From contig CAZNCN010000005.1 in NCBI GenBank assembly GCA_964571635.1, forward strand, positions 15,788 to 79,787: 64,000 bases of DNA. The letters run 5' to 3'. This document shows, one piece after another, positions 1 through 64,000 of this stretch. This DNA comes from an uncultured Ruminococcus sp. Its GTDB lineage: Bacteria > Bacillota > Clostridia > Oscillospirales > CAG-382. The position numbers were made by a program, and so were the translations under genes. Each line of letters begins with the position of its first letter. Position 1 is the stretch's first letter. The notes under the pieces are model-generated. The model was not told the origin of the DNA, ran no database searches, and saw nothing but the letters and a program-made list of their open reading frames with translations.

Positions 1-96
1 TTCGGCGTGACATACCGCGAGGACAGATCGATTGTTGTCGACGCCATCAAAGCATTACAAAGGGAAGGAGCATACCCCGAAGCATTATGGAATTAA
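1..96 (+). CDS. 3' end of a sugar-phosphate nucleotidyltransferase-like gene (partial; start lies outside the window)
   Basis: The frame is open from base 1 to TAA at 94-96 (FGVTYREDRSIVVDAIKALQREGAYPEALWN*). It overlaps the next start by 10 nt. The product guess rests only on this 31-aa tail and on the kinase neighbour. Confidence 0.3.
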   Translation, partial: FGVTYREDRSIVVDAIKALQREGAYPEALWN

Positions 97-1169
97 AAGC
101 GATCGCATCCGCCTTTGAGATCAGGGGCAATATAACAGACATTCAAAAAATAACCATGGGCCATATCAACGAGACTCACAGGATCTCGTGCGATATGGGC
201 ACCGATTATATTCTGCAAAAAATCAACACCGGCATCTTTAAAGATCCGTATGCGCTCACCGAGAATATTCTCGCCGTGACAGAGCACCTCGGCAAGACCG
301 TTCTTGCGCGTGGCGGCGACAGAGAGCGTGAGGCAATGACGCTCGTTCCTCTCAAAAACGGTGGCTATCTCTTTGAAAACGACGGTGCGTTTTATAGAAT
401 GTACATATGCATTTCTAACGCCACATGCTATAATTCCGCAGAGATAAAGGGGCTTTTCAAGAGCTCGGCAAGGGCATTTGGCAGATTTCAAACGTTGCTC
501 AGCGATTTTCCCGCAGAGCGCTTGCACGAAACCATACCGATGTTTCACAACACGCCAAAGCGTATGCGTGATCTCGAAGCATCTGTCATGGCAAATGCTT
601 CGGGCAGACTTTCCGAATGTTTGGGCGAGGTTGGCTTCTTTTATGCACGCAGGGATTTTTGCAGCAAGATAGTTTCAAAGCTCGGCAGCGGTGAACTGCC
701 TATGCGAGTCACGCACAACGACACCAAGCTCAACAACGTCATGATAGACAACGACACGCACGAGGGCATCTGCGTCATCGATCTCGATACGGTCATGCCC
801 GGCTCGGTGCTTTATGATTTCGGCGACAGCATCAGATTTGGTGCTTCGACTGCCGCAGAGGACGAAAAGGACTTGTCAAAGGTGTCTATGTCGCTCGACC
901 TTTTTGAAGAATACGTCGACGGCTTTATTTCTGAGGCGGGCTCATCGCTCACAGAGCTCGAGCTCGATATGCTGCCGATAGGTGCTATAATGATGACGCT
1001 CGAATGCGGTATGCGCTTTTTGGCAGACCACATCGACGGCGACAAATATTTTTCTCTGCATTACGAGGGTCAGAACCTCGACCGTGCACGCACTCAGATC
1101 AAGCTGGTGAGCGACATGGAGCGCAAAATAGGCGCTATGCAGGCGATAGTCAAAAAATACAGAGGATAA
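87..1169 (+). CDS. APH-fold sugar anomeric kinase, N-acetylhexosamine 1-kinase (NahK)-like
   Basis: 360 aa. It has the catalytic loop VTHNDTKLNNVMID, the metal-binding IDLDTVMPG and then DFGDSIRFGAS. Length and motifs match the NahK/AmgK-type phosphotransferase family as I recall it. Confidence 0.65.
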   Translation: MELKAIASAFEIRGNITDIQKITMGHINETHRISCDMGTDYILQKINTGIFKDPYALTENILAVTEHLGKTVLARGGDREREAMTLVPLKNGGYLFENDGAFYRMYICISNATCYNSAEIKGLFKSSARAFGRFQTLLSDFPAERLHETIPMFHNTPKRMRDLEASVMANASGRLSECLGEVGFFYARRDFCSKIVSKLGSGELPMRVTHNDTKLNNVMIDNDTHEGICVIDLDTVMPGSVLYDFGDSIRFGASTAAEDEKDLSKVSMSLDLFEEYVDGFISEAGSSLTELELDMLPIGAIMMTLECGMRFLADHIDGDKYFSLHYEGQNLDRARTQIKLVSDMERKIGAMQAIVKKYRG

Positions 1170-1178
1170 TCAGCAAAA

Positions 1179-2105
1179 ATGAGGATTGGCATTGATATAG
1201 GCGGCACTTCCATGACCGCCGCACTGGTCGACGGCGCTGCCGTCAGCTTTAAGCAACGCTCTGCTACGGCAGGCATGAAGAGCGAGCAGGCGCTCGTTGA
1301 CACGGTATTTGCGACGCTCGACAGACTTTTTGCCGAAAGCGGCATAAGCAAAAGCGAGATCTCGTCGATAGGCATCGGCGTTCCGGGCAGGACGGATGTC
1401 GCTGCCGGCACTGCTGTCAGCGCAGGCAATCTGCCTGTCAGAAACACCTGCTTTAAAATACTGCTCGAGGACAGATACGGCATAAAGACCTATCTCGACA
1501 ACGACGCAAACTGCGCCGCCTGGGGCGAATTTTGTGAGGGTCACGGCAAAGGACTTCACGACATGGTTATGGTTACGCTCGGCACAGGCATCGGTGGCGG
1601 AATAATCATCGACGGCAAGATACTGCACGGGCAGGAGAACCACGCAGGCGAGCTCGGACATCAGGTCATTGATATTCACGGCAAGCGCTGCCCCTGCGGC
1701 AGGGTCGGCTGCTGGGAGACCGTTGCCTCGACCAAGGCACTTTCACAGCGTGTCGCACAGGAGGTAATGGCTGTTCCATATGGCTTGCTCGCCGAGGTTG
1801 TCAACGAAAACGGCGGCAAGATCGACGGCAGAACGCTGTTTACCGCATTGAAGCGAGGCGACAGAGTCGCGATGGATATTTTCGACGAATATATCGAGAT
1901 GCTTTCTGTCGGCATAATCAACATTTTAGAGGCGTTCAGACCTCAGATGCTTGTCATCGGCGGCGGCGTCAGCAAAGAGGGCGACACATTGCTTGCGCCG
2001 CTTCGCAAGCTGATAGGTGAAACTCCGTGCAGGATCGAAACCTCGGCGCTTGCCGACGAGGCAGGACTTATCGGTGCGGCATTGCTCGACCTTTCGCAGA
2101 AATAA
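1179..2105 (+). CDS. glcK: ROK-family glucokinase
   Basis: 308 aa. The N-terminus has the ATP-binding motif IGIDIGGT. The ROK zinc motif CPCGRVGCWET and AGELGH are present. An AGAGGA RBS lies upstream. Confidence 0.8.
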   Translation: MRIGIDIGGTSMTAALVDGAAVSFKQRSATAGMKSEQALVDTVFATLDRLFAESGISKSEISSIGIGVPGRTDVAAGTAVSAGNLPVRNTCFKILLEDRYGIKTYLDNDANCAAWGEFCEGHGKGLHDMVMVTLGTGIGGGIIIDGKILHGQENHAGELGHQVIDIHGKRCPCGRVGCWETVASTKALSQRVAQEVMAVPYGLLAEVVNENGGKIDGRTLFTALKRGDRVAMDIFDEYIEMLSVGIINILEAFRPQMLVIGGGVSKEGDTLLAPLRKLIGETPCRIETSALADEAGLIGAALLDLSQK

Positions 2106-2121
2106 AGGGTCATAAAAGACA

Positions 2122-3840
2122 ATGAAAAGACTTGCAAAATATCTTAAGGGCTATAAAAAAGAGATCTGCCTCGGCCCGTTGCTGAAGTTGCTCGAGGCAT
2201 CTCTCGAATTGCTCGTTCCGCTGGTCGTCAGCCAAATAATCGACATCGGCATTCCCGCTGAGGATAAAGGCTATATATTAAAAATGGCGCTTCTGATGGT
2301 ATTGCTCGGGCTTTTGGGGCTCGGCTGTACCGTTTTGGCGCAGTATTATTCGGCAAAGGCGTCTGTCGGCTTTGCTTCAAAGCTCAGGCATTCTGTGTTT
2401 GAGCATATACAGGGGTTTGACTATCGCACGCTCGATACGCTCGGCTCTGCAACGCTTATAACACGCATGACAGGCGACATAAACCAGATACAGACAGGTC
2501 TGAACCTTGCACTCAGACTGCTGCTGCGCTCGCCGTTCGTGGTGTTCGGTGCCATGATCATGGCGTTCACCATCGATGTACAGTCGGCGTTGATATTCGC
2601 TGTTGCGATACCTGTGCTTGCGGTCGTTGTGTTCGGCATAATGCTTTCGTGCATTCCGCTTTACAAAAAGGTGCAGCATGCGCTCGACGGAGTTTTGCTC
2701 ACCACCAAAGAGAACCTCGCAGGTGCGAGGGTGATAAGAGCTTTCGGCAGAGAAAAGGCAGAGGAGAACCGCTTTGACGGCGAGAGCAAAATATTGCTCG
2801 GACTGCAAAAGCTGGTCGGCAGGATCTCTGCGCTGCTCAATCCCGTGACGCTCGTGCTTATCAACTTTGCCACGCTTGTGCTGATAGTCAGCGGCGGCAA
2901 GGGCGTTGATTCGGGCGTGCTCACGCAGGGACAGGTCATTGCGCTTTACAACTATATGTCGCAGATACTTGTCGAGCTGATAAAGCTGGCAGACCTGATA
3001 ATCAATATAACAAAGTCGGTCGCCTGCGCAGACAGGGTCGCAGACCTCCTCGATATTCCCACGGGTGAGGAGGTCACAAAAGGGCTGCCCGAGGGCGACA
3101 GAAATGCCAAGGTCGAGTTTAAAAACGTTTCTATCTGCTACGGAGGTGCGGGAGATAACTCGCTTGCTGACATATCATTCAAGGCGATGCCCGGCGAAAG
3201 CATCGGCATCATCGGCGGCACAGGCTCGGGCAAGAGCTCGCTCGTCAATCTGATACCGAGGTTTTATCTGGCAACAGAGGGCAGTGTCTATATCGACGGC
3301 GAAGATGTCAGAGGTCTTGATGCGGCTGAATTGAGAGGCAGGATCGGCATCGTTCCCCAAAAAGCAAAGCTTTTCAGAGGCACTATGCGAGAGAACCTCT
3401 GCTTTGGCAGAGAGGCGGACGACAAGGCATTGTATAAGGCACTTGAGGCGGCGCAGGCACTCGATGTTGCCAAAGCCAAGGGCGGACTCGATGCCGAGAT
3501 CGAGCAGGACGGCAGAAATCTGTCGGGCGGTCAGCGCCAAAGGCTCACGATAGCGCGTGCGCTCGTCGGTCAGCCCGAGGTGTTGATACTTGATGACAGT
3601 GCTTCGGCACTCGATTTTGCCACCGATGCGGCACTCAGAAAAGCACTCAGAGAGCTTGACTTCAAGACGACTGTGTTTATTGTTTCGCAGCGCACCTCGT
3701 CGGTCGCCCACTGTGATAAGATAATCGTGCTCGACGACGGCAGGGCAGTCGGCATCGGCACTCATGACGCTTTGCTCGACTCCTGCGAGGTGTATCGCGA
3801 GATATACGATTCGCAGTTTAAGAAGGAGGGCGCGCAATGA
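2122..3840 (+). CDS. ABC exporter, fused permease/ATPase (heterodimer partner 1)
   Basis: 572 aa. An N-terminal 6-TM region is followed by Walker A GGTGSGKSS, the signature LSGGQRQR and Walker B LILDD. Confidence 0.85.
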   Translation: MKRLAKYLKGYKKEICLGPLLKLLEASLELLVPLVVSQIIDIGIPAEDKGYILKMALLMVLLGLLGLGCTVLAQYYSAKASVGFASKLRHSVFEHIQGFDYRTLDTLGSATLITRMTGDINQIQTGLNLALRLLLRSPFVVFGAMIMAFTIDVQSALIFAVAIPVLAVVVFGIMLSCIPLYKKVQHALDGVLLTTKENLAGARVIRAFGREKAEENRFDGESKILLGLQKLVGRISALLNPVTLVLINFATLVLIVSGGKGVDSGVLTQGQVIALYNYMSQILVELIKLADLIINITKSVACADRVADLLDIPTGEEVTKGLPEGDRNAKVEFKNVSICYGGAGDNSLADISFKAMPGESIGIIGGTGSGKSSLVNLIPRFYLATEGSVYIDGEDVRGLDAAELRGRIGIVPQKAKLFRGTMRENLCFGREADDKALYKALEAAQALDVAKAKGGLDAEIEQDGRNLSGGQRQRLTIARALVGQPEVLILDDSASALDFATDAALRKALRELDFKTTVFIVSQRTSSVAHCDKIIVLDDGRAVGIGTHDALLDSCEVYREIYDSQFKKEGAQ

Positions 3841-5585
3841 AAGAAATGAAAGGCAAGTCACTCAAAAAGATTCTCAGATATATAAAGCCCTACCGCATTT
3901 CAGTCGTTTTTTCGATAATATGTGCGGCACTCACCGTCATGTTTACGCTTTATGTTCCTATGGTCATAGGCGATATGATAGACCTGATGGTCGGTGTCGG
4001 CGAGGTCGACCTCGAATATATGATGCATTTGTTCGTGAGAGGGCTTGTGTGTGCAGGAGCGGCATCGCTGTTTCAATGGATATCCGGCTCGCTCAACAAT
4101 CGCATAGCTTTTGGCGTAATGCGTGATGTGAGGCGTGATGCATTTAACAAATTGCACAGATTGCCATTGTCGTATCTCGACACGCACCCGTCCGGCGAAA
4201 CGGTCAGCAGGGTCATTGCCGATGTCGAAACGCTTTCGGATGGTCTGCTGCTCGGATTTTCAAACCTTTTCAGTGGTGTAGCGACTATAATCGGCACGCT
4301 CGTCGTGATGTTTGTGCTCAGCCCGACAATTGCGGCAGTCGTCGTCATTTTGACACCGATGTCGTTTTTGGTGGCAAAATATATTTCTTCACGCACCTAT
4401 GGCTTCTTTAAGGCACAGACAGAGTCACGCGGCGAGCAGACTGCCGTCATCGATGAGTATATCGGCGGCATTCGAACTGTCAAAGCGTTCGGCTATGAGA
4501 ACGATGCAATAAAAATATTCGACAAGACTAACGATAAGCTTTCGGAAAATTCATTGAAAGCGATATTCTTTTCCTCGCTCACCAACCCCAGCACACGATT
4601 TGTCAACGCAGTCGTTTATGCGGCAGTTGTGCTTTGCGGCGGATTTACCTGTATCGCTACTGCGGGAACGGCGGCGGCGTTCAGCGTCGGCAGCCTTTCG
4701 GTGCTTTTGCAGTATGCGGGCAAGTTTGCAAAGCCGTTTAATGAGATCTCTGGCGTTATAACCGAGTTTCAGAACGCTATCGCTTGCGCTACGAGGGTGA
4801 TCGATCTTATCGATGAGCCGGACGAGCCAAAGGATGGCGAGTTGATATTACCCGAGGCTGACGGCGAGGTCAGACTCGACAACGTCAGTTTTTCATACGA
4901 CAAGTCACGCACGCTGCTCACAGATATTTCGCTGTCGGTCAAGCCCGGTCAGAGAGTTGCGATAGTCGGCCCGACAGGTTGCGGCAAGACAACGCTTATC
5001 AACCTTTTGATGCGGTTTTATGATGTTGACGACGGCAGTATTTCAGTTGACGGCAAGGATATAAGAGATGTCACCCGAGCCTCGCTCAGACAGTCGTACG
5101 GTATGGTGTTGCAGGAGACATGGCTGCTTACCGCCACCGTCCGTGAAAACATCGCAATGGCAAAGCCCGACGCCACCGACGAAGAGATAATCGCAGCGGC
5201 AAAGGCATCGCATGCCGATTCGTTCATCAGGCGCTTGCCTAAGGGCTATGATACCGTCATAAGTGATGACTATGGGTTGTCACAGGGCCAAAAGCAGCTT
5301 TTGTGCATATCACGCATAATGCTCAGGCTGCCGCCTATGCTGATACTTGACGAGGCGACCTCGTCTATAGACACGCGAACCGAAATGAAGATACAGAATG
5401 CGTTTGCACGCCTCATGCAGGGCAGAACGTCGTTTATCGTTGCGCACAGGCTCTCGACGATTCGTGAGTCCGACGTGATACTCGTCATGAAGGACGGCAA
5501 TATAATTGAGCAGGGCAGGCACGAAGAACTGCTTAAAAACGGCGGATTCTATCACAAACTGTATAACAGCCAGTTTGAATCGTAA
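3837..5585 (+). CDS. ABC exporter, fused permease/ATPase (heterodimer partner 2)
   Basis: 582 aa. Walker A GPTGCGKTT, signature LSQGQKQL and Walker B LILDEATS are present. An ATGA start/stop overlap links it to the upstream gene. Confidence 0.85.
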   Translation: MKEMKGKSLKKILRYIKPYRISVVFSIICAALTVMFTLYVPMVIGDMIDLMVGVGEVDLEYMMHLFVRGLVCAGAASLFQWISGSLNNRIAFGVMRDVRRDAFNKLHRLPLSYLDTHPSGETVSRVIADVETLSDGLLLGFSNLFSGVATIIGTLVVMFVLSPTIAAVVVILTPMSFLVAKYISSRTYGFFKAQTESRGEQTAVIDEYIGGIRTVKAFGYENDAIKIFDKTNDKLSENSLKAIFFSSLTNPSTRFVNAVVYAAVVLCGGFTCIATAGTAAAFSVGSLSVLLQYAGKFAKPFNEISGVITEFQNAIACATRVIDLIDEPDEPKDGELILPEADGEVRLDNVSFSYDKSRTLLTDISLSVKPGQRVAIVGPTGCGKTTLINLLMRFYDVDDGSISVDGKDIRDVTRASLRQSYGMVLQETWLLTATVRENIAMAKPDATDEEIIAAAKASHADSFIRRLPKGYDTVISDDYGLSQGQKQLLCISRIMLRLPPMLILDEATSSIDTRTEMKIQNAFARLMQGRTSFIVAHRLSTIRESDVILVMKDGNIIEQGRHEELLKNGGFYHKLYNSQFES

Positions 5586-5659
5586 AAAACAGTTGATTTT
5601 GCGACGATAATGTGATAAGATAAATTGATTAATAATGAAAACGAAAGGACATATCAAAA

Positions 5660-6916
5660 ATGAGCACTCTTAAAGGCGCAGCGGTCATCGGTCAGTCCGG
5701 CGGCCCTACCTCGGTCATCAATGCATCTGCTTACGGCTGCATCAAGACCGCTCTCGAAAACGAAAACATCACAAAGGTCTATGGTTCACTCAACGGCATT
5801 CTCGGCGTTATCCATGACAACCTCATCGACATGGGCGCAGAGGATCCCGAAAATCTCGCTCTGATGAAGCAGACCCCGTCATCGGCTCTTGGCTCTTGCC
5901 GTTATAAGCTTGTCGATGCCGACGAGGATGAGACTGATTATCAGGAGATACTCAAGATATTCAAAAAATACAACATCAGATACTTCTTCTACAACGGCGG
6001 CAACGACTCGATGGATACCTGCAACAAGATCAGCAAGTATATGCTCAAAAAGGGCTATGAGTGCCGCGTAATGGGCATTCCCAAGACTATCGACAACGAC
6101 CTCGCAGCAACCGACCACTGCCCCGGCTATGCATCGGCTGCAAAATATATCGCTACCTCTATGATGGAGATATATCACGACGCTCGCGTTTATGACGCAG
6201 GTCAGATCACCGTCGTTGAGATCATGGGACGTAACGCAGGCTGGCTCACCGCCGCTGCAGCGCTCGCTTCCTACAAGGGCTGCGGCCCCGACCTCATCTA
6301 TTGCCCCGAGAACGTCTTTGACCTCGACGAGTTCACCGCAAAGGTCAAAGAGATCTATGGCAAAACCAAAAAGTGCATCGTCGCAGTCAGCGAAGGCATC
6401 AAGGATAAAGACGGCAGATATATTTCAGAGTACGGCGCAGACCTCGCTCAGAGCAAGGACAGCTTCGGCCACAGCCAGCTCGGCGGACTCGCTTCGTTCC
6501 TCGCTGCTTATCTCAGAAAAGAAACCGGCGCAAAGACCCGCGGCATAGAGCTTTCACTGCTTCAGCGCTGCGCTGCACACTGCGCATCGGCTACCGACGT
6601 CGAAGAGTCTTTCTCGGCAGGCAGAGCCGCTGTTGAGTTTGCAACCCAGGGCATCACCGACAAGATGGTCGGCTTTGAGCGCTCTTATCTCGACGGCAGA
6701 TATATGTGCAACATCGCACTTATGGACCTCTCTGTTGTCGCCAATACCGAAAAGAAGGTTCCCGCAGAATGGTTCAACGAAACCAAGGACGGCCTCAACC
6801 AGCTTTATATTGACTACGCACTGCCGCTCATTCAGGGCGATGTCGACGTCAAGAAAGAGGACGGCCTGCCCAGATTCGTCAAACTCAAGAAGGTTCTCGC
6901 AAGAGATTCCAAATAA
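5660..6916 (+). CDS. pfp: Phosphofructokinase, long clade, probably PPi-dependent
   Basis: 418 aa. The motifs are GQSGGPTSVINAS, YNGGNDSMDT and PKTIDNDL. GGNDS in place of GGDGS, together with the length, is typical of clostridial PPi-PFKs. The specificity itself is inferred. Confidence 0.75.
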   Translation: MSTLKGAAVIGQSGGPTSVINASAYGCIKTALENENITKVYGSLNGILGVIHDNLIDMGAEDPENLALMKQTPSSALGSCRYKLVDADEDETDYQEILKIFKKYNIRYFFYNGGNDSMDTCNKISKYMLKKGYECRVMGIPKTIDNDLAATDHCPGYASAAKYIATSMMEIYHDARVYDAGQITVVEIMGRNAGWLTAAAALASYKGCGPDLIYCPENVFDLDEFTAKVKEIYGKTKKCIVAVSEGIKDKDGRYISEYGADLAQSKDSFGHSQLGGLASFLAAYLRKETGAKTRGIELSLLQRCAAHCASATDVEESFSAGRAAVEFATQGITDKMVGFERSYLDGRYMCNIALMDLSVVANTEKKVPAEWFNETKDGLNQLYIDYALPLIQGDVDVKKEDGLPRFVKLKKVLARDSK

Positions 6917-6931
6917 GCATAACAAGCGTTT

Positions 6932-6964
6932 GCCGACGGGATAATTTCCCGTCGGCATTTTTTG
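6932..6964 (+). terminator. Rho-independent terminator after the PFK gene
   Basis: Stem gccgacggg / cccgtcggc with a 7-nt loop, followed by attttttg. Confidence 0.8.
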
Positions 6965-6984
6965 CGCCTTCGCCTTTATAATTG

Positions 6985-7013
6985 TTGACAATCGCCGTCA
7001 AAAATGGTATTAT
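6985..7013 (+). promoter_or_regulatory. sigA-type promoter for the cohesin-like gene
   Basis: TTGACA (6985-6990), a 17-nt spacer, then TATTAT (7008-7013). Confidence 0.45.
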
Positions 7014-7084
7014 CATGTCATAAAAGCTTGGTATGAGCTTTGCGTTTAAGATCGCTTTTAAATAGATCATTCGGAGGTATAAAA

Positions 7085-8056
7085 ATGAAAAAATCTGTCA
7101 TATTCGCCCTTGTCGCCGTCATGCTTCTGTCGGCGTGTGTCATAGGATTGAATGTTTCGGGCGCAGACTACAGCTCGTTGCTCGGCGACAAAACGTCAGA
7201 TCCGCAGTATAAGCTTGTTGTAGGCGTCGATTCAAAATATAAGCCCGGCAAAGAGATCAAGGTCACGGTCGGCATTTCTGATGTCAAGACCCCTGTTGAT
7301 CTGCTCGATTTCAAGCTGTTCTACGACAAGACAAAGGTTGAGCCGATAGTCAAGACCAACGAGGACTCTGCGAACGAAGAGATGGAGGCATTTATCATTA
7401 AGCCGACAGACTGGGATATTCTCAACTGGCTCGACGAAACAAAGGGCTTTTATAATATCGCAATAACCGACATCAAGAGCAAGAGTGCCATAAAAGACGG
7501 CGGCTTGCAGATAGAGATAGGCTTTAAGGTCAAGGCTAACGTCGAGGGCGACATAGTTTTTTATGTCAGACACGACGATGCGGATAACAACGCCGCAGAT
7601 AAAAACCTTGATTATCTTGTCGGACTCGGCAGCTATGCCGTTTCAACGCTTGCGGTTGACCCTGTCAGTGCGATAGGAGCTAAGTATAACAGCGACGGCG
7701 ACAGCCTCAAATTCGGCACTAAGTTCGTCAAAGTCGATGGCAAAAAGGTCAGCGAGATAGGCATGTATGTCATTTTCGAGAGCGACCTTGGCGGCAAGAG
7801 TGCTACCGCCTCGAACATAGTCAAGAGCTCAAAAGCAGTCAAGCTCGTGGCAGAAAAGCTTGAGAAATCAGGCTATGTCAAATATCAGGGCTTCGAAAAA
7901 TATCAAACCTTTGTTTATACCGTCACTTTTGACGGTCTCAAAAACAAGGCATCCAAAGACATTTTGGCGATGCCGTATGTCCGCTATGAGGACGGCGAAA
8001 TATTCTATGGCAACATTATTACACGCTCTTACAACGGCGTAAAAGCGGCAGGCTGA
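7085..8056 (+). CDS. Secreted or lipoprotein with an N-terminal cohesin-like domain
   Basis: The start is taken at MKKSVIFALVAVMLLSAC, which has a signal peptide, a possible lipobox and a GGAGG RBS. The segment KEIKVTVGISDVKTPVDLLDFKLFYDKTKVEP resembles a type-I cohesin beta-sandwich. The C-terminal ~140 aa are unassigned. Confidence 0.5.
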   Translation: MKKSVIFALVAVMLLSACVIGLNVSGADYSSLLGDKTSDPQYKLVVGVDSKYKPGKEIKVTVGISDVKTPVDLLDFKLFYDKTKVEPIVKTNEDSANEEMEAFIIKPTDWDILNWLDETKGFYNIAITDIKSKSAIKDGGLQIEIGFKVKANVEGDIVFYVRHDDADNNAADKNLDYLVGLGSYAVSTLAVDPVSAIGAKYNSDGDSLKFGTKFVKVDGKKVSEIGMYVIFESDLGGKSATASNIVKSSKAVKLVAEKLEKSGYVKYQGFEKYQTFVYTVTFDGLKNKASKDILAMPYVRYEDGEIFYGNIITRSYNGVKAAG

Positions 8057-8058
8057 TT

Positions 8059-8775
8059 ATGATACTGTGCTTCAGCGGCACGGGCAACACCATGCACGTT
8101 GCCCGCGCCGCTTGCGATTTATTAGGCGACAAGATAGTCAGAGTGGGCTTTGACGACCTGCCGTCCGAGGTCAAAGAGCCGCTCGGCATATTGTTTCCTG
8201 TGCATTTTTACAGTGTACCATTGCTTATGCTCGACGCTTTGAAAAGCATCGATGCGTCGGCATCGCCGTATGTTTATATCATCACCACCTGCGGCGGTGA
8301 TGCCGGCTCTGCCGCCAATATCGCCGAAAAAGCGTTGGGCAGACAGGCAGATGCGGTGTTCAATATTACGATGCCCGATAATTTTATAGTGCTTTACGAC
8401 CCGCCGAAGGATTGCACCGAAGTGCTTGCCAAAGCCGATGAGGATATCCAAACGGCACTTAGCGCCATAGCAGACAAAAAATCAAACAGGCAAAACGCAT
8501 CTGTTTGGTATAGCACTCTTGCCAAGGTGCTAAAGCCTGCTTATCGCTATTATGCGTGCAAGACAAAGCGCTTTTATCTCAAGGGCGATTGCATAGGCTG
8601 CGGCAAATGCGTCAAAGCCTGCCCCGCACACGCCATTATCATGCGTGACGGCAAGCCTGCGTGGGTCAAGCCATATTGCACAGGCTGCTTTGCCTGCATA
8701 AACCTTTGCCCCAATAATATTATCCAGCGCGGCAGATCTACCGAGCTGCGAGGCAGATATAAATACCCCGAATAA
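8059..8775 (+). CDS. Flavodoxin-like / 2x[4Fe-4S] ferredoxin fusion (EFR1-type)
   Basis: 238 aa. A flavodoxin-like N-terminus (ILCFSGTGNT) is followed by two cluster motifs, CIGCGKCVKACP and CTGCFACINLCP. Confidence 0.7.
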   Translation: MILCFSGTGNTMHVARAACDLLGDKIVRVGFDDLPSEVKEPLGILFPVHFYSVPLLMLDALKSIDASASPYVYIITTCGGDAGSAANIAEKALGRQADAVFNITMPDNFIVLYDPPKDCTEVLAKADEDIQTALSAIADKKSNRQNASVWYSTLAKVLKPAYRYYACKTKRFYLKGDCIGCGKCVKACPAHAIIMRDGKPAWVKPYCTGCFACINLCPNNIIQRGRSTELRGRYKYPE

Positions 8776-8797
8776 ATAACGATCGAGAGGAAATATC

Positions 8798-9532
8798 ATG
8801 GCATATATAAACATGCATTTTTATTCGCTGTCACTTATGAAGATGACCGAGTGCGTCGTATTGATGCCCGACGGACTGAAGGAGGGCGAAAAAGTCCCCG
8901 TGCTATATCTGTTGCACGGATTTTCTGACGACTGCACGGCGTGGACTCGCCGCACGTCGCTCGAACGCTATCTCGGCACAGAAAAGCTGTGCGTCATAAT
9001 GCCGTCCGGATATACGAGCTGGTATATCGACGGCGCTTTCGGCAGATTTTTTACTTATATCACCGACGAATTGCCGAGGCTGATGCACGCCTATTTTCCG
9101 CAATTGTCGTCAGAACGCGAGGATAACTATATCGCAGGGCTTTCGATGGGCGGCTATGGTGCGATGAAAGCGGCACTCACATATCCCGAGCGCTATTCGT
9201 TCTGCGGTGCACTTTCCGCTTCGTTCGACCTCAAAAAGCGTATCTCCACGCACGCCACGGTCAAGGCCGCCTGCGGCGATGAGAACGAGTTTTCGGGCAG
9301 TCAAAACGATCTTTTTGCCGTTGCGGAGCGTGCAAAGGATAAAGATCTGCCACGGCTTTATATTCCCTGCGGGACAGAGGACGAGCTGTGCCTTGACGAC
9401 AATATTTCATTTAAGGCGCACCTCGATGCGCTTGGCATCGAGTATGAGTCTGTCAGCGACAGCGGCACGCATTCGTGGAATTATTGGGATAAGCACATAA
9501 TTCAGGTGCTTGCCAGAATACAAAAAAAGTAG
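8798..9532 (+). CDS. Alpha/beta-hydrolase esterase (esterase D / tributyrin esterase-like)
   Basis: 244 aa. LYLLHGFSDD and the nucleophile elbow GLSMGGYGA are present. A GAGAGGA RBS lies upstream. Confidence 0.75.
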   Translation: MAYINMHFYSLSLMKMTECVVLMPDGLKEGEKVPVLYLLHGFSDDCTAWTRRTSLERYLGTEKLCVIMPSGYTSWYIDGAFGRFFTYITDELPRLMHAYFPQLSSEREDNYIAGLSMGGYGAMKAALTYPERYSFCGALSASFDLKKRISTHATVKAACGDENEFSGSQNDLFAVAERAKDKDLPRLYIPCGTEDELCLDDNISFKAHLDALGIEYESVSDSGTHSWNYWDKHIIQVLARIQKK

Positions 9533-9581
9533 TTTGCTGTCACAAAAAAGTGACAAGATGCCGATAGGATCTGTGCAAAGG

Positions 9582-9610
9582 TTGCAAAAGGCATTGTACT
9601 GTTGTATAAT
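9582..9610 (+). promoter_or_regulatory. sigA-type promoter upstream of the WYL-regulator leader
   Basis: TTGCAA (9582-9587), a 17-nt spacer, then TATAAT (9605-9610). Confidence 0.45.
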
Positions 9611-9616
9611 AAACAC

Positions 9617-9717
9617 ATCGGCAGGGCGGTCAGCGCCGACCGTGCCTGCCAAAATACAACGGCGATATGCGACCGAGCGGCATTGCCTCTGCTGTTGTTG
9701 TATGCTTTTCTCTTTTT
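9617..9717 (+). ncRNA. Structured leader or small RNA of ~100 nt: two hairpins followed by a U-tract
   Basis: Hairpin 1 pairs ggcagg..cggtc with gaccg..cctgcc (9620-9650). Hairpin 2 pairs atacaac with gttgtat (9654-9703) and is followed by gcttttctcttttt. I recognised no known riboswitch consensus. Confidence 0.3.
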
Positions 9718-9816
9718 GGTTTATCTTTTTTTGCCTTCAATTTTTGTTTTTTTGTTTTGTGAATGTTCTTTCTCGCCGCTCGGTATATTCGCCTTAAAAA
9801 TGTGTGAGGTGTTTTT

Positions 9817-10812
9817 ATGCAGGACAATTGCCAAAAGATCAAATTGCTCAAGCTTTATGAGCTGCTTTGCCAAGAAACAGATGAAGAAAATCCGCTGACG
9901 ACTGCCGACATAATCGACAGGCTCGAGGCAATGGGCATCTCATGCGAGCGGCGCACGCTTGCCAAGGACATTGATGTGCTCAACGAACAGGGCTATGAGG
10001 TTCTGTCGCGGCGTGTCGGCAAAGAAAAGGGCTATTATGTCCTCGACAGGTCGTTTTCTGTGCCGGAATTAAAGATATTAATAGATGCGGTTCAGGCGTC
10101 GAGCTTTATTACCGAAAAAAAGACCGACGAGCTTATCAAAAAAATCGCAGAGCTCGGCGGCAGCCACAGGGCGAGCATATTCAGCAGGAATATGGTTTCG
10201 TTCAATACTCGCAAGCACAGCAACGAGCTGATATATTACAGCGTCGACTCTCTTGAGGATGCGCTTTATCAAAAGAAAAAAGTCTCATTCAGGTATTTTG
10301 ACCTCGATGAGCACGGCAAAAAGAATTATCGCAAGGACGGCGGAGCATATATTGTCGAGCCTGTCGGTTTGGTATTCCACGAGGATAATTATTATCTCGT
10401 AGCATACAGCGCAAAGCACGGCAAGACGGCGAATTATCGTGTCGACAGGATGGATTCTGTCACGATGCTTGATGAGCCTGTGGGCAGCGAAGCATTGACA
10501 CAGCGTGACGCGCTCGGCATTTTTACCAACGAGGCGTTCAAGATGTACGGCGGAGAGCCGACGACAGTCAAGCTCGGGTTTAAAAACCATCTCATAGGCG
10601 CTGTCTATGACAAATTCGGCGAAAAGGTCAGAATGTCGCGCATCAACAGCGAAACCTGCGTTGCAACAGTCAGAGTGCAGGTTTCACCGACCTTCTGGGG
10701 CTGGATATTCCAGTTCGGCAAGGATATGCACATAGTTTCGCCCGAAAGTATGCGTCGGCAGTATTTTGAGCGAGCAAAGGAGCTGCTCGATAATTCTTCC
10801 GCAAACAACTGA
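9817..10812 (+). CDS. WYL-domain transcriptional regulator (wHTH + WYL + C-terminal WCX-like region)
   Basis: 331 aa. The N-terminus (KLLKLYELLCQETDEENPLTTADIIDRLEAMGISCERRTLAKDIDVL) is typical of HTH-WYL regulators. The central YRVDRM / YYLVAY segment fits the WYL fold. A GTGAGGTG RBS lies upstream. Confidence 0.7.
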   Translation: MQDNCQKIKLLKLYELLCQETDEENPLTTADIIDRLEAMGISCERRTLAKDIDVLNEQGYEVLSRRVGKEKGYYVLDRSFSVPELKILIDAVQASSFITEKKTDELIKKIAELGGSHRASIFSRNMVSFNTRKHSNELIYYSVDSLEDALYQKKKVSFRYFDLDEHGKKNYRKDGGAYIVEPVGLVFHEDNYYLVAYSAKHGKTANYRVDRMDSVTMLDEPVGSEALTQRDALGIFTNEAFKMYGGEPTTVKLGFKNHLIGAVYDKFGEKVRMSRINSETCVATVRVQVSPTFWGWIFQFGKDMHIVSPESMRRQYFERAKELLDNSSANN

Positions 10813-10847
10813 AAACACAGCAAAAAATCAAAAAAACAGGCACCTTG

Positions 10848-10876
10848 TTGACGAAACGCTTTGAGGGCGATATATC
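10848..10876 (+). promoter_or_regulatory. Candidate promoter of a mini transcription unit
   Basis: TTGACG (10848-10853), a 17-nt spacer, then TATATC (10871-10876). Confidence 0.3.
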
Positions 10877-10895
10877 ATCAAAAGAGGTGCTTATC

Positions 10896-10943
10896 ATGTC
10901 GCACAGGTTAATTGCAAACCATAGATTGCTGTTTATTTTTTAA
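10896..10943 (+). CDS. Candidate 15-aa micro-ORF (MSHRLIANHRLLFIF)
   Basis: An AGAGGTG RBS lies 7 nt upstream of the ATG, and a terminator follows the stop directly. There is no homology evidence. Confidence 0.2.
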   Translation: MSHRLIANHRLLFIF

Positions 10944-10982
10944 GCACATAGGTCGCCATATTGACGACTTATGCGCTTTTTT
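10944..10982 (+). terminator. Rho-independent terminator
   Basis: The stem gcacataggtc / gacttatgcgc is 11 bp with one mismatch and one G-U pair, and is followed by tttttt. Confidence 0.6.
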
Positions 10983-11213
10983 GACTCGCACAAAATAACG
11001 GAAATTTTCGAAATGAAATTGACCATAAAGAAACATTTGCTATACATGGTTGGTATGACACAAAAACCGAGATCGAGTCGTTCGAAGATAATGCAACCAC
11101 ATATTCGGCAACAATCAGGTATCCTATACAATAGTCCTGCTTGTTTTCAAACATTTCATTACCGCCTTTTTGACTTTTGAAAGTTGTTTTGTAATATACG
11201 GTCTTTGCTTTTG

Positions 11214-12119
11214 CTATTTTAAGTCAAGCCTATATGAAATGTGCGAGTCGAACGGCTTTTGCGGTGTGCAGAGTATAATGCCGTCTGATGCGAATGACGG
11301 CACATATTGCGGCTCAAAGCAAAAGCCGCAATATTTTTTTGATGTCTCGCCGTGCTTAAGTGGCATTCCCTCGGTTATCGAGTTGCCGTCATAAAACTGC
11401 ATTCCGGGCATATCGGTCGTCATTTTAAGACTTGCGATATCGCTTTCGGCAATGGCAAAAGCACTGGCCTTGCGAAAAACAAAATGGTTGTCGCAGTCGC
11501 AGGTCGGCTTGCTGAATTGCCTGAAATCAAACTGTGTGCCGTCGACGGGGGTCGGCAGCGAGGATATTCCGTGCGTGTCGTGTGCGCAGTAGGTATCAGA
11601 GCTTATCATATAGCTGTATTGCCTCACGTCGCAGCCGCCGAGATTAAAATAGCTGTGTCCCGTCATGCAGATCGGTGTCGGACGGTTTGATTCGGCGTGC
11701 AGGTGCAGATGCAAAATACCGTCTGAAATATAATATTCTGCCAATGCATTGACGTCTGCGGGATAGCCCTCGTCGCCGTCCTTTGAATAAAGCGTCAGAG
11801 CTACATGCGACGGCGAAGAGCTTTTTATCGTCCATTCTCGCTTGTCGAACCCGACAAAACCGCCGTGAAGGCTGTTTGCGCCGTCGTTTTTTGATATGTC
11901 ATATTGCCTGCCTGCGACAATAACGGCGGCGTCACTTGTCCTGTTGCAGACCCTGCCGATCACCGCACCGAAATAGCAGTCGCCGTTTTTATAGCCGTCG
12001 ACATTATCATAGCCGAGCACGCAGTCAAAGCCGTGTTTTTTAAACGAAACAAGCGCAGCACCGTAGGTTAAAATGCGGCACTCTATGCCGCCGTCGGAAA
12101 TATCTATAAACCTGCTCAT
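11214..12119 (-). CDS. galM: Aldose 1-epimerase (galactose mutarotase family)
   Basis: 301 aa. VIGRVCNRT, NSLHGG and HSYFNL are the conserved mutarotase motifs. Confidence 0.8.
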   Translation of the reverse strand: MSRFIDISDGGIECRILTYGAALVSFKKHGFDCVLGYDNVDGYKNGDCYFGAVIGRVCNRTSDAAVIVAGRQYDISKNDGANSLHGGFVGFDKREWTIKSSSPSHVALTLYSKDGDEGYPADVNALAEYYISDGILHLHLHAESNRPTPICMTGHSYFNLGGCDVRQYSYMISSDTYCAHDTHGISSLPTPVDGTQFDFRQFSKPTCDCDNHFVFRKASAFAIAESDIASLKMTTDMPGMQFYDGNSITEGMPLKHGETSKKYCGFCFEPQYVPSFASDGIILCTPQKPFDSHISYRLDLK

Positions 12120-12249
12120 ATCATCACCTCTCGCTTATTATTGCACAAAAACAATTTCGTGTCAATAACAGCTTGTTCATATTTGTATGTTATAATATAA
12201 TGTTATTATTTTTAGCGATCTGATTTGATGTTTTGAACGGAGTCGAGTG

Positions 12250-13437
12250 ATGAAGCAGATGAACGGAACAAAATTGACCCTGCTGTGTGCGGCGGTCTAT
12301 TTTGCGGGATATATGACGAGACAGGGCGTGACCGTCTGCCTTGCCGAAATGATAGCCGCAGAGGCGTTTACAAAGCAGGAGCTTACCGCCTGCACGATAG
12401 GACTGTTTATAGTTTACGGCGCAGGTCAGATAGTCAGCGGCTGGCTGGGCGACAGGATAAACCCCGTTATGCTTATGGGTGTCGGACTGTCTGTTTCGGC
12501 AACGATAAACCTTTTTGTACCGTTTGTCACGAGCGGAGTATTGTTATGCGTGCTGTGGTGCATAAACGGCTTTTGCCAGGCACTTTTGTGGCCTCCGATG
12601 GCAAGAATAATGATCAGGCTTTTGGGCGACAGATATATGAGGTCGTGCGCACACGTGTTCTTTGGCAGCAGCCTTGCCACGATGCTGCTTTATCTGCTTT
12701 CGCCTGTGGTAATAAAATACTTTAACTGGCAGACTGTGTTTTATATTTCGTTTACGATAGGCATAGTTGCCGCAGCGATCTGGTTTATCTCGATGCGTGG
12801 TGTAAGGCTCGAGGCAGAGAGTGTGCCAAAGCCTGTCGGCAAAAAGCTCGCAGTGCCCAAGATGCCTGCCTCTATCGCTGTAATTATGCTGTGCATAGTC
12901 GCTATGGGAATGCTGCGTGACGGCATAACCACATGGCTGCCTGTTTATATAATGGACACCTTCGAGCTTTCGAGCAGCAGCTCGATAATGTCGAGCGTCG
13001 TATTGCCCATATTCAGCGTCGTCTGCTATGAATTGACCGCAAGGCTTTACGGCAAGCGTTTTAAGAACGAGATGCTTTGTGTCGCCGTTGAATTTGGCAT
13101 AGCCGCCATAGCGCTCTGCATTCTGCCGTATGTCTTTGATTCGTCACGCTTTGCCGCCGTGCTTTTGCCTGCAATAGTCGTCGGTTGTATGCACGGCACA
13201 AACTGTATGCTCACCGCCGCCGTTCCTGCGAGGTTTGGCAAGAGCGGGGGAGTGGCATTCTATTCGGGACTGCTTAATTTTGCATCGTATGTCGGTGCGG
13301 CGATCTCGACTTATGGTATCTCAGAAATATCAGACCGCATAGGCTGGCATTCTGTCACAGTCATCTGGGCAGCCGTCGGAATAGCCGGAACACTGCTCGC
13401 CATCGCCACGCTGCCAATGATCAAAAAGGGTAAATAA
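12250..13437 (+). CDS. MFS transporter
   Basis: About 395 aa with 12 predicted hydrophobic segments. The motif GWLGDRINP occurs after TM2. I take the ATG at 12250 (GGAG RBS) rather than the GTG at 12247. Confidence 0.75.
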   Translation: MKQMNGTKLTLLCAAVYFAGYMTRQGVTVCLAEMIAAEAFTKQELTACTIGLFIVYGAGQIVSGWLGDRINPVMLMGVGLSVSATINLFVPFVTSGVLLCVLWCINGFCQALLWPPMARIMIRLLGDRYMRSCAHVFFGSSLATMLLYLLSPVVIKYFNWQTVFYISFTIGIVAAAIWFISMRGVRLEAESVPKPVGKKLAVPKMPASIAVIMLCIVAMGMLRDGITTWLPVYIMDTFELSSSSSIMSSVVLPIFSVVCYELTARLYGKRFKNEMLCVAVEFGIAAIALCILPYVFDSSRFAAVLLPAIVVGCMHGTNCMLTAAVPARFGKSGGVAFYSGLLNFASYVGAAISTYGISEISDRIGWHSVTVIWAAVGIAGTLLAIATLPMIKKGK

Positions 13438-13455
13438 AGCATATTAAGCAATTAA

Positions 13456-13480
13456 AAAAAGCGCCATCGAGGCGCTTTTT
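13456..13480. terminator. Bidirectional terminator between convergent genes
   Basis: aaaaagcgcc-atcga-ggcgcttttt. Confidence 0.75.
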
Positions 13481-13497
13481 AATATAGCTTTTATTGA

Positions 13498-14910
13498 TCA
13501 GCTTGCCGATTCAAGCTTGAATGAGATCTCGACTGTCTGCCAGTTTTCGCCGCGGCGGTCCGATCTGTATGCCTTGACGGTTACAGTTGTGCCTGCACTG
13601 TATTTTTTGAGTGCGGCTGCGAGATCCTCTTTGGTCTTTATCTCTGTGCCGTTAAAGTCATAAATGACGTCATAAAGCTCGAGACCTGCCTGATATATTG
13701 CCGATCTGCGCGAGATCTCGACGACCATTACGCCCTCGGGCGGAGTTGTCGTGAAATAGCCTGCTTCGACAGCGTAATCGGAATTGATTATCGTGATGTT
13801 GAGCTTGGGGGTGACGGTGACGATGTCGTTGTCGGGTCTGTTTATCACCTCGCCGTGCGTGAGAATGATGTTGGCGATAGTGACTGCATTGTTGATGGGG
13901 ATTGCAAATCCGAGACCCTCATATTCGTCCATCAGCTTCAAGGTGGTTATGCCGATGACCTGACCTGCCATGTTGATCAGCGGCCCGCCCGAGTTGCCCG
14001 GGTTGATAGGTGTGCTGGTCTGCAAAAGTGTCATGGTCTTGACTACCGTGCCATAATCGTTGGTGACGTCGACATCACGCGCTATGCCGCTGATTATGCC
14101 GGGGGTCATAGTTCCTGCCAATGAAAGGTCATAAGGTGTGCCTATCGCTGAGACAGAATCACCGACCTTGACTGCGTCTGAATTGCCGATCTCGATAGGA
14201 ACGAGGTCGTTTGCATCTATCTTGAGCACTGCAACGTCGCTTGCATCGTCGCTGCCTATAAGCTCGGCACTGTATTCGTCGCCGTTATAAAATCTGACCT
14301 TGATGGTCTTTGCGCCCTCGATGACGTGGTGGTTGGTCATTATGTGACCGTTATTATCGATGACAAAGCCGCTGCCGAGTGCGCTGTTTGTGATGACAGA
14401 AACGCACGATTTTGAGCATTTCTCGTATATCTCACTGTACTCCGACGCAGGCAATTGTGCCATGTCGCCCGTTGAGATAAACTCTGTATAGCTGACATCA
14501 TCCTTGTCGGGTGTGCTGAGCACACCTTCGCTTGAAGAAGTGCCCGATGCAGACGGAACGGCCGACGTGTCGCCGCTGTTGTCGCTGTTATAAAGCACCG
14601 CAGTGACGAGTATCAGCACGACCAGCAGACATGCGGTCGCGGCGATGGCAAAGGCTTTTAAGCCGCCGTTCTTTTTGGGTGGCTTTTGTCCGCTCTGCCA
14701 CTGATAGTTATAGCCCTGTCCCTGTGTGCCGTACTGACCGTATTGCTGATTATATTGCGGCGCCTGGTATTGGCTGTATTGGTTATATTGGTTGTATTGT
14801 GGTCTGGGTATCTGATTTTCTGTCGGCGCTGCATTTTGCTGCGGCGTTTCGGGTGCTTGATACTGACCCTGTTCGGACTGATTGCCGAAGTTGTTATCTT
14901 GCTCTGACAT
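13498..14910 (-). CDS. htrA: HtrA/DegP-family serine protease with a PDZ domain and a Q/Y/N-rich N-terminal tail
   Basis: The catalytic residues are H (TNHHV), D (SDVAVLK) and S (GNSGGPL). A C-terminal PDZ domain and one TM segment are present. The ATG at 14910 is preferred on RBS spacing, although the ORF is open to 14919. Confidence 0.85.
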   Translation of the reverse strand: MSEQDNNFGNQSEQGQYQAPETPQQNAAPTENQIPRPQYNQYNQYSQYQAPQYNQQYGQYGTQGQGYNYQWQSGQKPPKKNGGLKAFAIAATACLLVVLILVTAVLYNSDNSGDTSAVPSASGTSSSEGVLSTPDKDDVSYTEFISTGDMAQLPASEYSEIYEKCSKSCVSVITNSALGSGFVIDNNGHIMTNHHVIEGAKTIKVRFYNGDEYSAELIGSDDASDVAVLKIDANDLVPIEIGNSDAVKVGDSVSAIGTPYDLSLAGTMTPGIISGIARDVDVTNDYGTVVKTMTLLQTSTPINPGNSGGPLINMAGQVIGITTLKLMDEYEGLGFAIPINNAVTIANIILTHGEVINRPDNDIVTVTPKLNITIINSDYAVEAGYFTTTPPEGVMVVEISRRSAIYQAGLELYDVIYDFNGTEIKTKEDLAAALKKYSAGTTVTVKAYRSDRRGENWQTVEISFKLESAS

Positions 14911-14977
14911 AGTCATCATTCCTTTCTATGTTTCTGAAACAATTATAATCCGTTTCTCTTAAAAAACGCTTAAAGAA

Positions 14978-16438
14978 TCAGGTGTCTATATCGATTATTT
15001 GCTTGCCGTGCGATTTTTTGGGCGAGTCGATAGCAGGCAATGTAAAAACAAATTCTGTGCCCGCCTCCTGCGAGGACGTGCAAACGATGTCTTCACCATG
15101 AGCGACGATTGTCGTGCGAACGATATAAAGTCCGAGTCCGGTGCCTGTTTTGTCAAGGTTACGCGATCTGTCGCTCTTATAAAAGCGGTCGAATATGTGC
15201 GAAAGCTCGTCCGGCGGCACGCATTCGCCGTTGTTGCATATCGCAAAGCGTGCCTTGCGCACACCGTCGGTATGTGTTTCTGAGATTGAGATCCTGATAA
15301 AGCCACGCTCGGGCGCAAATTTGATTGCGTTGTCAAGCAGGTTGAACAGGCATTTGTGTATCGCATCCTGATCAGCGTTGACATACACGTCGACGTCGTT
15401 GTCAAAAATGATGTCGAGCTTCTTTTGCTCTATGCGCTCCTCGCACGAGATGAGCACAAGCCGTGCCGTTTCGGAAAAGCAGAAATCAGACCTGCGCAAA
15501 GCACCTGTGCCTGCCTCGAGCTTTGAGATGTCCAAAAGCGTGCTGACGAGCCTCGAAAGTCGCTGTATCTCGCCGAGTATTATCTCGAGGTAATGCTCGT
15601 GCTTTTCGGGCGGAATAGAGCCGTCAAGCATATTATTGACATATCCTGCAATAATAGTCATCGGAGTGCGCAGATCGTGGCTGACGTTGGCAAGGAACGA
15701 TGATCGCATCGTTTCGAGCGCCTCGAGCGAGTCTGCCATCTTGTTGAACGCCGTCGCCACACGCGCTATCTCGGCGTTGTCGGGGATAGTCACTCGTGAC
15801 GTGAAATTGCCGTTTGCAAACTCCTCTGACACCTGCGCTATCTCGCGTATCTCATACGTTGCTCGCTCTGTTACGAAATATAATATCGTCGTTGCGAGCA
15901 CCAGAAGCCATAGTGCGGTTATGATGAGCGAGCTGACCATGCGCTCGTCGAGCTCAGAGCCTTCAACTGTCGTGTCAAACACGAGCAGAACCGCATCGCT
16001 GCCTGTGATATATCTGCATATATAAAGGCTCTTTGTGCCGAGCAGTCCGCTCAGGTCATCGGCATCGCGCATGAATCCATCTGAATAAACATAAGTGAAA
16101 TAATCAGAGGGGATAGTCTTGCCGCACATTTCGGACGAAAGCGTAGAGAATAATATCAAGCCGTCCTTGTCGGCTATGCAGACATTGCACACCGAGCTTG
16201 CGCACACGCGACCTACCGAGCTGTAAAACCGCTCTTTGAGCGCCTCGTCGGCGGCAGTCCTGTAATTAGATGCTTCGGACAGCAGGTTGACCGCTTCTGC
16301 AGTTTGCCTAACAGTCTGATAGTGCCTGTCGATGTTAGAATCGGTCAGTGACGAGATAGTTACCAGCACAATCAGCAATGTGCAGAAGGCGAGCAGCAGC
16401 GCAAAGACGGTCACGAATTTTGAAAATAGAGTCTTCAC
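14978..16438 (-). CDS. Membrane sensor histidine kinase (2 TM, HAMP, HisKA, HATPase_c)
   Basis: 486 aa with a GTG start and an AGAGGA RBS. The H-box is FLANVSHDLRTP, the N-box is LLDNAIKF, and the G-boxes are DRFYKSD and GTGLGL. Confidence 0.85.
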   Translation of the reverse strand: MKTLFSKFVTVFALLLAFCTLLIVLVTISSLTDSNIDRHYQTVRQTAEAVNLLSEASNYRTAADEALKERFYSSVGRVCASSVCNVCIADKDGLILFSTLSSEMCGKTIPSDYFTYVYSDGFMRDADDLSGLLGTKSLYICRYITGSDAVLLVFDTTVEGSELDERMVSSLIITALWLLVLATTILYFVTERATYEIREIAQVSEEFANGNFTSRVTIPDNAEIARVATAFNKMADSLEALETMRSSFLANVSHDLRTPMTIIAGYVNNMLDGSIPPEKHEHYLEIILGEIQRLSRLVSTLLDISKLEAGTGALRRSDFCFSETARLVLISCEERIEQKKLDIIFDNDVDVYVNADQDAIHKCLFNLLDNAIKFAPERGFIRISISETHTDGVRKARFAICNNGECVPPDELSHIFDRFYKSDRSRNLDKTGTGLGLYIVRTTIVAHGEDIVCTSSQEAGTEFVFTLPAIDSPKKSHGKQIIDIDT

Positions 16439-16459
16439 TTTGTGTTTCCTCTTTTGCTG

Positions 16460-18739
16460 TCACATATTCTTGAGCGCAGTGCGAATGATCTTGCCGCTGA
16501 TAGTCTTTGGCAGGCTCTCAACAAAGCAGACCCTGCGAGGATATTTATAGGGTGCGGTGTGCGACTTGACATAGTCCTGTATCTCTTTGACAGTCGCATC
16601 GTCACCTGTTTTGCCTTTTGTGAGCACTATAAACGCCTTGACGACCTGTCCGCGGATGTCGTCGGGAACGCCTATTACGGCGCACTCGAGCACATAAGGC
16701 AATTCCATAATGACACTTTCGATCTCAAACGGGCCTATGCGATAGCCCGACGACTTGATGACGTCGTCGGCACGTCCGACAAACCAATAATAGCCGTCCT
16801 CGTCACGCCACGCGGTATCGCCTGTGCGGTATATTCCGTCGTGCTTGACGGCGTTCGTCTGCTCGGGCGACCTGTAATAGCAGTCAAAGAGCCCGCACGG
16901 ATCTTTTGAAGCATCTATCGCTATCTCGCCCGTTTCACCGATGGCACATTCAGAGCCGTCCTCACGAAGCAGCATGACTTTGTATGCAGGTGAGGGCTTG
17001 CCCATTGAGCCCGGCTTGATAGGCTCGCCGTAGAGGTTGCCTATGGTCATGGTAGTTTCGGTCTGACCGAAGCCCTCGGTTATTGTCAGGCCTGTTGCCT
17101 CATAAAATCTGACGAGCACCTCGGGGTTCAACGCTTCGCCTGCCGTAGCCGCATGCTTGAGTGACGAAAAGTCGTATTGCGAGAGATCTTCTTTGATCAG
17201 AAATCTGTATATCGTCGGAGGAGCACAGAATGTGGTTATGCCGTATTTTGCAAACATCGGCAGCATTTTTGCGGCGCTGAAGCGTTCATAGTTGTATACG
17301 AATATTGCACTCTCGCACAGCCACTGACCATAGAGCTTGCCCCAGAGCGCTTTGCCCCAGCCGGTGTCCGATGTGGTGAGATGCAGACCGTTGGGGTCGA
17401 CGTGTTGCCAATAGCGCGCTGTGATGATGTGTCCGAGCGGATAGGTCGCCTTGTGAAGTGCGATCTTTGGGTAGCCCGTCGTGCCCGAGGTAAAGAACAT
17501 GAGCAGGGGGTCGTTTTTTGAGGTATCTTTGCGCTCGAATGTTTCGGAAGCGTTTGCTATGCCGTCGTCAAAGCTGATGAAGCCGTCTTTTTTGCCGCCT
17601 GCTATGATGAGGTGCTTCATCGTGTCGCAATTTGCCGCCGCTTTTGCAGCCTCCGCCGACGATTCGCCGTCATAGGTGCAGACTATCGCCGAAACTCCTG
17701 CGGCATTGAAGCGGTATTCAAAATCTTTCTGCACGAGCTGATCTGTCGCAGGAATAGCGATTGCGCCGAGCTTGTGCAGACCGAGCATCGCAAACCAGAA
17801 TTGATATCTGCGCTTGAGCACCAGCATGACCCTGTCACCCTTTTTGATGCCGAGCTCTTTAAAGAAGCTTGCCGCCTTTGAGGATTCACGCGATATGTCG
17901 CGGAACGTAAAGCGCTTTTCGGTCATGTCGTCATCCACCCAGACCATAGCGGTTTTATTGCCGCATTTGACTGCGAGCCTGTCGACGACATCAAAGGCAA
18001 AGTTGAAGTCTGCGGGAGGGGTAATATCAAAGCCTACGAGCCTGCCCTCTGCGTCCTTGGTCTCGATGCAGAAATCGTGATATATCAGGTCGTCATATAT
18101 GCTTTCTCTTTCTCTGACTTTTGCCTGCTGCTCGTCAATGGCGACAGGCTCAATGTCAAGCTCGGATTCGCCCGCCGACTTGAATACTATCGCCATAAAC
18201 ACGCAGTCTGTGCCGCCGACGGCGATCATTCCGTGAGGATGTGACGAGTCATAATAAACGCTGTCGCCTTCGCTCAGCACTTCGGTGTGGTCGCCGAGCC
18301 TTATTTTGAGCTGACCGCTGATGATATAGTCAAATTCCTGACCCTTGTGCGTAGAGCAGCGTATGGGTTGATCCTGCTCTGAAGCATCGTATTTTGCCGT
18401 GACGATAAACGGCTCTGCCGCACGGTTTTTGAGCATCGGTGCGATGTGGCGGTAATTAAAGCCGACACGCCTCTTGATAGGCATACCATCGCCCTTGCGG
18501 TTGATGTTGTAAAACTTCAGTTTTGGGTCTTCGCCACTTACGAGCTCGGCGATGTCCATGCCGAGTGCGGTCGCACATTTGTATAAAAAGGTAAACGAAT
18601 AGTCGCTGTCGCCCTGCTCGAGCCTCAAATATTCCTGCTCGGTAATGCCTGCCGCAGCAGCCATTTCGGCAGCGGTCTTGTCGGCATTTGTACGCGCCAT
18701 GTGCAGACGCTCGGCTATTAAACGTGTCGCATTTTCCAT
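16460..18739 (-). CDS. Fusion protein: XRE-type HTH + cupin (PuuR-like) N-terminus joined to an AMP-forming acyl-CoA synthetase
   Basis: The start is taken at MENATRL (GGGAAG RBS). The HTH is TAAEMAAAAGITEQEYLRLEQG. The cupin segment is HKGQEFDYIISG...YYDSSHPHG. The adenylation motifs are FFTSGTTGYPK, GYWFVGRADDVIKSSGYRIGP and PKTISGKI. Confidence 0.8.
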   Translation of the reverse strand: MENATRLIAERLHMARTNADKTAAEMAAAAGITEQEYLRLEQGDSDYSFTFLYKCATALGMDIAELVSGEDPKLKFYNINRKGDGMPIKRRVGFNYRHIAPMLKNRAAEPFIVTAKYDASEQDQPIRCSTHKGQEFDYIISGQLKIRLGDHTEVLSEGDSVYYDSSHPHGMIAVGGTDCVFMAIVFKSAGESELDIEPVAIDEQQAKVRERESIYDDLIYHDFCIETKDAEGRLVGFDITPPADFNFAFDVVDRLAVKCGNKTAMVWVDDDMTEKRFTFRDISRESSKAASFFKELGIKKGDRVMLVLKRRYQFWFAMLGLHKLGAIAIPATDQLVQKDFEYRFNAAGVSAIVCTYDGESSAEAAKAAANCDTMKHLIIAGGKKDGFISFDDGIANASETFERKDTSKNDPLLMFFTSGTTGYPKIALHKATYPLGHIITARYWQHVDPNGLHLTTSDTGWGKALWGKLYGQWLCESAIFVYNYERFSAAKMLPMFAKYGITTFCAPPTIYRFLIKEDLSQYDFSSLKHAATAGEALNPEVLVRFYEATGLTITEGFGQTETTMTIGNLYGEPIKPGSMGKPSPAYKVMLLREDGSECAIGETGEIAIDASKDPCGLFDCYYRSPEQTNAVKHDGIYRTGDTAWRDEDGYYWFVGRADDVIKSSGYRIGPFEIESVIMELPYVLECAVIGVPDDIRGQVVKAFIVLTKGKTGDDATVKEIQDYVKSHTAPYKYPRRVCFVESLPKTISGKIIRTALKNM

Positions 18740-18800
18740 GATAAAACTTCCCTTTGATGATTGCCCTGAACATAAAAAACGAATCAAAGCTTATTTTTAA

Positions 18801-18829
18801 AGAATACCATAAACCTTTGCCTGTGTCAA
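18801..18829 (-). promoter_or_regulatory. sigA-type promoter for the HTH-cupin-synthetase gene
   Basis: On the minus strand: TTGACA, a 17-nt spacer, then TATTCT. Confidence 0.4.
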
Positions 18830-19953
18830 GATTTATCGCCTGCGATCGAGCGGAGTATTCGCATAAATTCCTCTGCTTCATCCATAGTGTTATACCTGCC
18901 GATGCTCAGCCTGACGCAGCCGCTTTTGCCTGTGCCGAGCGCACTGTGTGCCGTCGGTGCGCAGTGAAGCCCGGCTCTGACGCAAATGCCGTGTATCGCC
19001 AATAATTCGGCGAGCCGCTCGGGCTGAAACTCCGGCTTATTGAACGCAATAAGCGGCAGATAGTTTTCGCTCTCTCTTTCGGGTGCACCGTAGAGAACTG
19101 CACCTGTGTCTTTGAGCGAGGACAAAAGATAGCGGAATATATCTTTTTCGTTTGTGGGATAAACAAAATCACTGCAAGCGGCAGCTATCGCCGCAGCTCC
19201 GCATATGTTCATCGTGCCTGCCTCGAGCCGCTCGGGCAGGAACTTTGGCATGTTTTTTTCTCTTGAAGCAGTGCCTGTGCCGCCCTCGATGAGCGGTGCA
19301 ATCGAAACGCCGTCTGCCGCTATCAGTGCACCTGTGCCTGTCGGAGCATAAAGCCCCTTGTGGCATGGCAGGCACAAAATATCTGCACCGAGCTCGGCGA
19401 GGTCTATTTTGAAATGTCCTGCTGCCTGCGAAGCATCGACTATCACCGTCAAGCCTCTCGATTTGGCTATCTCTGTCAGCTTTTTGACAGGCAATACTTT
19501 GCCGCAGACGTTTGAGGCATAGGTAAAGCAGACGAGTGAGGTGCGATTTGAGAGTGTCGAAGCAAAGTTTTTAAGTGTCCTTTTGTCGTCGTGCAGGTCG
19601 ACTTCAAAGGTTTTGACACTCTCGAACGCCGCAAAAGACGGTCTGATCACCGCATTGTGCTCGAAGTTGCTGATGATGATCTCTCTTTTGCGTGTTGAAT
19701 TACGGGTTGAAGCGCCCTTGATAGCGAGGTTGAGGGCGTGCGTGGCGTTTTGTGTCAGAACGACGTTTTCGGGCTTTGCACCGAATAATTCTGCAAGCCT
19801 GCTTCGAGCCAGAAACAGCACTCTCGCCGCCTCGTCAGCCGCCTTGTATACGCTGCGGCCGCTGTTGGCACAAGTAATCAGCGCATCGCAAATAGCCTTT
19901 TTGCAGGCAGGGTGCTTTGGAAACCCTGTTGCCGCATTGTCAAAATATATCAT
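18826..19953 (-). CDS. Class-V aminotransferase / cysteine desulfurase family protein
   Basis: 375 aa. The N-terminus is IYFDNAATGFPK and the PLP-lysine context is LPCHKGLYAPTGTGAL. An ATGA overlap links it to the upstream DUF3343-like gene. Confidence 0.8.
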   Translation of the reverse strand: MIYFDNAATGFPKHPACKKAICDALITCANSGRSVYKAADEAARVLFLARSRLAELFGAKPENVVLTQNATHALNLAIKGASTRNSTRKREIIISNFEHNAVIRPSFAAFESVKTFEVDLHDDKRTLKNFASTLSNRTSLVCFTYASNVCGKVLPVKKLTEIAKSRGLTVIVDASQAAGHFKIDLAELGADILCLPCHKGLYAPTGTGALIAADGVSIAPLIEGGTGTASREKNMPKFLPERLEAGTMNICGAAAIAAACSDFVYPTNEKDIFRYLLSSLKDTGAVLYGAPERESENYLPLIAFNKPEFQPERLAELLAIHGICVRAGLHCAPTAHSALGTGKSGCVRLSIGRYNTMDEAEEFMRILRSIAGDKS

Positions 19954-20174
19954 TCACGCACCATCACCTTGCCCAGTATTTTTATTTCGGCACCCTCGAG
20001 TATTCTCTGCGCCGTGCCCTCTGCCGTCGCATCGACCTTGAGCCCATATCCGCAGCCTTTGACCGCTTTTATTGCCGCTTGCCTCGTGAGTTTTGCGTCG
20101 ATGCTGTGCTTTTCCAATAATTCCTGCCCTTTCATTGCATAGGTGACCGAAGTCAAAACAAATATAACAAACAT
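19950..20174 (-). CDS. DUF3343-like small protein (putative S/Se carrier)
   Basis: 74 aa. The pattern FVIFVLTSVTYAMKGQELLEKHSI...KGCGYGLKV matches my recollection of DUF3343. It is translationally coupled to the desulfurase. Confidence 0.55.
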   Translation of the reverse strand: MFVIFVLTSVTYAMKGQELLEKHSIDAKLTRQAAIKAVKGCGYGLKVDATAEGTAQRILEGAEIKILGKVMVRE

Positions 20175-20274
20175 AATACACCTCTTTTTTAACAGTATAT
20201 GTGCTTAAGGTTTGACTTGCAAACAGCGTCTTGATATGGTAAAATATATAAAAATCATTTTTGTGAGGATAATT

Positions 20275-21336
20275 ATGCGCAAAATAGCAATTCTCGGCTT
20301 CGGCACTGTCGGTGGCGGCGTGTTTGATGCCATAAATATAAATTCAAAGCAGATCAAAAGCCGCCTTGGTGACGAAGGTATAGAAATATCGCATATTCTT
20401 GACAGGCGCACCTTCGACGGACATCCGCTTGCTGACAGAGTTACATCAGACATCGACAAGGTGATCTCGGATCCCGAGACAGAGGTCGTCGTCGAGGCTA
20501 TGGGCGGACTGCATCCGGCATACGAATTTACCTTAAAGGCGCTTCGCGCAGGCAAGAGCGTTGTCACCTCAAACAAAGAGTGCGTCGAAAGATACGGCGA
20601 GGAGCTTGAGGCAGAGGCACGCAGGAATAACGCTTCGTACCTCTATGAGGCATCAGCAGGCGGCGGCATTCCGTGCGTGCACACATTGCGGAATTGCCTT
20701 GCATGGGGCAACATCAGGCGCGTTGCAGGCATTCTCAACGGCACGACGAATTTCATTCTGACCAGGATGGCAGAGAGCAAATTGCCGTTCGATGAGGCAC
20801 TCGCCATGGCGCAAAGGCTCGGATTTGCAGAGGCCGATCCCACAGCGGATATATGCGGACACGATGCGGCACGCAAGATATGCATTCTGGGCGGCATCGC
20901 ATGGGACAGATTTATCGGCTATGACCAAATATCGCACGTCGAGGGCATTACAGAGGTGTCATACGAAGATCTCGCAGCTGCCGATGCACTCGGATATGCC
21001 GTCAAGCTTATAGCAATGGCAGAGCGCAGGAATAACGGAATAGTTCTTTCTGTAAGCCCGATGCTGGTGCATAAGGAGCATATATTCGCCTCTGTCGGCG
21101 GATCGTATAACGCAGTCAGCATACTCGGCGAAACCGCCGACGAGGTCGTGCTTTACGGCAGGGGAGCAGGCAGCCTGCCGACGGCAAACGCCGTTTTGTC
21201 TGATGTCATCGAAGCGCTGACGGTGCATCCGATACCTGCATCTCGCACGGGCGATATTGCCGTTCTGACCGAAACACCCGATAATTCCGACACCGTGACC
21301 CTTGCAACAGGCAAAGCCATGAGGGTCTTTGGGTGA
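20275..21336 (+). CDS. hom: Homoserine dehydrogenase
   Basis: The start is at MRKIAILGFGTVGGGV (Rossmann fold, GAGGA RBS). VVTSNKE and GILNGTTNFIL are present, with an ACT-like C-terminus. Confidence 0.85.
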   Translation: MRKIAILGFGTVGGGVFDAININSKQIKSRLGDEGIEISHILDRRTFDGHPLADRVTSDIDKVISDPETEVVVEAMGGLHPAYEFTLKALRAGKSVVTSNKECVERYGEELEAEARRNNASYLYEASAGGGIPCVHTLRNCLAWGNIRRVAGILNGTTNFILTRMAESKLPFDEALAMAQRLGFAEADPTADICGHDAARKICILGGIAWDRFIGYDQISHVEGITEVSYEDLAAADALGYAVKLIAMAERRNNGIVLSVSPMLVHKEHIFASVGGSYNAVSILGETADEVVLYGRGAGSLPTANAVLSDVIEALTVHPIPASRTGDIAVLTETPDNSDTVTLATGKAMRVFG

Positions 21337-21521
21337 TGAATGAAATTGTTGAAGAAAATGATCTGCCAAAGCAAAAGCATCCACGTCTTGACGATTATGA
21401 TTATAGCGCTGTGGGTTCGTATTTTATCACGATATGCACACAAGATCACGCATTGTCGTAGGGCGGGGGCTTGCTCCCGACGAAATGGTTGCAACCATTT
21501 GAATACAGCAGAATAGCAAGC
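21336..21521 (+). pseudogene. Remnant of a RAYT / IS200-like Y1 transposase (COG1943-type): N-terminal ~60 codons with an in-frame TAG
   Basis: The ATG overlaps the hom stop (TGATG). The translation is MNEIVEENDLPKQKHPRLDDYDYSAVGSYFITICTQDHALS*GGGLLPTKWLQPFEYSRIAST. The RL..YDYS..G.YF.TICT block is the conserved N-terminus of this family as I recall it. The rest of the gene is absent. Confidence 0.45.
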
Positions 21522-21560
21522 ACCCCCGATAGATGCGGAATATCTGTCGGGGGTGTTATT
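21521..21560 (+). terminator. Terminator hairpin between hom and hflX
   Basis: Stem cacccccga / tcgggggtg with a 17-nt interior, followed by ttatttctgtttatt. Confidence 0.6.
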
Positions 21561-21565
21561 TCTGT

Positions 21566-22825
21566 TTATTCTATGATATATTTTTTAAACATGCCGCGTG
21601 CACGTTCGTCACATTCGGCGGTAATGATCTGTCCCTCATCGGTGTATTCGCACTCGATGACGCGGGCGAATCTATACATATCAGCGGCTTTTGCACCGTC
21701 CGAATGTGCAAAGAAGTATCTCGCGATCTTTTTGCCCTCTGCGATCAGCGTTTGCAGCCTTGTCAAAAGGTCCTCGACGCCCTCGCCCGTCTTTGCGCTT
21801 ATGCATACCGCGTCGACAGGCAAATAGCCCTCATCGATCTTACAATCGCTTTTGTTATACACCTCTATAAGCGGCTTGTCGCCCGCTCCGAGGTCTGCTA
21901 TCATTTGTTGCGTAACAGCACGCTTGCGTGCCCGCTCTGACTCGGGCTCGCTGAAATCTGTCAGCATTATCAATATGTCGGCATAAACGAGCTCCTCGAG
22001 CGTCGACTTGAACGCTTTGACGAGGTGCGTCGGCAGTCTGTCGATAAATCCGACCGTGTCAGTCAGCAGTATGTCGTTGCCATCGGGCAATTTCATAACC
22101 CTTGTCGTAGGATCAAGCGTTGCGAACAGCTTGTCCTCGGCGAGTATGCCTGCGCCTGTCAGATAATTGATAAGCGTCGACTTGCCTGCGTTGGTATAGC
22201 CTATAATGGCAGCCGAGGGCAATTCTGACCTTTCTCTTGCGGCACGCCTGACAGAGCGGTTCTTCTCGAGCTCTGCAATCTGCTGCTGCAAAAGTGCGAT
22301 GCGTGCTCTGAGCCGCCTGCGGTCTATCTCGAGCTTGCTTTCGCCCGGGCCTCTTGTGCCGATGCCGCCGCCGAGCCTTGACATATCCTTGCCGTGACCG
22401 CTTAGTCTCGGCGCAGTATAGCGCAGGCAGGCGATCTCGACCTGCAATTTGCCCTCGCCTGTTGCGGCGTGCAATGCGAAAATATCCAGTATCAGCATGG
22501 TTCGGTCGATGACTCTTATGCCGAGTGCCTTGCCGAGATTGGATATCTGTGACGGCGTCAGCTCATCATCAAATACGCACAGATCTATGCGCTCGTCAGA
22601 GCGTATAAACTCGTGCAATTCCTCGACCTTGCCGCTGCCTATAAAGGTTGCCTTGTCCGGCGATATACGCGGCTGTATAACTCGTGCGACAGCTATACCG
22701 CCTGCGGTATCAAGCAGCCTTTCGAGCTCGTCGAGCGATCTGTCGCACTCTGCCTGAGTGCGTTCTGCCGTGACTGTGACCAGCACGGCGTATGAAACAT
22801 TTTGGTTTTGTGTTTGTTCGGTCAT
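21566..22825 (-). CDS. hflX: GTPase HflX
   Basis: 419 aa. The G1 motif is GYTNAGKST, G3 is DTVGF and G4 is NKSD. The HflX N-domain is LILDIFALHA. A GAGAGGTG RBS lies upstream. Confidence 0.9.
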   Translation of the reverse strand: MTEQTQNQNVSYAVLVTVTAERTQAECDRSLDELERLLDTAGGIAVARVIQPRISPDKATFIGSGKVEELHEFIRSDERIDLCVFDDELTPSQISNLGKALGIRVIDRTMLILDIFALHAATGEGKLQVEIACLRYTAPRLSGHGKDMSRLGGGIGTRGPGESKLEIDRRRLRARIALLQQQIAELEKNRSVRRAARERSELPSAAIIGYTNAGKSTLINYLTGAGILAEDKLFATLDPTTRVMKLPDGNDILLTDTVGFIDRLPTHLVKAFKSTLEELVYADILIMLTDFSEPESERARKRAVTQQMIADLGAGDKPLIEVYNKSDCKIDEGYLPVDAVCISAKTGEGVEDLLTRLQTLIAEGKKIARYFFAHSDGAKAADMYRFARVIECEYTDEGQIITAECDERARGMFKKYIIE

Positions 22826-22865
22826 ATCTACACCTCTCTTTTCGTGTGCGTTGAGGCAAAAGAAA

Positions 22866-22889
22866 TCGGCGGTGCAAAGGCACCGCCGC
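22866..22889 (-). terminator. Terminator after rpmE
   Basis: ggcggtgc-cttt-gcaccgcc on the minus strand, followed by gatttcttttg. Confidence 0.65.
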
Positions 22890-22903
22890 TTCTGTAGAAT
22901 AGA

Positions 22904-23104
22904 TTACTGAAGGTTAAATCTCTTTTTGAATTTATCAACACGACCGCCAACGTCGACAAGCTTCTGTTTGCCGGTGAAAAACGGATGGCATTTTGAACAG
23001 ATATCAACCTTTATATTGTCTTTGGTAGACATAGTAACATACTCTTCGCCACAAGCACATTTGACAATTGTCTGCTTGTATTCGGGATGTAAGCCTTCCT
23101 TCAT
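22904..23104 (-). CDS. rpmE: 50S ribosomal protein L31
   Basis: MKEGLHPEY...CACG...[10 protein letters not shown]. The start is taken at the internal MKEG (66 aa), not at the upstream ATG of the ORF track. Confidence 0.9.
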
Positions 23105-23140
23105 TTTGCATATTACCTCACTTTCGTAGTCAACAGGGAA

Positions 23141-23169
23141 AGTATAGCACACATTTTTGTGTTTTGCAA
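23141..23169 (-). promoter_or_regulatory. sigA-type promoter for rpmE
   Basis: On the minus strand: TTGCAA, a 17-nt spacer, then TATACT. Confidence 0.4.
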
Positions 23170-23188
23170 TAGTTTTTTTCTAAAATCC

Positions 23189-23217
23189 TTGCGTTTTTTG
23201 CGTTTTTTTAGTATAAT
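23189..23217 (+). promoter_or_regulatory. sigA-type promoter for the MBL-fold gene
   Basis: TTGCGT (23189-23194), a 17-nt spacer, then TATAAT (23212-23217). Confidence 0.4.
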
Positions 23218-23249
23218 AGAGGCATCAACTACAGAGAGGACGCATTTTT

Positions 23250-24089
23250 ATGAAACTTACCTATCTCGGAACAGCTGCAGCAGAGGGCTGGCCCGCCGTT
23301 TATTGCAATTGCGACCACTGTGTCAGAGCACGCAAGGCTGGCGGCAAAAATATACGCACACGCTCGCAGGCACTTATCAACGACGATATGCTGATTGATT
23401 ATCCCGGCGATACCTATATGCACGAGCTTCTGCGTGGTTTTGACCTTTCGGCAATAAGGAACATAATCGTCACTCACGCACACCTCGATCATTTTGAGCC
23501 GCTTGACATGCATTTCAGGCATCCCGACTATTATTGCCACAACCGCACATCGGATGTGGTCGACATATACGGCAGCAAGGATGTTGTTGCAAAATACGAA
23601 AGGATGATACGCAAGACCGATTATGACGAGGCAGCCGTCGACGGCACGCATATGCATCTTATCGAAGCATATAAGCCCACTGAGCTTGGCAATTATACGG
23701 TCACCGCCATGAAAGCAAACCACGCACAGCCTCAGGATGCATATGTCTATATCGTCACCGACGGCAAGAGCACGCTTTTGTACCTGCACGACACCGGACT
23801 TTTGTTTGATGAGGTGTATGCTTATCTTGCCGAAAACCACATAAGAGCCGACCTTGTCAGCTATGACTGCACCTATGGCGCTCTGCCTAGCGGCGGCGGA
23901 CATCTGGGGCTCGACTCCTGCCCTGTCGTGAGAGAAAAGCTTAGAGAAATAGGCGTCGTCGACGACAAAACGATCAACGTCATCAACCATTTTTCGCACA
24001 ACGGCAAGCTGATATACGACGAGCTCGTGCCTGTCGCTGCGGCGGACGGATTCCTCGTTTCCTATGACGGAATGCAGATAGAATTCTGA
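23250..24089 (+). CDS. MBL-fold metallo-hydrolase (PhnP-like phosphodiesterase family)
   Basis: 279 aa. The N-terminus has GTAAAEGWPAVYCNCDHC, and the metal motif is THAHLDH. Confidence 0.7.
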   Translation: MKLTYLGTAAAEGWPAVYCNCDHCVRARKAGGKNIRTRSQALINDDMLIDYPGDTYMHELLRGFDLSAIRNIIVTHAHLDHFEPLDMHFRHPDYYCHNRTSDVVDIYGSKDVVAKYERMIRKTDYDEAAVDGTHMHLIEAYKPTELGNYTVTAMKANHAQPQDAYVYIVTDGKSTLLYLHDTGLLFDEVYAYLAENHIRADLVSYDCTYGALPSGGGHLGLDSCPVVREKLREIGVVDDKTINVINHFSHNGKLIYDELVPVAAADGFLVSYDGMQIEF

Positions 24090-24102
24090 TTTTCCAAAAC
24101 AC

Positions 24103-24136
24103 AAAAAGAACCTTTGCTGGAAAGGTTCTTTTTTTA
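24103..24136. terminator. Bidirectional terminator between convergent genes
   Basis: aaaaagaaccttt-gctgg-aaaggttcttttttt. Confidence 0.75.
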
Positions 24137-24143
24137 ATGCAAT

Positions 24144-24938
24144 TTAATTGAGCACCGCTCTGTCGCTGGCAAATTCCTTGCCGCTCGCATTCGAGAAAAG
24201 CTCGAGCAATTGCTCGACAGTGAGGCTCCTTTTTTGCTCGCCCCTGATGTCGAGAATTATTTGGCCCTGATGCAGCATGATCAGCCTGTTGCCGTGATTG
24301 ATGGCGTCACGCATATTGTGGGTTATCATGAGCGTTGTGAGGCGGTTCTCAAAGACTATCTTGTCTGTTATGTCGAGTACCTTTTCGGCGGTTTTGGGGT
24401 CAAGCGCTGCGGTGTGCTCGTCGAGCAACAGCAGCTTTGGCTTTGAGAGCGAAGCCATCAACAACGTGACAGCTTGTCTTTGGCCACCCGAAAGCAGTCC
24501 AACCTTGCTGCTCATGCGATCCTCAAGTCCCAGATCGAGCGATGCGAGCATATCGCGAAATTCGGCTTTTTCGGCACTTGTGATGCCCCATCTGAGCCCG
24601 CGGCTTTTGCCACGGCGCTTGGCGAGCGCAAGGTTCTCTTTGATCTCCATATCTGCGGCAGTGCCCATCATAGGGTCCTGGAACACTCTGCCGAGGTATT
24701 TTGCACGTCTGTGCTCGGGCATTGATGTGACATCCTTGCCGTCAATGATTATCTTGCCGCTGTCGAGCCTCCAAACACCGCATATAGCGTTCATAAGAGT
24801 GCTTTTGCCTGCGCCGTTGCCGCCGATGACAGTGACAAAGTCGCCGTCCTCGAGCGTGAGAGAGAGATCTTGCAGTGCTCTTTTCTCGTTTATCGTGCCG
24901 GGATGAAAGGTCTTGGAAATTCCGCATATCTCAAGCAT
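24144..24938 (-). CDS. ABC transporter ATPase (COG1101 type, partner of a BMP/ABC_sub_bind system)
   Basis: Walker A is GGNGAGKST, the signature is LSGGQRQA and Walker B is LLLDEHTAALD. The start is taken at MLEICGISKTF, overlapping the permease stop. Confidence 0.85.
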   Translation of the reverse strand: MLEICGISKTFHPGTINEKRALQDLSLTLEDGDFVTVIGGNGAGKSTLMNAICGVWRLDSGKIIIDGKDVTSMPEHRRAKYLGRVFQDPMMGTAADMEIKENLALAKRRGKSRGLRWGITSAEKAEFRDMLASLDLGLEDRMSSKVGLLSGGQRQAVTLLMASLSKPKLLLLDEHTAALDPKTAEKVLDITDKIVFENRLTTLMITHNMRDAINHGNRLIMLHQGQIILDIRGEQKRSLTVEQLLELFSNASGKEFASDRAVLN

Positions 24939-25848
24939 TGTTTTCACCCGCTTTCTTTTTGGTCTTTGCATGAATGCCGCTGAAATACTTTGCGCGCAGG
25001 TTGGGTACGCCGAGGAATATCACGACGACGATTGCCGAAAGCATTTTGAGCAGGTCGGTATCTATGCCGATAAAAACTATTATCTGATAGATCATATAAT
25101 ATATCACGCCGCCCACCAGAACTCCGCAAAGTCTGACGGCAAAATTGCGTGCGACCTTTTGCATAACTACGTCACCGATGACGATGGCGGCAAGTCCGAT
25201 AACTATTGCGCCCTTGCCTGCGTTGATGTCGGCGGCACTCTGATACTGAGCGAGCAACGAGCCCGACAAAGCGACGATAGCGTTTGAAATGACGAGTCCC
25301 AGCACCTTGTTAAACTCGGTATTGATGCCCTGGGCACGTGCCATATTGTTGTTGCAGCCTGTTGCTCTGATCGAGCAGCCGAGCTCAGTGCCAAAGAACC
25401 AATAAAGTATGCCGATTATGACCGCCAATATAGCGAGCAGCGTCAGAATGACGTTCAGCGAGTCGCCCGTGGTGAGCACGAGCTGATATTTTCTCGGGTT
25501 GAGGCTTACGTTTGCCTGACCCTCTGTCACCTTGAGATATACAGACCACAGCATCATCTGCGTCAATATGCCCGAAAGTATCGCGGGAATATCCAGAACA
25601 GTGTGCAAAAGACCTGTGACAAGTCCTGCCAGCGCACCTGCGGCGGTTGCACAGAGCATAGCAACCCACGGATTGACGCCGGACGTGATGAGAACAGCAC
25701 ATACGGCTTCGCCCAAAATGATCGTTCCGTCAACCGTCAGATCTGAGATAGCAAGTATTTTATATGTAATGTATAATCCTATCGCCATTATACCCCAGAT
25801 GAGACCTTGAGATATCGCTCCGGGCAGCGAGCCTAAGAGTTGTTCCAT
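24931..25848 (-). CDS. ABC transporter permease (COG4120 type)
   Basis: 305 aa, polytopic, and located between the binding-protein and ATPase genes. An AAGGA RBS lies upstream. Confidence 0.8.
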   Translation of the reverse strand: MEQLLGSLPGAISQGLIWGIMAIGLYITYKILAISDLTVDGTIILGEAVCAVLITSGVNPWVAMLCATAAGALAGLVTGLLHTVLDIPAILSGILTQMMLWSVYLKVTEGQANVSLNPRKYQLVLTTGDSLNVILTLLAILAVIIGILYWFFGTELGCSIRATGCNNNMARAQGINTEFNKVLGLVISNAIVALSGSLLAQYQSAADINAGKGAIVIGLAAIVIGDVVMQKVARNFAVRLCGVLVGGVIYYMIYQIIVFIGIDTDLLKMLSAIVVVIFLGVPNLRAKYFSGIHAKTKKKAGENNA

Positions 25849-25904
25849 GCCAGTTTCCTTTTGATTTTAAGAATAATGCTTTTATAAAATAACAGATATA
25901 ACGA

Positions 25905-26882
25905 TCACTCGATCGCGGTATAGCCCTCGGGAATGGTTATGCCGAGCAATTCAGCCATTTCGGCATTGTATTTTTTGGTTGCGGGGGCATATTCGATGGG
26001 CATTTCAGAGATGTTTGCCTCGCCCTTCAGGATCTTTGCAGCCATTTTGCCTGTCTGCACGCCGAGGTCATAATAGCTTATCGAAAGCGATGCGATGCCG
26101 CAAGCCTTGGCAGTGTTTTCTTCACCTGCAAATGTGGGCACCTTCTTTTCACGGACGATGTTGCCGATGGTCTCTGCGCACGAAGCAGCAGTGTTGTCGG
26201 TGGGAATATAAATTGCGTCGCATTCTGCTGCGGCAGCGTTGGTTATTGCGATGATGTCGTTGGAGTCAGAGAAGGGGTATGCCTTGGCGACAACATTCTT
26301 TTTTGTGAGGTATTCGGTGACCTTCTCAACCTGATATTTGGAGTTTGCTTCGCCCGAGCAATAGATTATGCCGACCGACTTGACATCGGGGCAGATCTCA
26401 AGGATCATGTCAACCTGCTGGTCGAGCGGTGCAAGGTCGGAAGTGCCCGAAACATTGCTGCCGACGGTGCCGTTGAAGTTGTCGAGGTCGAGCGCAACGC
26501 TGTATTCGGTGATAGAAGTACCGAGCACGGGGATGGGGTTGGAAACAGTAGTGCTGTATGCAGCCTGAAGTGCAGGCGTTGCGTTAGCGAGGATGAGGTC
26601 AACGTTTTTGTTGACGAATTTGGTGATTATAGTTGTGCAGACGTTGGTGTCGCCCGAAGCGTTCTGCATATCGATGTCGACATTTTCTTCGCCAAGCTCG
26701 GCGATGACTGCGTCGATAAAGCCCTGCGTTGCGGCGTCAAGCGCTGCGTGCTGTGTGAGCTGGCATATGCCGATGGTGTACTTTTTGCTCGTGTTGTCAG
26801 AGCAAGCGGCAAATGCAAGGCACGAAACTGCGAGCATTGCAAGTGCGAGAACGAGCGATAAAGCTTTTTTGATGTTTTTCAT
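25905..26882 (-). CDS. ABC transporter substrate-binding lipoprotein (ABC_sub_bind / COG2984 type)
   Basis: The start is at MKNIKKALSLVLALAMLAVSCLAFAAC (lipobox, GGAGGA RBS). The three genes match the TrpXYZ-like putative aromatic amino acid uptake family. The substrate is not determinable from sequence. Confidence 0.75.
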   Translation of the reverse strand: MKNIKKALSLVLALAMLAVSCLAFAACSDNTSKKYTIGICQLTQHAALDAATQGFIDAVIAELGEENVDIDMQNASGDTNVCTTIITKFVNKNVDLILANATPALQAAYSTTVSNPIPVLGTSITEYSVALDLDNFNGTVGSNVSGTSDLAPLDQQVDMILEICPDVKSVGIIYCSGEANSKYQVEKVTEYLTKKNVVAKAYPFSDSNDIIAITNAAAAECDAIYIPTDNTAASCAETIGNIVREKKVPTFAGEENTAKACGIASLSISYYDLGVQTGKMAAKILKGEANISEMPIEYAPATKKYNAEMAELLGITIPEGYTAIE

Positions 26883-27002
26883 AATGATTCCTCCTGCCAA
26901 TTGGCGATTTGACAAAAAGTGCGTCATGCACGTCACTGCAAAAAATGCGTCAATTGCAGGTGAAATGTGCATATTTATGCACCGCTGTCTTATATGCGGG
27001 AT

Positions 27003-27031
27003 ATTGTACCACTAAAACAAGTAATTGTCAA
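27003..27031 (-). promoter_or_regulatory. sigA-type promoter for the 3-gene ABC operon
   Basis: On the minus strand: TTGACA, a 17-nt spacer, then TACAAT. A leader of about 120 nt follows. Confidence 0.45.
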
Positions 27032-27052
27032 TGTATAAAATATAAATAAATA

Positions 27053-27844
27053 TTAGCCCACCGGAGCACCATATCCGTCCTCTGACGGCACACCTGTCAA
27101 AGCACCGTATCCACCCTCGGAGGGGGGTTCTGCCTGAGTATGAGTGGCAGGCGGTTGCAGCTCCTCGTCATGAGTGACTATCCGACCATATTTGTCGGTG
27201 GCGTTATGCTCTCCGACAAAAACGCCATAGCCTATCTTTGCGGGCCCTTCGTCAGCGTGCGAGGGCTCCGGCTCGTGCTGCTGTCCGTGGACAGCACCAT
27301 AGCCGTCCGAGGCTTGCTCATCAGTATGTATATCTATATCTGTGTCTGTGTGCAAAAGCACACCATAGCCTATTTCGGGCTGCGAGGTCTGCGTGGCTTC
27401 GATATGTGCGGTCTGCACGGCAGGCTGCGGCGAGGCAGCGGCGGAAAATGCATAAGGGGTTAGTGCGCTGATTATTTTTTCAAACCCTGCGTCACCGTTT
27501 TCTATCGAATCAACATCGACGATCTGCTGGTTGCCGAGATAAAACTCAAAGCTACCCGCAAGCTCGCATCTGTCTATTCTCATTGGGAAAACAGGCTTGC
27601 GATAGGTCAGTGCACGCTCAAGCTCCTTGTCGACCCAAGTCGATGCCTGAGATTGATTCGAGAGCAACAGCAACAGGCACTCGCACTCTTTGATAGCGTT
27701 GGTGATAACTGCGGCATAGCGCTGACCTGCGGGAATGTCGTAGGGTGCCATCCACAATTTGATATTGCGGCTCAAAAGACTTGCACGCACAGCTTCGGCG
27801 GCATCTTTGTCGGCAGAGCTATAGCTGATGAATACGTATCCCAT
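27053..27844 (-). CDS. TIR-domain protein with a low-complexity GYG-repeat C-terminus
   Basis: 263 aa with an AAGGAG RBS. The TIR_2-type N-terminus reads YVFISYSSADKDAAEAV...CLLLLLSNQSQASTWVDKELERAL and includes the conserved W..E glutamate (E74). The C-terminal 125 aa contain five GYG motifs. Confidence 0.8.
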   Translation of the reverse strand: MGYVFISYSSADKDAAEAVRASLLSRNIKLWMAPYDIPAGQRYAAVITNAIKECECLLLLLSNQSQASTWVDKELERALTYRKPVFPMRIDRCELAGSFEFYLGNQQIVDVDSIENGDAGFEKIISALTPYAFSAAASPQPAVQTAHIEATQTSQPEIGYGVLLHTDTDIDIHTDEQASDGYGAVHGQQHEPEPSHADEGPAKIGYGVFVGEHNATDKYGRIVTHDEELQPPATHTQAEPPSEGGYGALTGVPSEDGYGAPVG

Positions 27845-27883
27845 AACGTCACTCCTTGTTTTGGTTTTGATAAATATAAAAGC

Positions 27884-27912
27884 ATTATAATAGTATTTAT
27901 AAAAAAAGTCAA
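27884..27912 (-). promoter_or_regulatory. Dedicated sigA-type promoter for the TIR gene
   Basis: On the minus strand: TTGACT, a 17-nt spacer, then TATAAT. It lies immediately after the hydrogenase operon terminator. Confidence 0.5.
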
Positions 27913-27942
27913 GCGGACGCAGAGGATCTGCGCCCGCTTTTT
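27901..27942 (-). terminator. Terminator of the hydrogenase operon
   Basis: On the minus strand: agcgggcgcaga-tcct-ctgcgtccgct, followed by tgacttttttt. Confidence 0.7.
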
Positions 27943-27959
27943 GCAGTTAATATACTGTT

Positions 27960-29705
27960 TTAGTTATATTTTTTGCGTGCAGTATAGGTGGTGTGCAGCA
28001 ATTCGTGTGCAAGGTGGCTGCCCGGCTCGGTGAGGAACTCTGCATAAAGCGTCTTGAGTTCTTCATTCTCGTGGGACTTGCGCTTTGCCTTGCCTGCGTC
28101 TTCGCCGTAGATAGCCTTTGCGCGCTCAACGCGAGGATCAACATAGCACTTTGTGGTAGCGTCGACGATAGGTGTGCCGCCACCGGTCACGCAGCCGCCG
28201 GGGCAGCCCATGATCTCGATGAATGTATAATCCTTTTCGCCTCTCTTGACAGCGTCAAGCAGCTTGCCTGCGTTGCCTGTGCCGCTTGCGACTGCAACGG
28301 TGATCTTCTTGCCGTCGAGATCGATCTCGGCCTCTTTGACACCTTCGATGCCGCGGACAGCGACAAAGTCGATGTTTTCGAGAGTCTTGCCTGTGACCTT
28401 CTCATAAACGGTACGGAGAGCAGCCTCCATAACACCGCCGGTGACGCCGAAGATGACACCTGCACCGGTCGATTCGCCGAGAACAGAGTCAAAGTCTTCG
28501 TCGGGCAGACGTGCAAAGTCGATGCCTGCTGCCTTCATCATGCGGGCAGCTTCACGGACTGTGAGGACTGCGTCAATGTCTGCAAGACCGCCGACAGAGA
28601 GCTCTTCACGCTTAGCCTCATACTTCTTTGCCGTGCAGGGCATGACAGAAACAACATAGATGTCCTTGGGATCGATGCCTGCTTTTTTAGCATAATAGCT
28701 CTTGATGACGGCGCCGAGCATCTCGTGAGGAGATTTGCAGCTCGAGAGGTTGGGTATGAATTCGGGATAGAAGGACTCGCAATACTTGACCCAGCCGGGC
28801 GAGCACGAGGTGATCATCGGCAGAGCGCCGCCCTCGGTGAGGCGGTGGATAAGCTCGGTGCCTTCTTCCATAATAGTAAGGTCTGCGGCGAAATCGGTGT
28901 CAAACACCTTGTCGAAGCCGAGCCTGCGGAGTGCGGAAACGAGCTTGCCTGTGCAGGCCGTGCCCATGGGCAGACCGAATTCTTCGCCGATGGTAGCACG
29001 CACTGCGGGTGCGGGCTGAACGACAACATGCTTTGTGGGGTCTTTGATAGCTGCCCAGACCTCGTCGATCGACTCTTTCTCATGCAGAGCGCCGACAGGG
29101 CAGGCGAGTATGCACTGACCGCAGTTGATGCAGGGTGATTCTGCGAGCGACTTGCCATAGATGCAGCCGACAGTCGACTTGAAACCACGCTTGGACATGC
29201 CGATAGCACCGATGCCCTGAACCTTGTTGCAGGTTGCGATGCAGCGACGGCAGTTGATGCACTTGCTGTTGTCGCGAACGATAGAGGGCGAAACTGCGTC
29301 GGGTGCTTCGGTATGAGTCTTGCAGCCCTCAAAGCCATAGCGGTCAACGCCGTACTCCTGGCAGAGCTTCTGCAATTCGCAATTGCCCGAGCGGATGCAG
29401 CTGGTGCATTCGCGGTTGTGGTTAGAGAGCAAAAGCTCAAGGTTAAGTCTGCGCGATTCACGCAGAGCGGGTGTATTTGTGTGAACTACCATGCCTTCGC
29501 CTACGGGGGAGACACATGCAGCCTGCAGGCCTCTGGCTCTCTCGACCTCGACAACGCACAGGCGGCATGCGCCTATTTCGTTGACGTCCTTGAGATAGCA
29601 AAGCGTGGGAATATTGACATGAGCTTCTCTCGCGGCATCGAGTATGGTGTAGGTGGAGGGAACGGTTACCTGAATGCCGTCAATTGTGAGCGTTACAGTT
29701 TTCAT
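27960..29705 (-). CDS. hydA: [FeFe]-hydrogenase catalytic subunit (group A3, HydA/HndD-like)
   Basis: 581 aa. The N-terminus has 2Fe-2S and 4Fe-4S ferredoxin modules. The H-cluster motifs are TSCSPGW, MPCTAKK and the CPGGC-containing MGCPGGCVTGGG. Confidence 0.9.
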   Translation of the reverse strand: MKTVTLTIDGIQVTVPSTYTILDAAREAHVNIPTLCYLKDVNEIGACRLCVVEVERARGLQAACVSPVGEGMVVHTNTPALRESRRLNLELLLSNHNRECTSCIRSGNCELQKLCQEYGVDRYGFEGCKTHTEAPDAVSPSIVRDNSKCINCRRCIATCNKVQGIGAIGMSKRGFKSTVGCIYGKSLAESPCINCGQCILACPVGALHEKESIDEVWAAIKDPTKHVVVQPAPAVRATIGEEFGLPMGTACTGKLVSALRRLGFDKVFDTDFAADLTIMEEGTELIHRLTEGGALPMITSCSPGWVKYCESFYPEFIPNLSSCKSPHEMLGAVIKSYYAKKAGIDPKDIYVVSVMPCTAKKYEAKREELSVGGLADIDAVLTVREAARMMKAAGIDFARLPDEDFDSVLGESTGAGVIFGVTGGVMEAALRTVYEKVTGKTLENIDFVAVRGIEGVKEAEIDLDGKKITVAVASGTGNAGKLLDAVKRGEKDYTFIEIMGCPGGCVTGGGTPIVDATTKCYVDPRVERAKAIYGEDAGKAKRKSHENEELKTLYAEFLTEPGSHLAHELLHTTYTARKKYN

Positions 29706-29719
29706 TTATATGTTCCTCC

Positions 29720-31537
29720 TTATTTCTTGCTTATCGCGCCGAACTTGCAGACATCGACGCAGGTGCCGCACTTGACGCACTTGCTCTGGTCGATGACGAA
29801 CGGCTTGCGGATCTCGCCCGAGATAGCACCGACGGGGCACTTACGCGAGCATGCGCTGCAGCCCTTGCACTTTTCGGGGTCGATGACGTATTGTGCCAAA
29901 GCCTTGCAGCTGCCTGCAGGGCAACGCTTCTCTTTGATGTGAGCTTCATACTCGTCGCGGAAGAAGCGGAGCGTCGAAAGAACGGGGTTGGGAGCGGTCT
30001 GACCGAGCGCGCAGAGCGAGTTGGTCTTGATCATGTTGGCGAGCTCCTCGAGACGTTCAATATCGCCTTCTTCGCCCTTGCCCTCGGTGATACGGGTGAG
30101 TATCTCGAGCATTCTGCGAGTACCGACACGGCAGGGTGTGCACTTGCCGCAGGATTCGTCAACGATGAATTCGAGGAAGAACTTTGCGATGTCAACCATG
30201 CAGTTGTCCTCGTCCATGACGATCATGCCGCCCGAGCCCATCATGCAGCCCATTGCGACGAGAGTGTCATAGTCAACGGGGGTGTCGAGCAGGTGTGCGG
30301 GAATGCAGCCGCCCGAAGGGCCACCGGTCTGAACAGCCTTGAACTTTTTGCCGCCGGGAACGCCGCCGCCGATATCCTCGATGATAGTGCGCAGGGGAGT
30401 GCCCATGGGGATCTCAACGAGGCCTGTGTGAGTGATCTTGCCGCCGAGAGCAAAGATCTTGGTGCCCTTGGACTTTTCGGTGCCCATAGAAGCGAACCAG
30501 TCAGCACCCTTGAGTATAATCTGTGCAACGTTTGCATATGTCTCAACGTTGTTGATGATGGTGGGATGTCCAAACAGACCCTTGACTGCAGGGAACGGAG
30601 GACGGGGTCTGGGCTCGCCGCGGTTGCCCTCGATAGAGGTGAGCAGTGCGGTCTCTTCGCCGCAGACGAATGCACCTGCGCCAAGACGCAAGGAGATGTC
30701 AAAGTCAAAGCCTGTGCCGAATATGTTCTTGCCGAGCATACCGTATTCGTGTGCCTGATCGATAGCGATCTGCAGACGCTCGACTGCGATAGGATATTCT
30801 GCACGGACATAGATATAGCCCTGGTCAGCACCGATAGCATAGCCTGCGATAGCCATGGATTCGAGAACTGCGTGGGGGTCGCCCTCGAGGACCGATCTGT
30901 CCATGAATGCGCCGGGGTCACCCTCGTCGGCGTTGCAGACGACATATTTTTTGTCTGCGTTCGGGTTGTTCTCGAGAGTCTGGTCAGCAGCGAACTGCCA
31001 CTTGCGACCGGTGGGGAAGCCACCGCCGCCTCTGCCACGGAGACCCGAAGCGAGTATGGTGTCGATGACCTGCTGAGGGGTCATTTCGGTGAGAACCTTG
31101 CCGAGAGCGGCATAGCCGTCCATGGCGATATATTCTTCGATGTTTTCGGGGTTGATAACACCGCAGTTGCGCAGAGCAACGCGCTTCTGGCTCTTATAGA
31201 ACGAGGTGTCGCCCAGCGAAAGTGCCTTGTGGTCGACCTTGTCCTTGATGGTGTGGTCGCGATAAATGAGGCGGTCGACTATGCGGCCTTTGAGCAGATG
31301 CTCCTCGACGATCTCGGGAACGTCGTCAGCCGTAACAGACGAATAAAACACGCCTTCGGGATAGATGATCATAATAGGGCCGAGTGCGCAGAGACCGAAG
31401 CAGCCGGTGTGAACTATCTCGACTTCGTCCTGCAGACCCTTCTTCTCAAGCTCTTCCGCCAGCGCTTTGCGTATGGCGGCGCTGCCGGAGGAGGTGCAGC
31501 CGGTGCCTGCACAAACTAATACATGAGCACGAATCAT
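29720..31537 (-). CDS. hydB: NuoF-like flavoprotein subunit of the bifurcating hydrogenase (HydB/HndC)
   Basis: 605 aa. The FMN/NADH motifs are GRGGGGFPTG and CNADEGDPGAF. The SLBB segment contains ESCGKCTPCR, and the C-terminus has two 4Fe-4S motifs. Confidence 0.9.
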   Translation of the reverse strand: MIRAHVLVCAGTGCTSSGSAAIRKALAEELEKKGLQDEVEIVHTGCFGLCALGPIMIIYPEGVFYSSVTADDVPEIVEEHLLKGRIVDRLIYRDHTIKDKVDHKALSLGDTSFYKSQKRVALRNCGVINPENIEEYIAMDGYAALGKVLTEMTPQQVIDTILASGLRGRGGGGFPTGRKWQFAADQTLENNPNADKKYVVCNADEGDPGAFMDRSVLEGDPHAVLESMAIAGYAIGADQGYIYVRAEYPIAVERLQIAIDQAHEYGMLGKNIFGTGFDFDISLRLGAGAFVCGEETALLTSIEGNRGEPRPRPPFPAVKGLFGHPTIINNVETYANVAQIILKGADWFASMGTEKSKGTKIFALGGKITHTGLVEIPMGTPLRTIIEDIGGGVPGGKKFKAVQTGGPSGGCIPAHLLDTPVDYDTLVAMGCMMGSGGMIVMDEDNCMVDIAKFFLEFIVDESCGKCTPCRVGTRRMLEILTRITEGKGEEGDIERLEELANMIKTNSLCALGQTAPNPVLSTLRFFRDEYEAHIKEKRCPAGSCKALAQYVIDPEKCKGCSACSRKCPVGAISGEIRKPFVIDQSKCVKCGTCVDVCKFGAISKK

Positions 31538-31558
31538 TTTGCAATATCCTCCGTTAAA

Positions 31559-31930
31559 TTATATTTGTGTGCCATCGAGCATATACTCGGTGACGGGTTT
31601 GCCGCCCTTGATGTGTTCGGCGACGACTCTGCGTGCCTTCTCGGGGGTCATTTTTACATAAGTGATCTTCTCTTTGCCGGGCTCGATGACCTCGACTATA
31701 GGCTCCTGCTCGCACATACCTATGCAGCCGGACTGATAAACGATGGCTTTGGTATAGACCTCGTCCTCTGCGACTGCCTCGACAAGTGCATGCAAAACCT
31801 CTCTTGCGCCTGCGGCGATGCCACAGGTTGCCATGCCGACAACGATGCGTGTGCCGTTTTCACCTTCACGAAGAGAGATGTTTCTGCTCATCTTCTGCTT
31901 GATCGCGGCAAGTTCCTGCAATGTTTTCAT
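31559..31930 (-). CDS. Thioredoxin-like [2Fe-2S] ferredoxin (HndB-like)
   Basis: 123 aa with cysteines in MATCGIAAG and GCIGMCEQEP. It occupies the conserved position in hyd operons. Confidence 0.7.
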   Translation of the reverse strand: MKTLQELAAIKQKMSRNISLREGENGTRIVVGMATCGIAAGAREVLHALVEAVAEDEVYTKAIVYQSGCIGMCEQEPIVEVIEPGKEKITYVKMTPEKARRVVAEHIKGGKPVTEYMLDGTQI

Positions 31931-31968
31931 GCTTTGATTGATCCTTTCGGGTTATAGTTTATTTTTTA

Positions 31969-32520
31969 TTATTCGTAAAAAAGGGTGTACTGATTTGTGA
32001 GCTCGTTTTTTGCCCACTGCAAAACAGCGGGTATTGACAGTGGCAGTGAGCCTATCACCTGTCGTATCTCGACTGTGTCGATAAAGACCTGACTGTCGCC
32101 TGATCGATGGCAGAACCTGAATTCGGCATCGCCGATGCCTGACAGAATCGCTGACACCGTCGAAGCGACGTCGCCGAGCTTCGGGCAATATTCGCTCGCT
32201 TTGACAAAGCTCGCACATACGACCGTGCCGTGAAAGCACGGGTGCGCGGCAATGCAGCGACTGCGTATGTCAAGCCCTCCGCCTGTCATCTCTGCCGTGT
32301 TTTTAAGCAGCCAAAGCCCAAGTCCGCCGTCACCGCCGCGAGTTGTGTATGCTCTGTCGGTGACAAAAGGCAGGACTTGCGCCTCTATGCCGTGTCCGTC
32401 GTCGCAGACGGTCATTTTGATAACCGAATGTGTTTCGAAAATATCGGCGGCGATATGCCTGCTGTGCGCCATGATAGAATTATTGACCGCATCGAGCAGA
32501 TGCAACGAAATATCCTGCAT
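31969..32520 (-). CDS. Histidine-kinase-like ATPase domain protein (stand-alone HATPase_c)
   Basis: 183 aa. The N-box-like segment is HLLDAVNNS, with DDGHGI and GGLGLWLL. No HisKA or sensor domain is present. Confidence 0.65.
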   Translation of the reverse strand: MQDISLHLLDAVNNSIMAHSRHIAADIFETHSVIKMTVCDDGHGIEAQVLPFVTDRAYTTRGGDGGLGLWLLKNTAEMTGGGLDIRSRCIAAHPCFHGTVVCASFVKASEYCPKLGDVASTVSAILSGIGDAEFRFCHRSGDSQVFIDTVEIRQVIGSLPLSIPAVLQWAKNELTNQYTLFYE

Positions 32521-32523
32521 GGC

Positions 32524-32862
32524 TTATTCCGATCTTGAGAGCAATCTGCCTATCACAAGGCATGTCTCATACACAGGCATATCCGAAACGGCTATGTTCA
32601 AGCCTCTCGCCTCTGCTGACGAAAGCATAAGCTCGTCCGGCTCTGCGCCCTCGCAGAGAATGACACAGGGCATATTGACCAGAGCCGCTATCGCAGCGAC
32701 ATTGACGCAGGTCATAACCGTAGCAAAGCACTGTCCCTTCGACGCCTTGTCCATAACGTTGCTGAGCAGATCACCTGCATAGCAGCCACTGACGCCCGTG
32801 TCGGGAGAGGGCATGTTGACGACTTTGAATCCGGCCTCGCTGACAAGCTCTGAAACTGTCAT
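32524..32862 (-). CDS. DRTGG-domain protein
   Basis: 112 aa. The small CBS-associated DRTGG-like pattern (CYAGDLLSNVM...VNVAAIAALVNMPCVILCEG) is seen as a conserved partner in hydABC operons. Confidence 0.55.
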   Translation of the reverse strand: MTVSELVSEAGFKVVNMPSPDTGVSGCYAGDLLSNVMDKASKGQCFATVMTCVNVAAIAALVNMPCVILCEGAEPDELMLSSAEARGLNIAVSDMPVYETCLVIGRLLSRSE

Positions 32863-32877
32863 AAAAATGCCTCGGTA

Positions 32878-33354
32878 TCAGTATTTTGCAAGTATGCCTT
32901 CAACGGCGTCGGCAGTGACCTTGCCATAAACGTCGTCGTTGATCATCATGACGGGTGCGAGACCGCAGCAGCCAAGGCAGCGAGTGTCGCGGATCGAGAA
33001 TTTGCCGTCTGTGGTGGTCTGGCCTGCCTCAATGTTGAGAGTTGACTTGACCTTGTCGAGAACGGCGCCTGCGCCTTTGACATAGCAGGCAGTGCCCGTG
33101 CAGACGCTTATGACATAGTCGCCTGTCGGGGTGAGGGTGAATTGTGCGTAAAATGTTGCAACGCCATAGACATCGCTTGTGGGAATGCCGAGCGAGTCGG
33201 CGATGAGCTCCATCGTCTCAAACGAAAGATAGCCAAAGAGATTTTGAGCCTTTTGCATGATAGGCATGAGAGGGCCCTCGGTGTCCTTGTGCTCGGCGAT
33301 AAACGCCTTGAGTTCTTCGGTCTTAGCTGCGATTTGCTCTTTAGAAAGTGCCAT
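32878..33354 (-). CDS. hydC: NuoE-like [2Fe-2S] subunit of the bifurcating hydrogenase (HydC/HndA)
   Basis: The start is at MALSKEQ (AGGAGGA RBS). The cluster cysteines lie in CTGTACYVKG and CLGCCGLAPV. Confidence 0.85.
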   Translation of the reverse strand: MALSKEQIAAKTEELKAFIAEHKDTEGPLMPIMQKAQNLFGYLSFETMELIADSLGIPTSDVYGVATFYAQFTLTPTGDYVISVCTGTACYVKGAGAVLDKVKSTLNIEAGQTTTDGKFSIRDTRCLGCCGLAPVMMINDDVYGKVTADAVEGILAKY

Positions 33355-33425
33355 AACACTTGTCCTCCTGAGTTTATAAATAAATAATGTTACCTGAAAT
33401 ATCGATACACTTGAAACCAACTTAT

Positions 33426-33454
33426 AATATACCATAGAATTCTGCACTTTGCAA
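33426..33454 (-). promoter_or_regulatory. sigA-type promoter for the hydrogenase operon
   Basis: On the minus strand: TTGCAA, a 17-nt spacer, then TATATT. Confidence 0.4.
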
Positions 33455-33536
33455 GTTTTTTAGCATTATTTTTTTATGGTTTTTATTGCAATTTGGCTTG
33501 ATGCGTGATAAAATTCATTTGAAGGGAGTGTGCTTT

Positions 33537-35216
33537 ATGACAAAAAACAAAAATTGGTGGAAAAACAAGATAGCATATCAGATATATCCTCGCAGCTTTT
33601 GCGACTCCAACGGTGACGGCATAGGCGATATAAACGGCATTACATCCAAGCTTGATTATCTCAAAGACCTCGGCATAGACATCATCTGGATCTGCCCTGT
33701 ATACCGCTCGCCCATGGACGACGGTGGATATGACATTTCGGACTATTATGACGTTGACCCGATATTCGGCAAAAAGGATGACATAGATCTGCTTATTTCA
33801 GAGGCGAACAAGCGTGGTATAAAGATACTTATGGACCTCGTGCTCAACCATTGCTCTGACGAGCATCCATGGTTTAAAAAAGCACTTGCCGATCCCGACA
33901 GCGAAGAGGCGGGCTATTTCTGGTTCAGAGAGAGCCACGGCACTCCGCCCAACAACTGGCGCTCTATGTTCGGCGGCTCTGCATGGGAGAACGTCGGAGG
34001 CGACAGATGGTACCTGCATCTTTTTTCAAAAAAACAGCCCGATCTCAATTGGGAAAATCCCAAACTGCGCCAAAAGCTTTATGACATGATTAACTATTGG
34101 CTCGACAAGGGGCTTGGCGGTTTCCGCATAGATGCCATAACTCATATCAAAAAAGAGCCCACGCTCTCGTCATTGCCGCCTGATGATGATGACGGAATGG
34201 TCGGCTGCTTTGCTCCCACGCGCAATTATCCCGGCATCGGCGAACTTTTGACGGAACTGCGCAAAAACACGTTTGACAAGCACGAGTGCATGACTGTCGC
34301 CGAAGCGGCCGGTGTACCCTATGAGGAGCTCGGCGAATATATCGGTGAGGACGGATATTTTGATACGCTGTTTGATTTCACCTACAGCGAGCTTTATGCC
34401 TACGGTCATGGCTGGCATACCTGCAAGCGCCCGTGGGAATGGCCTATATCAAACCTTCGCGACAGGATGTTTGCATCGCAGCTCGCAACAGAAAAGGTCG
34501 GCTTTGGTGCAGTCTATTTTGAAAATCACGATTATCCCCGCGCGTGTGCGAAATTCCTGCCCGACCGCTATGTAAGTGTTGTTTCGCAGAAGATGCTGGG
34601 CACTTTGTTCTTCTTCCTCCGCGGTATACCCTTTATCTATCAGGGGCAGGAGCTCGGCATGACCAACACGCATTTTGATTCTATCGAGCAGGTCGACGAC
34701 ATATCGACCAGAAACCACTATAAGGTCGCGCTTTCCGACGGACTTTCGCCTCATGAGGCGATAAAAGCGGTCGAGAGGTACAGCCGTGACAATGCGAGAG
34801 TTCCGTTCCCTTGGGACAGCAGCGCAAACGGCGGATTTACCACAGGAACGCCGTGGATAAGAGTGCATCCCGATTATGCAACGGTTAACGCCGCCGACGA
34901 GCAAAAGGATCAAAACAGCGTTCTTAATTATTATAAGCACATGATAGCACTCCGCAAGGGCGAGGAATATAACCAAACCTTCACCTATGGAGATATTCAG
35001 CCGATTTTGCTCGAGCACGACGATATTATCGCGTATACAAGAAACGGCGACAGAAGTGCTGCCGTAATATGCTCGTTCTGCCCCGAACAAAAGACTGTAA
35101 AACTGCCGTTTGAGTGCGGTGAAATACTGCTTTCAAACTATGATGAACAATGCGTGCAGGGCTCTGAAATGACGCTCAGACCCTTCGAGTGCGCAGTCAT
35201 CGCTGTAAAGGACTGA
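33537..35216 (+). CDS. GH13 alpha-glucosidase / oligo-1,6-glucosidase
   Basis: The start is at MTKNKNWWKNKIAYQIYPRSF. The GH13 regions are DLVLNHCS, GFRIDAITH, EAAG and FENHDYPR. Confidence 0.85.
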   Translation: MTKNKNWWKNKIAYQIYPRSFCDSNGDGIGDINGITSKLDYLKDLGIDIIWICPVYRSPMDDGGYDISDYYDVDPIFGKKDDIDLLISEANKRGIKILMDLVLNHCSDEHPWFKKALADPDSEEAGYFWFRESHGTPPNNWRSMFGGSAWENVGGDRWYLHLFSKKQPDLNWENPKLRQKLYDMINYWLDKGLGGFRIDAITHIKKEPTLSSLPPDDDDGMVGCFAPTRNYPGIGELLTELRKNTFDKHECMTVAEAAGVPYEELGEYIGEDGYFDTLFDFTYSELYAYGHGWHTCKRPWEWPISNLRDRMFASQLATEKVGFGAVYFENHDYPRACAKFLPDRYVSVVSQKMLGTLFFFLRGIPFIYQGQELGMTNTHFDSIEQVDDISTRNHYKVALSDGLSPHEAIKAVERYSRDNARVPFPWDSSANGGFTTGTPWIRVHPDYATVNAADEQKDQNSVLNYYKHMIALRKGEEYNQTFTYGDIQPILLEHDDIIAYTRNGDRSAAVICSFCPEQKTVKLPFECGEILLSNYDEQCVQGSEMTLRPFECAVIAVKD

Positions 35217-35219
35217 AAT

Positions 35220-36245
35220 ATGCTCAAAATAGGAGTCGTCGGCATCGGACGCATGGGCTCGCACCATGTCGACATGTATCAAAAGCTCGTTTCAAACGGA
35301 GCCGACATCAAGCTTGCTGCGATATGCGATGTCGAGCAGTCGCGGCTTGACGGCACGACAACACATATTTTTAATATGGGAACAGAGCGTGAGCGCGATC
35401 TTTCTTCTATTAATAAATATACATCGATCGACGATATGCTTTTGCATGAAAAGCTCGATATCGTCGATGTCGTTGCACCTACATATTTGCATTGCGAGCT
35501 CTCGTGCAAGGCGCTCGAGGCAGGCTGCGACGTCATGTGCGAAAAGCCTATGGCACTTAATGCCGAGCAGTGCGACAGAATGCTTGAGACCGCAAAGAAG
35601 CACGGCAGACTTTTGATGATAGGTCAGTGCCTGCATTTCTGGCGCGAATATGTCTATCTGCAGGAGGTCATAAAGCAAAAGACCTTCGGTGAGGTCAAAG
35701 GCGGATTCTTTTGGCGCGGCGGATATGCTGACCACGAGAATAACCCCTCGTGGCACGACTGGATAATCACTGCCGACAAGGGTGGTGGAGGATTGTTCGA
35801 TCAGCATATTCACGACACCGATTTTGTCAGGCTTTGCTTTGGTGAGCCGCAGGGAGTGCTGACTACTGCACGCAAGTATTTCAAGGACAGTGCCGACGAC
35901 ATTGTTTCTACAAATTATATATATAGCGACAAGGTCATCAGTGCGACCGACGATATTGCATATGTCGGCTATCCGTTTTCTTACGGCTATCGTGTCGACA
36001 TGCAGGATGCGACTGTCGAGTTTGACAAGGGCATTGTAACTGTTTTCCCTCACCGCAAAGAGGCTTATAACCCCGACGTGACCGAATACGGCACGACCGA
36101 CGATGCATATTATAATGAGATAGAATACTTTATAGGCTGCGTAAAAACGCGCACGTATCCCGTCAGATGCAAGCCCGAGGATGCAAAGGCGTCGGTTCTG
36201 CTCGCCCTCAAAGAAGCAGAGTCGGCAAAAAAGAACAGATTTTGA
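35220..36245 (+). CDS. Gfo/Idh/MocA-family NAD(P)-dependent oxidoreductase
   Basis: 341 aa. The Rossmann N-terminus is KIGVVGIGRMG, and the EKPMA motif is present. Confidence 0.8.
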   Translation: MLKIGVVGIGRMGSHHVDMYQKLVSNGADIKLAAICDVEQSRLDGTTTHIFNMGTERERDLSSINKYTSIDDMLLHEKLDIVDVVAPTYLHCELSCKALEAGCDVMCEKPMALNAEQCDRMLETAKKHGRLLMIGQCLHFWREYVYLQEVIKQKTFGEVKGGFFWRGGYADHENNPSWHDWIITADKGGGGLFDQHIHDTDFVRLCFGEPQGVLTTARKYFKDSADDIVSTNYIYSDKVISATDDIAYVGYPFSYGYRVDMQDATVEFDKGIVTVFPHRKEAYNPDVTEYGTTDDAYYNEIEYFIGCVKTRTYPVRCKPEDAKASVLLALKEAESAKKNRF

Positions 36246-36521
36246 TCAAATCGGCGTTTGCGGCAAAAGCTGTGAACGCCGATTTTTTGCTTTTTGCAGC
36301 AGAATTCAAAATGAAATTGCATGTATTTGAAAATTTGACACCCCAATAATCTGCGGCACACCAAAAAAGCGTGCTAACAAAATATGCGCACAGTGCAAAG
36401 AATTGCATTTTTATTCGCTATTCTGCACTTTTTGTGCATAACTATACGAAATGTACGCATAAACGGCTTGACGTGGGCATTTTTTGTGCGATTTTTATAG
36501 TAAAAAAATTCGCTCTGCCTA

Positions 36522-36550
36522 TTGCATTTAGCGCGAAAGTATGATATAAT
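36522..36550 (+). promoter_or_regulatory. Upstream promoter P1 of the ABC importer operon
   Basis: TTGCAT (36522-36527), a 17-nt spacer, then TATAAT (36545-36550), with TG at -14/-15. Confidence 0.4.
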
Positions 36551-36573
36551 CATGCCAATCTTTTTTGAGAGAT

Positions 36574-36608
36574 TTGCATTTTGCAATTTCAAAACTTGCA
36601 AAATTGCA
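36574..36608 (+). promoter_or_regulatory. Cluster of four TTGCA repeats (candidate operator)
   Basis: tTTGCAttTTGCAatttcaaaacTTGCAaaaTTGCAg lies just downstream of P1. Further ATTGCA copies occur at 36316, 36402 and 36521. Confidence 0.3.
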
Positions 36609-36671
36609 GTTCGTCAGCATAAATAGCCACAAAAAATTGCTCAAAAACAGCAATTTGATGCCGATTAATAG

Positions 36672-36700
36672 TTGACAACGGCATATTTGTATGCTATAAT
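36672..36700 (+). promoter_or_regulatory. Proximal promoter P2 of the ABC importer operon
   Basis: TTGACA (36672-36677), a 17-nt spacer, then TATAAT (36695-36700). Confidence 0.5.
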
Positions 36701-36796
36701 TGACGAAAATATTTTATGTGCCTCGTGGCACTGCATTAATTCGAAATATATTAGCGCATCGCGTTACTATATAATTTTATTTGGAGGAATCCGCAA

Positions 36797-39016
36797 ATGA
36801 AGAAAACAAAGATTTTCGCGCTTCTGTTGGCTCTTCTGATGGTTGCAACGATGGTTGCTGCTTGTGCTCCCACAAGCGACACTTCATCGGACGACACATC
36901 CAGCACAACAAGCGACGCACCTGCTGTTGACTTTGACGGCACCGAGGGTTATGTTAACCTCGACGGCAAAGTTTATGGCGAAGACTACACCTCGGTTTAC
37001 GAGAAATACGGCAAAGATATAACGATCGCTGACGTTCAGAAGAACGACGACGGCGACTGCTATATCGAAAAAGACGGCAAGCAGTACATCCTCGGCCTCG
37101 ACTTCCTTTCGATGGCTATGGTTTACAACTGCGGCAACGGCACTCTTGAAGAGCAGAACAGTGCTTACACCAAGTGGTGGCAGTACTACATCGAGAGATG
37201 GAACAAGCTGCTCCCCGAGATTCCCCTTTACTGCAACCAGTACTACGACGTTTACAGCACCAAGATCCAGCAGGTTAAAGAGAACCCCACCAACCCGCTT
37301 TGGAGCGCAGCTGCTGCTCTGATTGACTGGACTTCTGTTAAAGAAGACAACAGCATCATCCTCGGCAACTCCACTGAGCTTTCGGGCCTCTTCCGTTACT
37401 CGTCCTACGGTGTCTCCAGCCCCGGCGCTGCTGACCAGGATATCGAGAGCCTGACTGTCGAGCTCGGCACCGTCGTTGCTAACAAGAATGGCGCATATGT
37501 CTGGAACCCCACAGTTGTTAAGTCTCACACCGAGACTGTCAACGATGACAACTCCAAGACTTTCGAAATCGAGATCTATGACGACCTCAAGTTCAGCGAC
37601 GGCTCTGCTGTCACTGCAAAAGACTACCTCGTTGGCACTCTCGTCTTCTCTACCAAGGTTGCTACCGCTGCTATGGGCAGAGACAAGATGAGCGGCATGA
37701 CCGTTGTTGGCTACGATTCTTTCGCAGCATATGACGGCGGCGAAGAAGGCACCAAAGAATTCTCTGGTCTGAGAATGTTCGATGACTACAAGTTCTCTGT
37801 TACCATCTCTGCAGATTATCTTCCTTACTTCTATGACATCGCTTACGCTGCCTTCTCTGCTCAGTATGCAAAGATGTGGATTGGCGATGCTGAGATCAAA
37901 GACGACGGCAATGGCTGCTACATTACCGATGGCTTCTATGCAAAAGAGGGCGACGACTATACGATGGCTGCTTACCTCAATGCAACTTCTCAGAACACCG
38001 ATACTACCTATCCTTACTCCGGTCCCTACTATGTAGAGAGCTATGACGCAGCAAGCAAGATTGCTACTCTTAAGGCTAACACCTACTACAAGGGCAACTA
38101 CGAAGGCTCCAAGCCCTCGATCGACACTGTTATTTATAAGAAAGTTGTTACCGCTACTCAGCTGCAGGACCTCAAGTCTGGCGGTGTTGACATCCTGATG
38201 GGTGTTACCGGCGGCGACGCTACCAAAGAAGCTCTTACACTTATCGACGAAAGCAACGGCGCATTCGACGAAGTCGACTATGGCCGTGCCGGCTACGGCA
38301 AACTTGGTTTCCGTTGCGACTTCGGCGCATCGCAGTTCGCTGCAGTTCGCCAGGCAGTAGCTCTCTGCATGGACCGTCCCGACTTCGCTAAGAAGTTCAC
38401 CGGCGGTTACGGCGGAGTTGTCGAAGGACCTTACTACAGCACCTTCTGGGCTTATGCTGCAGTTAAGAACGACATCAAGCTTGACGCTTATGCAACTGAC
38501 AAAGACGCAGCTATCAAGACCCTCGAGGCTGACGGCTGGGTATATGACAAAGACGGCAACACCTACACTGAAGGTATCCGTTATAAGAAGATAGCTGCTT
38601 CCATCATCACCGAGGCTGACAAGACCTTCGCTTCTGCTGATGGCAAGTACAAGACCGAAAAGGTTGGCGACTTCTATTACATGCCTCTCGTAATCAACTG
38701 GTTCGGCACTACCGACAACGATTTCACCGATCTGCTTGTTGGTGCTTTCCAGGAGAACTCGAACCTCGCTGACTGCGGCGCTTATATCACCGCTAAGGCT
38801 GGCGACTTCTATCCCATGCTTGCTGAGCTCTATCAGCAGGATTACGGCTCTGGCGTCTACGGTGGCGTTCCTACCTATGCTGCATTCAACTTCGCAACCG
38901 GTTACAACTCTGCTGTTTATGACTATTCATACGGCAACACCGTTGACAACACCATGTATGATATGTACTCGCAGTACTACATCATAGATGAGGCTGACAT
39001 CATTTTCCTTAAGTAA
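36797..39016 (+). CDS. Oversized family-5 (Opp/Dpp-type) ABC substrate-binding lipoprotein
   Basis: 739 aa. The lipobox is MVAAC, followed by an S/T/D-rich linker. The family-5 core motif is FEIEIYDDLKFSDGSAVTAKDY. This is about 200 aa longer than typical OppA/DppA proteins. Confidence 0.75.
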   Translation: MKKTKIFALLLALLMVATMVAACAPTSDTSSDDTSSTTSDAPAVDFDGTEGYVNLDGKVYGEDYTSVYEKYGKDITIADVQKNDDGDCYIEKDGKQYILGLDFLSMAMVYNCGNGTLEEQNSAYTKWWQYYIERWNKLLPEIPLYCNQYYDVYSTKIQQVKENPTNPLWSAAAALIDWTSVKEDNSIILGNSTELSGLFRYSSYGVSSPGAADQDIESLTVELGTVVANKNGAYVWNPTVVKSHTETVNDDNSKTFEIEIYDDLKFSDGSAVTAKDYLVGTLVFSTKVATAAMGRDKMSGMTVVGYDSFAAYDGGEEGTKEFSGLRMFDDYKFSVTISADYLPYFYDIAYAAFSAQYAKMWIGDAEIKDDGNGCYITDGFYAKEGDDYTMAAYLNATSQNTDTTYPYSGPYYVESYDAASKIATLKANTYYKGNYEGSKPSIDTVIYKKVVTATQLQDLKSGGVDILMGVTGGDATKEALTLIDESNGAFDEVDYGRAGYGKLGFRCDFGASQFAAVRQAVALCMDRPDFAKKFTGGYGGVVEGPYYSTFWAYAAVKNDIKLDAYATDKDAAIKTLEADGWVYDKDGNTYTEGIRYKKIAASIITEADKTFASADGKYKTEKVGDFYYMPLVINWFGTTDNDFTDLLVGAFQENSNLADCGAYITAKAGDFYPMLAELYQQDYGSGVYGGVPTYAAFNFATGYNSAVYDYSYGNTVDNTMYDMYSQYYIIDEADIIFLK

Positions 39017-39056
39017 TTAATCAATTAGTTTAAGGAACTCGTTATAGAGTTTATTG

Positions 39057-39085
39057 GCAGGAAGGGGCTTCGTGCCCCTTCCTGC
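39057..39085 (+). terminator. Strong intra-operon hairpin after the binding-protein gene (partial terminator or mRNA stabiliser)
   Basis: A 12-bp perfect stem, gcaggaaggggc / gccccttcctgc, with a 5-nt loop. The T-tract is weak. Confidence 0.5.
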
Positions 39086-39234
39086 AACCTTTATGTAAGC
39101 ATTTTTTCGCACATTCCAATTGTAATAACCGCTTTTTACCCACTCGCATTTAAATTCGAAAACAATAAAGTGCAAGGCACTTTTGTTATATATCAGCGGC
39201 AAGTGCCGCAAATAAATTCAAAGGATGAATGATT

Positions 39235-40275
39235 ATGGGAAAGTATATTGTTAAGAGAACAGCATATATGCTGATAGTTCTCGTGATACTGTCTTTTCTT
39301 ATGTTCTGGCTTTATAATACGGCATGGGGCGACCGTGCGTATACCGAAGCCTTTGAAGAGGTCAAGGCCATTAAAAACCTGACCACTGAAGAAAGAGAAG
39401 CGTTGTTTCAAGAAAAGTATTTTTCATACCAGTGTCGCTATGGTACAGAGACAGGCAGCACTGTTGTGCAGTATTTGAGATGGCTTGGCGTATATCCTTA
39501 TTATGACGGCACTTTCAGTGGATTGCTGCAGGGTGACCTTGGTGAATCGACTTTTTATCACCTGTCTGTCGCCGAGGCTATTAAAGAGCCGATGCGCATC
39601 ACCATAATCGTAAATATATTCGCTACTATTCTTGCACTCGGCATAACCATTCCTCTCGGCATTCACTGTGCTGTCAAGCGTGGCAAGTTTGGCGATAAGT
39701 TTATGCAGATACTTACCATTATAGGTTATAGCTTGCCAACCTTCCTGATAGCGCTCTTGTTTATCTGGATATTCGTTGCGAAGCTCGGTTGGCTGCCGCC
39801 GTCTGGCATGGGCACTCCCGGCAACAAGTTTGTCGGTATGGAGAAGGTGCTCGATACACTTTATTACTTCGCACTGCCCATGATTGTTATGACATTCTGC
39901 TCTATGGGCGGCATGACCAGATACGTCCGTGCTTCTATGATCGAGGCACTCTCAATGGACTGCATCAGAACCGCTCGTGCAAAGGGCTTGCGCGAGAAGG
40001 TCGTTATTTATAGCCATGCATGGCATAACGCACTTATTCCTATCGTTACGCTCGTCGTTGGCTGGTTCCTCGGTATTTTCTCGGGATCGCTGGTCATTGA
40101 GCAGATATTCGCCATCAACGGTATGGGTCAGGTCATGATCACTGCTTTGAGAGCAAGTGACAACGACCTTATCATGTTCCTGCAGATGTTCTATGTCGTT
40201 ATAGCACTGCTGGGCAACCTCGTCATAGATATTGTCTATGGTCTGGTCGATCCTCGTGTCAGAGTTAACAAATAA
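39235..40275 (+). CDS. ABC permease, OppB/DppB-like
   Basis: About 346 aa. The EAA-loop region is YVRASMIEALSMDCIRTARAKGL. The ATG at 39235 is preferred over 39229 on RBS spacing. Confidence 0.85.
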   Translation: MGKYIVKRTAYMLIVLVILSFLMFWLYNTAWGDRAYTEAFEEVKAIKNLTTEEREALFQEKYFSYQCRYGTETGSTVVQYLRWLGVYPYYDGTFSGLLQGDLGESTFYHLSVAEAIKEPMRITIIVNIFATILALGITIPLGIHCAVKRGKFGDKFMQILTIIGYSLPTFLIALLFIWIFVAKLGWLPPSGMGTPGNKFVGMEKVLDTLYYFALPMIVMTFCSMGGMTRYVRASMIEALSMDCIRTARAKGLREKVVIYSHAWHNALIPIVTLVVGWFLGIFSGSLVIEQIFAINGMGQVMITALRASDNDLIMFLQMFYVVIALLGNLVIDIVYGLVDPRVRVNK

Positions 40276-40289
40276 GGAGGAGATTTAAA

Positions 40290-42350
40290 ATGAGCAAAGA
40301 TAAAAAGAATACCTCCTCCGCTCCCAAGAAGCGTGCAGGCTGGTTAAAGCGTCTGTTCTTCGGCGGCAGCAAGACTTATGCTGACGAGGTTCTTGCCACC
40401 GACAAATACGGTCAAAAGCAGGTTTCTGATGTTGAGGCTATTTTGAGCCCCGGCAAGCAGATAGTTAAGAACTTTCTTGAAAAGAAGTATGCTGTTGTAG
40501 CACTTATCATTGTTGTTTTGATGTTCGTTATGGCATATATCGGACCTCTGTTTATGCCTAAGTACTACGACTCATATTCAGAGACGCTGCAGCAGAATAT
40601 ATATCCCACCCTCGGTATGATGGATATGCCCAAGGAATTGCAGAGCGATATTAAGCAGATCTCGTCTTATGGTCCTTTCACCGTTGGACTTTCCAACGCA
40701 GGCAATGTCTATGTTTGGGGCTGTACCAAGATTGGTACCACCGGCGTCGACGTTGCCAACATACCCGAAGAGGTTAAAAACGCAAATATCGTTATGATCG
40801 CAGCCGGCATTGACCATATAATCGCTATTGATGATCAAGGCAAGATATATGGCTGGGGCGACAACAAGCTCGCCCAGTACGGTTTGTATGGAAAGCTGCC
40901 TGACTTCGTTCTGCCTATGTCCGAAGACCTCAGAGAGAACGGCGTTGACATCAATAATGTCAAAAAGCTCATCTGCGGCTATCAGGTCACAGCAATTCTC
41001 ATGAACGACGGCAGATTGCACATCTGGGGCAATAAGAACATGTATACCAACATGGAGTATTTTGCCACCATGAACGATGTTGATGAGGTTACCGGCGTCG
41101 CTCCCAACCCTGTTTTGCTTGATGATATAACCTTCACTTTGAGCTATGTCGTCGGCATCCGCCGTGCTCCCGAAGACGGCAGCACCTATGATCCTATCGT
41201 GCTCGGCCCTGCTAACGTCAAGACTTTCGTCGAGCCCAAGGCTTCGTATGACGATAAAGAGGGCACCAAGATCAATACTTGGCTCAAAGAGCGTGCACAC
41301 GATGGTCACAACGCAACCATCAAGGCCGCTTATTCGACTTGCTCTACTGTCACCTATCAGCTTTCTGATAACTCTATTCTTGTTGCGGGCAGCTTCCATG
41401 AGAGCAAGCGCTCGTTCGTCAAGATGCCCACCCTTGCAGAGGGCGAGTATTTTGTCAACATTTCGGCAGGCTCGCGCCATTATTCCGGCGTGACCAACCT
41501 CGGCAATGTTTATACATGGGGCGAGGATCTGCTCGACCAGTGCACTATGCCTTCAAAGGTTGAACCGACCGCAAAGGTTTATGCAACAGGCTTCCAGAAC
41601 TATTCTGTCAACGAAGACAACGAGCTCGTTCAGACCTGGGGCAACAGGGGCTATTTATTTGGCACCGATAAGAACGGTGCAAACATCCTGCACCGCATAA
41701 TCATCGGCTCAAGAATGACCATGACTATCGGCGGTGTTGCAGTTATCATTTCGACAATCATCGGCATAATCATCGGCTGCCTTGCAGGCTATTTCGGCGG
41801 CAAGGTCGACATAGTACTCATGCGTGTTACCGAGGTTTTTGCGGCAATCCCGTTCCTGCCGTTTGCCATGATACTTTCGTCAATGATGACCAAGATCCCT
41901 GACGATAATATTAGAATATTCCTGCTGATGTGCATACTCGGCTGCTTGTCGTGGACAGGCCTTGCAAGACTTGTTCGCGGTCAGGTGCTCGTCGCACGCG
42001 AAAATGAGTATGTCACCGCAGCAAAATCTATGGGTATCAAAGAATCGACCATCGCGTTCAAGCACATACTGCCTAACGTTATCTCGATCATCATCGTTAC
42101 CCTGACGCTTGACTTTGCAACCTGTATGCTGACCGAGTCATCGCTTTCGTACCTCGGATTCGGCGTTCAGCTGCCTGCACCGACGTGGGGCAATATGCTT
42201 AACGGCGTCATCAATATGACCATTATCAACAACTATTGGTGGCAGTGGCTGTTCACATCGCTGTTCCTTGCTACTACTACTATTTGCATCAACATTATCG
42301 GCGACGCGCTCAGGGACGTTATGGACCCCAAGTCGAGCGCTGAAAGGTGA
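40290..42350 (+). CDS. ABC permease, OppC/DppC-like, with an RCC1-like beta-propeller inserted in the first extracytoplasmic loop
   Basis: 686 aa with an AAGGAGG RBS. TM1 spans aa 67-88. Residues 120-455 carry six to seven repeats of the type GNVYVWG, GKIYGWGDNKLAQYG, GRLHIWGN, GNVYTWGEDLLDQC and LVQTWGN. The canonical LFGTD...ILHRIIIGSRMTMTIG core and EAA loop follow. Confidence 0.8.
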   Translation: MSKDKKNTSSAPKKRAGWLKRLFFGGSKTYADEVLATDKYGQKQVSDVEAILSPGKQIVKNFLEKKYAVVALIIVVLMFVMAYIGPLFMPKYYDSYSETLQQNIYPTLGMMDMPKELQSDIKQISSYGPFTVGLSNAGNVYVWGCTKIGTTGVDVANIPEEVKNANIVMIAAGIDHIIAIDDQGKIYGWGDNKLAQYGLYGKLPDFVLPMSEDLRENGVDINNVKKLICGYQVTAILMNDGRLHIWGNKNMYTNMEYFATMNDVDEVTGVAPNPVLLDDITFTLSYVVGIRRAPEDGSTYDPIVLGPANVKTFVEPKASYDDKEGTKINTWLKERAHDGHNATIKAAYSTCSTVTYQLSDNSILVAGSFHESKRSFVKMPTLAEGEYFVNISAGSRHYSGVTNLGNVYTWGEDLLDQCTMPSKVEPTAKVYATGFQNYSVNEDNELVQTWGNRGYLFGTDKNGANILHRIIIGSRMTMTIGGVAVIISTIIGIIIGCLAGYFGGKVDIVLMRVTEVFAAIPFLPFAMILSSMMTKIPDDNIRIFLLMCILGCLSWTGLARLVRGQVLVARENEYVTAAKSMGIKESTIAFKHILPNVISIIIVTLTLDFATCMLTESSLSYLGFGVQLPAPTWGNMLNGVINMTIINNYWWQWLFTSLFLATTTICINIIGDALRDVMDPKSSAER

Positions 42351-42365
42351 GGAGGTTAAATTATC

Positions 42366-43385
42366 ATGGCATTGCTTGAAGTTAATAACCTGCACACCTA
42401 TTTCAAGACCCGCAAGGGCATTGTTAAGGCAGTCAACGACGTGTCTTATACCCTTGAGCCCGGCAAGACCATCGGCATAGTCGGTGAGTCGGGCTCGGGT
42501 AAATCCGTCTCGGCAATGAGCATTCTGCGATTGCTCGATGATAACGGATATATTGCCGAGGGCAGCGTAAAGTTTGAGGGCAAAGAGCTCACCAAGCTTT
42601 CGATGGATGAGATGTATCACATCCGCGGTAACGCGATTTCGGTCATCTTCCAGGAGCCTATGACCTCGCTCAACCCTGTATTTTCTGTTGAAAAGCAGCT
42701 TTCTGAGCCGTTTATCGTTCACCAGGGCATGAAGAAGAAAGAGGCACGCGAGAGCGCCCTCAAGATGCTCTATGATGTCCAGATACCTAACCCCGAGGCA
42801 GTTATGAAGCAGTATCCGCATCAGCTTTCGGGCGGTATGAGACAGAGAGTCATGATCGCTATGGCGCTGGCTTGCAAGCCTCGCATTCTGATCGCCGACG
42901 AGCCCACCACCGCGCTTGACGTTACGATTCAGGCACAGATCCTGCGCCTTATGAACGATCTGCAGCGTGAGAACGGCACTTCGATCATATTCATCACCCA
43001 TGACCTGGGCGTTATAAACGAAATGGCTGACGACGTCGTCGTTATGTATTGCGGACAGGTCGTCGAGCAGGCTTCGGCGCGTATTATCTTCACCGACTGC
43101 AAGATGAGCCATCCTTATACCGAGGGCTTGATGAACAGCATTCCGCGTATCGACAATATCACGCACAAGCTTGAGCCTATCCCCGGCGTCGTGCCGCATC
43201 CGCTCGCACTGCCTAAGGGCTGCAAATTTGCACCGAGATGCAAATATGCAACGCAGAAGTGCCTCGATGGCGAGCCTCCGCTCGTGGAGGTCCTGCCCGG
43301 ACAGCGCGTCAGATGCTTCTATCCCGAAAAGGAGGTGAGGAACAGTGCCGAACACCAAAAAGCTCTTATCGATCACGAATCTTAA
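42366..43385 (+). CDS. ABC ATPase, OppD/DppD-like
   Basis: 339 aa. Walker A is GESGSGKS, the signature is LSGGMRQR and Walker B is LIADEPTTALD. The oligopeptide C-terminal domain contains GCKFAPRC. Confidence 0.9.
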   Translation: MALLEVNNLHTYFKTRKGIVKAVNDVSYTLEPGKTIGIVGESGSGKSVSAMSILRLLDDNGYIAEGSVKFEGKELTKLSMDEMYHIRGNAISVIFQEPMTSLNPVFSVEKQLSEPFIVHQGMKKKEARESALKMLYDVQIPNPEAVMKQYPHQLSGGMRQRVMIAMALACKPRILIADEPTTALDVTIQAQILRLMNDLQRENGTSIIFITHDLGVINEMADDVVVMYCGQVVEQASARIIFTDCKMSHPYTEGLMNSIPRIDNITHKLEPIPGVVPHPLALPKGCKFAPRCKYATQKCLDGEPPLVEVLPGQRVRCFYPEKEVRNSAEHQKALIDHES

Positions 43386-44943
43386 AAAATATTTCCCTAT
43401 TGCAAAGTCGAGCATCTTCCAAAAGCAGCAGTACTATGTCAAGGCTAACGAGGAGATCACTATCGACATTTATGAGGGCGAAACACTCGGCATAGTCGGC
43501 GAGTCGGGCTGCGGCAAGTCGACCCTCGGCAGAGTGCTGTTGCAGCTCTATGAACAGACTGCAGGCACGACGATGTATTATGGCGTTCCTCGTGCAGATC
43601 TCGCTCCTGATTATGTTCTGCATACTCTGAAACATGCAGATAAATACATCGCCAAAATGCACGCCGCTGAAGCACGTGCAATGGCTGCGGCAGAGAAGGC
43701 TGATTTGCTCGGCGAAGATGCAACATTCTTTGATCTGCAGGACAAGAACCTCGCTGAGGCTGAATATCAGACCGCAGTTGCTCACACCGCAAAGATTCTG
43801 GGCGGCTTTACCGTCAAGGACACCAAGGCAGGTGCTGCATTGCTCTACCAGCAGGCACAGCTCGAGGATGACGCTGCTGCACTCGCAGAGCGCATTAAAG
43901 ATATTGACCTCCAGCTTGATGACTCGGTCGAGGACGATGAGCGCAAGAAGCTCTCTGAGTCCAAAAAGCAAAAGCTTATCGCAAAGCGCGATTCATATAT
44001 CGCACAGCGCGAATCAAAGCTTGCTCAGATCGCCGACCTCGCCAATAAGATCGACGAGCGCAAGGCAGCATATAAGTATGACGAAGAGTTTATGCATTAC
44101 GAGTCTATGCTTGACGACGGCATCGACCTCGCACGACTCAAATATTCTGAGATGCGCCATCTGCGCAAGGATCTGCAGATAGTATTCCAGGATCCGTATT
44201 CATCGCTCAACCCCCGTATGACCGTTGGTCAGATAATCGAGGAGGGTCTTGTTACCCATAAGTTCTATCGCCACGGCTCTAACAAAATGAGAGAATATAT
44301 CCTCGAGGTCATGCGTAAGTGCGGCCTGCAGGACTATATGCTTTACAGATATCCGCACCAGTTCTCGGGCGGTCAAAGACAGCGTATCTCTATCGCGCGT
44401 GCACTTGCGGTTCACCCCAAATTTGTCGTCTGCGACGAATGTGTTTCGGCACTTGACGTTTCGATTCAGTCGCAGATCATCAACCTTTTGCAGGATCTTA
44501 AGGACAAAGAGAACCTCACATATATGTTCATCTCGCATGACCTTTCTGTCGTCAGATATATTTCTGACAGGATTTGCGTTATGTACCTCGGCAATGTCGT
44601 CGAGCTTGCAGATGCATCAAAGATATTTGAGGATCCCCGCCATCCTTATACCGTCGCACTGCTTTCGTCGATACCCACAACCGACCCCGAAAGCCTCTCG
44701 AAAGAGCGCATTTTGCTCGAGGGCAACATCCCCAGCCCCATCAAGCCGCCGTCAGGATGCAAATTCCACACTCGTTGCTATATGGCATGCGAGCAGTGCA
44801 AGCGCGTTCCGCCCGAGCTTGCCGAGATCGAGCCGGGTCATTTCGTAGCCTGCCACTTCCCGCAGCGCAAGCTCGACAAAAACGGCAATTATCTCTTTGA
44901 GATGCCGTCAACAGAGCGCAGATCCTCGAGAGAAGCACAATAA
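43345..44943 (+). CDS. ABC ATPase, OppF/DppF-like, with a ~175-aa helical insertion between Walker A and the Q-loop
   Basis: 532 aa with a GTG start after AAGGAGGTGAGG. Walker A is GESGCGKST at aa 52-60, but the Q-loop IVFQDP does not appear until aa 279-284. The intervening sequence is rich in A, E, K and D. LSGGQRQR-like FSGGQRQR, CDECVSALD and a GCKFHTRC tail are present. Confidence 0.85.
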   Translation: MPNTKKLLSITNLKKYFPIAKSSIFQKQQYYVKANEEITIDIYEGETLGIVGESGCGKSTLGRVLLQLYEQTAGTTMYYGVPRADLAPDYVLHTLKHADKYIAKMHAAEARAMAAAEKADLLGEDATFFDLQDKNLAEAEYQTAVAHTAKILGGFTVKDTKAGAALLYQQAQLEDDAAALAERIKDIDLQLDDSVEDDERKKLSESKKQKLIAKRDSYIAQRESKLAQIADLANKIDERKAAYKYDEEFMHYESMLDDGIDLARLKYSEMRHLRKDLQIVFQDPYSSLNPRMTVGQIIEEGLVTHKFYRHGSNKMREYILEVMRKCGLQDYMLYRYPHQFSGGQRQRISIARALAVHPKFVVCDECVSALDVSIQSQIINLLQDLKDKENLTYMFISHDLSVVRYISDRICVMYLGNVVELADASKIFEDPRHPYTVALLSSIPTTDPESLSKERILLEGNIPSPIKPPSGCKFHTRCYMACEQCKRVPPELAEIEPGHFVACHFPQRKLDKNGNYLFEMPSTERRSSREAQ

Positions 44944-44964
44944 TTCAGATAAGGTCTTGCAGCT

Positions 44965-45159
44965 ATGATTTTTAAGCGACTTAAAAAATCAACACCCGAA
45001 CAGGAGCAGGAGTTCAGAGATATGCTTGAGAACGAGCATGTCGGCGCAAAGGACAAATTTGCGATGAGCTTTTCGGCATTTCTTGTCATAGTTTTGCCTT
45101 GCTTCTTGCTGCTCGCACTCTTTGGATTTTTGATGCTTTTGCTCTTTGGAGCGATATAA
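44965..45159 (+). CDS. Small single-pass membrane protein (hypothetical), last gene of the ABC operon
   Basis: 64 aa. A charged N-terminus is followed by one hydrophobic helix (FSAFLVIVLPCFLLLALFGFLMLLLFG). A terminator follows directly. The RBS is modest. Confidence 0.4.
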   Translation: MIFKRLKKSTPEQEQEFRDMLENEHVGAKDKFAMSFSAFLVIVLPCFLLLALFGFLMLLLFGAI

Positions 45160-45166
45160 AACAAAC

Positions 45167-45197
45167 AAAAGCCGTTTCACTCGAAGCGGCTTTTTTG
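45167..45197 (+). terminator. Terminator of the ABC importer operon
   Basis: gccgtttc-actc-gaagcggc followed by tttttt. Confidence 0.75.
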
Positions 45198-45222
45198 TTG
45201 CGTCTTTTGGGCAATTTGCCTG

Positions 45223-45251
45223 TTGACTTTTGGTGTGATTAAGAGTATACT
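45223..45251 (+). promoter_or_regulatory. sigA-type promoter for the anion permease gene
   Basis: TTGACT (45223-45228), a 17-nt spacer, then TATACT (45246-45251). Confidence 0.45.
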
Positions 45252-45300
45252 TCACATCGTTTGAGTATTTAAAACAACACTTTTTTCAAGGAATTTTGAT

Positions 45301-46443
45301 ATGAATATTGCAATAAAGCCTATGCCGCTCGGAATGCGGCTTATGGCGTTTGTCAAAAAGAATACCGTCATGTGCATAGCACTTGCCGCTGCTGTGATAA
45401 CCTCGTTTATTGTTCCGCCGGATGCTATGTATCTCGAGTATTTTGACTTTAGGACGCTCACCTGTCTGTTTTGCGTGCTTGCGGTTGTCTGCGCCTTGAG
45501 GAATATCAACTTCTTTTATATTTTGGCTCGCCGCATAGTCAGGATGTTTAAGAATGCACGCATGAGTGTCATCGCACTTGCATACATAACGTTTATCGGC
45601 TCAATGCTGATAGCCAACGATATGGCACTGCTGACGTTTTTGCCGCTCGGATATTTTGTTTTGTCGTCGACGGGCAAGCAAAAGTATATGGCGTTTACGT
45701 TTATAATGCAGAATATCGCCGCCAACTTGGGCGGAATGCTCACGCCGTTCGGCAATCCGCAGAATTTGTATCTCTATTCTAAGTTTGAGATCCCCGACCT
45801 TGAATTTGTCGCAATAATGGTACCGCCGTTTTTGCTCTCGGTCTTGCTCATAACCGTTTGCTGTATCGTTTTTGTCAAGCCAGAGCCGCTCGAATTGCCG
45901 CACGAAAACACAAAGCTCGAGCCTAAACGCACGGCACTTTATCTTGCATTGTTTGCACTCTCGATATTGATAGTTTTCAGAGGAATACCTTATTGGATAG
46001 GTCTTGTTGTCATCCCTGCGGTATTGCTTTTTGTCGATAAAAAAGCACTGTTGTCTGTCGACTATTGCCTGCTTTTGACTTTTGTCTTCTTCTTTATTTT
46101 TGCGGGTAATATGGCGCGTATTGATGCAGTCAAGAATTTGTTTATGTTTTTGATGCAAAAGAGCACTTTGCTTTTCAGCATACTTTCGTGCCAGTTCATC
46201 AGCAATGTCCCCTCGGCCATATTGCTGTCGCAGTTCACGACTGATTACGCAGACCTGCTCGTCGGCGTCAATATCGGTGGCGTGGGCACGCTTATTTCGT
46301 CACTCGCCAGCCTCATAACTTTTAGAGAATATGTCAGCCATAACCCCGGAAGAAGTGGATATTATATCAAACAGTTCTCTGCATTTAACTTTGCTTTCCT
46401 CGCGATGCTCACGGCGTTTATGCTGATACTTAAGGCTGTATAA
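45301..46443 (+). CDS. ArsB/NhaD-superfamily anion permease (YbiR / citrate-transporter-like)
   Basis: 380 aa, polytopic. The motif LTPFGNPQNLYLY is typical of this family. Confidence 0.7.
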   Translation: MNIAIKPMPLGMRLMAFVKKNTVMCIALAAAVITSFIVPPDAMYLEYFDFRTLTCLFCVLAVVCALRNINFFYILARRIVRMFKNARMSVIALAYITFIGSMLIANDMALLTFLPLGYFVLSSTGKQKYMAFTFIMQNIAANLGGMLTPFGNPQNLYLYSKFEIPDLEFVAIMVPPFLLSVLLITVCCIVFVKPEPLELPHENTKLEPKRTALYLALFALSILIVFRGIPYWIGLVVIPAVLLFVDKKALLSVDYCLLLTFVFFFIFAGNMARIDAVKNLFMFLMQKSTLLFSILSCQFISNVPSAILLSQFTTDYADLLVGVNIGGVGTLISSLASLITFREYVSHNPGRSGYYIKQFSAFNFAFLAMLTAFMLILKAV

Positions 46444-46452
46444 AAAACAAAA

Positions 46453-46481
46453 CGGTGTCGGGGAATCGACACCGATTTTTG
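46453..46481 (+). terminator. Rho-independent terminator
   Basis: cggtgtcg-gggaat-cgacaccg followed by attttt. Confidence 0.8.
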
Positions 46482-47099
46482 TTAGTTGCGGTTGCAGTCA
46501 TATGCTCGTGTTATAAATACTTGCTTGCAATATGATTCACGTTCACATAAATAATCGTCGCTTATGTTCCTTTTAAAAACGTTTCTATTATAGCGAATTT
46601 AAAGTAATTATCGGCATATTCCGGGTTGCTTTATATCGGCAGCTTGACTTGCTTTGACACTTGTTCTCTGCGATATTAGATTTTCAGTCTTTCGCTAAGC
46701 CCTGAGTTTATTGATCGGCACTAAGTTATACACCTCGTGCCAGTCGTTATATCGCATGAAATCTCCTTCTTTTTTAAATGCACCCAAAAAGAGCCATCGA
46801 TAGAATGCGTTGTCATTGTCAGGGTGTAGGAACTGCAGACATAGCTTGCTGTCATTTTTTGTTTAAAGGAATAAACGCTATCGTTTGTTGCGTTGTTTAG
46901 ACAGCACGTCTATTTGTAATATGCGCTTTTGTCAATGTGAAACAAAACGTTTAAGTAAATCACTTTTCCCTTAATTACATACATATTATTAAGTTAGTTT
47001 AAGACAATCAATATAGCATTATTTGCAATTATTGTCAACGCAAAATTTGCAATAATGCGGTGTTTTTGGCACAAATGCGAGGGGAGGGTTATTTATCGG

Positions 47100-47128
47100 T
47101 TGACATTGGCAAAAAATTATTGTATAAT
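47100..47128 (+). promoter_or_regulatory. Consensus sigA promoter for tyrS
   Basis: TTGACA (47100-47105), a 17-nt spacer, then TATAAT (47123-47128). The leader to the ATG is only about 30 nt. Confidence 0.55.
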
Positions 47129-47161
47129 TAGAAGATAAAAAATTTGCAAGGAGATCTGATA

Positions 47162-48397
47162 ATGAAACTTTATGACGAGCTTGTCTGGCGCGGTCTGATC
47201 AAGGACATCTCCAGCCCCGAGCTTGAGCAAAAGCTGAATGAGGGAGGACTTAAATTTTATATAGGCACTGACCCCACGGGTGACAGCCTTCATCTGGGTC
47301 ATTATTCCTCGTTTATAATAATCCGCAGGCTTGCTGCTGCAGGACATATTCCGTTTATACTTGTCGGCGGTGCAACAGGTCTTGTCGGTGACCCCAAGGC
47401 GACTGCCGAGCGTGAGCTTTCAAGACGTGAGGTTATTCAAAAGAACTTTGACTCGCTCAAGGCTCAGCTTATGCAGCTTTTCCCGGGGGTGACTGTCGTC
47501 AACAACTATGATTGGTGCAAGGACATAAATGTCATTGACTTCCTGCGTGACTACGGCAAATTTATCACCGTCAATTATATGCTCGCTAAAAAGCATATTC
47601 AGGATAGACTTGATTCAGAGGACGGTATTTCGTATGCCGAATTCTCGTATATGCTTATTCAAGGCATCGACTTTAACTATCTGAACGAGCATTACGGTGT
47701 CGATATGCAGGTCGCAGGTCAGGACCAGTGGGGCAATATCACCACAGGCATCGAAATCGCGCGCAAGACAACCGGCAAGGAGCTTTATGCTTTCACAATG
47801 CCGCTCGTGCTCGATTCGCACGGTGTCAAATTCGGCAAGACCGAGGGCAACGCCGTCTGGCTTGACCCTGCAAAGACCTCGCCGTATGAGCTTTATCAGT
47901 TCCTGCTCAACACCGAGGACGTTATGGTTGAGACCTACTTAAAGCGCCTCACATTCCTCACCAAGCCCGAGATCGAGGATATCGTCGCACGCCACAACGC
48001 CGAGCCGCATCTGCGTATCGGACAAAAGGCGCTCGCCGAGTGCATCGTTACCGACCTGCATGGTGCAGAGGCTTATCAGCGTGCGGTAACTGTTTCGGAG
48101 CAGCTTTTCTCGGGCGATATAGCCAATATTCCGCTTTCCGATCTTATGGTCGGATTTAAGAACGTGCCTCATTTCGACGCTGTCGAGGATAAGCTTATCA
48201 ACGTGCTCGTCGGCTGCGGCATTTGCAAGAGCAAGCGCGAAGCAAACGAGTTTTTGAGTGCAGGCGCTATAAGCGTCAACGGCACTGTCGTCAAGGACGG
48301 CGAGTTTGCCATAAGCCGCGAGAACGCTATCGAGGGCAGGGCTGTCGTAATTCGTCGTGGTAAAAAGAAATATTATCTCGGAATGTTTGGTGATTGA
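47162..48397 (+). CDS. tyrS: Tyrosine--tRNA ligase
   Basis: The start is at MKLYDELVWRGLI (AAGGAG RBS). The HIGH motif is HLGH, the KMSKS-like motif is KFGKT, and the C-terminus has an S4 domain. Confidence 0.9.
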   Translation: MKLYDELVWRGLIKDISSPELEQKLNEGGLKFYIGTDPTGDSLHLGHYSSFIIIRRLAAAGHIPFILVGGATGLVGDPKATAERELSRREVIQKNFDSLKAQLMQLFPGVTVVNNYDWCKDINVIDFLRDYGKFITVNYMLAKKHIQDRLDSEDGISYAEFSYMLIQGIDFNYLNEHYGVDMQVAGQDQWGNITTGIEIARKTTGKELYAFTMPLVLDSHGVKFGKTEGNAVWLDPAKTSPYELYQFLLNTEDVMVETYLKRLTFLTKPEIEDIVARHNAEPHLRIGQKALAECIVTDLHGAEAYQRAVTVSEQLFSGDIANIPLSDLMVGFKNVPHFDAVEDKLINVLVGCGICKSKREANEFLSAGAISVNGTVVKDGEFAISRENAIEGRAVVIRRGKKKYYLGMFGD

Positions 48398-48399
48398 AT

Positions 48400-49263
48400 A
48401 TGAATAATCCCGGCGTGCTCGAGCTTATCGAGCAAAGTATAACCGGCGGTTCGAAAGGCCACCGCAAGATAGGCAATTATCTGCTGCAAAACTATGTTGC
48501 GGCGAGCTATATGACCGCTGCAAGGCTTGCGCAGGAGATCGGCGTCAGCGAGAGCACAATGGTCAGATATGCCGTTGAGCTCGGCTTTGACGGATATCCT
48601 AAATTGCAGGCTGCCATCAAGGCGGCAGTTAAAAACAAGCTCACTGCGATTCAGCGCATAGCAGTTGCCGACAAACGCATCGGCGACGACGTGCTCGCTT
48701 CGTCATTGCATTCTGATATAGATTCGCTCAAAAAGACACTTTCAACACTGCCCAAGGACGTTTTTGAAAACGCCGTTGACACCATTCTTGCCGCCGACAC
48801 GCTTTATATCGTCGGCAACAGATCGTCGGCTGCGCTCTCGATGTTCTTTGGATTTTATCTCAACCTCATGTTCAAAGACATAAAGCTATTGCAGAATATG
48901 TCAGGCACAGAGATGTTTGAGCAGTTGATTCACGTCAAGAGCGGCGATGTCGTGTTTGGTATTTCGTTCCCGAGATATTCAAAGCGCACCGTCGACGGAA
49001 TGTATTTTGCAAAGCAGCATGGCGCAAAGGTCATTGCGCTCACCGACAGCGATCGATCGCCCGTCGCGAGCCTTGCGGATATAACGCTGGTCGCCGCCAA
49101 CGATATTAATTCGTTCGTCGACTCGCTCGTCGCACCTATGGCTGTTATCAACGCACTGATTGCCGCGATAGGTCAGCGCAGACGTCCGCAGATAGCCAAC
49201 ACCTTCAGCGAGCTTGAAAAAATTTGGGAAGATTGCGGTGTCTATGACAAAGACGATAAGTAA
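48400..49263 (+). CDS. MurR/RpiR-family transcriptional regulator (HTH_6 + SIS)
   Basis: About 287 aa. The HTH is MTAARLAQEIGVSESTMVRYA, and the SIS domain contains LYIVGNRSSAA. Confidence 0.8.
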   Translation: MNNPGVLELIEQSITGGSKGHRKIGNYLLQNYVAASYMTAARLAQEIGVSESTMVRYAVELGFDGYPKLQAAIKAAVKNKLTAIQRIAVADKRIGDDVLASSLHSDIDSLKKTLSTLPKDVFENAVDTILAADTLYIVGNRSSAALSMFFGFYLNLMFKDIKLLQNMSGTEMFEQLIHVKSGDVVFGISFPRYSKRTVDGMYFAKQHGAKVIALTDSDRSPVASLADITLVAANDINSFVDSLVAPMAVINALIAAIGQRRRPQIANTFSELEKIWEDCGVYDKDDK

Positions 49264-50491
49264 CAAAAAATACGACCTTTGCATAATAGGCGGCGGCGCA
49301 TCCGGCTTGATGGCTGCCGCCATCGCTTCGTCAAGCGGCATAAGGACAGTTGTGCTCGAGCACAAGGGCAAATGCGGTCGCAAGCTTGCCATTACAGGCA
49401 AGGGCAGGTGCAACGTCACCAATGATTGCACGCTCGACGAATTTATGGATAATGTTCCGACCAATCCGAGGTTTCTTTATGCCTCTTATGCCGCCATGCC
49501 GCCCTCTGAGGTGATGAGTTTTTTTGAGTCGCGCGGAGTGCCGCTCAAGGTCGAGCGTGGCAGGCGAGTGTTTCCTGTCAGCGACAACGCATATGATATA
49601 GTTGATTGTCTTGTCAAGGCGTGCAAGCAGGGTGGGGCAGAGATGGTTTATGCCGATGCTTTGGATATTATGACCGAGGACGGCACAGTCTGCGGAGTGC
49701 ACACGTCGAAGGGCGAAATATTGTGCGACAATGTTTTGCTGGCAACAGGCGGCGCGTCTTATCCGTCGACAGGCAGCGATGGTTCGGGCTATGAGCTCGC
49801 TTCGAGGCTCGGTCACACGATCGTGCAGCCAAAGGCTTCGCTTGTTCCGCTCGTTTCAAGAGATCTGATATGCCAGGCGTGCATGGGGCTTTCACTCAGA
49901 AACGTCGGTGTAGGGTTTTATAAAGACGGCAAAAAGCTTTATTATGAGCAGGGCGAAATGCTGTTTACGCATTTCGGAGTGTCCGGGCCTGTGATACTTT
50001 CTGCATCGGCGCACGTCGCAAAGAAATTTCCTGTCGAAATGCACATCGACCTCAAGCCTGCGCTCGATGAGCAGCAGCTTGATGCGAGAATACTGCGTGA
50101 TTTTGAGACAGAAAAGAATAAGGACTTTGTCAACGCATTGGGCGGGCTCTTGCCGCAAAAGCTTATCGAGCCCTTCGCAAAGCAGACGGGCATAGGCTTG
50201 CACAAAAAGGTCAACGCCATTACTCGTGAGGAGCGCAAAAAGATAGTCAGGCTGCTTAAGGATCTGCCGATCAGGATCATTTGTGCACGCCCCATCGAAG
50301 AGGCGATAGTCACCTCGGGCGGTGTCAGCACAAAAGAGGTCGCACCGGGCACTATGCAGTCGAAGCTTATAAAGAACCTTTATTTTGCAGGCGAGATACT
50401 CGACGTCGACGCTTATACGGGCGGATATAACCTGCAGATAGCATTCTCGACCGCAGCACTTGCGGCGAAGAGCATAACAGAGAACAGATAA
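49244..50491 (+). CDS. HI0933/BaiN-like FAD-dependent oxidoreductase
   Basis: The start is at MTKTISNKKYDLCIIGGGASGLMAA. GKGRCNVTN and the C-terminal GEILDVDAYTGGYNLQ are present. Confidence 0.8.
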   Translation: MTKTISNKKYDLCIIGGGASGLMAAAIASSSGIRTVVLEHKGKCGRKLAITGKGRCNVTNDCTLDEFMDNVPTNPRFLYASYAAMPPSEVMSFFESRGVPLKVERGRRVFPVSDNAYDIVDCLVKACKQGGAEMVYADALDIMTEDGTVCGVHTSKGEILCDNVLLATGGASYPSTGSDGSGYELASRLGHTIVQPKASLVPLVSRDLICQACMGLSLRNVGVGFYKDGKKLYYEQGEMLFTHFGVSGPVILSASAHVAKKFPVEMHIDLKPALDEQQLDARILRDFETEKNKDFVNALGGLLPQKLIEPFAKQTGIGLHKKVNAITREERKKIVRLLKDLPIRIICARPIEEAIVTSGGVSTKEVAPGTMQSKLIKNLYFAGEILDVDAYTGGYNLQIAFSTAALAAKSITENR

Positions 50492-50504
50492 CAGATAACA
50501 AAAA

Positions 50505-50576
50505 ATCCTGCAAGGGACATCTGAGACAAGAAACCGTATGCTTTCGTATCTCAGACGGCCTAAGGCAGGATTTTTG
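50505..50576 (+). repeat. Hairpin repeat copy A (terminator-like), related to copy B at 53229-53286
   Basis: The outer stem is atcctgc / gcaggat and the inner stem is tctgaga / tctcaga, followed by ttttg. The core 50535-50564 matches 53245-53274 at 24 of 30 positions in the same orientation. Confidence 0.5.
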
Positions 50577-50633
50577 CTTGGTGATATTTGCCTTGCGGCG
50601 AGTGATATTGCTTGTGCAGCTTACTGAAAAGCT

Positions 50634-51560
50634 TTATTTCTTATTCTTTTCCTTTGAGCGCTTGTCGTTGATTATTTTCATATGCTCTGCGGTGATGAGG
50701 TCGACGCCGTTTTCGCGAGCCCAATCGACACAGCCCTTGAGCACGACAGACAAAAACACTCTCGGCACGTTCTGTATCGTCATGAGTGCATCGTCAGTGA
50801 ATTTGATCTTGTCGTCGGCTCTGTCGGCGGCATAGCGAACAGAATCGAGCGACTGCTTGCGCATAGGCAAAAGCTCGGCTCTCAGGCGCTTTTTGCGGTG
50901 ATACCAAAAGTTTTTGCTGTCGCGATAGCCATAGTCGACAGGCAGGGGAGGAAAGTCACGCGCGGTTACACCGTTGATTATGGCATCACTGTATTTCTTT
51001 TTCATCAATATGCGGTCGATCTTCAGAATAAAGTGGCAGCCGAATTTTGATGTGATGCCGTTGAAATCGTGATACGGCGGTTCATAGCCGTTCAATTCGC
51101 CGGGCTGATCGTTTTGTGCGTTATCCAATTCTCTGACCCAAGTGCATTCGATGACCTGAATGGCGTCGGTGAGCACCATGGGGCGCTGCTCGCCTGTTTG
51201 CTCTTCGGTCATGCTCTTTTCGAGCTTGAATTTGCAGCCGGGCATCTTGTCCTCGGGCTTGTCGCCGGGCCAGCTTAGCTTGACGCACTCGCTGAACACC
51301 TTGGGGTCGTCGCAAACAAAGTTGAGTGCGCACTTGCCGTTGCGCAGAATGTTCTGTGCGGTATTCGATGAGTTGCGGCAGCAGAGCAGCATGGCATAAT
51401 AATCCTTGCCTGCTACATAATATGGCTGCACGAGTGAATAAGGGCCGAGTGTTGTCGTGCCGTCCTCGCACAGTGTGCTGATGACCACCGTCGGCATGGG
51501 GAAGAATAGCGAGGTCTGATAAAAGTTGTCTACGATACGCAGATTTTCAAAGCTTGACAT
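50634..51560 (-). CDS. Flavin-reductase-like (split-barrel FMN-binding) domain protein with a ~140-aa C-terminal extension
   Basis: 308 aa with an AAGGAG RBS. PMPTVVISTLCEDGTTTLGPYS...NSSNTAQNILRNGKCALNF fits the Flavin_Reduct pattern. The C-terminal half is unassigned. Confidence 0.5.
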   Translation of the reverse strand: MSSFENLRIVDNFYQTSLFFPMPTVVISTLCEDGTTTLGPYSLVQPYYVAGKDYYAMLLCCRNSSNTAQNILRNGKCALNFVCDDPKVFSECVKLSWPGDKPEDKMPGCKFKLEKSMTEEQTGEQRPMVLTDAIQVIECTWVRELDNAQNDQPGELNGYEPPYHDFNGITSKFGCHFILKIDRILMKKKYSDAIINGVTARDFPPLPVDYGYRDSKNFWYHRKKRLRAELLPMRKQSLDSVRYAADRADDKIKFTDDALMTIQNVPRVFLSVVLKGCVDWARENGVDLITAEHMKIINDKRSKEKNKK

Positions 51561-51673
51561 ATTTTGCTCCTTAAAATAATATTTTGCCTCAAAAGGTCTT
51601 GTAAAAGCAAAGAACTTTTAGTAATATAATTATAGCCCAAACAAAGCACCGTGTCAATGAGCAAGAGGAAATT

Positions 51674-52780
51674 ATGACGTATATCGAATTTTTTGAAAAA
51701 ACCTCAATCGAAAATATGTGTGCATGCCTTGCATCTCCGCCCGAGCGTGTCGTGCTGATCGGAGTCGATCGAGAATTGATGAGCAGATTTGCAGAACGCT
51801 ATATCTCGGTTTTGAAAGCACGAAAGGCAAAAACGCAGTTTGAAATTATTTTGCTTTCAGGGTACAACCTTGCTTCTGCGGTTGAAACGATAAAAGTTGT
51901 CGCCGACAAATATCCCGATGCTGTCTTTGACGTCACGGGCGGCGACGATATTATGCTGATGGCACTCGGCAGGGTTATTGCCGAACGCAGCGACATCAAG
52001 GTGCACAGGTTCGACATAAGAGGACGTGAGGTGAATGACATCGACGGCGACGGCTTGCTGCAGGTTAATGCTTTCCCTCGTATCACGGTTGCCGAAAATA
52101 TCGCACTTTACGGCGGCAGAGTGATGCGTGACAGTGCTATCCTGCCCGAGGCGGACAAAGAGTATACCAAAGACCTGCAAAACCTCTGGCGTGTCTGCAA
52201 GCTTGATCCGCATCTCTTCAACACTGCATCTGCGGCTGTTATAAGAGGTAAAAAGCATAGCACCGACACACAAAGGCTGATAGAGCTGCTTGGGCGTTAT
52301 GGCTTGGTCACAAGGCAGGAGGACGGCAAATGCGTGCCCAAAAACGATTATGTCAGGCAGTGCCTTTTAAAATCGGGAACGGTGCTCGAGCATATCGTTT
52401 ATTCGGCTGCCAAAAAGAGCAAGGCGTTTGATGACGTACGCACAGGCGTCATTATAGATTGGGACGGCGCATACAGCAATTCACGCCGTGGTGAAGTCGA
52501 AAACGAGATCGACGTGCTGATGACCAAAGGCGCAAGGCCTTATTATATTTCATGCAAGAACGGCAATATTCACATGGAAGAGCTTTATAAGCTCAATACC
52601 GTCGCAGAGCGTTTTGGCGACAGATATTCTGTCAAGGCACTGTTTGCCGCAGATTTCGACACCGACACTGCATACGGCCGTTGCTTTAAAATGCGTGCCG
52701 AGGACCTTGGCGTAAGGCTTTACGCCAATGTTTGCCATATGACAAAAGAAGCACTCGTGTCGGTGCTCAGAACGCTTTAA
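51674..52780 (+). CDS. Card1/Can2-like protein: CARF-like N-terminal domain + DUF1887-type PD-(D/E)xK nuclease domain
   Basis: 368 aa with an AGAGGA RBS. The Rossmann-like N-terminus has VVLIGVD and the CARF-type motif FDVTGGDDIMLMALG. The C-terminal nuclease motifs are GTVLEHIVY, IIDWD, ENEIDVL and YYISCKNG. Confidence 0.6.
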   Translation: MTYIEFFEKTSIENMCACLASPPERVVLIGVDRELMSRFAERYISVLKARKAKTQFEIILLSGYNLASAVETIKVVADKYPDAVFDVTGGDDIMLMALGRVIAERSDIKVHRFDIRGREVNDIDGDGLLQVNAFPRITVAENIALYGGRVMRDSAILPEADKEYTKDLQNLWRVCKLDPHLFNTASAAVIRGKKHSTDTQRLIELLGRYGLVTRQEDGKCVPKNDYVRQCLLKSGTVLEHIVYSAAKKSKAFDDVRTGVIIDWDGAYSNSRRGEVENEIDVLMTKGARPYYISCKNGNIHMEELYKLNTVAERFGDRYSVKALFAADFDTDTAYGRCFKMRAEDLGVRLYANVCHMTKEALVSVLRTL

Positions 52781-52795
52781 AAATGCAATAGATAC

Positions 52796-52837
52796 AAAAA
52801 AACTCGGCTGTTCAGGTGAGGGACAGCCGAGTTTTTA
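52796..52837. terminator. Bidirectional terminator between convergent genes
   Basis: aaaaaaactcggctgt-(11 nt)-acagccgagttttt. Confidence 0.75.
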
Positions 52838-52845
52838 ATTAATAA

Positions 52846-53196
52846 TTATCTGTATATAATCGAGCACTGCGCTATCGAGCAGCCGACTATGGCAAAATGC
52901 ATTATCAGCACCACCCACATAATGGGCGATTCGAGGCTCGCCAAAGTTTCGCCAGAGAGCGCTATATAGTTGCGCGCCACCATCAGCCAAAGCTCGACCA
53001 AAAACATGGGCGCTGAAACACATACTGCCGCTATCGAGCATCCGTTGCAGGATGCCGAAATCAAAAGCAGAGCCGATGCGATTATCGCAAGCACGACCTG
53101 TCCCGTGACGAACGGCGTCATGCCGAGCGGTATGACTATGATAAGCATTGCGGCCGAAATGACAGCCGAAATTATCGGTGCTATTAATTTTTTCAT
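52846..53196 (-). CDS. Small Cys-containing integral membrane protein (hypothetical)
   Basis: 116 aa with an AAGGAGG RBS. It has three to four hydrophobic helices and a repeated GCSIA motif (NGCSIAAVC and VGCSIAQCS). Confidence 0.55.
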   Translation of the reverse strand: MKKLIAPIISAVISAAMLIIVIPLGMTPFVTGQVVLAIIASALLLISASCNGCSIAAVCVSAPMFLVELWLMVARNYIALSGETLASLESPIMWVVLIMHFAIVGCSIAQCSIIYR

Positions 53197-53228
53197 GCTT
53201 TGACCTCCTTTTTTGATGGTGCTAATGC

Positions 53229-53286
53229 AAAAGCAGGGTAACGGCGCATGCTTTCCTGTTTCAGCCGGCCTAAGTCCCTGCTTTTG
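53229..53286. repeat. Hairpin repeat copy B, which also serves as the pnp terminator
   Basis: The outer stem is aagcaggg / ccctgctt, followed by ttg on both strands. The core is related to copy A. Confidence 0.5.
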
Positions 53287-53294
53287 ATATGCTG

Positions 53295-55397
53295 TTAGTC
53301 GTCGATTATATTGAGTGCATCCTTGCGCGAAAGGTTGATGCGTCCCTTTTCATCGATCTCGGTGACAACGACCTTGACCTCGTCGCCGATGTTGACGACA
53401 TCCTCGACCTTGCCGACACGCTTGGTATCGAGCTGCGAGATGTGCACAAGACCCTCTTTGCCCGGTGCGATCTCGACGAACGCGCCGAAGTTGAGAATGC
53501 GTGTGACCTTGCCGATAAACACCTGACCGGGTTCGGGATCGTTGACGATGGCTTCGATGATCTTGCGAGCCTTATAGCCTGACTCACGGTCGACTGCGGC
53601 AATAAATACGCTGCCGTCGTCCTCGATGTCGATCTTGGCACCGGTGTCGGCACAGATCTTCTGAATGACCTTGCCGCCCGAGCCGATAACTTCTCTGATC
53701 TTGTCGGGGTCGATGGTGATGGTGATCATCTTGGGCGCATATTTAGAAACATCTGCGCGAGGCTCTGCAATGACAGGAGCGATTATCTCGTCAAGTATAT
53801 AATTGCGTGCCTCGTGGGTTGTCTTTAAAGCGTTCTTGATAATTGCGGGGGTAAGACCGTCGATCTTGAGGTCCATCTGAATTGCGGTGATGCCTTTTTT
53901 GGTGCCTGCGACCTTGAAGTCCATGTCACCAAAGAAGTCCTCGAGACCCTGAATGTCTATCATAGTCATCCAGTTCTCGCCCTCGGTGATAAGACCGCAG
54001 GAGATGCCTGCAACAGGTGCGGAAATGGGCACGCCTGCATCCATCAATGCGAGCGTTGAGCCGCAGACAGAAGCCTGGCTGGTCGAGCCGTTTGAAGAAA
54101 CGACCTCAGAAACGCAGCGGATGGCATAGGGGAACTCTTCGACAGAAGGCAAAACGGGCAACAGAGCACGCTCTGCGAGTGCGCCGTGGCCTATCTCACG
54201 TCTGCCGGGCGAGCGTGCAGCTCTTGCCTCACCGACAGAGTATGAAGGCATATTGTAGTGGTGCATATAGCGCTTTGTATCCTGCTCATCTATGCCGTCA
54301 AGCATCTGTGCTTCGCTGACGGGAGCAAGAGTGGTGGTGGTGAGCACCTGAGTCTGACCTCTGGTGAACATACCCGAGCCGTGGGTTCTGGGCAAAAGTC
54401 CGACCTCGGCGTTGAGCGGACGCATTTGATCCATGCGTCTGCCGTCAACACGGCGCTGCTCGGTGAGCAGCCAGTGGCGAACGATCTTCTTTTGCAGCTT
54501 GTACATGCATTCGTCGATCATTGCGATGTTGTCGGCATATTCTTCGTCAAACGCCTCGTGAACCCTGGCGTATATAGGCTGCAATGCGGCGTCACGAACC
54601 TTCTTGTCGTCGGTATCGAGTGCTGCCATAACGTCCTCGCGAACCATTGCCTCGATCTTGTCGAAAAGATCGTGGTCGATCTCGCAGGAGGGATAATCAA
54701 ACTTGGGCTTGCCGATGGCTGCCTGAATGTCGCTGATAAAGCGGCAGAGGGGCTTGATGACCTCATGAGCCTTCATGATGGCTTCGTACATGGTGTCGTC
54801 ATCGACTTCTTTTGCGCCTGCCTCGATCATGACGACCTTGGCTTCGCTGCCTGCAACGGTCAATTCGAGATCGCTTCTTTCACGCTGTTCGGCGGTGGGG
54901 TTGACGACTATGCGGCCGTCAACAAGACCCATGAATACACCTGCGATAGGTCCGTTCCAGGGAATATCTGAAATAGTAAGTGCGATCGATGCGCCTATCA
55001 TTGCGGCGATCTCGGGCGAGCAATCGGGGTCGACAGACATGACGGTCAGCGACAGAACGATGTCGTTGCGGAGATCCTTGGGGAAGAGCGGGCGTATAGG
55101 ACGGTCGATAACGCGCGATGCGAGTATCGCCTTTTCACCGGGGCGACCCTCACGGCGGTTCCAGCTGCCGGGGATCTTGCCTGCGGCGTATAATTTCTCT
55201 TCGAAATCAACAGAAAGCGGCAAAAAGTCAATGCCATCTCTGGGTGCGGCAGATGCGGTTGCACAGCACAGAACAGCGGTCTCGCCATAGCGGACGAGGC
55301 ACGAGCCGTTTGCAAGCTGAGCCATCTTGCCGGTTTCGATGATCAGCGGTCTGCCCGCAAGATCATACTTGAATTCACGGTAATTCTTGAAAAACAC
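53295..55397 (-). CDS. pnp: Polyribonucleotide nucleotidyltransferase (PNPase)
   Basis: 700 aa with a GTG start after AAAGGAG. It has two RNase PH domains, a KH domain and an S1 domain (GKVTRILNFGAFVEI). Confidence 0.95.
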   Translation of the reverse strand: MFFKNYREFKYDLAGRPLIIETGKMAQLANGSCLVRYGETAVLCCATASAAPRDGIDFLPLSVDFEEKLYAAGKIPGSWNRREGRPGEKAILASRVIDRPIRPLFPKDLRNDIVLSLTVMSVDPDCSPEIAAMIGASIALTISDIPWNGPIAGVFMGLVDGRIVVNPTAEQRERSDLELTVAGSEAKVVMIEAGAKEVDDDTMYEAIMKAHEVIKPLCRFISDIQAAIGKPKFDYPSCEIDHDLFDKIEAMVREDVMAALDTDDKKVRDAALQPIYARVHEAFDEEYADNIAMIDECMYKLQKKIVRHWLLTEQRRVDGRRMDQMRPLNAEVGLLPRTHGSGMFTRGQTQVLTTTTLAPVSEAQMLDGIDEQDTKRYMHHYNMPSYSVGEARAARSPGRREIGHGALAERALLPVLPSVEEFPYAIRCVSEVVSSNGSTSQASVCGSTLALMDAGVPISAPVAGISCGLITEGENWMTMIDIQGLEDFFGDMDFKVAGTKKGITAIQMDLKIDGLTPAIIKNALKTTHEARNYILDEIIAPVIAEPRADVSKYAPKMITITIDPDKIREVIGSGGKVIQKICADTGAKIDIEDDGSVFIAAVDRESGYKARKIIEAIVNDPEPGQVFIGKVTRILNFGAFVEIAPGKEGLVHISQLDTKRVGKVEDVVNIGDEVKVVVTEIDEKGRINLSRKDALNIIDD

Positions 55398-55514
55398 TTG
55401 TGTTACTCCTTTGATTAATTTTTTAGGTTACGGAGCACGGCAAGTTTAACACTTAAATACAGCCCCGAAGCAGTTTCGGAGATATATTTAACTGCTAAAC
55501 CCACCGTTTCCGTT

Positions 55515-55543
55515 AAGGCGTGGAGGGGTTGCCTCCACGCCTT
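55515..55543 (-). promoter_or_regulatory. Stable 12-bp hairpin in the rpsO-pnp intergenic region (processing or attenuation site)
   Basis: aaggcgtggagg / cctccacgcctt with a 5-nt loop and no U-tract. By analogy with the RNase III-processed pnp leader of other bacteria. Confidence 0.4.
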
Positions 55544-55555
55544 GCGCGTACGGAA

Positions 55556-55822
55556 TTACTTTCTCAGGCCGAGACGCTCGACGATAGATCTGTATCTGGT
55601 GATGTCGACGTTCATAAGATAGTTGAGGAACTTCTTACGCTTGCCGACCATCTGCTGCAGACCTCTGCGCGAATGATTGTCATTCTTGTTGACCTTGAGA
55701 TGCTCGGTGAGGTCTTTGATGCGATAGGTGAGTATCGCGATCTGAACCTCGGGCGAGCCGGTGTCGCCCTCGCAGATTGCATAATCTTTGATGAGCTGAG
55801 CCTTGGTTTCTTTGCTGAGCAT
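55556..55822 (-). CDS. rpsO: 30S ribosomal protein S15
   Basis: [14 protein letters not shown]...[11 protein letters not shown]...[15 protein letters not shown]. The ATG at 55822 is preferred over the GTG at 55834 on RBS spacing. Confidence 0.9.
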
Positions 55823-55950
55823 GGTTTTTGTCACCTTTCTTGATATTTTCGCGCTAAGACGAGGCTGTGGGCGGATGATGCCGGGCTGAAAATGATACCC
55901 GCGTGTATCCCACTGCTGCGCCTTGCTGCGGATTGCATTTCTGCAAACAT
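55823..55950 (-). promoter_or_regulatory. rpsO 5' leader of ~125 nt (candidate S15 autoregulatory leader)
   Basis: A long structured leader lies between the promoter (55955-55983) and the RBS. It contains helices such as gatac/gtatc and tgcag..ctgca-type pairings. S15 leaders are known autoregulatory elements, but the fold here was not verified. Confidence 0.3.
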
Positions 55951-55954
55951 AAGC

Positions 55955-55983
55955 ATTATAACACCGCTTTTATTTTTTGTAAA
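55955..55983 (-). promoter_or_regulatory. sigA-type promoter for rpsO-pnp
   Basis: On the minus strand: TTTACA, a 17-nt spacer, then TATAAT. Confidence 0.45.
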
Positions 55984-56037
55984 GGGGTAAAAGACAAAAA
56001 ATCACATTAAAGTTGCTCGCCTTGCCAAAAACCGCTA

Positions 56038-56066
56038 TTGACCTATTCGGCTTTGCGGTGTATAAT
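56038..56066 (+). promoter_or_regulatory. sigA-type promoter for the glg operon
   Basis: TTGACC (56038-56043), a 17-nt spacer, then TATAAT (56061-56066). Confidence 0.5.
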
Positions 56067-56133
56067 GTATTTGTAATAAACTATCAGTCTGTTATCAGTC
56101 TAAGGTGATTCGCCTGACACAATGAGGTGCTCT

Positions 56134-58050
56134 ATGCTGCTTTGCGACAATCAACGTGAATATTTCTTTGGGCAGGGTCTTGAATACGACTGTGCCGATT
56201 ATTTCGGTGCACACCGTGACGGCGACAGCTTTATATTCAGAGTCTGGGCGCCTAATGCCGACTCGGTCAGGCTCGTCGGAGATTTTAACTATTGGCAGGA
56301 CGGCGTCAGTATGCAAAAGAGCGACTGCGGCGTCTGGTCATGCAGATTGCAGAGCGCATCGTTTCGCATAGGCTCGAGGTACAAATACCTCGTGACACGC
56401 AACGGCAGGTCGGTCTTTAAGGCAGATCCATATGCGTTTTATTCCGAATGCCGTGAGCACACCGCATCAAGGTTTTATGACATCGATTTGTTCGAGTGGA
56501 CTGACAGTGATTTTATCGATTTGCAAAAGGACAACCGCATATATTTCAAGGACGACAGGGCAGTGCCCAAGCCGATGAACATATACGAGCTTCACGCAGG
56601 CTCCTGGCGCAGACACAGAGACGGCTCTGAATATTCATGGTCTGAGCTTGCCGACGAATTGGCTGTTTATTTGCCCGAAATGGGCTATACGCACCTCGAG
56701 CTCATGCCGATAACAGAATATCCGTTTGACGGCAGCTGGGGCTATCAGGTCACGGGCTATTTTGCTCCGACCTCGAGGTACGGCGAGCCAAAGGAATTTG
56801 CAAAATTCATCGACAAGATGCACTCTGTCGGCATAGCGGTATTCCTCGACTGGGTGCCTGCACATTTCACCAAGGATGAGCACGGACTTTATGAGTTCGA
56901 CGGCGGGCCCTTGTATGAATATCAGGGCAAGGACAGGCAGGAGAACCGCGGCTGGGGCACGAGATGCTTTGACCTCGGACGCAGCGAGGTGCGCAGCTTT
57001 TTGATCTCGTCTGCACTTTTTTGGCTGCAAAAATATCATATCGACGGCTTGCGTGTCGACGCCGTCGCTTCGATGCTTTATCTCGACTATGGCAGGCAGC
57101 CGGGCGAATGGAATCCAAACCCCGACGGCACAAACATAAATTATGACGCAGTCGACTTTTTCAGAATGCTTTCACACGCAGTGCACGAGCGCTGCCCCGA
57201 TGCTTATCTCATCGCCGAAGAGTCGACAGCCTATCCCGATGTGACCAAGCGCCACGGGCTCGGCTTTAACCTCAAGTGGAACATGGGCTGGATGAACGAC
57301 ACTCTTGCCTATATTCAGTCAGACCCTTATTTCAGATCCGGCTGTCACCACAATATGACTTTCGCAATGTCGTACGCCTTCAGCGAGAATTATCTTTTGC
57401 CGCTCAGTCACGACGAGGTAGTACACGGCAAAAAGAGCCTGCTTGACAAATGCAGCGGCGATTACAGCGGCAAGTTTGATACTTTGCGCACATACATGAC
57501 CTATATGATGACGCATTCGGGCAAAAAGCTGTTGTTCATGGGCTGCGAGTTTGCACCGTTCTCTGAATGGAACGAAAACATAGCGCTCGAGTGGTTTATG
57601 CTCGGCTATGACAGACATTACAAATTCCGCGAGTTTATCAAGACGCTCAACCATTTTTATATCGACCACAAGGAGCTGTGGGAGATCGATGGCTCGTGGG
57701 AGGGCTTTGAGTGGATATACGCAGATCGCACGAGCGACAACGTTTATGCCTACAAGCGCAAGTCGTTTGACGGCAGCGAGCTGATAATCGTGCTCAATTT
57801 CTCTGCAAAGAGCTATAAGGGTTATGGCATTCCCGTCGCAGGTAAGGGCAGATATCGCATATTGCTCAGCACCGACGATGCGTGCTTCGGCGGCTCGTTT
57901 AGCGGCGAACGCAAGGATCTGAGGGCAAAAGAGACAGATAACGGCTGGTTTATTCAGCCCGACCTGCCAAAGCTCTCGGGGCAGATTCTTAAATATTGCC
58001 CGCCCGGGAGAGGGCCGTCAAAAAGCAAAAAACCAAAAAACCTAAACTAA
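56134..58050 (+). CDS. glgB: 1,4-alpha-glucan branching enzyme
   Basis: About 638 aa. The CBM48 N-terminus contains FRVWAPNA. The GH13 motifs are DWVPAHF, GLRVDAVASM, IAEEST and SHDEV. The ORF is open from 56122, but the ATG at 56134 has better RBS spacing. Confidence 0.9.
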   Translation: MLLCDNQREYFFGQGLEYDCADYFGAHRDGDSFIFRVWAPNADSVRLVGDFNYWQDGVSMQKSDCGVWSCRLQSASFRIGSRYKYLVTRNGRSVFKADPYAFYSECREHTASRFYDIDLFEWTDSDFIDLQKDNRIYFKDDRAVPKPMNIYELHAGSWRRHRDGSEYSWSELADELAVYLPEMGYTHLELMPITEYPFDGSWGYQVTGYFAPTSRYGEPKEFAKFIDKMHSVGIAVFLDWVPAHFTKDEHGLYEFDGGPLYEYQGKDRQENRGWGTRCFDLGRSEVRSFLISSALFWLQKYHIDGLRVDAVASMLYLDYGRQPGEWNPNPDGTNINYDAVDFFRMLSHAVHERCPDAYLIAEESTAYPDVTKRHGLGFNLKWNMGWMNDTLAYIQSDPYFRSGCHHNMTFAMSYAFSENYLLPLSHDEVVHGKKSLLDKCSGDYSGKFDTLRTYMTYMMTHSGKKLLFMGCEFAPFSEWNENIALEWFMLGYDRHYKFREFIKTLNHFYIDHKELWEIDGSWEGFEWIYADRTSDNVYAYKRKSFDGSELIIVLNFSAKSYKGYGIPVAGKGRYRILLSTDDACFGGSFSGERKDLRAKETDNGWFIQPDLPKLSGQILKYCPPGRGPSKSKKPKNLN

Positions 58051-58082
58051 AGCATAAAATAAAAAAATAAAGGAGCAAGCTT

Positions 58083-59294
58083 ATGGCAAAGAACAAAGAG
58101 ACCGTTGCAATGCTGCTTGCGGGCGGACAGGGCAGCAGACTCAGGCTGCTTACCGAACGCATGGCAAAGCCTGCGGTTCCGTTCGGCGGCAAATATCGCA
58201 TCATCGACTTTCCGCTATCCAACTGCATCAACTCCGGCATTGACACCGTTGGCGTGCTGACACAATATCAGCCGCTGGTGCTCAACGAATACATCGGCAA
58301 CGGTCAACCGTGGGATCTCGACCGCAACTGGGGAGGCGCTATGTGCCTGCCACCCTATCAGGCGAGCAAAAAAGCCGATTGGTATAAGGGCACTGCCAAC
58401 GCTATCTATCAAAACATTAACTTTATCGAGCGCTATAATTGCGAATACGTGCTCGTGCTTTCGGGCGATCACATTTATAAGATGGACTATTCGGCAATGA
58501 TAGACTATCACGCATCGCACGGAGCAGACTGCACTATCGCCGTTTTTGACGTGCCGCTTGCCGAGGCGTCGAGGTTCGGCATCATGAATGTCAACGACGA
58601 TATGTCTGTCTATGAATTCGAAGAAAAACCAAAAGCACCCAAATCGACGCTCGCCTCTATGGGTGTATATGTTTTTGGCGCAAAAAAGCTGTTTGAATAT
58701 CTGCGTGCCGATGAGGCAGACGAAACGAGCGAGAATGACTTTGGCAAAAACATCATTCCTCGTATGCTTTCGGCAGGCGAAAAACTGTTTGCATATCGTT
58801 TTGACGGGTATTGGAAGGACGTCGGCACTATCGCTTCGCTCTGGGAAGCAAATATGGATCTGCTCGGCGAGCGTCCGAAGCTATCGGTCAACGACCGCTC
58901 GTGGCGCATACTTTCGCGCAACAGGGCTTTGCCGCCTCATTTCGTAGGCTCTAACGCCGTCATTCAAAATTCAATAGTCAGCGAGGGCTGCGAGATATAC
59001 GGCACTGTTATCAATTCTGTGCTTTCACCCGGCGTTGTCGTCTGTGCGGATGCTGTCGTCAGAGATAGTGTCATATTTGACGATGTAAGAGTCAAGGCAG
59101 GCGCGACAGTCGATTATTCGCTGCTTGACAGCGGCACGACAGTCGGCACGGGCGCTCATATCGGCAAGCCGATAAGCGAAGCCAAGGGCATAACGCTCGT
59201 CGGCAGCGGACTTGACATTCCCGACGGGCTCGAGGTCGCAGACGATCTTGTTTTCGGCGATGCAGAGCTTAAACAAATGACAGGCGGAATGTAA
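58083..59294 (+). CDS. glgC: Glucose-1-phosphate adenylyltransferase
   Basis: 403 aa. [20 protein letters not shown] and a left-handed beta-helix C-terminus are present. The stop codon is created by the tandem-duplication junction. Confidence 0.9.
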
Positions 59295-59494
59295 GAGTCA
59301 AGGCAGGCGCGACAGTCGATTATTCGCTGCTTGACAGCGGCACGACAGTCGGCACGGGCGCTCATATCGGCAAGCCGATAAGCGAAGCCAAGGGCATAAC
59401 GCTCGTCGGCAGCGGACTTGACATTCCCGACGGGCTCGAGGTCGCAGACGATCTTGTTTTCGGCGATGCAGAGCTTAAACAAATGACAGGCGGA
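59083..59494 (+). repeat. Perfect 2 x 206-bp tandem direct duplication of the glgC 3' end
   Basis: 59083-59288 is identical base for base to 59289-59494, read directly from the sequence. The two antisense ORFs 59025-59276 and 59156-59482 share a 65-aa identical N-terminus as a by-product. Confidence 0.95.
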
Positions 59495-59505
59495 GGTACG
59501 GCGAA

Positions 59506-60627
59506 ATGAGCGTTGTAGGCATTATATTCTCTAACATCCACGACCGCAATGTCAGCGAGCTGACCAGATTGCGCACGATGGCTTCTGTTCCGTTCGGCTG
59601 CAGATATAGGCTGATAGATTTCACTTTGTCAAATATGGTCAACTCGGGCATAACCCATGTCGGAGTCATCGCACACGCAAACTATCAGTCGCTCATGGAT
59701 CACATCGGCTCGGGCAAGGACTGGGATCTTGCACGCCGCAACGGCGGCATACAGATATTGCCCCCATATATAACCGCATTTGCAAATTACGGCAATGGAC
59801 TTTATACCAACCGCCTCGATGCGCTCAAGAATACACGCAACTTTTTGATGGGCTCACGCGAGGACTATGTCGTGCTCGCCGATTGTGATGTAATATGCAA
59901 TTTCCCGCTTGAGCGTATGATCGAAGAACATATTGCTTCGGGCGCTGATGCCACGCTTGCCGTCAAGCGCTGCTATTTCGGCGGCGGCAGCAAGACCAGC
60001 ATGGTCAGATCGGACGACAGCGGCAGGATAACCGATATACTCGACGTCATCGAGGGCAATGGCATGGGCGATGCTCACCTCAATATCTGGGTCATGCGCC
60101 GCAGATTCCTGCTCGACACGCTCAACGAAACCATCTCGCATTCGTATGAATCGTTCAACAAGGATTTTGTCTTGCGCAACATAAATAAATCCGATTTCAG
60201 AATATTCAGATTCGACGGCTATTTTGCTTCTATCGGCAGCATGTCCGATTATTATCAGTGCAATATGGATCTGCTCAACGCAGACACACGCGCAGCACTG
60301 TTCGGCGACAAAAACCGCCCCGTGCTCACCAAGGTGCGCAACAGCTCGCCGACGGTATACAGGGACGGCGCAAGCGTCAAGAACTCGCTGATAGCCGACG
60401 GCTGCGTCATTGAGGGCGTTGTCGAAAATTCGATACTCTTCCGTGGTGTCAAGGTCGGCAGAGGCACTGTTATCAGAAATTCTATTCTGATGCAGGACAC
60501 CTTCACAGGCAGCAATGTCAATCTCAACTGCGTGATAACCGACAAGAATGTCGTTATTCGTGACGGCAGAGTGCTGTCCGGCCACGAAACAAGACCGTTC
60601 TATATCGAAAAGGACGCACACGTCTGA
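59506..60627 (+). CDS. glgD: Glucose-1-phosphate adenylyltransferase regulatory subunit GlgD
   Basis: 373 aa. It is a paralogue of GlgC (PFGCRYRLIDF) that lacks the GGxGxRL motif. Its position matches the Bacillus-type glgBCDAP order. Confidence 0.85.
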   Translation: MSVVGIIFSNIHDRNVSELTRLRTMASVPFGCRYRLIDFTLSNMVNSGITHVGVIAHANYQSLMDHIGSGKDWDLARRNGGIQILPPYITAFANYGNGLYTNRLDALKNTRNFLMGSREDYVVLADCDVICNFPLERMIEEHIASGADATLAVKRCYFGGGSKTSMVRSDDSGRITDILDVIEGNGMGDAHLNIWVMRRRFLLDTLNETISHSYESFNKDFVLRNINKSDFRIFRFDGYFASIGSMSDYYQCNMDLLNADTRAALFGDKNRPVLTKVRNSSPTVYRDGASVKNSLIADGCVIEGVVENSILFRGVKVGRGTVIRNSILMQDTFTGSNVNLNCVITDKNVVIRDGRVLSGHETRPFYIEKDAHV

Positions 60628-60671
60628 CGCTTTATCCATTTTTTTCAGAAAGGAAAGCATTAGGAAAGCAT

Positions 60672-62093
60672 ATGAAAAAAATATTGTTTGCAGCATCCGA
60701 AGCCCTGCCGTTTGCCGCCTCGGGCGGTCTCGGCGACGTTGCCGGCTCACTGCCGTCTGTCATAGCCGCCGAAGGCAACGATGTCAGGGTAGTCATGCCC
60801 TTGTATTCAAAAATGAGCGCCGAATATCGTGACAGCGCCGAATTTCTCGGTTATATCTATGTCACACTCGGCTGGCGGCGTCAGTACTGCGGTATATTCA
60901 CGCTTGAAAAAGACGGCGTTGTATATTATTTCCTCGACAACGAATATTATTTTAAGCGCGACCGCCTGTACGGCGAGTATGACGACGGCGAGAGATTTGC
61001 GTTTTTCTCAAAGGCGGTGCTTGATATACTGCCGTTCGTCGACTTTATGCCCGACATACTGCATTGCAACGACTGGCAGACCGCATTGTCTGTCGTGTAT
61101 CTCAAAAAGCAGTATGGACTTGTTCCCGGCTATGCCGACATAAAGGCGATATTTACGATACACAATATACAATATCAGGGCAGATACGGCAAGGAGCTGC
61201 TCACAGACCTCTTTGGGCTTGACCCCAAAGAGCTTAAGACACTTGAATACGACGGTGACCTCAACTTGCTCAAGGGTGCGATAGTCTGCGCCGATGCGGT
61301 CACGACCGTTTCGCCGACGTATGCCAAAGAGATACTTTCGCCGCAGTTTTCGCATGGGCTGCATCACGTGCTCGAGCAGCACAAGGGCAAGCTTGTCGGC
61401 ATACTCAACGGCATCGATTATGATTATTATGATCCTTCACACGACGAGTCGCTGTTTGTCAAATACACCTGGCGTTCTATCGCGCGTAAGGCACAGAATA
61501 AGCACGAATTGCAGAAGATGCTCGGCTTGCCCGAGTCAGATTCGCCGCTTATAGCGGTCATTTCAAGGCTTGTCGACCACAAGGGACTCGACCTTGTTAC
61601 ACTGGCTGCCGACGACATGATGGCTGACGACGTGCAGTTTGTCGTGCTCGGCACGGGAGACCCTTATTTTGAGAGTTTCTTTTCGTCGCTCGCATCGAGG
61701 TATCCAAATAAGGTCAAATGCCTCTTGCAATACAACAAGGACCTGTCAAAAAAGATATATGCCGCATCCGACATCTTTTTGATGCCGTCGCTTAGCGAGC
61801 CGTGCGGACTTTCACAGATGATAGCTTCGCGTTATGGCTCTGTGCCTGTCATTCACGAAACAGGCGGACTTTATGACAGCATCCGAGACATCGGCTGGCA
61901 GGGTGGCGGCAACGGATTTACCTTTGCACCGTATAATGCATATGATATGCTGTGCAGCGTTCGCCGCGCCGAAGAACTTTATCACGACCGAGAAGCATGG
62001 CGCAAGCTGTCGCAAAAGGTCATGCGCGTTGACTTTACCTGGGGCAAGAGCGCAAAGCAATATACAGCACTTTACGATTCGCTCTGCAAATAA
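60672..62093 (+). CDS. glgA: Glycogen synthase (ADP-glucose type, GT5)
   Basis: 473 aa. The N-terminus is KILFAASEALPFAASGGLGDV, and PSLSEPCGLSQM is present. Confidence 0.9.
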   Translation: MKKILFAASEALPFAASGGLGDVAGSLPSVIAAEGNDVRVVMPLYSKMSAEYRDSAEFLGYIYVTLGWRRQYCGIFTLEKDGVVYYFLDNEYYFKRDRLYGEYDDGERFAFFSKAVLDILPFVDFMPDILHCNDWQTALSVVYLKKQYGLVPGYADIKAIFTIHNIQYQGRYGKELLTDLFGLDPKELKTLEYDGDLNLLKGAIVCADAVTTVSPTYAKEILSPQFSHGLHHVLEQHKGKLVGILNGIDYDYYDPSHDESLFVKYTWRSIARKAQNKHELQKMLGLPESDSPLIAVISRLVDHKGLDLVTLAADDMMADDVQFVVLGTGDPYFESFFSSLASRYPNKVKCLLQYNKDLSKKIYAASDIFLMPSLSEPCGLSQMIASRYGSVPVIHETGGLYDSIRDIGWQGGGNGFTFAPYNAYDMLCSVRRAEELYHDREAWRKLSQKVMRVDFTWGKSAKQYTALYDSLCK

Positions 62094-62157
62094 AAGCATA
62101 GCACATTTCAACCTGTTAGGTTATTCATTTTAGATTTTTGGATTTTAAAGGTATTTT

Positions 62158-64000
62158 ATGACTGAGAAAACTGTTAAAAAGGCAATTAACGAAAAGCTTG
62201 CACGCTATTTCGGCGTTTCTGCCGAAGAAGCGACAAAAGAGCAGGTCTATAAGGCGACGGTGCTTGCCGTCCGCGACATATTGGCTCAGAAGAACCGCGT
62301 TTTTAAGGATGCGATAAAAGAGCAGGGACAAAAGCAGATCAACTATCTCTGCATGGAGTTTCTGGTCGGACGCTCACTCAAAAACAATCTCTGCAACCTC
62401 GGCGACGAAGAGACCTATCGCAGCGTTCTCGCCGAAATGGGCTTTGAACTTGATGAGATATATGAGCTTGAGCCTGATCCCGGACTCGGCAACGGCGGAC
62501 TCGGCAGACTCGCCGCATGCTTTATGGATGCGCTCGCAGCAGGCAGCTATCCCGCGCGTGGCTACAGTATCTGCTATGACTATGGTCTTTTTAAGCAAAA
62601 GCTGGTCGACGGCGAGCAGCTCGAATTGCCCGACATCTGGCTGCCGGGCGCAGAGTGCTGGCTCGTTCCGAGACAGGATAAGGCTGTCACTGTCAGATTT
62701 GGCGGCAGGATAACCGAAAAATGGGTCGACGGCTGCTGCGAGATCTCACACGAGGATTATACCGAGGTCGAGGCGGTGCCTTATGATATGATGATCTCGG
62801 GCTATGGCTCTGAGGCAGTCAATATTCTGAGGCTCTGGAAGGCACGCGACTCGCGCAACTTTAACATGGAGCTGTTTTCGCAGGGACAGTATCTCAAGGC
62901 AGTTGAAGAAAATACCATGGCAGAAACTATATCAAAGGTGCTTTATCCCGCAGATAATCACCACGAGGGCAAGCTGCTCAGACTTTCGCAGCAGTATTTC
63001 CTCGTCAGTGCGTCTTTGCAGAATATAATCAACAACCACTTGTCAAACTATAAAACCCTCGACAACCTGCCCGACAAGGTTGCTATCCACATCAACGATA
63101 CGCACCCTGCACTGGCGGTTCCCGAGCTTATGCGAATGTTGCTCGACAACCACAAATACAGTTGGGAGAAGGCTTGGGACATCACCACACGCACTATCTC
63201 ATACACCAACCACACTGTCATGCCCGAGGCGCTCGAGTGCTGGAATGACGAGCTCTTCCGCATAAAATTGCCGAGAATATATCAGATCGTCAAAGAGATC
63301 AACGAGCGCTTCTGCCGCGATGCGTGGGAGGCGTTCCCCGGATATTGGGACAAGATCTCGCGTATGTCGCCGCTTGCAAACGGTCAGGTGCGCATGGCAA
63401 ATCTGTCTGTGATAGGCTCGCACCATGTCAACGGCGTTTCGGCACTGCATTCGGATATACTCAAAAACACGGTGTTCCGTGATTTCTATGCGATGTATCC
63501 CGAGAGGTTCACCAACGTAACCAACGGCATCGCATATCGCCGCTGGCTTTGCTATTCCAACCCGAGGCTTGCCTCTATGCTTGATGAGCTTATAGGCACG
63601 GGCTATAGGACTGATGCAGAGCAATTGCAAAAGCTGCTTGATTTCAGTGACGATGCAAGCGTTCTTGCGGGTATCGGTGAGGTCAAGCGTCAAAACAAGG
63701 CGGATTTCTCTGATTATCTGCACAGAACGACAGGCGTGCTGATAGATCCCGACTCGGTTTATGACGTTCAGGTCAAGCGACTGCACGAGTATAAGCGCCA
63801 GCTTATGAACGCTCTGCGCATCATAAGCATCTATTGTCAGCTGCTCGAGAATCCCGACCTGCCAATGCGTCCGGTGACCTTTATATTCGGTGCAAAGGCT
63901 GCACCCGGTTATTATGCCGCAAAGGACGTCATTCGTCTCATCTGCTATATCGCCGCCGATATCGAAAAGCGACCCAGGATGCGTGAGAAATTGCGTGTCG
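62158..64000 (+). CDS. glgP: Glycogen/maltodextrin phosphorylase (GT35), 5' part; continues beyond the window
   Basis: This ORF is not in the supplied track because it is open-ended. The ATG is at 62158, and the translation includes LCMEFLVGRSL, EPDPGLGNGGLGRLAACF and TNHTVMPEALE. Confidence 0.9.
   Translation, partial: MTEKTVKKAINEKLARYFGVSAEEATKEQVYKATVLAVRDILAQKNRVFKDAIKEQGQKQINYLCMEFLVGRSLKNNLCNLGDEETYRSVLAEMGFELDEIYELEPDPGLGNGGLGRLAACFMDALAAGSYPARGYSICYDYGLFKQKLVDGEQLELPDIWLPGAECWLVPRQDKAVTVRFGGRITEKWVDGCCEISHEDYTEVEAVPYDMMISGYGSEAVNILRLWKARDSRNFNMELFSQGQYLKAVEENTMAETISKVLYPADNHHEGKLLRLSQQYFLVSASLQNIINNHLSNYKTLDNLPDKVAIHINDTHPALAVPELMRMLLDNHKYSWEKAWDITTRTISYTNHTVMPEALECWNDELFRIKLPRIYQIVKEINERFCRDAWEAFPGYWDKISRMSPLANGQVRMANLSVIGSHHVNGVSALHSDILKNTVFRDFYAMYPERFTNVTNGIAYRRWLCYSNPRLASMLDELIGTGYRTDAEQLQKLLDFSDDASVLAGIGEVKRQNKADFSDYLHRTTGVLIDPDSVYDVQVKRLHEYKRQLMNALRIISIYCQLLENPDLPMRPVTFIFGAKAAPGYYAAKDVIRLICYIAADIEKRPRMREKLRV

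Follow-up and report, generated by a model that had tools for sequence, protein, structure and literature searches.

A conserved Opp/Dpp-type ABC importer with an RCC1-like propeller in its OppC permease from gut and rumen Clostridia

The genes at 36797-45159 of the window (i.e., the entire stretch of 64,000 nucleotides analysed here) raise the question whether an ABC importer with three unusually large core components represents a genuine transport system, and what these enlargements may serve for. All six open reading frames (ORFs) of the locus are intact at the coordinates given below. The first five follow the gene order oppABCDF and their products have matches in Pfam and NCBIfam, with Pfam fitting each core assignment of the preliminary description and no NCBIfam model reaching its cut-off; the sixth, a 64-aa ORF, has no match in either database. 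With moderate confidence, the six genes are considered to form a functional operon encoding a type I ABC importer that belongs to the Opp/Dpp (peptide/nickel, TC 3.A.1.5) family, with a propeller in OppC as probable dock for the substrate-binding lipoprotein (SBP) and peptides as probable substrate.

Unusual sizes could arise from assembly or frameshift artefacts fusing separate genes. Signs of such events were found outside the window (the membrane domain of homologue P0016 looks chimeric, and OppF is split at locus L042), but none within it. Since the ORFs are intact, an independently sampled copy (L092) shows 99.2 % identity along 15.6 kb, and the same architectures are common to hundreds of homologues, this explanation is practically eliminated. 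In addition, the insertions reside inside domains (between TM1 and TM2 of OppC; between Walker A and Q-loop of OppF) and not at gene junctions, and the RCC1-plus-permease architecture of OppC recurs in at least 1076 protein clusters (54-72 % identity). In a survey of 92 loci with RCC1-bearing OppC (OppC identity down to 45 %), a complete long OppF was present in 68 and a long SBP in 65. All three atypical components, proposed earlier to belong together, co-occur in 55 complete loci, and every locus with complete genes has both a long SBP and a long OppF. Loci reaching far enough always encode an SBP of 660 or more aa and an OppF of 497-603 aa.

The operon is preceded by a perfect sigma-70 promoter at 36672-36700 (+ strand; TTGACA, 17-nt spacer, TG-extended TATAAT; 12/12 matches). 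Two promoters had been claimed, of which only this one is convincing, the other candidates matching 9/12 positions and thus being no better than chance. The internal hairpin and the terminator described previously (at 39057 and 45167, respectively) are both real: (i) the hairpin at 39057-39085 (+) is located directly 3' of the SBP stop codon (12-bp stem, -27.4 kcal/mol, z = -4.2) and has no adjacent U-run; (ii) the intrinsic terminator at the operon end (45160-45201, +) consists of a stem at 45168-45193 followed by the U-run UUUUUUGUU (-18.7 kcal/mol, z = -3.9). The hairpin likely acts as a partial attenuator or mRNA stabiliser raising the SBP-to-translocator ratio.

In its five-component layout and gene order, the operon resembles OppABCD of M. 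tuberculosis (8J5Q) as well as OppBCDF (8Z21) and DppABCDF (8Z1V-8Z1Y) of E. coli. Shared with the solved Opp/Dpp systems are a family-5 SBP, an OppB/OppC heterodimer and two ATPases with oligo_HPY domains and Cys motifs; the Cys-rich C-terminal ATPase domains, which bind Fe-S clusters in the solved systems, are retained in both OppD and OppF of the window. However, the solved systems possess neither a propeller in OppC nor a helical insertion in OppF nor a sixth small membrane protein. The best-scoring NCBIfam models for the SBP, OppB and the membrane domain of OppC are staphylococcal Opp4A, Opp4B and Opp4C, but the scores are far below the respective cut-offs (49.7 vs 650, 212 vs 450 and 289 vs 350) and the Opp4 models have canonical lengths, unlike SBP and OppC of the window. 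To our knowledge, no function has been defined for Opp4 either. A literature search for RCC1-bearing OppC or ABC permeases yielded no functional description and the sources provide generic names only, in agreement with the earlier statement that no member with this architecture has been characterised.

The oppA-like gene (36797-39016, +) encodes a 739-aa family-5 (cluster C) lipoprotein (PF00496, E = 7e-28) composed of a signal peptide with lipobox (aa 1-23, ...MVAAC), a Ser/Thr/Asp-rich tether (aa 24-46) and a downstream part including the SBP_bac_5 domain assigned by Pfam (aa 248-590). It shares little identity with characterised OppAs, the closest solved relative being OppA 9p48 (E = 6e-19). 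As judged from alignments, the SBP is a circular permutant, in which the canonical C-terminal segment of the fold was moved to the N-terminus (aa 47-179, 36935-37333, +; hereafter module). This module shares 69 % identity with aa 614-747 of the SBP of the closely related locus L004, the core (aa 186-737) corresponds to aa 56-612 of the same protein, and the L004 SBP is collinear with OppA 9p48; furthermore, aa 122-176 of the window SBP match residues 505-556 of the 562-aa OppA 9p48. Across the surveyed SBPs, the module is found at the N-terminus in 51 and at the C-terminus in 10. Solved Opp/Dpp SBPs are not permuted and ~130-180 aa smaller. Thus, the SBP is indeed oversized as described before, albeit by less than the ~200 aa assumed, and its N-terminal "extension" largely represents the relocated canonical segment. 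Natural circular permutation of a tethered ABC-transporter ligand-binding lipoprotein was likewise described for TpMglB-2 of Treponema pallidum, where permuted variants were noted to occur mostly in organisms with tethered binding proteins (PMC4990184). In contrast to the cluster C/family-5 SBP of the window, TpMglB-2 is a sugar-binding protein of cluster B; moreover, both topologies coexist in the clade studied here, even between close relatives.

The OppB-like permease (348 aa; 39229-40275, +; BPD_transp_1, E = 7e-38; Opp4B as best NCBIfam model over full length) is of normal build, as had been described. The OppC-like permease (686 aa; 40290-42350, +) comprises an N-tail (aa 1-65), TM1 (aa 66-88), the propeller loop and the core membrane domain (aa 466-686), with Pfam assigning OppC_N to aa 53-101, RCC1/RLD repeats to aa ~114-450 and BPD_transp_1 to aa 492-681. 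The cytoplasmic N-tail is lengthened to ~65 aa and carries a conserved W-x-x-R-x-F-x-G motif. Between TM1 and the next TM (aa 466-501), the loop spans ~375 aa as compared to ~20-40 aa in canonical OppC, corresponding to a net insertion of ~345 aa. The propeller insertion of ~370 aa recognised earlier in this TM1-TM2 outward loop (aa 90-465; 40557-41684, +) is RCC1-like and seven-bladed according to Pfam (RCC1_2, 76.5 bits vs a gathering score of 22), the AF2 model (seven 3-strand blades, pLDDT 80-95) and Foldseek (top matches RPGR RLD, BLIP-II with TMt 0.70, UVR8, HERC2 and RCC1; E ~1e-13). The propeller loop faces outward; the membrane part of the AF2 model is of low confidence (pLDDT ~50-60). 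Across the clade, conservation is strong in blades 1-3 and 6-7, and blades 4-5 (aa ~250-370) are variable with indels. The RCC1-like domains of RPGR, BLIP-II (a secreted bacterial example), UVR8, HERC2 and RCC1 are protein-protein interaction modules. The OppC loop shares their seven-bladed fold but only 13-19 % identity, and none of them is embedded in a transporter permease.

A possible interaction partner is indicated by pairwise divergence over 32 loci (mostly from metagenome contigs and including some near-duplicates), where the propeller correlates with the SBP core (Spearman 0.94) and the SBP module (0.87), as compared to 0.53 with its own OppC membrane domain and 0.51 with OppB, which is encoded between SBP and OppC. 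The positive control, OppB vs the OppC membrane domain as known heterodimer, reached 0.95. When the effects of OppB, the OppC membrane domain and OppD are removed, the propeller-SBP partial correlation is 0.92, a value reached by 0 of 999 Mantel permutations. Since the propeller diverges in step with the SBP much more closely than with OppB or the membrane domain of its own polypeptide, a role in SBP docking is favoured, lending real support to the added docking function considered in the preliminary description. This co-divergence suggests that the propeller forms a built-in docking or retention platform which would physically contact the enlarged SBP. Alternatively, the propeller may represent an outward ligand- or surface-binding domain (for polymer capture/pre-concentration, cell-wall anchoring or extracellular sensing) next to an SBP acting canonically. 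RCC1 repeats are indeed frequent in giant bacterial proteins that probably reside at the cell surface (49,720 representatives at E < 1e-3, with lengths of 2000-7000 aa for many), and hypervariable blades such as 4-5 are expected of an exposed binding face. This alternative appears unlikely, as it leaves the tight propeller-SBP tracking unexplained and the other five blades are conserved. A docking platform in a permease loop is known from MalFGK2 of E. coli, where the P2 loop of MalF, a periplasmic domain of ~180 aa, binds the maltose-binding protein. As with MalF P2, a large folded extracytoplasmic domain is located in a loop of OppC beside the SBP docking site, and its proposed SBP-holding role is backed by the co-evolution of SBP and propeller. 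Yet MalF P2 is Ig-like and connects TM3-TM4, the OppC propeller is inserted between TM1 and TM2, and the two ABC importer subfamilies differ, implying analogy rather than homology.

Another possibility is that the correlation arises from selection common to all surface-exposed parts (e.g., phage or host pressure) and does not involve contact. Comparison of the window with L004 reveals a block-divergent tract at 36865-42272 (+), which runs through the mature SBP and OppB into OppC, covering almost the whole of the latter. Nucleotide identity amounts to ~92 % left of the tract, ~73 % inside and ~95 % in oppD; third-position identity is 0.35-0.74 inside vs 0.84-0.93 in oppD. Among the syntenic window, L004 and L093, the SBP-OppB-OppC cassettes are mutually divergent (54-73 % aa identity) beside OppD proteins of 98-99 % identity, with breakpoints at the lipobox and at the last ~25 codons of oppC. 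Furthermore, dS is 2-4 times higher inside the tract (0.77-1.88) than in the flanks (0.22-0.51), and dN/dS is 0.23-0.34 in the cassette vs 0.01-0.06 in the flanks. These patterns would agree with an extracellular half (SBP, OppB loops, propeller) mainly shaped by diversifying selection, for example as phage receptor or host-immunity target, the correlation and the cassette swaps then mirroring the same pressure. However, whole-segment dN/dS remains clearly below 1, and OppB and the OppC membrane domain keep their own divergence pattern and not that of the SBP, even though they lie in the same swapped tract. Diversifying selection as the main cause is therefore regarded as distinctly improbable; moreover, it does not conflict with docking and could operate alongside it.

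The OppD-like ATPase (339 aa; 42366-43385, +) displays the expected ABC_tran and C-terminal oligo_HPY domains with four Cys (CKFAPRC...C...C), conforming to its earlier assignment as a normal component. In the OppF-like ATPase (532 aa; 43345-44943, +), ABC_tran is split in two and followed by a C-terminal oligo_HPY domain with five Cys. The oppF gene starts with GTG, overlaps oppD by 41 nt (retained in relatives), and its start is backed by the N-terminus MPNTKKLLSI conserved in 28 homologues. OppF aligns to OppD of M. tuberculosis and to OppF and DppF of E. coli (E = 1e-83 to 1e-107), but only with residues 8-75 and 259-507, leaving ~180 inserted aa. In line with the ~175 aa noted before, this insertion (aa 81-255; 43585-44109, +), located downstream of the strand that follows Walker A and ahead of the Q-loop, does not align to the solved chains. 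It is predicted to form four long helices (aa 98-125, 128-156, 160-193 and 205-241) with pLDDT > 90 over most of its length. Its N-terminal part is conserved among 28 homologues (AP.YV..TLK, G.DA.FF..Q.KNLA, KILGGF); the central part differs in both sequence and length. Insertion-enlarged Opp ATPases are also known from Mollicutes (MMSYN1_0167 OppD, 561 aa; MMSYN1_0168 OppF, 649 aa), where both ATPases are affected, in contrast to only OppF in the window. Window OppF aligns with the 561-aa MMSYN1_0167 model in a single stretch (25-500 to 11-529), and the canonical OppD matches it in two stretches, the better one covering profile positions 298-525; the likeness concerns the comparable site alone and not homology of the inserted segments. 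No description of a role for the Mollicutes insertions was found in the literature.

The final gene (44965-45159, +) encodes the tail-anchored protein of 64 aa, for which the single-pass topology proposed earlier was recovered as one C-terminal TM helix. Its cytoplasmic N-part is basic/acidic (RLKK...EQEQEF), and a K-D-K-F-A-M-x-x-S-A-F...L-P motif is conserved. A comparable ORF (52-113 aa) is present within 100 nt 3' of OppF in 55 of 57 loci, marking the protein as a candidate sixth subunit, probably associating with the membrane components and the ATPases. The idea of a joint cytoplasmic module is weak, since the small protein and the OppF insertion do not co-vary specifically (partial r = -0.24).

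With respect to the substrate, family-5 SBP systems import, besides peptides, also nickel, opines, haem, glutathione and some oligosaccharides (TC 3.A.1.5). The preliminary description had taken two adjacent genes, for a GH13 glucosidase and a Gfo/Idh/MocA oxidoreductase, as a hint at a glycan or glycopeptide substrate rather than plain peptides, a reading in which the importer would be functionally linked to both. In the window, the two genes are found immediately 5' of the operon, as they are in the closest relatives L004, L092 and L093, but they are not conserved in six other lineages. In other lineages, the operon is flanked by enolase/SecG, HSP90/radical-SAM, BacA/HrcA-GrpE-DnaK, SerRS/DUF218, or a Pot-like ABC system with oligoendopeptidase PepF, the latter adjoining the operon at one locus. 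Moreover, the GH13-Gfo/Idh/MocA unit ends in a strong terminator (36248-36285, +; 17-bp stem then T-run, -29 kcal/mol, z = -5.4), which together with the operon's own consensus promoter sets it apart as a transcription unit of its own. More widely, the window represents a housekeeping region (HydABC hydrogenase, HflX, PNPase, TyrRS, GlgB), and the nearest solved and curated relatives are peptide and nickel binders. The glycan hint is therefore not upheld, and such a function is very improbable. Peptides are the most likely substrate class, because the nearest solved SBPs are OppA proteins and the flanks are housekeeping genes, lineage-variable and in one case include PepF.

Taken together, the operon belongs to a conserved, uncharacterised Opp/Dpp group with propeller-bearing OppC, whose members observed here all come from gut and rumen Clostridia (labelled as Oscillospiraceae, Ruminococcaceae and Lachnospiraceae). 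From family membership, the membrane-tethered SBP would capture the substrate, most probably oligopeptides, and dock on the OppB/OppC heterodimer, with the OppD/OppF ATPase dimer driving translocation. The four-helix insertion of OppF projects from the ATPase into the cytoplasm, probably for regulation or partner binding; sensing or gating, also considered in the preliminary description, would be a putative role of this insertion. The small tail-anchored protein is a probable sixth subunit. On the outer face, the propeller would hold the lipid-tethered SBP over the translocator, as MalF P2 holds the maltose-binding protein.

The operon at 36797-45159 (plus strand) consists of six intact co-directional ORFs, coding for a family-5 solute-binding protein with a lipoprotein signal peptide (SBP, 739 aa), an OppB-like (348 aa) and an OppC-like permease (686 aa), an OppD-like (339 aa) and an OppF-like ATPase (532 aa; GTG start, 41-nt overlap with oppD) as well as a small protein of 64 aa with a single C-terminal transmembrane helix. 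By every defining feature testable in the sequence, the system is an Opp/Dpp (peptide/nickel, TC 3.A.1.5) ABC importer: (i) the SBP belongs to PF00496 (E = 7e-28, 98 bits vs. a cut-off of 32.4) and has OppA proteins as PDB matches, (ii) the permeases contain BPD_transp_1 (E = 7e-38 for OppB, 1.2e-29 for OppC), the second one also an OppC_N segment (E = 2e-9), and have OppB/OppC-type models as best NCBIfam matches, and (iii) both ATPases carry the C-terminal oligo_HPY extension (PF08352; E = 3e-19 for OppD, 5e-19 for OppF). The C-termini of OppD (43200-43300; four Cys, CKFAPRCKYATQKC...RC) and OppF (44755-44860; five Cys, CKFHTRCYMACEQC...AC) resemble, at the level of the sequence motif, domains that bind Fe-S clusters in Opp/Dpp ATPases of known structure; in Mtb Opp and E. 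coli Dpp, both solved, this Cys-rich motif forms an Fe-S site. Compared with the NCBIfam equivalogs (Opp1-5, OppABCDF, DppBCDF, Nik, Gsi, Yej, Sap, Cnt), all six proteins score below every curated cut-off, including those of the best models (Opp4A/B/C and nickel/peptide types), and the operon therefore falls outside every named equivalog group. Literature searches yielded no description of an RCC1-type OppC or an RCC1-bearing ABC permease, and nothing on PDB 9P48 or on the role of Opp4. In line with the preliminary description, which was aware of no characterised member, no account of this architecture was found.

The upstream limit of the operon is a strong terminator (36248-36285) ending the Gfo/Idh/MocA gene, and an intrinsic terminator (45168-45193) closes it. 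The latter and the hairpin directly 3′ of the SBP stop codon (12-bp stem, -27.4 kcal/mol) agree with the preliminary description; of the two promoters proposed there, only one is convincing, a perfect extended -10 sigma-70 promoter at 36672-36700. The leader contains no riboswitch, T-box or CodY-like site: none of the three CodY-box matches in the whole window, a number equal to chance expectation, lies in the leader, and no Rfam family reached its gathering score within the window, the leader match being at chance level only. Just 5′ of the promoter (36560-36640), repeated TTGCA(A/T)TTTGCAA-like palindromic elements (…TTGCATTTTGCAATTTCAAAACTTGCAAAATTGCAG…) may represent a candidate operator for some regulator.

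Three of these proteins, i.e., SBP, OppC and OppF, had been described as atypical, and they are real rather than artefacts. The OppC query retrieved at least 1076 protein clusters with RCC1-plus-permease architecture (54-72 % identity), originating, as far as the few source labels tell, from Oscillospiraceae, Ruminococcaceae, Lachnospiraceae and 'Clostridia' MAGs; the best 120 matches to OppF (496-589 aa) all contain the insertion, and locus L092, which stems from an independent sample, matches 15.6 kb of the window at 99.2 % identity. The clusters retrieved with OppC bear generic names only, and source annotation of the clade is restricted to 'ABC transporter permease subunit' or 'ATP-binding cassette domain-containing protein'. 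Scanning genome contigs with the single OppC sequence recovered only 3 loci, and the survey required an alignment-based metagenome scan. In all, 93 related loci were collected and all their ORFs compared with the window proteins. An RCC1-type OppC of 624-728 aa is present in 92/93 loci; OppF is 497-603 aa long in all 68 loci that contain it completely, and the SBP reaches at least 660 aa in all 65 loci with a complete gene. All three proteins are complete in 55 loci, and there is no exception in the direction from RCC1-OppC to long SBP and OppF. The gene order SBP-OppB-OppC-OppD-OppF is constant across loci, and a small ORF with a C-terminal transmembrane helix follows 3′ of OppF in 55/57 loci, with a common motif, (E/D)K.D..AM..SAF...LP, at the helix start. 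Thus, propeller-bearing OppC, insertion-bearing OppF and the small protein indeed co-occur.

OppC comprises an OppC_N segment (aa 53-101), RCC1-type repeats (about aa 114-450) and a permease domain (aa 492-681); the RCC1_2 model scores 76.5 bits (cut-off 22), and WD40_RLD stays under its cut-off (100 vs. 150 bits). In an AlphaFold2 model for which 25 homologues were used, TM1 (66-88) leads into seven three-stranded blades (pLDDT 80-95), followed by the next transmembrane helix (466-501). Top Foldseek matches of the propeller against the PDB are all RCC1-like domains (RPGR, BLIP-II with TMt 0.70, UVR8, HERC2 and RCC1; E about 1e-13, probability 1.00 for RLD structures), and the OppC insert, as modelled, is an RCC1-like seven-bladed β-propeller. 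Canonical OppC has an outward-facing TM1-TM2 loop, and the K/R-rich N-tail of the window OppC is consistent with a cytoplasmic N-terminus, which places the propeller on the extracytoplasmic side. A propeller-only search against 1.84 billion representatives retrieved mostly giant multi-RCC1 proteins (about 10 of OppC length among the best 150), without pointing to a donor protein. One OppC homologue (P0016) combines the family-type N-terminal half and propeller with a membrane domain like that of canonical OppC, and is probably an assembly chimera.

The signal peptide of the SBP ends in a lipobox of the type [LVI][ASTVI][GAS]C, MKKTKIFALLLALLMVATMVAAC, read directly from the sequence without a predictor and followed by a Ser/Thr/Asp-rich linker. 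In the window SBP, the signal peptide precedes first a module (aa 47-179; 36935-37333) and then the core (aa 186-737), whereas in the closely related locus L004 the core (aa 56-612) precedes the module (aa 614-747; L004:6333-6734), with 66-69 % identity between the two SBPs in both pieces. The solved OppA 9p48 has the segment order of the L004 SBP, and its C-terminal residues 505-556 correspond to the window module, so that the window SBP is the permuted form. What had appeared as an N-terminal extension of the SBP is thus largely canonical C-terminal sequence relocated by circular permutation. Among 61 SBPs, the module stands first in 51 and last in 10, including that of L004. The tethered glucose-binding lipoprotein TpMglB-2 provides a precedent for circular permutation (PMC4990184). 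The permutation shifts the point where the lipid tether exits the SBP, and could thereby re-orient the SBP relative to the translocator.

Pairwise divergence was determined per segment for the 32 distinct loci containing every segment, and the resulting distance matrices were correlated. Divergence of the propeller follows that of the SBP core (Spearman 0.94) and SBP module (0.87) much more closely than that of the membrane domain on the same polypeptide (0.53) or of OppB (0.51), the gene of which lies between the SBP gene and oppC; the known heterodimer of OppB and OppC membrane domain, serving as positive control, yielded 0.95. Controlled for OppB, OppC membrane domain and OppD, the partial rank correlation between propeller and SBP is 0.92, a value reached in none of 999 Mantel permutations. 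The operon accordingly falls into an extracellular (SBP and propeller), a membrane (OppB and OppC core) and a looser cytoplasmic group (OppD, OppF and small protein). Linkage alone cannot yield the propeller-SBP pattern, since OppB separates both extracellular partners. The simplest reading of the distance data is an SBP-propeller interface, physical or functional; as the main caveat, correlated rates in propeller and SBP could also stem from common surface-directed selection. The docking function suggested in the preliminary description is thereby strengthened as far as sequence divergence can indicate it, and the structural relatives of the propeller are all protein-protein interaction scaffolds. 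The proposed interface would be functionally analogous to the MalF-P2 loop, by which the maltose-binding protein is held.

The window and loci L004 and L093 are syntenic (GH13, Gfo ... CitMHS, TyrRS), and highly similar in Gfo (87-95 % identity), OppD (98-99 %), OppF (88-96 %) and the small protein (92-97 %). SBP, OppB and OppC are mutually just 54-73 % identical and represent three divergent alleles. At the nucleotide level, the block 36865-42272 (mature SBP, OppB and nearly all of OppC) shares about 73 % identity with close relatives, vs. 89-95 % for the flanks and ATPase genes beside it. Breakpoints relative to L004, derived from a codon-level profile, are located just past the lipobox (SBP aa ~20-23) and at OppC aa ~661; a right breakpoint inside the propeller, indicated by a long blastn segment, was ruled out by this profile, which places it in the last ~25 oppC codons. 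In comparison with L004, dS amounts to 0.77-1.88 in the tract vs. 0.22-0.51 in the flanks, and dN/dS to 0.23-0.34 vs. 0.01-0.06 outside. Judged from tract divergence, dS and dN/dS, the half made up of extracytoplasmic and membrane parts therefore behaves like an old allelic block that can be exchanged, a pattern that fits recombinational replacement together with relaxed or diversifying selection on exposed parts. The lengthened cytoplasmic N-tail of OppC (aa 1-65; 40290-40484) contains a conserved W-(L/F)-x-R-x-F-x-G-(G/A)-S-K motif, and its first 50 residues are 90 % identical to L004 despite their position inside the divergent cassette, which hints at contact with conserved cytoplasmic parts.

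Only residues 8-75 and 259-507 of OppF are alignable to solved OppF/DppF/OppD chains, and the inserted stretch (aa 81-255) sits between the post-Walker A strand and the Q-loop. It is predicted to form four long helices (98-125, 128-156, 160-193 and 205-241; pLDDT >90); Foldseek of the OppF model recovered canonical ATPase domains only, with no solved ABC ATPase spanning the helical insertion. A comparison of 28 homologues shows conservation in the N-terminal portion of the insertion, and variable length and sequence in its centre. With the MMSYN1_0167 model (561 aa), the window OppF aligns in one stretch and canonical OppD in two, the better one at profile positions 298-525. The insertion site thus appears to coincide with the enlargement site of Mollicutes OppD and OppF, which may be taken as a lead to, but not as proof of, homology of these insertions; no account of the nature of the Mycoplasma OppD/OppF insertions was found in the literature.

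The type of the N-terminal motif of the small protein (RLKK, or K-x-D-R-A-M) follows the OppD/OppF type, which is equally well explained by linkage since the small gene adjoins the ATPase genes. A specific pairing of the small protein with the OppF insertion is not supported by the distance correlations (partial r = -0.24). In two pairs of contigs, L081/L073 and L041/L040, an identity of 94-97 % extends from the SBP gene across OppB, OppC and OppD into OppF (first ~80 codons) and is lost precisely at the start of the OppF insertion. Either a module of OppF plus small gene was exchanged, or the metagenome assemblies are chimeric; the latter is conceivable because similarity does not resume downstream, and both pairs were left out of the evidence.

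Genes for GH13 and Gfo accompany the operon in the closest relatives only (L004, L092, L093). In other lineages, it is flanked by enolase and SecG/RNase R/SmpB, by HSP90/DegV and a radical-SAM gene, by BacA and HrcA-GrpE-DnaK-DnaJ, by ParAB/SerRS and DUF218, or, in one locus, by a Pot-like ABC system and the oligoendopeptidase PepF. Since a terminator and a promoter separate the GH13-Gfo unit from the operon, the latter behaves as self-contained. With neighbours not conserved and transcription signals between the units, the glycan or glycopeptide substrate at which GH13 and Gfo had seemed to hint is not supported. Peptides are most likely the substrate, as indirectly suggested by OppA proteins being the closest SBPs of known structure and by the PepF gene adjacent to the operon in one locus. 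In many Firmicutes, Opp/Dpp importers are the main peptide-uptake route, with signalling peptides among their cargo.

The window represents a housekeeping region (HydABC hydrogenase, HflX, PNPase, TyrRS, GlgB). A GC-richer segment (0.55-0.56) on the minus strand (27960-33447) carries genes for parts of a HydABC-type electron-bifurcating [FeFe] hydrogenase (HydA-like large, Nuo51-like and 2Fe-2S thioredoxin-like subunits). A 700-nt AT-rich spacer (46444-47143) precedes the tyrosyl-tRNA synthetase gene (tyrS) and yielded no T-box or other Rfam match at gathering score, the lack of a T-box at this position being unusual for a Firmicute. L004 contains a minus-strand ORF of 557 aa without Pfam match between the CitMHS transporter gene and tyrS (L004:14148-15932), which is absent from the window (46447-46986).

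Taken together, one may tentatively speculate, on a reading that is possible but on balance doubtful, that these operons constitute a distinct six-subunit subclass of type I ABC importers. The permease-embedded propeller would act as dedicated receptor for its own lipoprotein SBP, a non-covalent equivalent of the SBD-fused importers, and circular permutation of the SBP would re-orient its membrane tether. The four-helix OppF insertion and the tail-anchored micro-protein would regulate the ATPase from the cytoplasmic side, and SBP, OppB and OppC, the whole outward-facing half, would form an allelic cassette that strains exchange under selection directed at the surface, e.g., phage pressure.

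Keeping the binding protein at the translocator is the problem addressed by MalF-P2 and SBD fusions, and a propeller co-evolving with the SBP would, if true, represent a second, independent solution. The OppF insertion and micro-protein point to unexplored regulation of an ABC importer. Two SBP topologies, permuted and canonical, within one clade are a natural resource for work on how protein topology evolves, as are the cassettes swapped between close relatives for work on cell-surface selection. The clade, widespread in abundant gut and rumen Clostridia, would offer a clean system for studying the delivery of tethered SBPs in single-membrane bacteria.

Follow-up and report, generated by a model that had tools for sequence, protein, structure and literature searches.

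An RCC1-like propeller predicted in the first extracytoplasmic loop of an OppC-type ABC permease from gut Clostridia

The transmembrane subunits of type I ABC importers normally expose only short loops. Some importers of this type carry a folded extracytoplasmic domain covalently on the translocator, as in GlnPQ and OpuA of Gram-positive bacteria, in which substrate-binding domains are fused to the transmembrane domain (TMD). A MalE-MalF fusion is likewise known from Bdellovibrio (PMC6906923). In all of these the fused domain is the substrate-binding protein (SBP) itself. A different solution is found in the maltose importer MalFGK2-E of E. coli, in which P2, an Ig-like domain of ~185 aa, is placed between TM3 and TM4 of the eight-TM subunit MalF. 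This domain binds MalE with a Kd of 7-22 μM, holds the N-lobe of the SBP throughout the transport cycle and has been called 'unique' as a large SBP-binding ectodomain (PMC6906923).

Peptide importers of the Opp and Dpp families are represented by E. coli OppBCDF (8z21) and DppABCDF (8z1y) and by M. tuberculosis OppABCD (8j5q) and DppABCD (8wd9). Their OppC and DppC subunits consist of an OppC_N and a BPD_transp_1 region with six TM helices and an EAA-type motif. The P1 loop between TM1 and TM2 is a few tens of residues long and makes few contacts with the SBP. In DppABCDF the SBP caps both DppB and DppC, and a scoop formed by the TM1-TM2 region of the B subunit enters the SBP (PMC12136057, PMC10954201). 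The SBP of M. tuberculosis DppABCD contacts chiefly DppB, with a minor part for the P1 loop of DppC (PMC10954201).

Two further groups of proteins are relevant. The type VII/Bce-type permeases (BceB, VraG, MacB and FtsX) have a large ectodomain between TM helices that serves ligand or partner recognition; their TMD and ectodomain folds are unrelated to those considered here, and they act in mechanotransmission or export, not in SBP-dependent import. The RCC1-like domains (BLIP-II, UVR8, RCC1, HERC2 and RPGR) are soluble seven-bladed propellers with the signature G-x-x-H plus WG-x-N-x-x-GQ, and one of them, the secreted BLIP-II of Streptomyces, is extracytoplasmic in a bacterium. No published description of a propeller-bearing OppC was found in the literature on bacterial RCC1 proteins or ABC permeases.

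The permease and its insert

The window (the whole 64-kb stretch of DNA analysed) contains an open reading frame whose product is almost certainly an OppC-type ABC permease with an RCC1-like domain of ~350 aa between OppC_N/TM1 and the LFGTD motif. Its parts are:

40290-42350, + strand: OppC-type permease with inserted RCC1-like propeller, 686 aa
40290-40445, + strand: cytoplasmic N-tail, basic, aa 1-52, of low confidence in the model
40446-40553, + strand: OppC_N segment including TM1
40554-40649, + strand: conserved extracytoplasmic linker, aa 89-120, majority-residue frequency 0.75
40650-41645, + strand: predicted seven-bladed RCC1-like beta-propeller, aa 121-452, from Pfam, PDB, AlphaFold2 and Foldseek; blade limits aa 121-162, 163-219, 220-272, 273-339, 340-384, 385-425 and 426-452
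41106-41441, + strand: blades 4-5, lacking the WG motif, rich in indels, with the lowest pLDDT and least conserved
41655-41669, + strand: LFGTD motif, aa 456-460, the return to canonical OppC sequence before TM2
41685-42347, + strand: permease core, TM2-TM6 (BPD_transp_1; 8z21_B; Foldseek TMt 0.61)

The permease part follows the canonical plan. Pfam recognises both OppC_N (aa 53-101; E 2e-9, 37.5 bits against a cutoff of 23.9) and BPD_transp_1 (aa 492-681; E 1e-29, 103.8 bits against 26.4). The core shares the six-helix arrangement and is 33-38% identical to that of the solved OppC and DppC proteins, on which it superposes (Foldseek TMt ~0.6). It contains the sequence SRMTMTIG at aa 474-481 and an EAA-type coupling motif, TAAKSMG-x9-H-ILP, and its best PDB sequence match is the OppC chain 8z21_B (aa 453-682, E 2e-48). 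Among the NCBIfam equivalogs Opp4C scores best, with 288.8 bits against a cutoff of 350, and the remaining models fall further short; substrate specificity is therefore not assignable by equivalog. Homologous proteins are labelled in databases only as "ABC transporter permease subunit".

A sequence-only reading had placed an RCC1-like propeller at 40554-41684, equivalent to aa 89-465, directly behind a TM1 at aa 67-88. The helix is found at aa 66-88 in the AlphaFold2 model, with a hydropathy peak at aa 69-87, and the five blade motifs then listed are indeed present, at aa 138-149, 178-198, 236-250, 401-418 and 442-455. Their family assignment is borne out by Pfam, with four RCC1_2 stretches in the insert (E 1e-21, 76.5 bits against a cutoff of 22) and an RCC1 profile score of 30.0 bits (cutoff 21.7). 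The whole-domain profile PF25390 (WD40_RLD) scores 100.1 bits and misses its gathering cutoff of 150 because the middle blades are too divergent. PDB sequence matches over aa ~110-250 comprise UVR8, RCC1, HERC2, RPGR and BLIP-II, with E values from 3e-18 to 2e-5.

The AlphaFold2 model was built from a 47-sequence alignment (mean pLDDT 76, pTM 0.70). It contains seven A-B-C strand triplets (aa 121-144, 167-190, 224-248, 277-291, 344-367, 388-412 and 429-451), with a pLDDT of 84-97 for blades 1-3 and 6-7 and lower values for blades 4-5. Foldseek returns BLIP-II, UVR8, RPGR and RCC1 at a probability of 1.00, and also HERC2; the TM score to BLIP-II is 0.70-0.73 and the E value for UVR8 is 8e-13 (~1e-12 for RCC1-like domains overall). 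The insert is thus predicted to be a closed seven-bladed propeller, in agreement with the fold first proposed from its repeats. It shares the blade number and signature of the RCC1-like domains; unlike them it is embedded in a polytopic membrane protein, and the WG signature is retained in five blades, with blades 4 and 5 degenerate. Nothing suggests that it has GEF, UV-sensing or beta-lactamase-inhibitor activity. Neither propeller nor SBP paralogues were found elsewhere in the 64-kb window.

The propeller loop is placed outside the cell on the strength of its charge bias and of the solved OppC and DppC homologues, as the sequence-only reading had it. Lysine and arginine outnumber aspartate and glutamate by 12 to 6 in the N-tail, and the loop has 31 of the former versus 45 of the latter. 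The TM1-TM2 region of homologous DppC and OppC is periplasmic in cryo-EM structures (PMC12136057, PMC10954201). The first part of the linker, PKYYDSYSETLQQNIYPT, is a remnant of the canonical P1 loop, with OppC_N reaching aa 101, and at the other end LFGTD starts just 5 residues past the last WG of blade 7. The short P1 loop of the C-type subunit has given way to a folded propeller, which the conserved N-terminal linker and the C-terminal tether of ~5 residues keep near the membrane.

Distribution and cassette partners

The identical 686-aa protein is found on 15 independent contigs, and nine near-identical variants of 686 aa exist besides. All of the best 120 protein matches share the architecture, and the same insertion point and junctions recur across gut Oscillospirales and Lachnospirales, in the genomes of at least 80 species; the architecture probably extends to hundreds of species. 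Divergent members, with an insert identity of 38-45%, retain the propeller, and the one examined (L082) has the whole cassette described below. The original description of the arrangement as unusual therefore stands against characterised importers but not among gut Clostridia, where it is common and conserved. In the representative search for the family, giant multi-RCC1 proteins dominated, and ~8 divergent representatives of the same architecture were picked out.

The same data bear on two further readings, an artefact of assembly and an insertion that is decaying and has no function; no evidence was found for either. The recurrence of the identical protein on independent contigs and of its junctions across species rules out a mis-join, a concern that had accompanied the first description. 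The reading frame is uninterrupted, and dN/dS is 0.06-0.10 across all blades, or 0.09-0.10 by blade group, versus 0.03 in the permease core. Every blade is under purifying selection, which rules out a decaying insert as well as pervasive diversifying selection and leaves artefact or decay with next to no probability.

The permease gene is the third of a five-gene cassette:

36672-36700, + strand: likely operon promoter, TTGACA-17-TATAAT with an extended -10 TG, 12/12 to consensus as a pattern match only
36797-39016, + strand: family-5 (cluster C, OppA-like) substrate-binding lipoprotein, 739 aa, SBP_bac_5 E 7e-28
36950-37336, + strand: SBP N-module, aa 52-180, whose divergence tracks that of the propeller
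39229-40275, + strand: OppB-type permease, 348 aa, BPD_transp_1 E 7e-38; NCBIfam Opp4B 211.9 bits, sub-cutoff
42366-43385, + strand: OppD ATPase, 339 aa, with oligo_HPY C-terminal domain and 4-Cys motif
43345-44943, + strand: OppF ATPase, 532 aa, ABC_tran split into two stretches by an insertion of ~180 aa; weak SMC_N
43570-44109, + strand: OppF insertion, aa 76-255, with a mean identity of only 35%

A strong terminator lies at 36248-36285, upstream of the likely promoter. No riboswitch or T-box leader was found in the window or in four related loci. The set of genes resembles canonical Opp operons, with OppB, two oligo_HPY/4-Cys ATPases and a cluster C SBP (the Cys spacing of OppD was taken from the sequence and set against PMC12136057). 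Unlike in canonical systems, the SBP is ~740 aa long and permuted, and OppF carries its insertion, which splits ABC_tran in the divergent L082 as well.

The signal peptide and lipobox (...MVAAC) of the SBP occupy aa 1-23. Its best solved relatives are OppA proteins, and it aligns to OppA 9p48_A in three pieces. The second half of the N-module has its homologue at the C-terminus of canonical OppA (query 122-176 to chain 505-556 of 562), and in the related locus L022 the equivalent module sits at the C-terminus. Judged from these alignments, the binding protein of the cassette is circularly permuted.

Oligopeptides are the most likely substrate. The peptide assignment leans on family resemblance, as seen in the Opp-family matches and the OppA relatives of the SBP; a further indirect hint is that in 11 of 54 loci the immediate upstream neighbour, on the same strand, is a family M3 oligopeptidase gene. 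No other conserved neighbour that names a substrate or partner was found; RNase R and SmpB are housekeeping coincidences.

The neighbourhood also bears on the proposal that the propeller ties the transporter to some other part of the envelope and so localises uptake; the partner could be peptidoglycan, secondary wall polymers, an extracellular protease or a different membrane protein. RCC1-like propellers do act as protein-interaction platforms, as BLIP-II does on beta-lactamases, and one database protein (P0150) carries three SLH wall-binding domains in fusion with OppC_N and the propeller. That fusion, however, is probably chimeric, its only source being a 2.4-kb contig at 2x coverage, and it was discounted as evidence of wall anchoring. 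With no candidate partner gene conserved beside the cassette and no wall-binding motif detected in the insert by Pfam, anchoring is considered improbable.

All five genes (SBP-OppB-OppC-OppD-OppF) are present in every related locus with enough flank, and the SBP gene in every locus with upstream flank. The propeller therefore does not replace the SBP, and its role as an SBP substitute is ruled out. Another proposal retains the SBP and takes the propeller for an independent capture domain. Its ligand would be the substrate or a polymer that bears it (long peptides, glycopeptides, or host or dietary protein fragments), which it would either concentrate at the transporter or pass to the SBP. Propellers can bind ligands through their loop faces; this one is extracytoplasmic, conserved and under purifying selection, and related RCC1 repeats are plentiful in giant, presumably surface-exposed bacterial proteins. 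To our knowledge, however, no RCC1-like domain serves as a receptor for peptides or small ligands. The invariant residues of the propeller are mostly structural G/W/D/H positions, the SBP is kept throughout, and capture would leave the co-variation with the SBP described below unexplained; it is regarded as unlikely.

Co-variation and a possible docking role

The distances among propeller sequences correlate best with those of the SBP N-module (rho 0.75), compared with 0.69 for the OppC core. In a partial Mantel test controlling for OppB, the OppC core, OppD, OppF and the remainder of the SBP, the propeller still correlates with the N-module (r 0.34, p 0.001), and restricting the test to the main clade of 55 members leaves the signal in place (r 0.26, p 0.001); these values are modest, and because tests of the Mantel type are liberal for related sequences, residual effects of shared history or rate are possible. 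The partial correlations of the OppC core and OppB with the N-module are just 0.06-0.07. Fast-evolving cytoplasmic controls gave no signal (r 0.08 for the OppF insert and 0.00 for the OppC N-tail). Co-variation with the N-module is strongest in blades 4-5.

SBP, OppB and OppC form one evolutionary module, separate from OppD and OppF. The SBP-OppB-OppC block is 30-35% different between genomes whose flanks are 92-99% identical, a pattern which indicates that this half of the cassette is swapped as a block between close relatives. Such divergence could be expected if the propeller were mainly a variable surface target under diversifying selection, recognised by phages or antibodies or acting as a decoy, and the poorly conserved, indel-rich blades 4-5 would fit the same idea. 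Against it, dN/dS in blades 3-5, averaged by blade group, is 0.08-0.10 with no excess over the other blades, and the swapped block also takes in the membrane-embedded OppB and OppC core. This explanation is very improbable.

The modules also speak to a transceptor, in which the propeller would be a sensory or regulatory ectodomain gating transport or signalling inward and the OppF insertion its cytoplasmic counterpart. The two insertions co-occur in the window, in related loci and in L082, and large ectodomains of the ABC permeases BceB and VraG sense ligands. The propeller and the OppF insert nevertheless fall into separate evolutionary modules (rho 0.25), the conserved neighbours include no two-component or regulator gene, and BceB-type permeases differ in fold. 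Such a role is distinctly improbable.

The preferred reading, which is given a little less than an even chance, is that the propeller may be an accessory platform on which the lipoprotein SBP of the same cassette docks or is tethered. Of the functions that the sequence-only reading put forward, binding-protein docking gains indirect support from the co-variation, and docking of a second substrate and anchoring to the cell wall or a partner protein gain none. Its position is that of the C-subunit loop matching the scoop loop of the B subunit, and the P1 loop of OppB is the counterpart of the DppB scoop motif (PMC12136057). The propeller would flank the landing surface of the SBP on OppB and OppC and touch the SBP lobe that holds the transposed N-module. 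The translocator would thereby keep hold of the SBP in the right orientation, much as MalF P2 does for MalE, and peptide extraction would remain with the P1 scoop loop of OppB. The P1 loop of DppC plays a minor part in M. tuberculosis DppABCD, so docking by the loop described here would be a newly gained function. Propellers of the RCC1-like kind are general scaffolds for protein interactions, and the partner might be something other than the SBP.

A bolder and unlikely version of docking is that propeller, lipoprotein SBP and OppB scoop form a permanent, co-evolving extracellular receptor module. Blades 3-5 would clamp the N-module, the circular permutation of the SBP would have arisen to put the lipid tether on this clamped module, and SBP-OppB-OppC would recombine as a specificity cassette over a constant ATPase half. 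If this is true, type I ABC importers of Gram-positive gut bacteria follow a principle of organisation that had not been recognised before.

Relation to MalF P2 and wider meaning

MalF P2 is the proposed functional analogue of the propeller. Both are large folded extracytoplasmic domains within a TMD loop of a type I importer, and in the model the propeller is a folded ectodomain in a loop adjoining the SBP docking surface. The differences lie in loop, subunit and fold: the propeller is seven-bladed, spans ~330 aa and is placed between TM1 and TM2 of the six-TM OppC, in another transporter family and with no homology to P2. It also differs from the GlnPQ, OpuA and MalE-MalF fusions, since the SBP is encoded by a separate gene and the fused domain does not have an SBP fold.

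Should the propeller indeed be a docking platform, accessory domains for SBP capture would have evolved more than once, and abundant gut commensals would import peptides through an architecture absent from all solved structures. Bacterial RCC1-like domains gain a clear extracytoplasmic role. Natural experiments on the co-adaptation of SBP and translocator are provided by the permuted SBP and by the receptor half, which is exchanged as a block. One carrier of the architecture, Acetatifactor muris DSM 23669, is in culture, which makes experiments feasible.

Domain structure, fold and occurrence of the OppC insert

The insert lies wholly within one ORF (40290..42350, +) encoding an OppC-type permease, the third gene of a cassette that also specifies a family-5 substrate-binding lipoprotein (SBP), an OppB-type permease and two ATPases.

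Cassette genes, from ORFs and profile matches
36797-39016, +: gene 1, SBP, 739 aa
39229-40275, +: gene 2, OppB-type permease
40290..42350, +: gene 3, OppC-type permease with propeller, 686 aa
42366-43385, +: gene 4, OppD ATPase
43345-44943, +: gene 5, OppF ATPase

The segment singled out by the sequence-only reading (40554-41684) equals aa 89-465 exactly, and the five blade signatures quoted there are all found (aa 138-149, 178-198, 236-250, 401-418 and 442-455), with LFGTD at aa 456-460. Pfam places OppC_N at aa 53-101 and BPD_transp_1 at aa 492-681 (E 1e-29). The expected RCC1-family match is significant, with both RCC1_2 (four stretches, E 1e-21, 76.5 bits vs cutoff 22) and RCC1 (30.0 bits vs cutoff 21.7) above threshold; the whole-domain RLD profile PF25390 gives the insert 100 bits, under its cutoff of 150. 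Among solved structures, sequence search matches aa 453-682 to Escherichia coli OppC (8z21_B, E 2e-48) and aa ~110-250 to UVR8, RCC1, HERC2, RPGR and BLIP-II (E 3e-18 to 2e-5). Since the OppC_N match ends at aa 101 and canonical OppC sequence picks up again at GYLFGTD (aa 454-460), these matches place an insertion of ~350 residues in the first extracytoplasmic loop (P1, TM1-TM2). P1 is short in solved homologues: residue 80 of E. coli OppC and residue 52 of Mtb OppC align to window residues 453 and 444, respectively.

An AlphaFold2 model built on a 47-sequence family alignment (mean pLDDT 76, pTM 0.70) contains seven A-B-C strand triplets within aa 121-452, flanked by TM1 (helix 66-88) and a five-helix permease core. 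Foldseek matches the model to OppC (TMt 0.61) and to seven-bladed RCC1-like propellers (BLIP-II, TMt 0.70-0.73; UVR8, E 8e-13), bearing out the anticipated propeller fold. Model confidence is lowest in blades 4 and 5, neither of which has the WG motif. Pfam thresholds and predicted fold assign the insert to the RCC1-like repeat family, and by domain content and operon context the protein belongs to the OppC/DppC permease family; no curated equivalog cutoff is reached (best Opp4C, 288.8 vs 350).

The proposed location of the loop outside the cell agrees with the charge distribution, the N-tail being basic (K+R 12 vs D+E 6) and the loop net acidic (K+R 31 vs D+E 45), and with cryo-EM work on homologous transporters, where DppB and DppC have periplasmic TM1-TM2 regions and are both capped by the SBP (PMC12136057, PMC10954201). 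Read from the sequence, the SBP carries a lipobox (…MVAAC); this implies a monoderm cell and puts the propeller on the external side of the cytoplasmic membrane.

A mis-join is ruled out because 15 contigs carry the identical 686-aa protein and the arrangement recurs across species; the chance that the propeller is an artefact is negligible. Nine more variants at at least 90% identity are each 686 aa long. Searching with the insert alone returns 562 matches, the best 120 of which are all ~630-665 aa and all carry OppC_N, RCC1 and BPD_transp_1. Among species-representative genomes there are 462 candidate relatives. The best 80 of these all align over aa 1-686 and share the insertion point; the other 382 may include plain OppC, as one search pattern was placed in the permease core. 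The best 80 come from human, rodent, rabbit, ruminant and chicken guts, span Oscillospiraceae, Lachnospiraceae, 'Ruminococcus', Acutalibacter, Faecousia, Christensenellales and others, and include the cultured Acetatifactor muris DSM 23669. The full SBP-OppB-OppC-OppD-OppF cassette is present in every locus with sufficient flank, and divergent representatives with 38-45% insert identity keep the architecture; in the one divergent cassette looked at (L082), the cassette, long SBP and split OppF are all kept.

The cassette and its binding protein

A perfect sigma-70 consensus promoter with extended -10 (36672-36700, pattern match only) stands just 3' of the strong terminator that ends the upstream gene, so the cassette appears to be transcribed as a unit of its own. 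The 212-nt SBP-oppB gap contains a perfect 7-bp palindromic hairpin (39167-39183, pattern match only), a potential partial terminator or mRNA stabiliser that would yield surplus SBP transcript; such an excess is common in Opp operons. Among the neighbouring genes (27960-33447, -; 33486-36245, +) are those for the large subunit of an [FeFe]-hydrogenase, a NuoF-like flavoprotein and a thioredoxin-like 2Fe-2S protein, a trio that looks like an electron-bifurcating HydABC-type cluster, followed by a GH13 alpha-amylase-family enzyme and a Gfo/Idh/MocA oxidoreductase. These neighbours are not conserved beside the cassette beyond its closest relatives.

On alignment to OppA (9p48_A), the SBP is circularly permuted: aa 122-176 match residues 505-556 of 562, the last of OppA, and aa 210-618 match residues 23-368. 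The OppA C-terminus-like segment (…LPEIPLY…IDW; module 36950-37336) directly follows the lipoprotein linker, and a short connector joins it to the canonical N-terminus (…IDWT-SVKEDNS-IILGNSTEL…). The permutation shifts the lipid tether to another point on the fold. The SBPs of L022 (4494-6746; an uncultured 'Ruminococcus' MAG), L003 and L082 (3781-5898) were compared with that of the window, and in L022 the equivalent of the N-module (SBP aa 52-180) is at the C-terminus. The permuted order occurs in 66 loci and the canonical order only in L003, L022 and the divergent L082; from this distribution the canonical order appears ancestral and the propeller appears older than the permutation.

The window and L022 are also mosaic with respect to each other. 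As far as the region of the SBP start codon their DNA is ~92% identical, and beyond a point ~100 nt before the end of oppC it is 93-99% identical (flanks and oppD/oppF, 92-99%), vs only 33-90% over SBP-OppB-OppC, where the proteins are just 66-71% identical. The span (window ~36865-42245, L022 ~4560-9940) has one breakpoint at the SBP start and another near the oppC end, and for SBP, OppB and OppC, L022 and L003 form a separate deep sub-clade. This pattern suggests that the receptor/TMD half recombined between close relatives while the ATPase half stayed constant.

OppD and OppF each carry C-x5-C-x6-C-x17-C at the C-terminus (~43190-43330 and ~44750-44880). The spacing in OppD is that of the E. 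coli DppD [4Fe-4S] site, whereas the last gap in OppF is one residue longer than the x16 of DppF (PMC12136057); the comparison suggests that both ATPases carry iron-sulfur clusters. OppF also has a ~180-aa insertion between the Walker A region and Q-loop (aa 76-255; 43570-44109), apparently helical and charged, which interrupts the ABC_tran Pfam match and produces weak SMC_N matches. All related cassettes examined have it, at only ~35% conservation, and it is covered by the likewise oversized NCBIfam Mollicutes OppD/OppF models MMSYN1_0167/0168.

Constraint, co-variation and candidate roles of the propeller

Majority-residue frequency by OppC region (63 cassettes)
Pre-propeller linker: 0.75
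Blades 1 to 7, in order: 0.82, 0.67, 0.61, 0.46, 0.52, 0.66, 0.65
TM core: 0.87

Over 18 independent close pairs, Nei-Gojobori dN/dS comes to 0.09 in blades 1-2, to 0.10 in both blades 3-5 and blades 6-7, and to 0.03 in the core; the entire propeller is therefore under constraint. Values of 0.09-0.10 rule out both a decaying insert and pervasive diversifying selection, and they weaken the idea of a variable surface target, which is very improbable.

Mirror-tree (pairwise-distance) analysis of the 63 cassettes divides the operon into two modules, {SBP, OppB, OppC} and {OppD, OppF}, with correlations of 0.6-0.97 within and 0.2-0.55 between them. A sensor or regulator paired with the OppF insertion is quite unlikely, as propeller and OppF insert sit in different evolutionary modules. 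Within its own module the propeller correlates best with the SBP N-module (rho 0.75), ahead of its own TM core (rho 0.69).

Partial Mantel correlations with the SBP N-module
Propeller, controlling for OppB, OppC core, OppD, OppF and SBP remainder: r 0.34, p 0.001
Propeller, main 55-member clade only: r 0.26, p 0.001
OppC core: r 0.06, n.s.
OppB: r 0.07, n.s.
OppF insert (cytoplasmic control): r 0.08, n.s.
OppC N-tail (cytoplasmic control): r 0.00, n.s.

Blades 3-5 give the strongest signal (r 0.25-0.42). The propeller-N-module effect is modest and tests of this kind are known to be liberal; the result is suggestive of co-adaptation between propeller and SBP.

In Dpp/Opp complexes the SBP sits on the periplasmic face of B and C, and the P1 loop of B is a scoop entering the SBP cleft, that of C being short and nearly uninvolved (PMC12136057, PMC10954201). 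Because it is exactly the C-subunit P1 loop that is enlarged, the propeller would have to flank the SBP docking site. Given the co-variation as well, the best-supported though tentative mechanism is that the propeller helps to dock or tether the cognate SBP, as an accessory platform. A proposed functional analogue, not homologous, is the Ig-like P2 domain of MalF in the maltose importer, whose micromolar binding to the N-lobe of MalE lasts through the whole cycle (PMC6906923). Independent capture of a ligand or polymer by the propeller is unlikely.

Anchoring to another envelope component is also unlikely. Its sole positive hint is P0150 (L081, 175-1929; 584 aa), in which OppC_N/TM1 and the first part of the propeller (54% identical) are joined to three SLH domains without a permease core. 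A real fusion would indicate a wall-associated role; however, it lies on a 2.4-kb contig at ~2x coverage, in two samples, and is therefore probably a chimeric assembly.

The substrate of the cassette is probably peptide, given the family resemblance, the OppA-type best PDB matches of the SBP and an upstream M3 oligopeptidase gene. The latter (~560-590 aa, oligoendopeptidase-F-like, PF01432 E 4e-23) lies directly 5' of the cassette on the same strand in 11/54 loci with upstream flank (L026 and 10 others), and is absent from the window.

Relation to known systems

The cassette differs from SBD-fused importers in that it retains a separate SBP, and from Bce/MacB-type ectodomains in having an unrelated TMD fold and mechanism. 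A literature search covering few subscription journals found nothing that describes an RCC1-like or propeller domain within an Opp/Dpp permease, and database names, where any, go no further than 'ABC transporter permease subunit' or 'peptide/nickel transport system permease protein'. The observation and structural interpretation of the sequence-only reading are supported overall; the architecture is in databases yet has drawn no comment, is widespread in gut Clostridia and lends itself to experiment. Outside permeases, the nearest relatives of the propeller repeats (P0121-P0128 and many others) are giants of 2,000-7,000 aa with 15-40 RCC1-type repeat matches apiece in a representative search, and RCC1 repeats appear to be a frequent building block of very large metagenome proteins.
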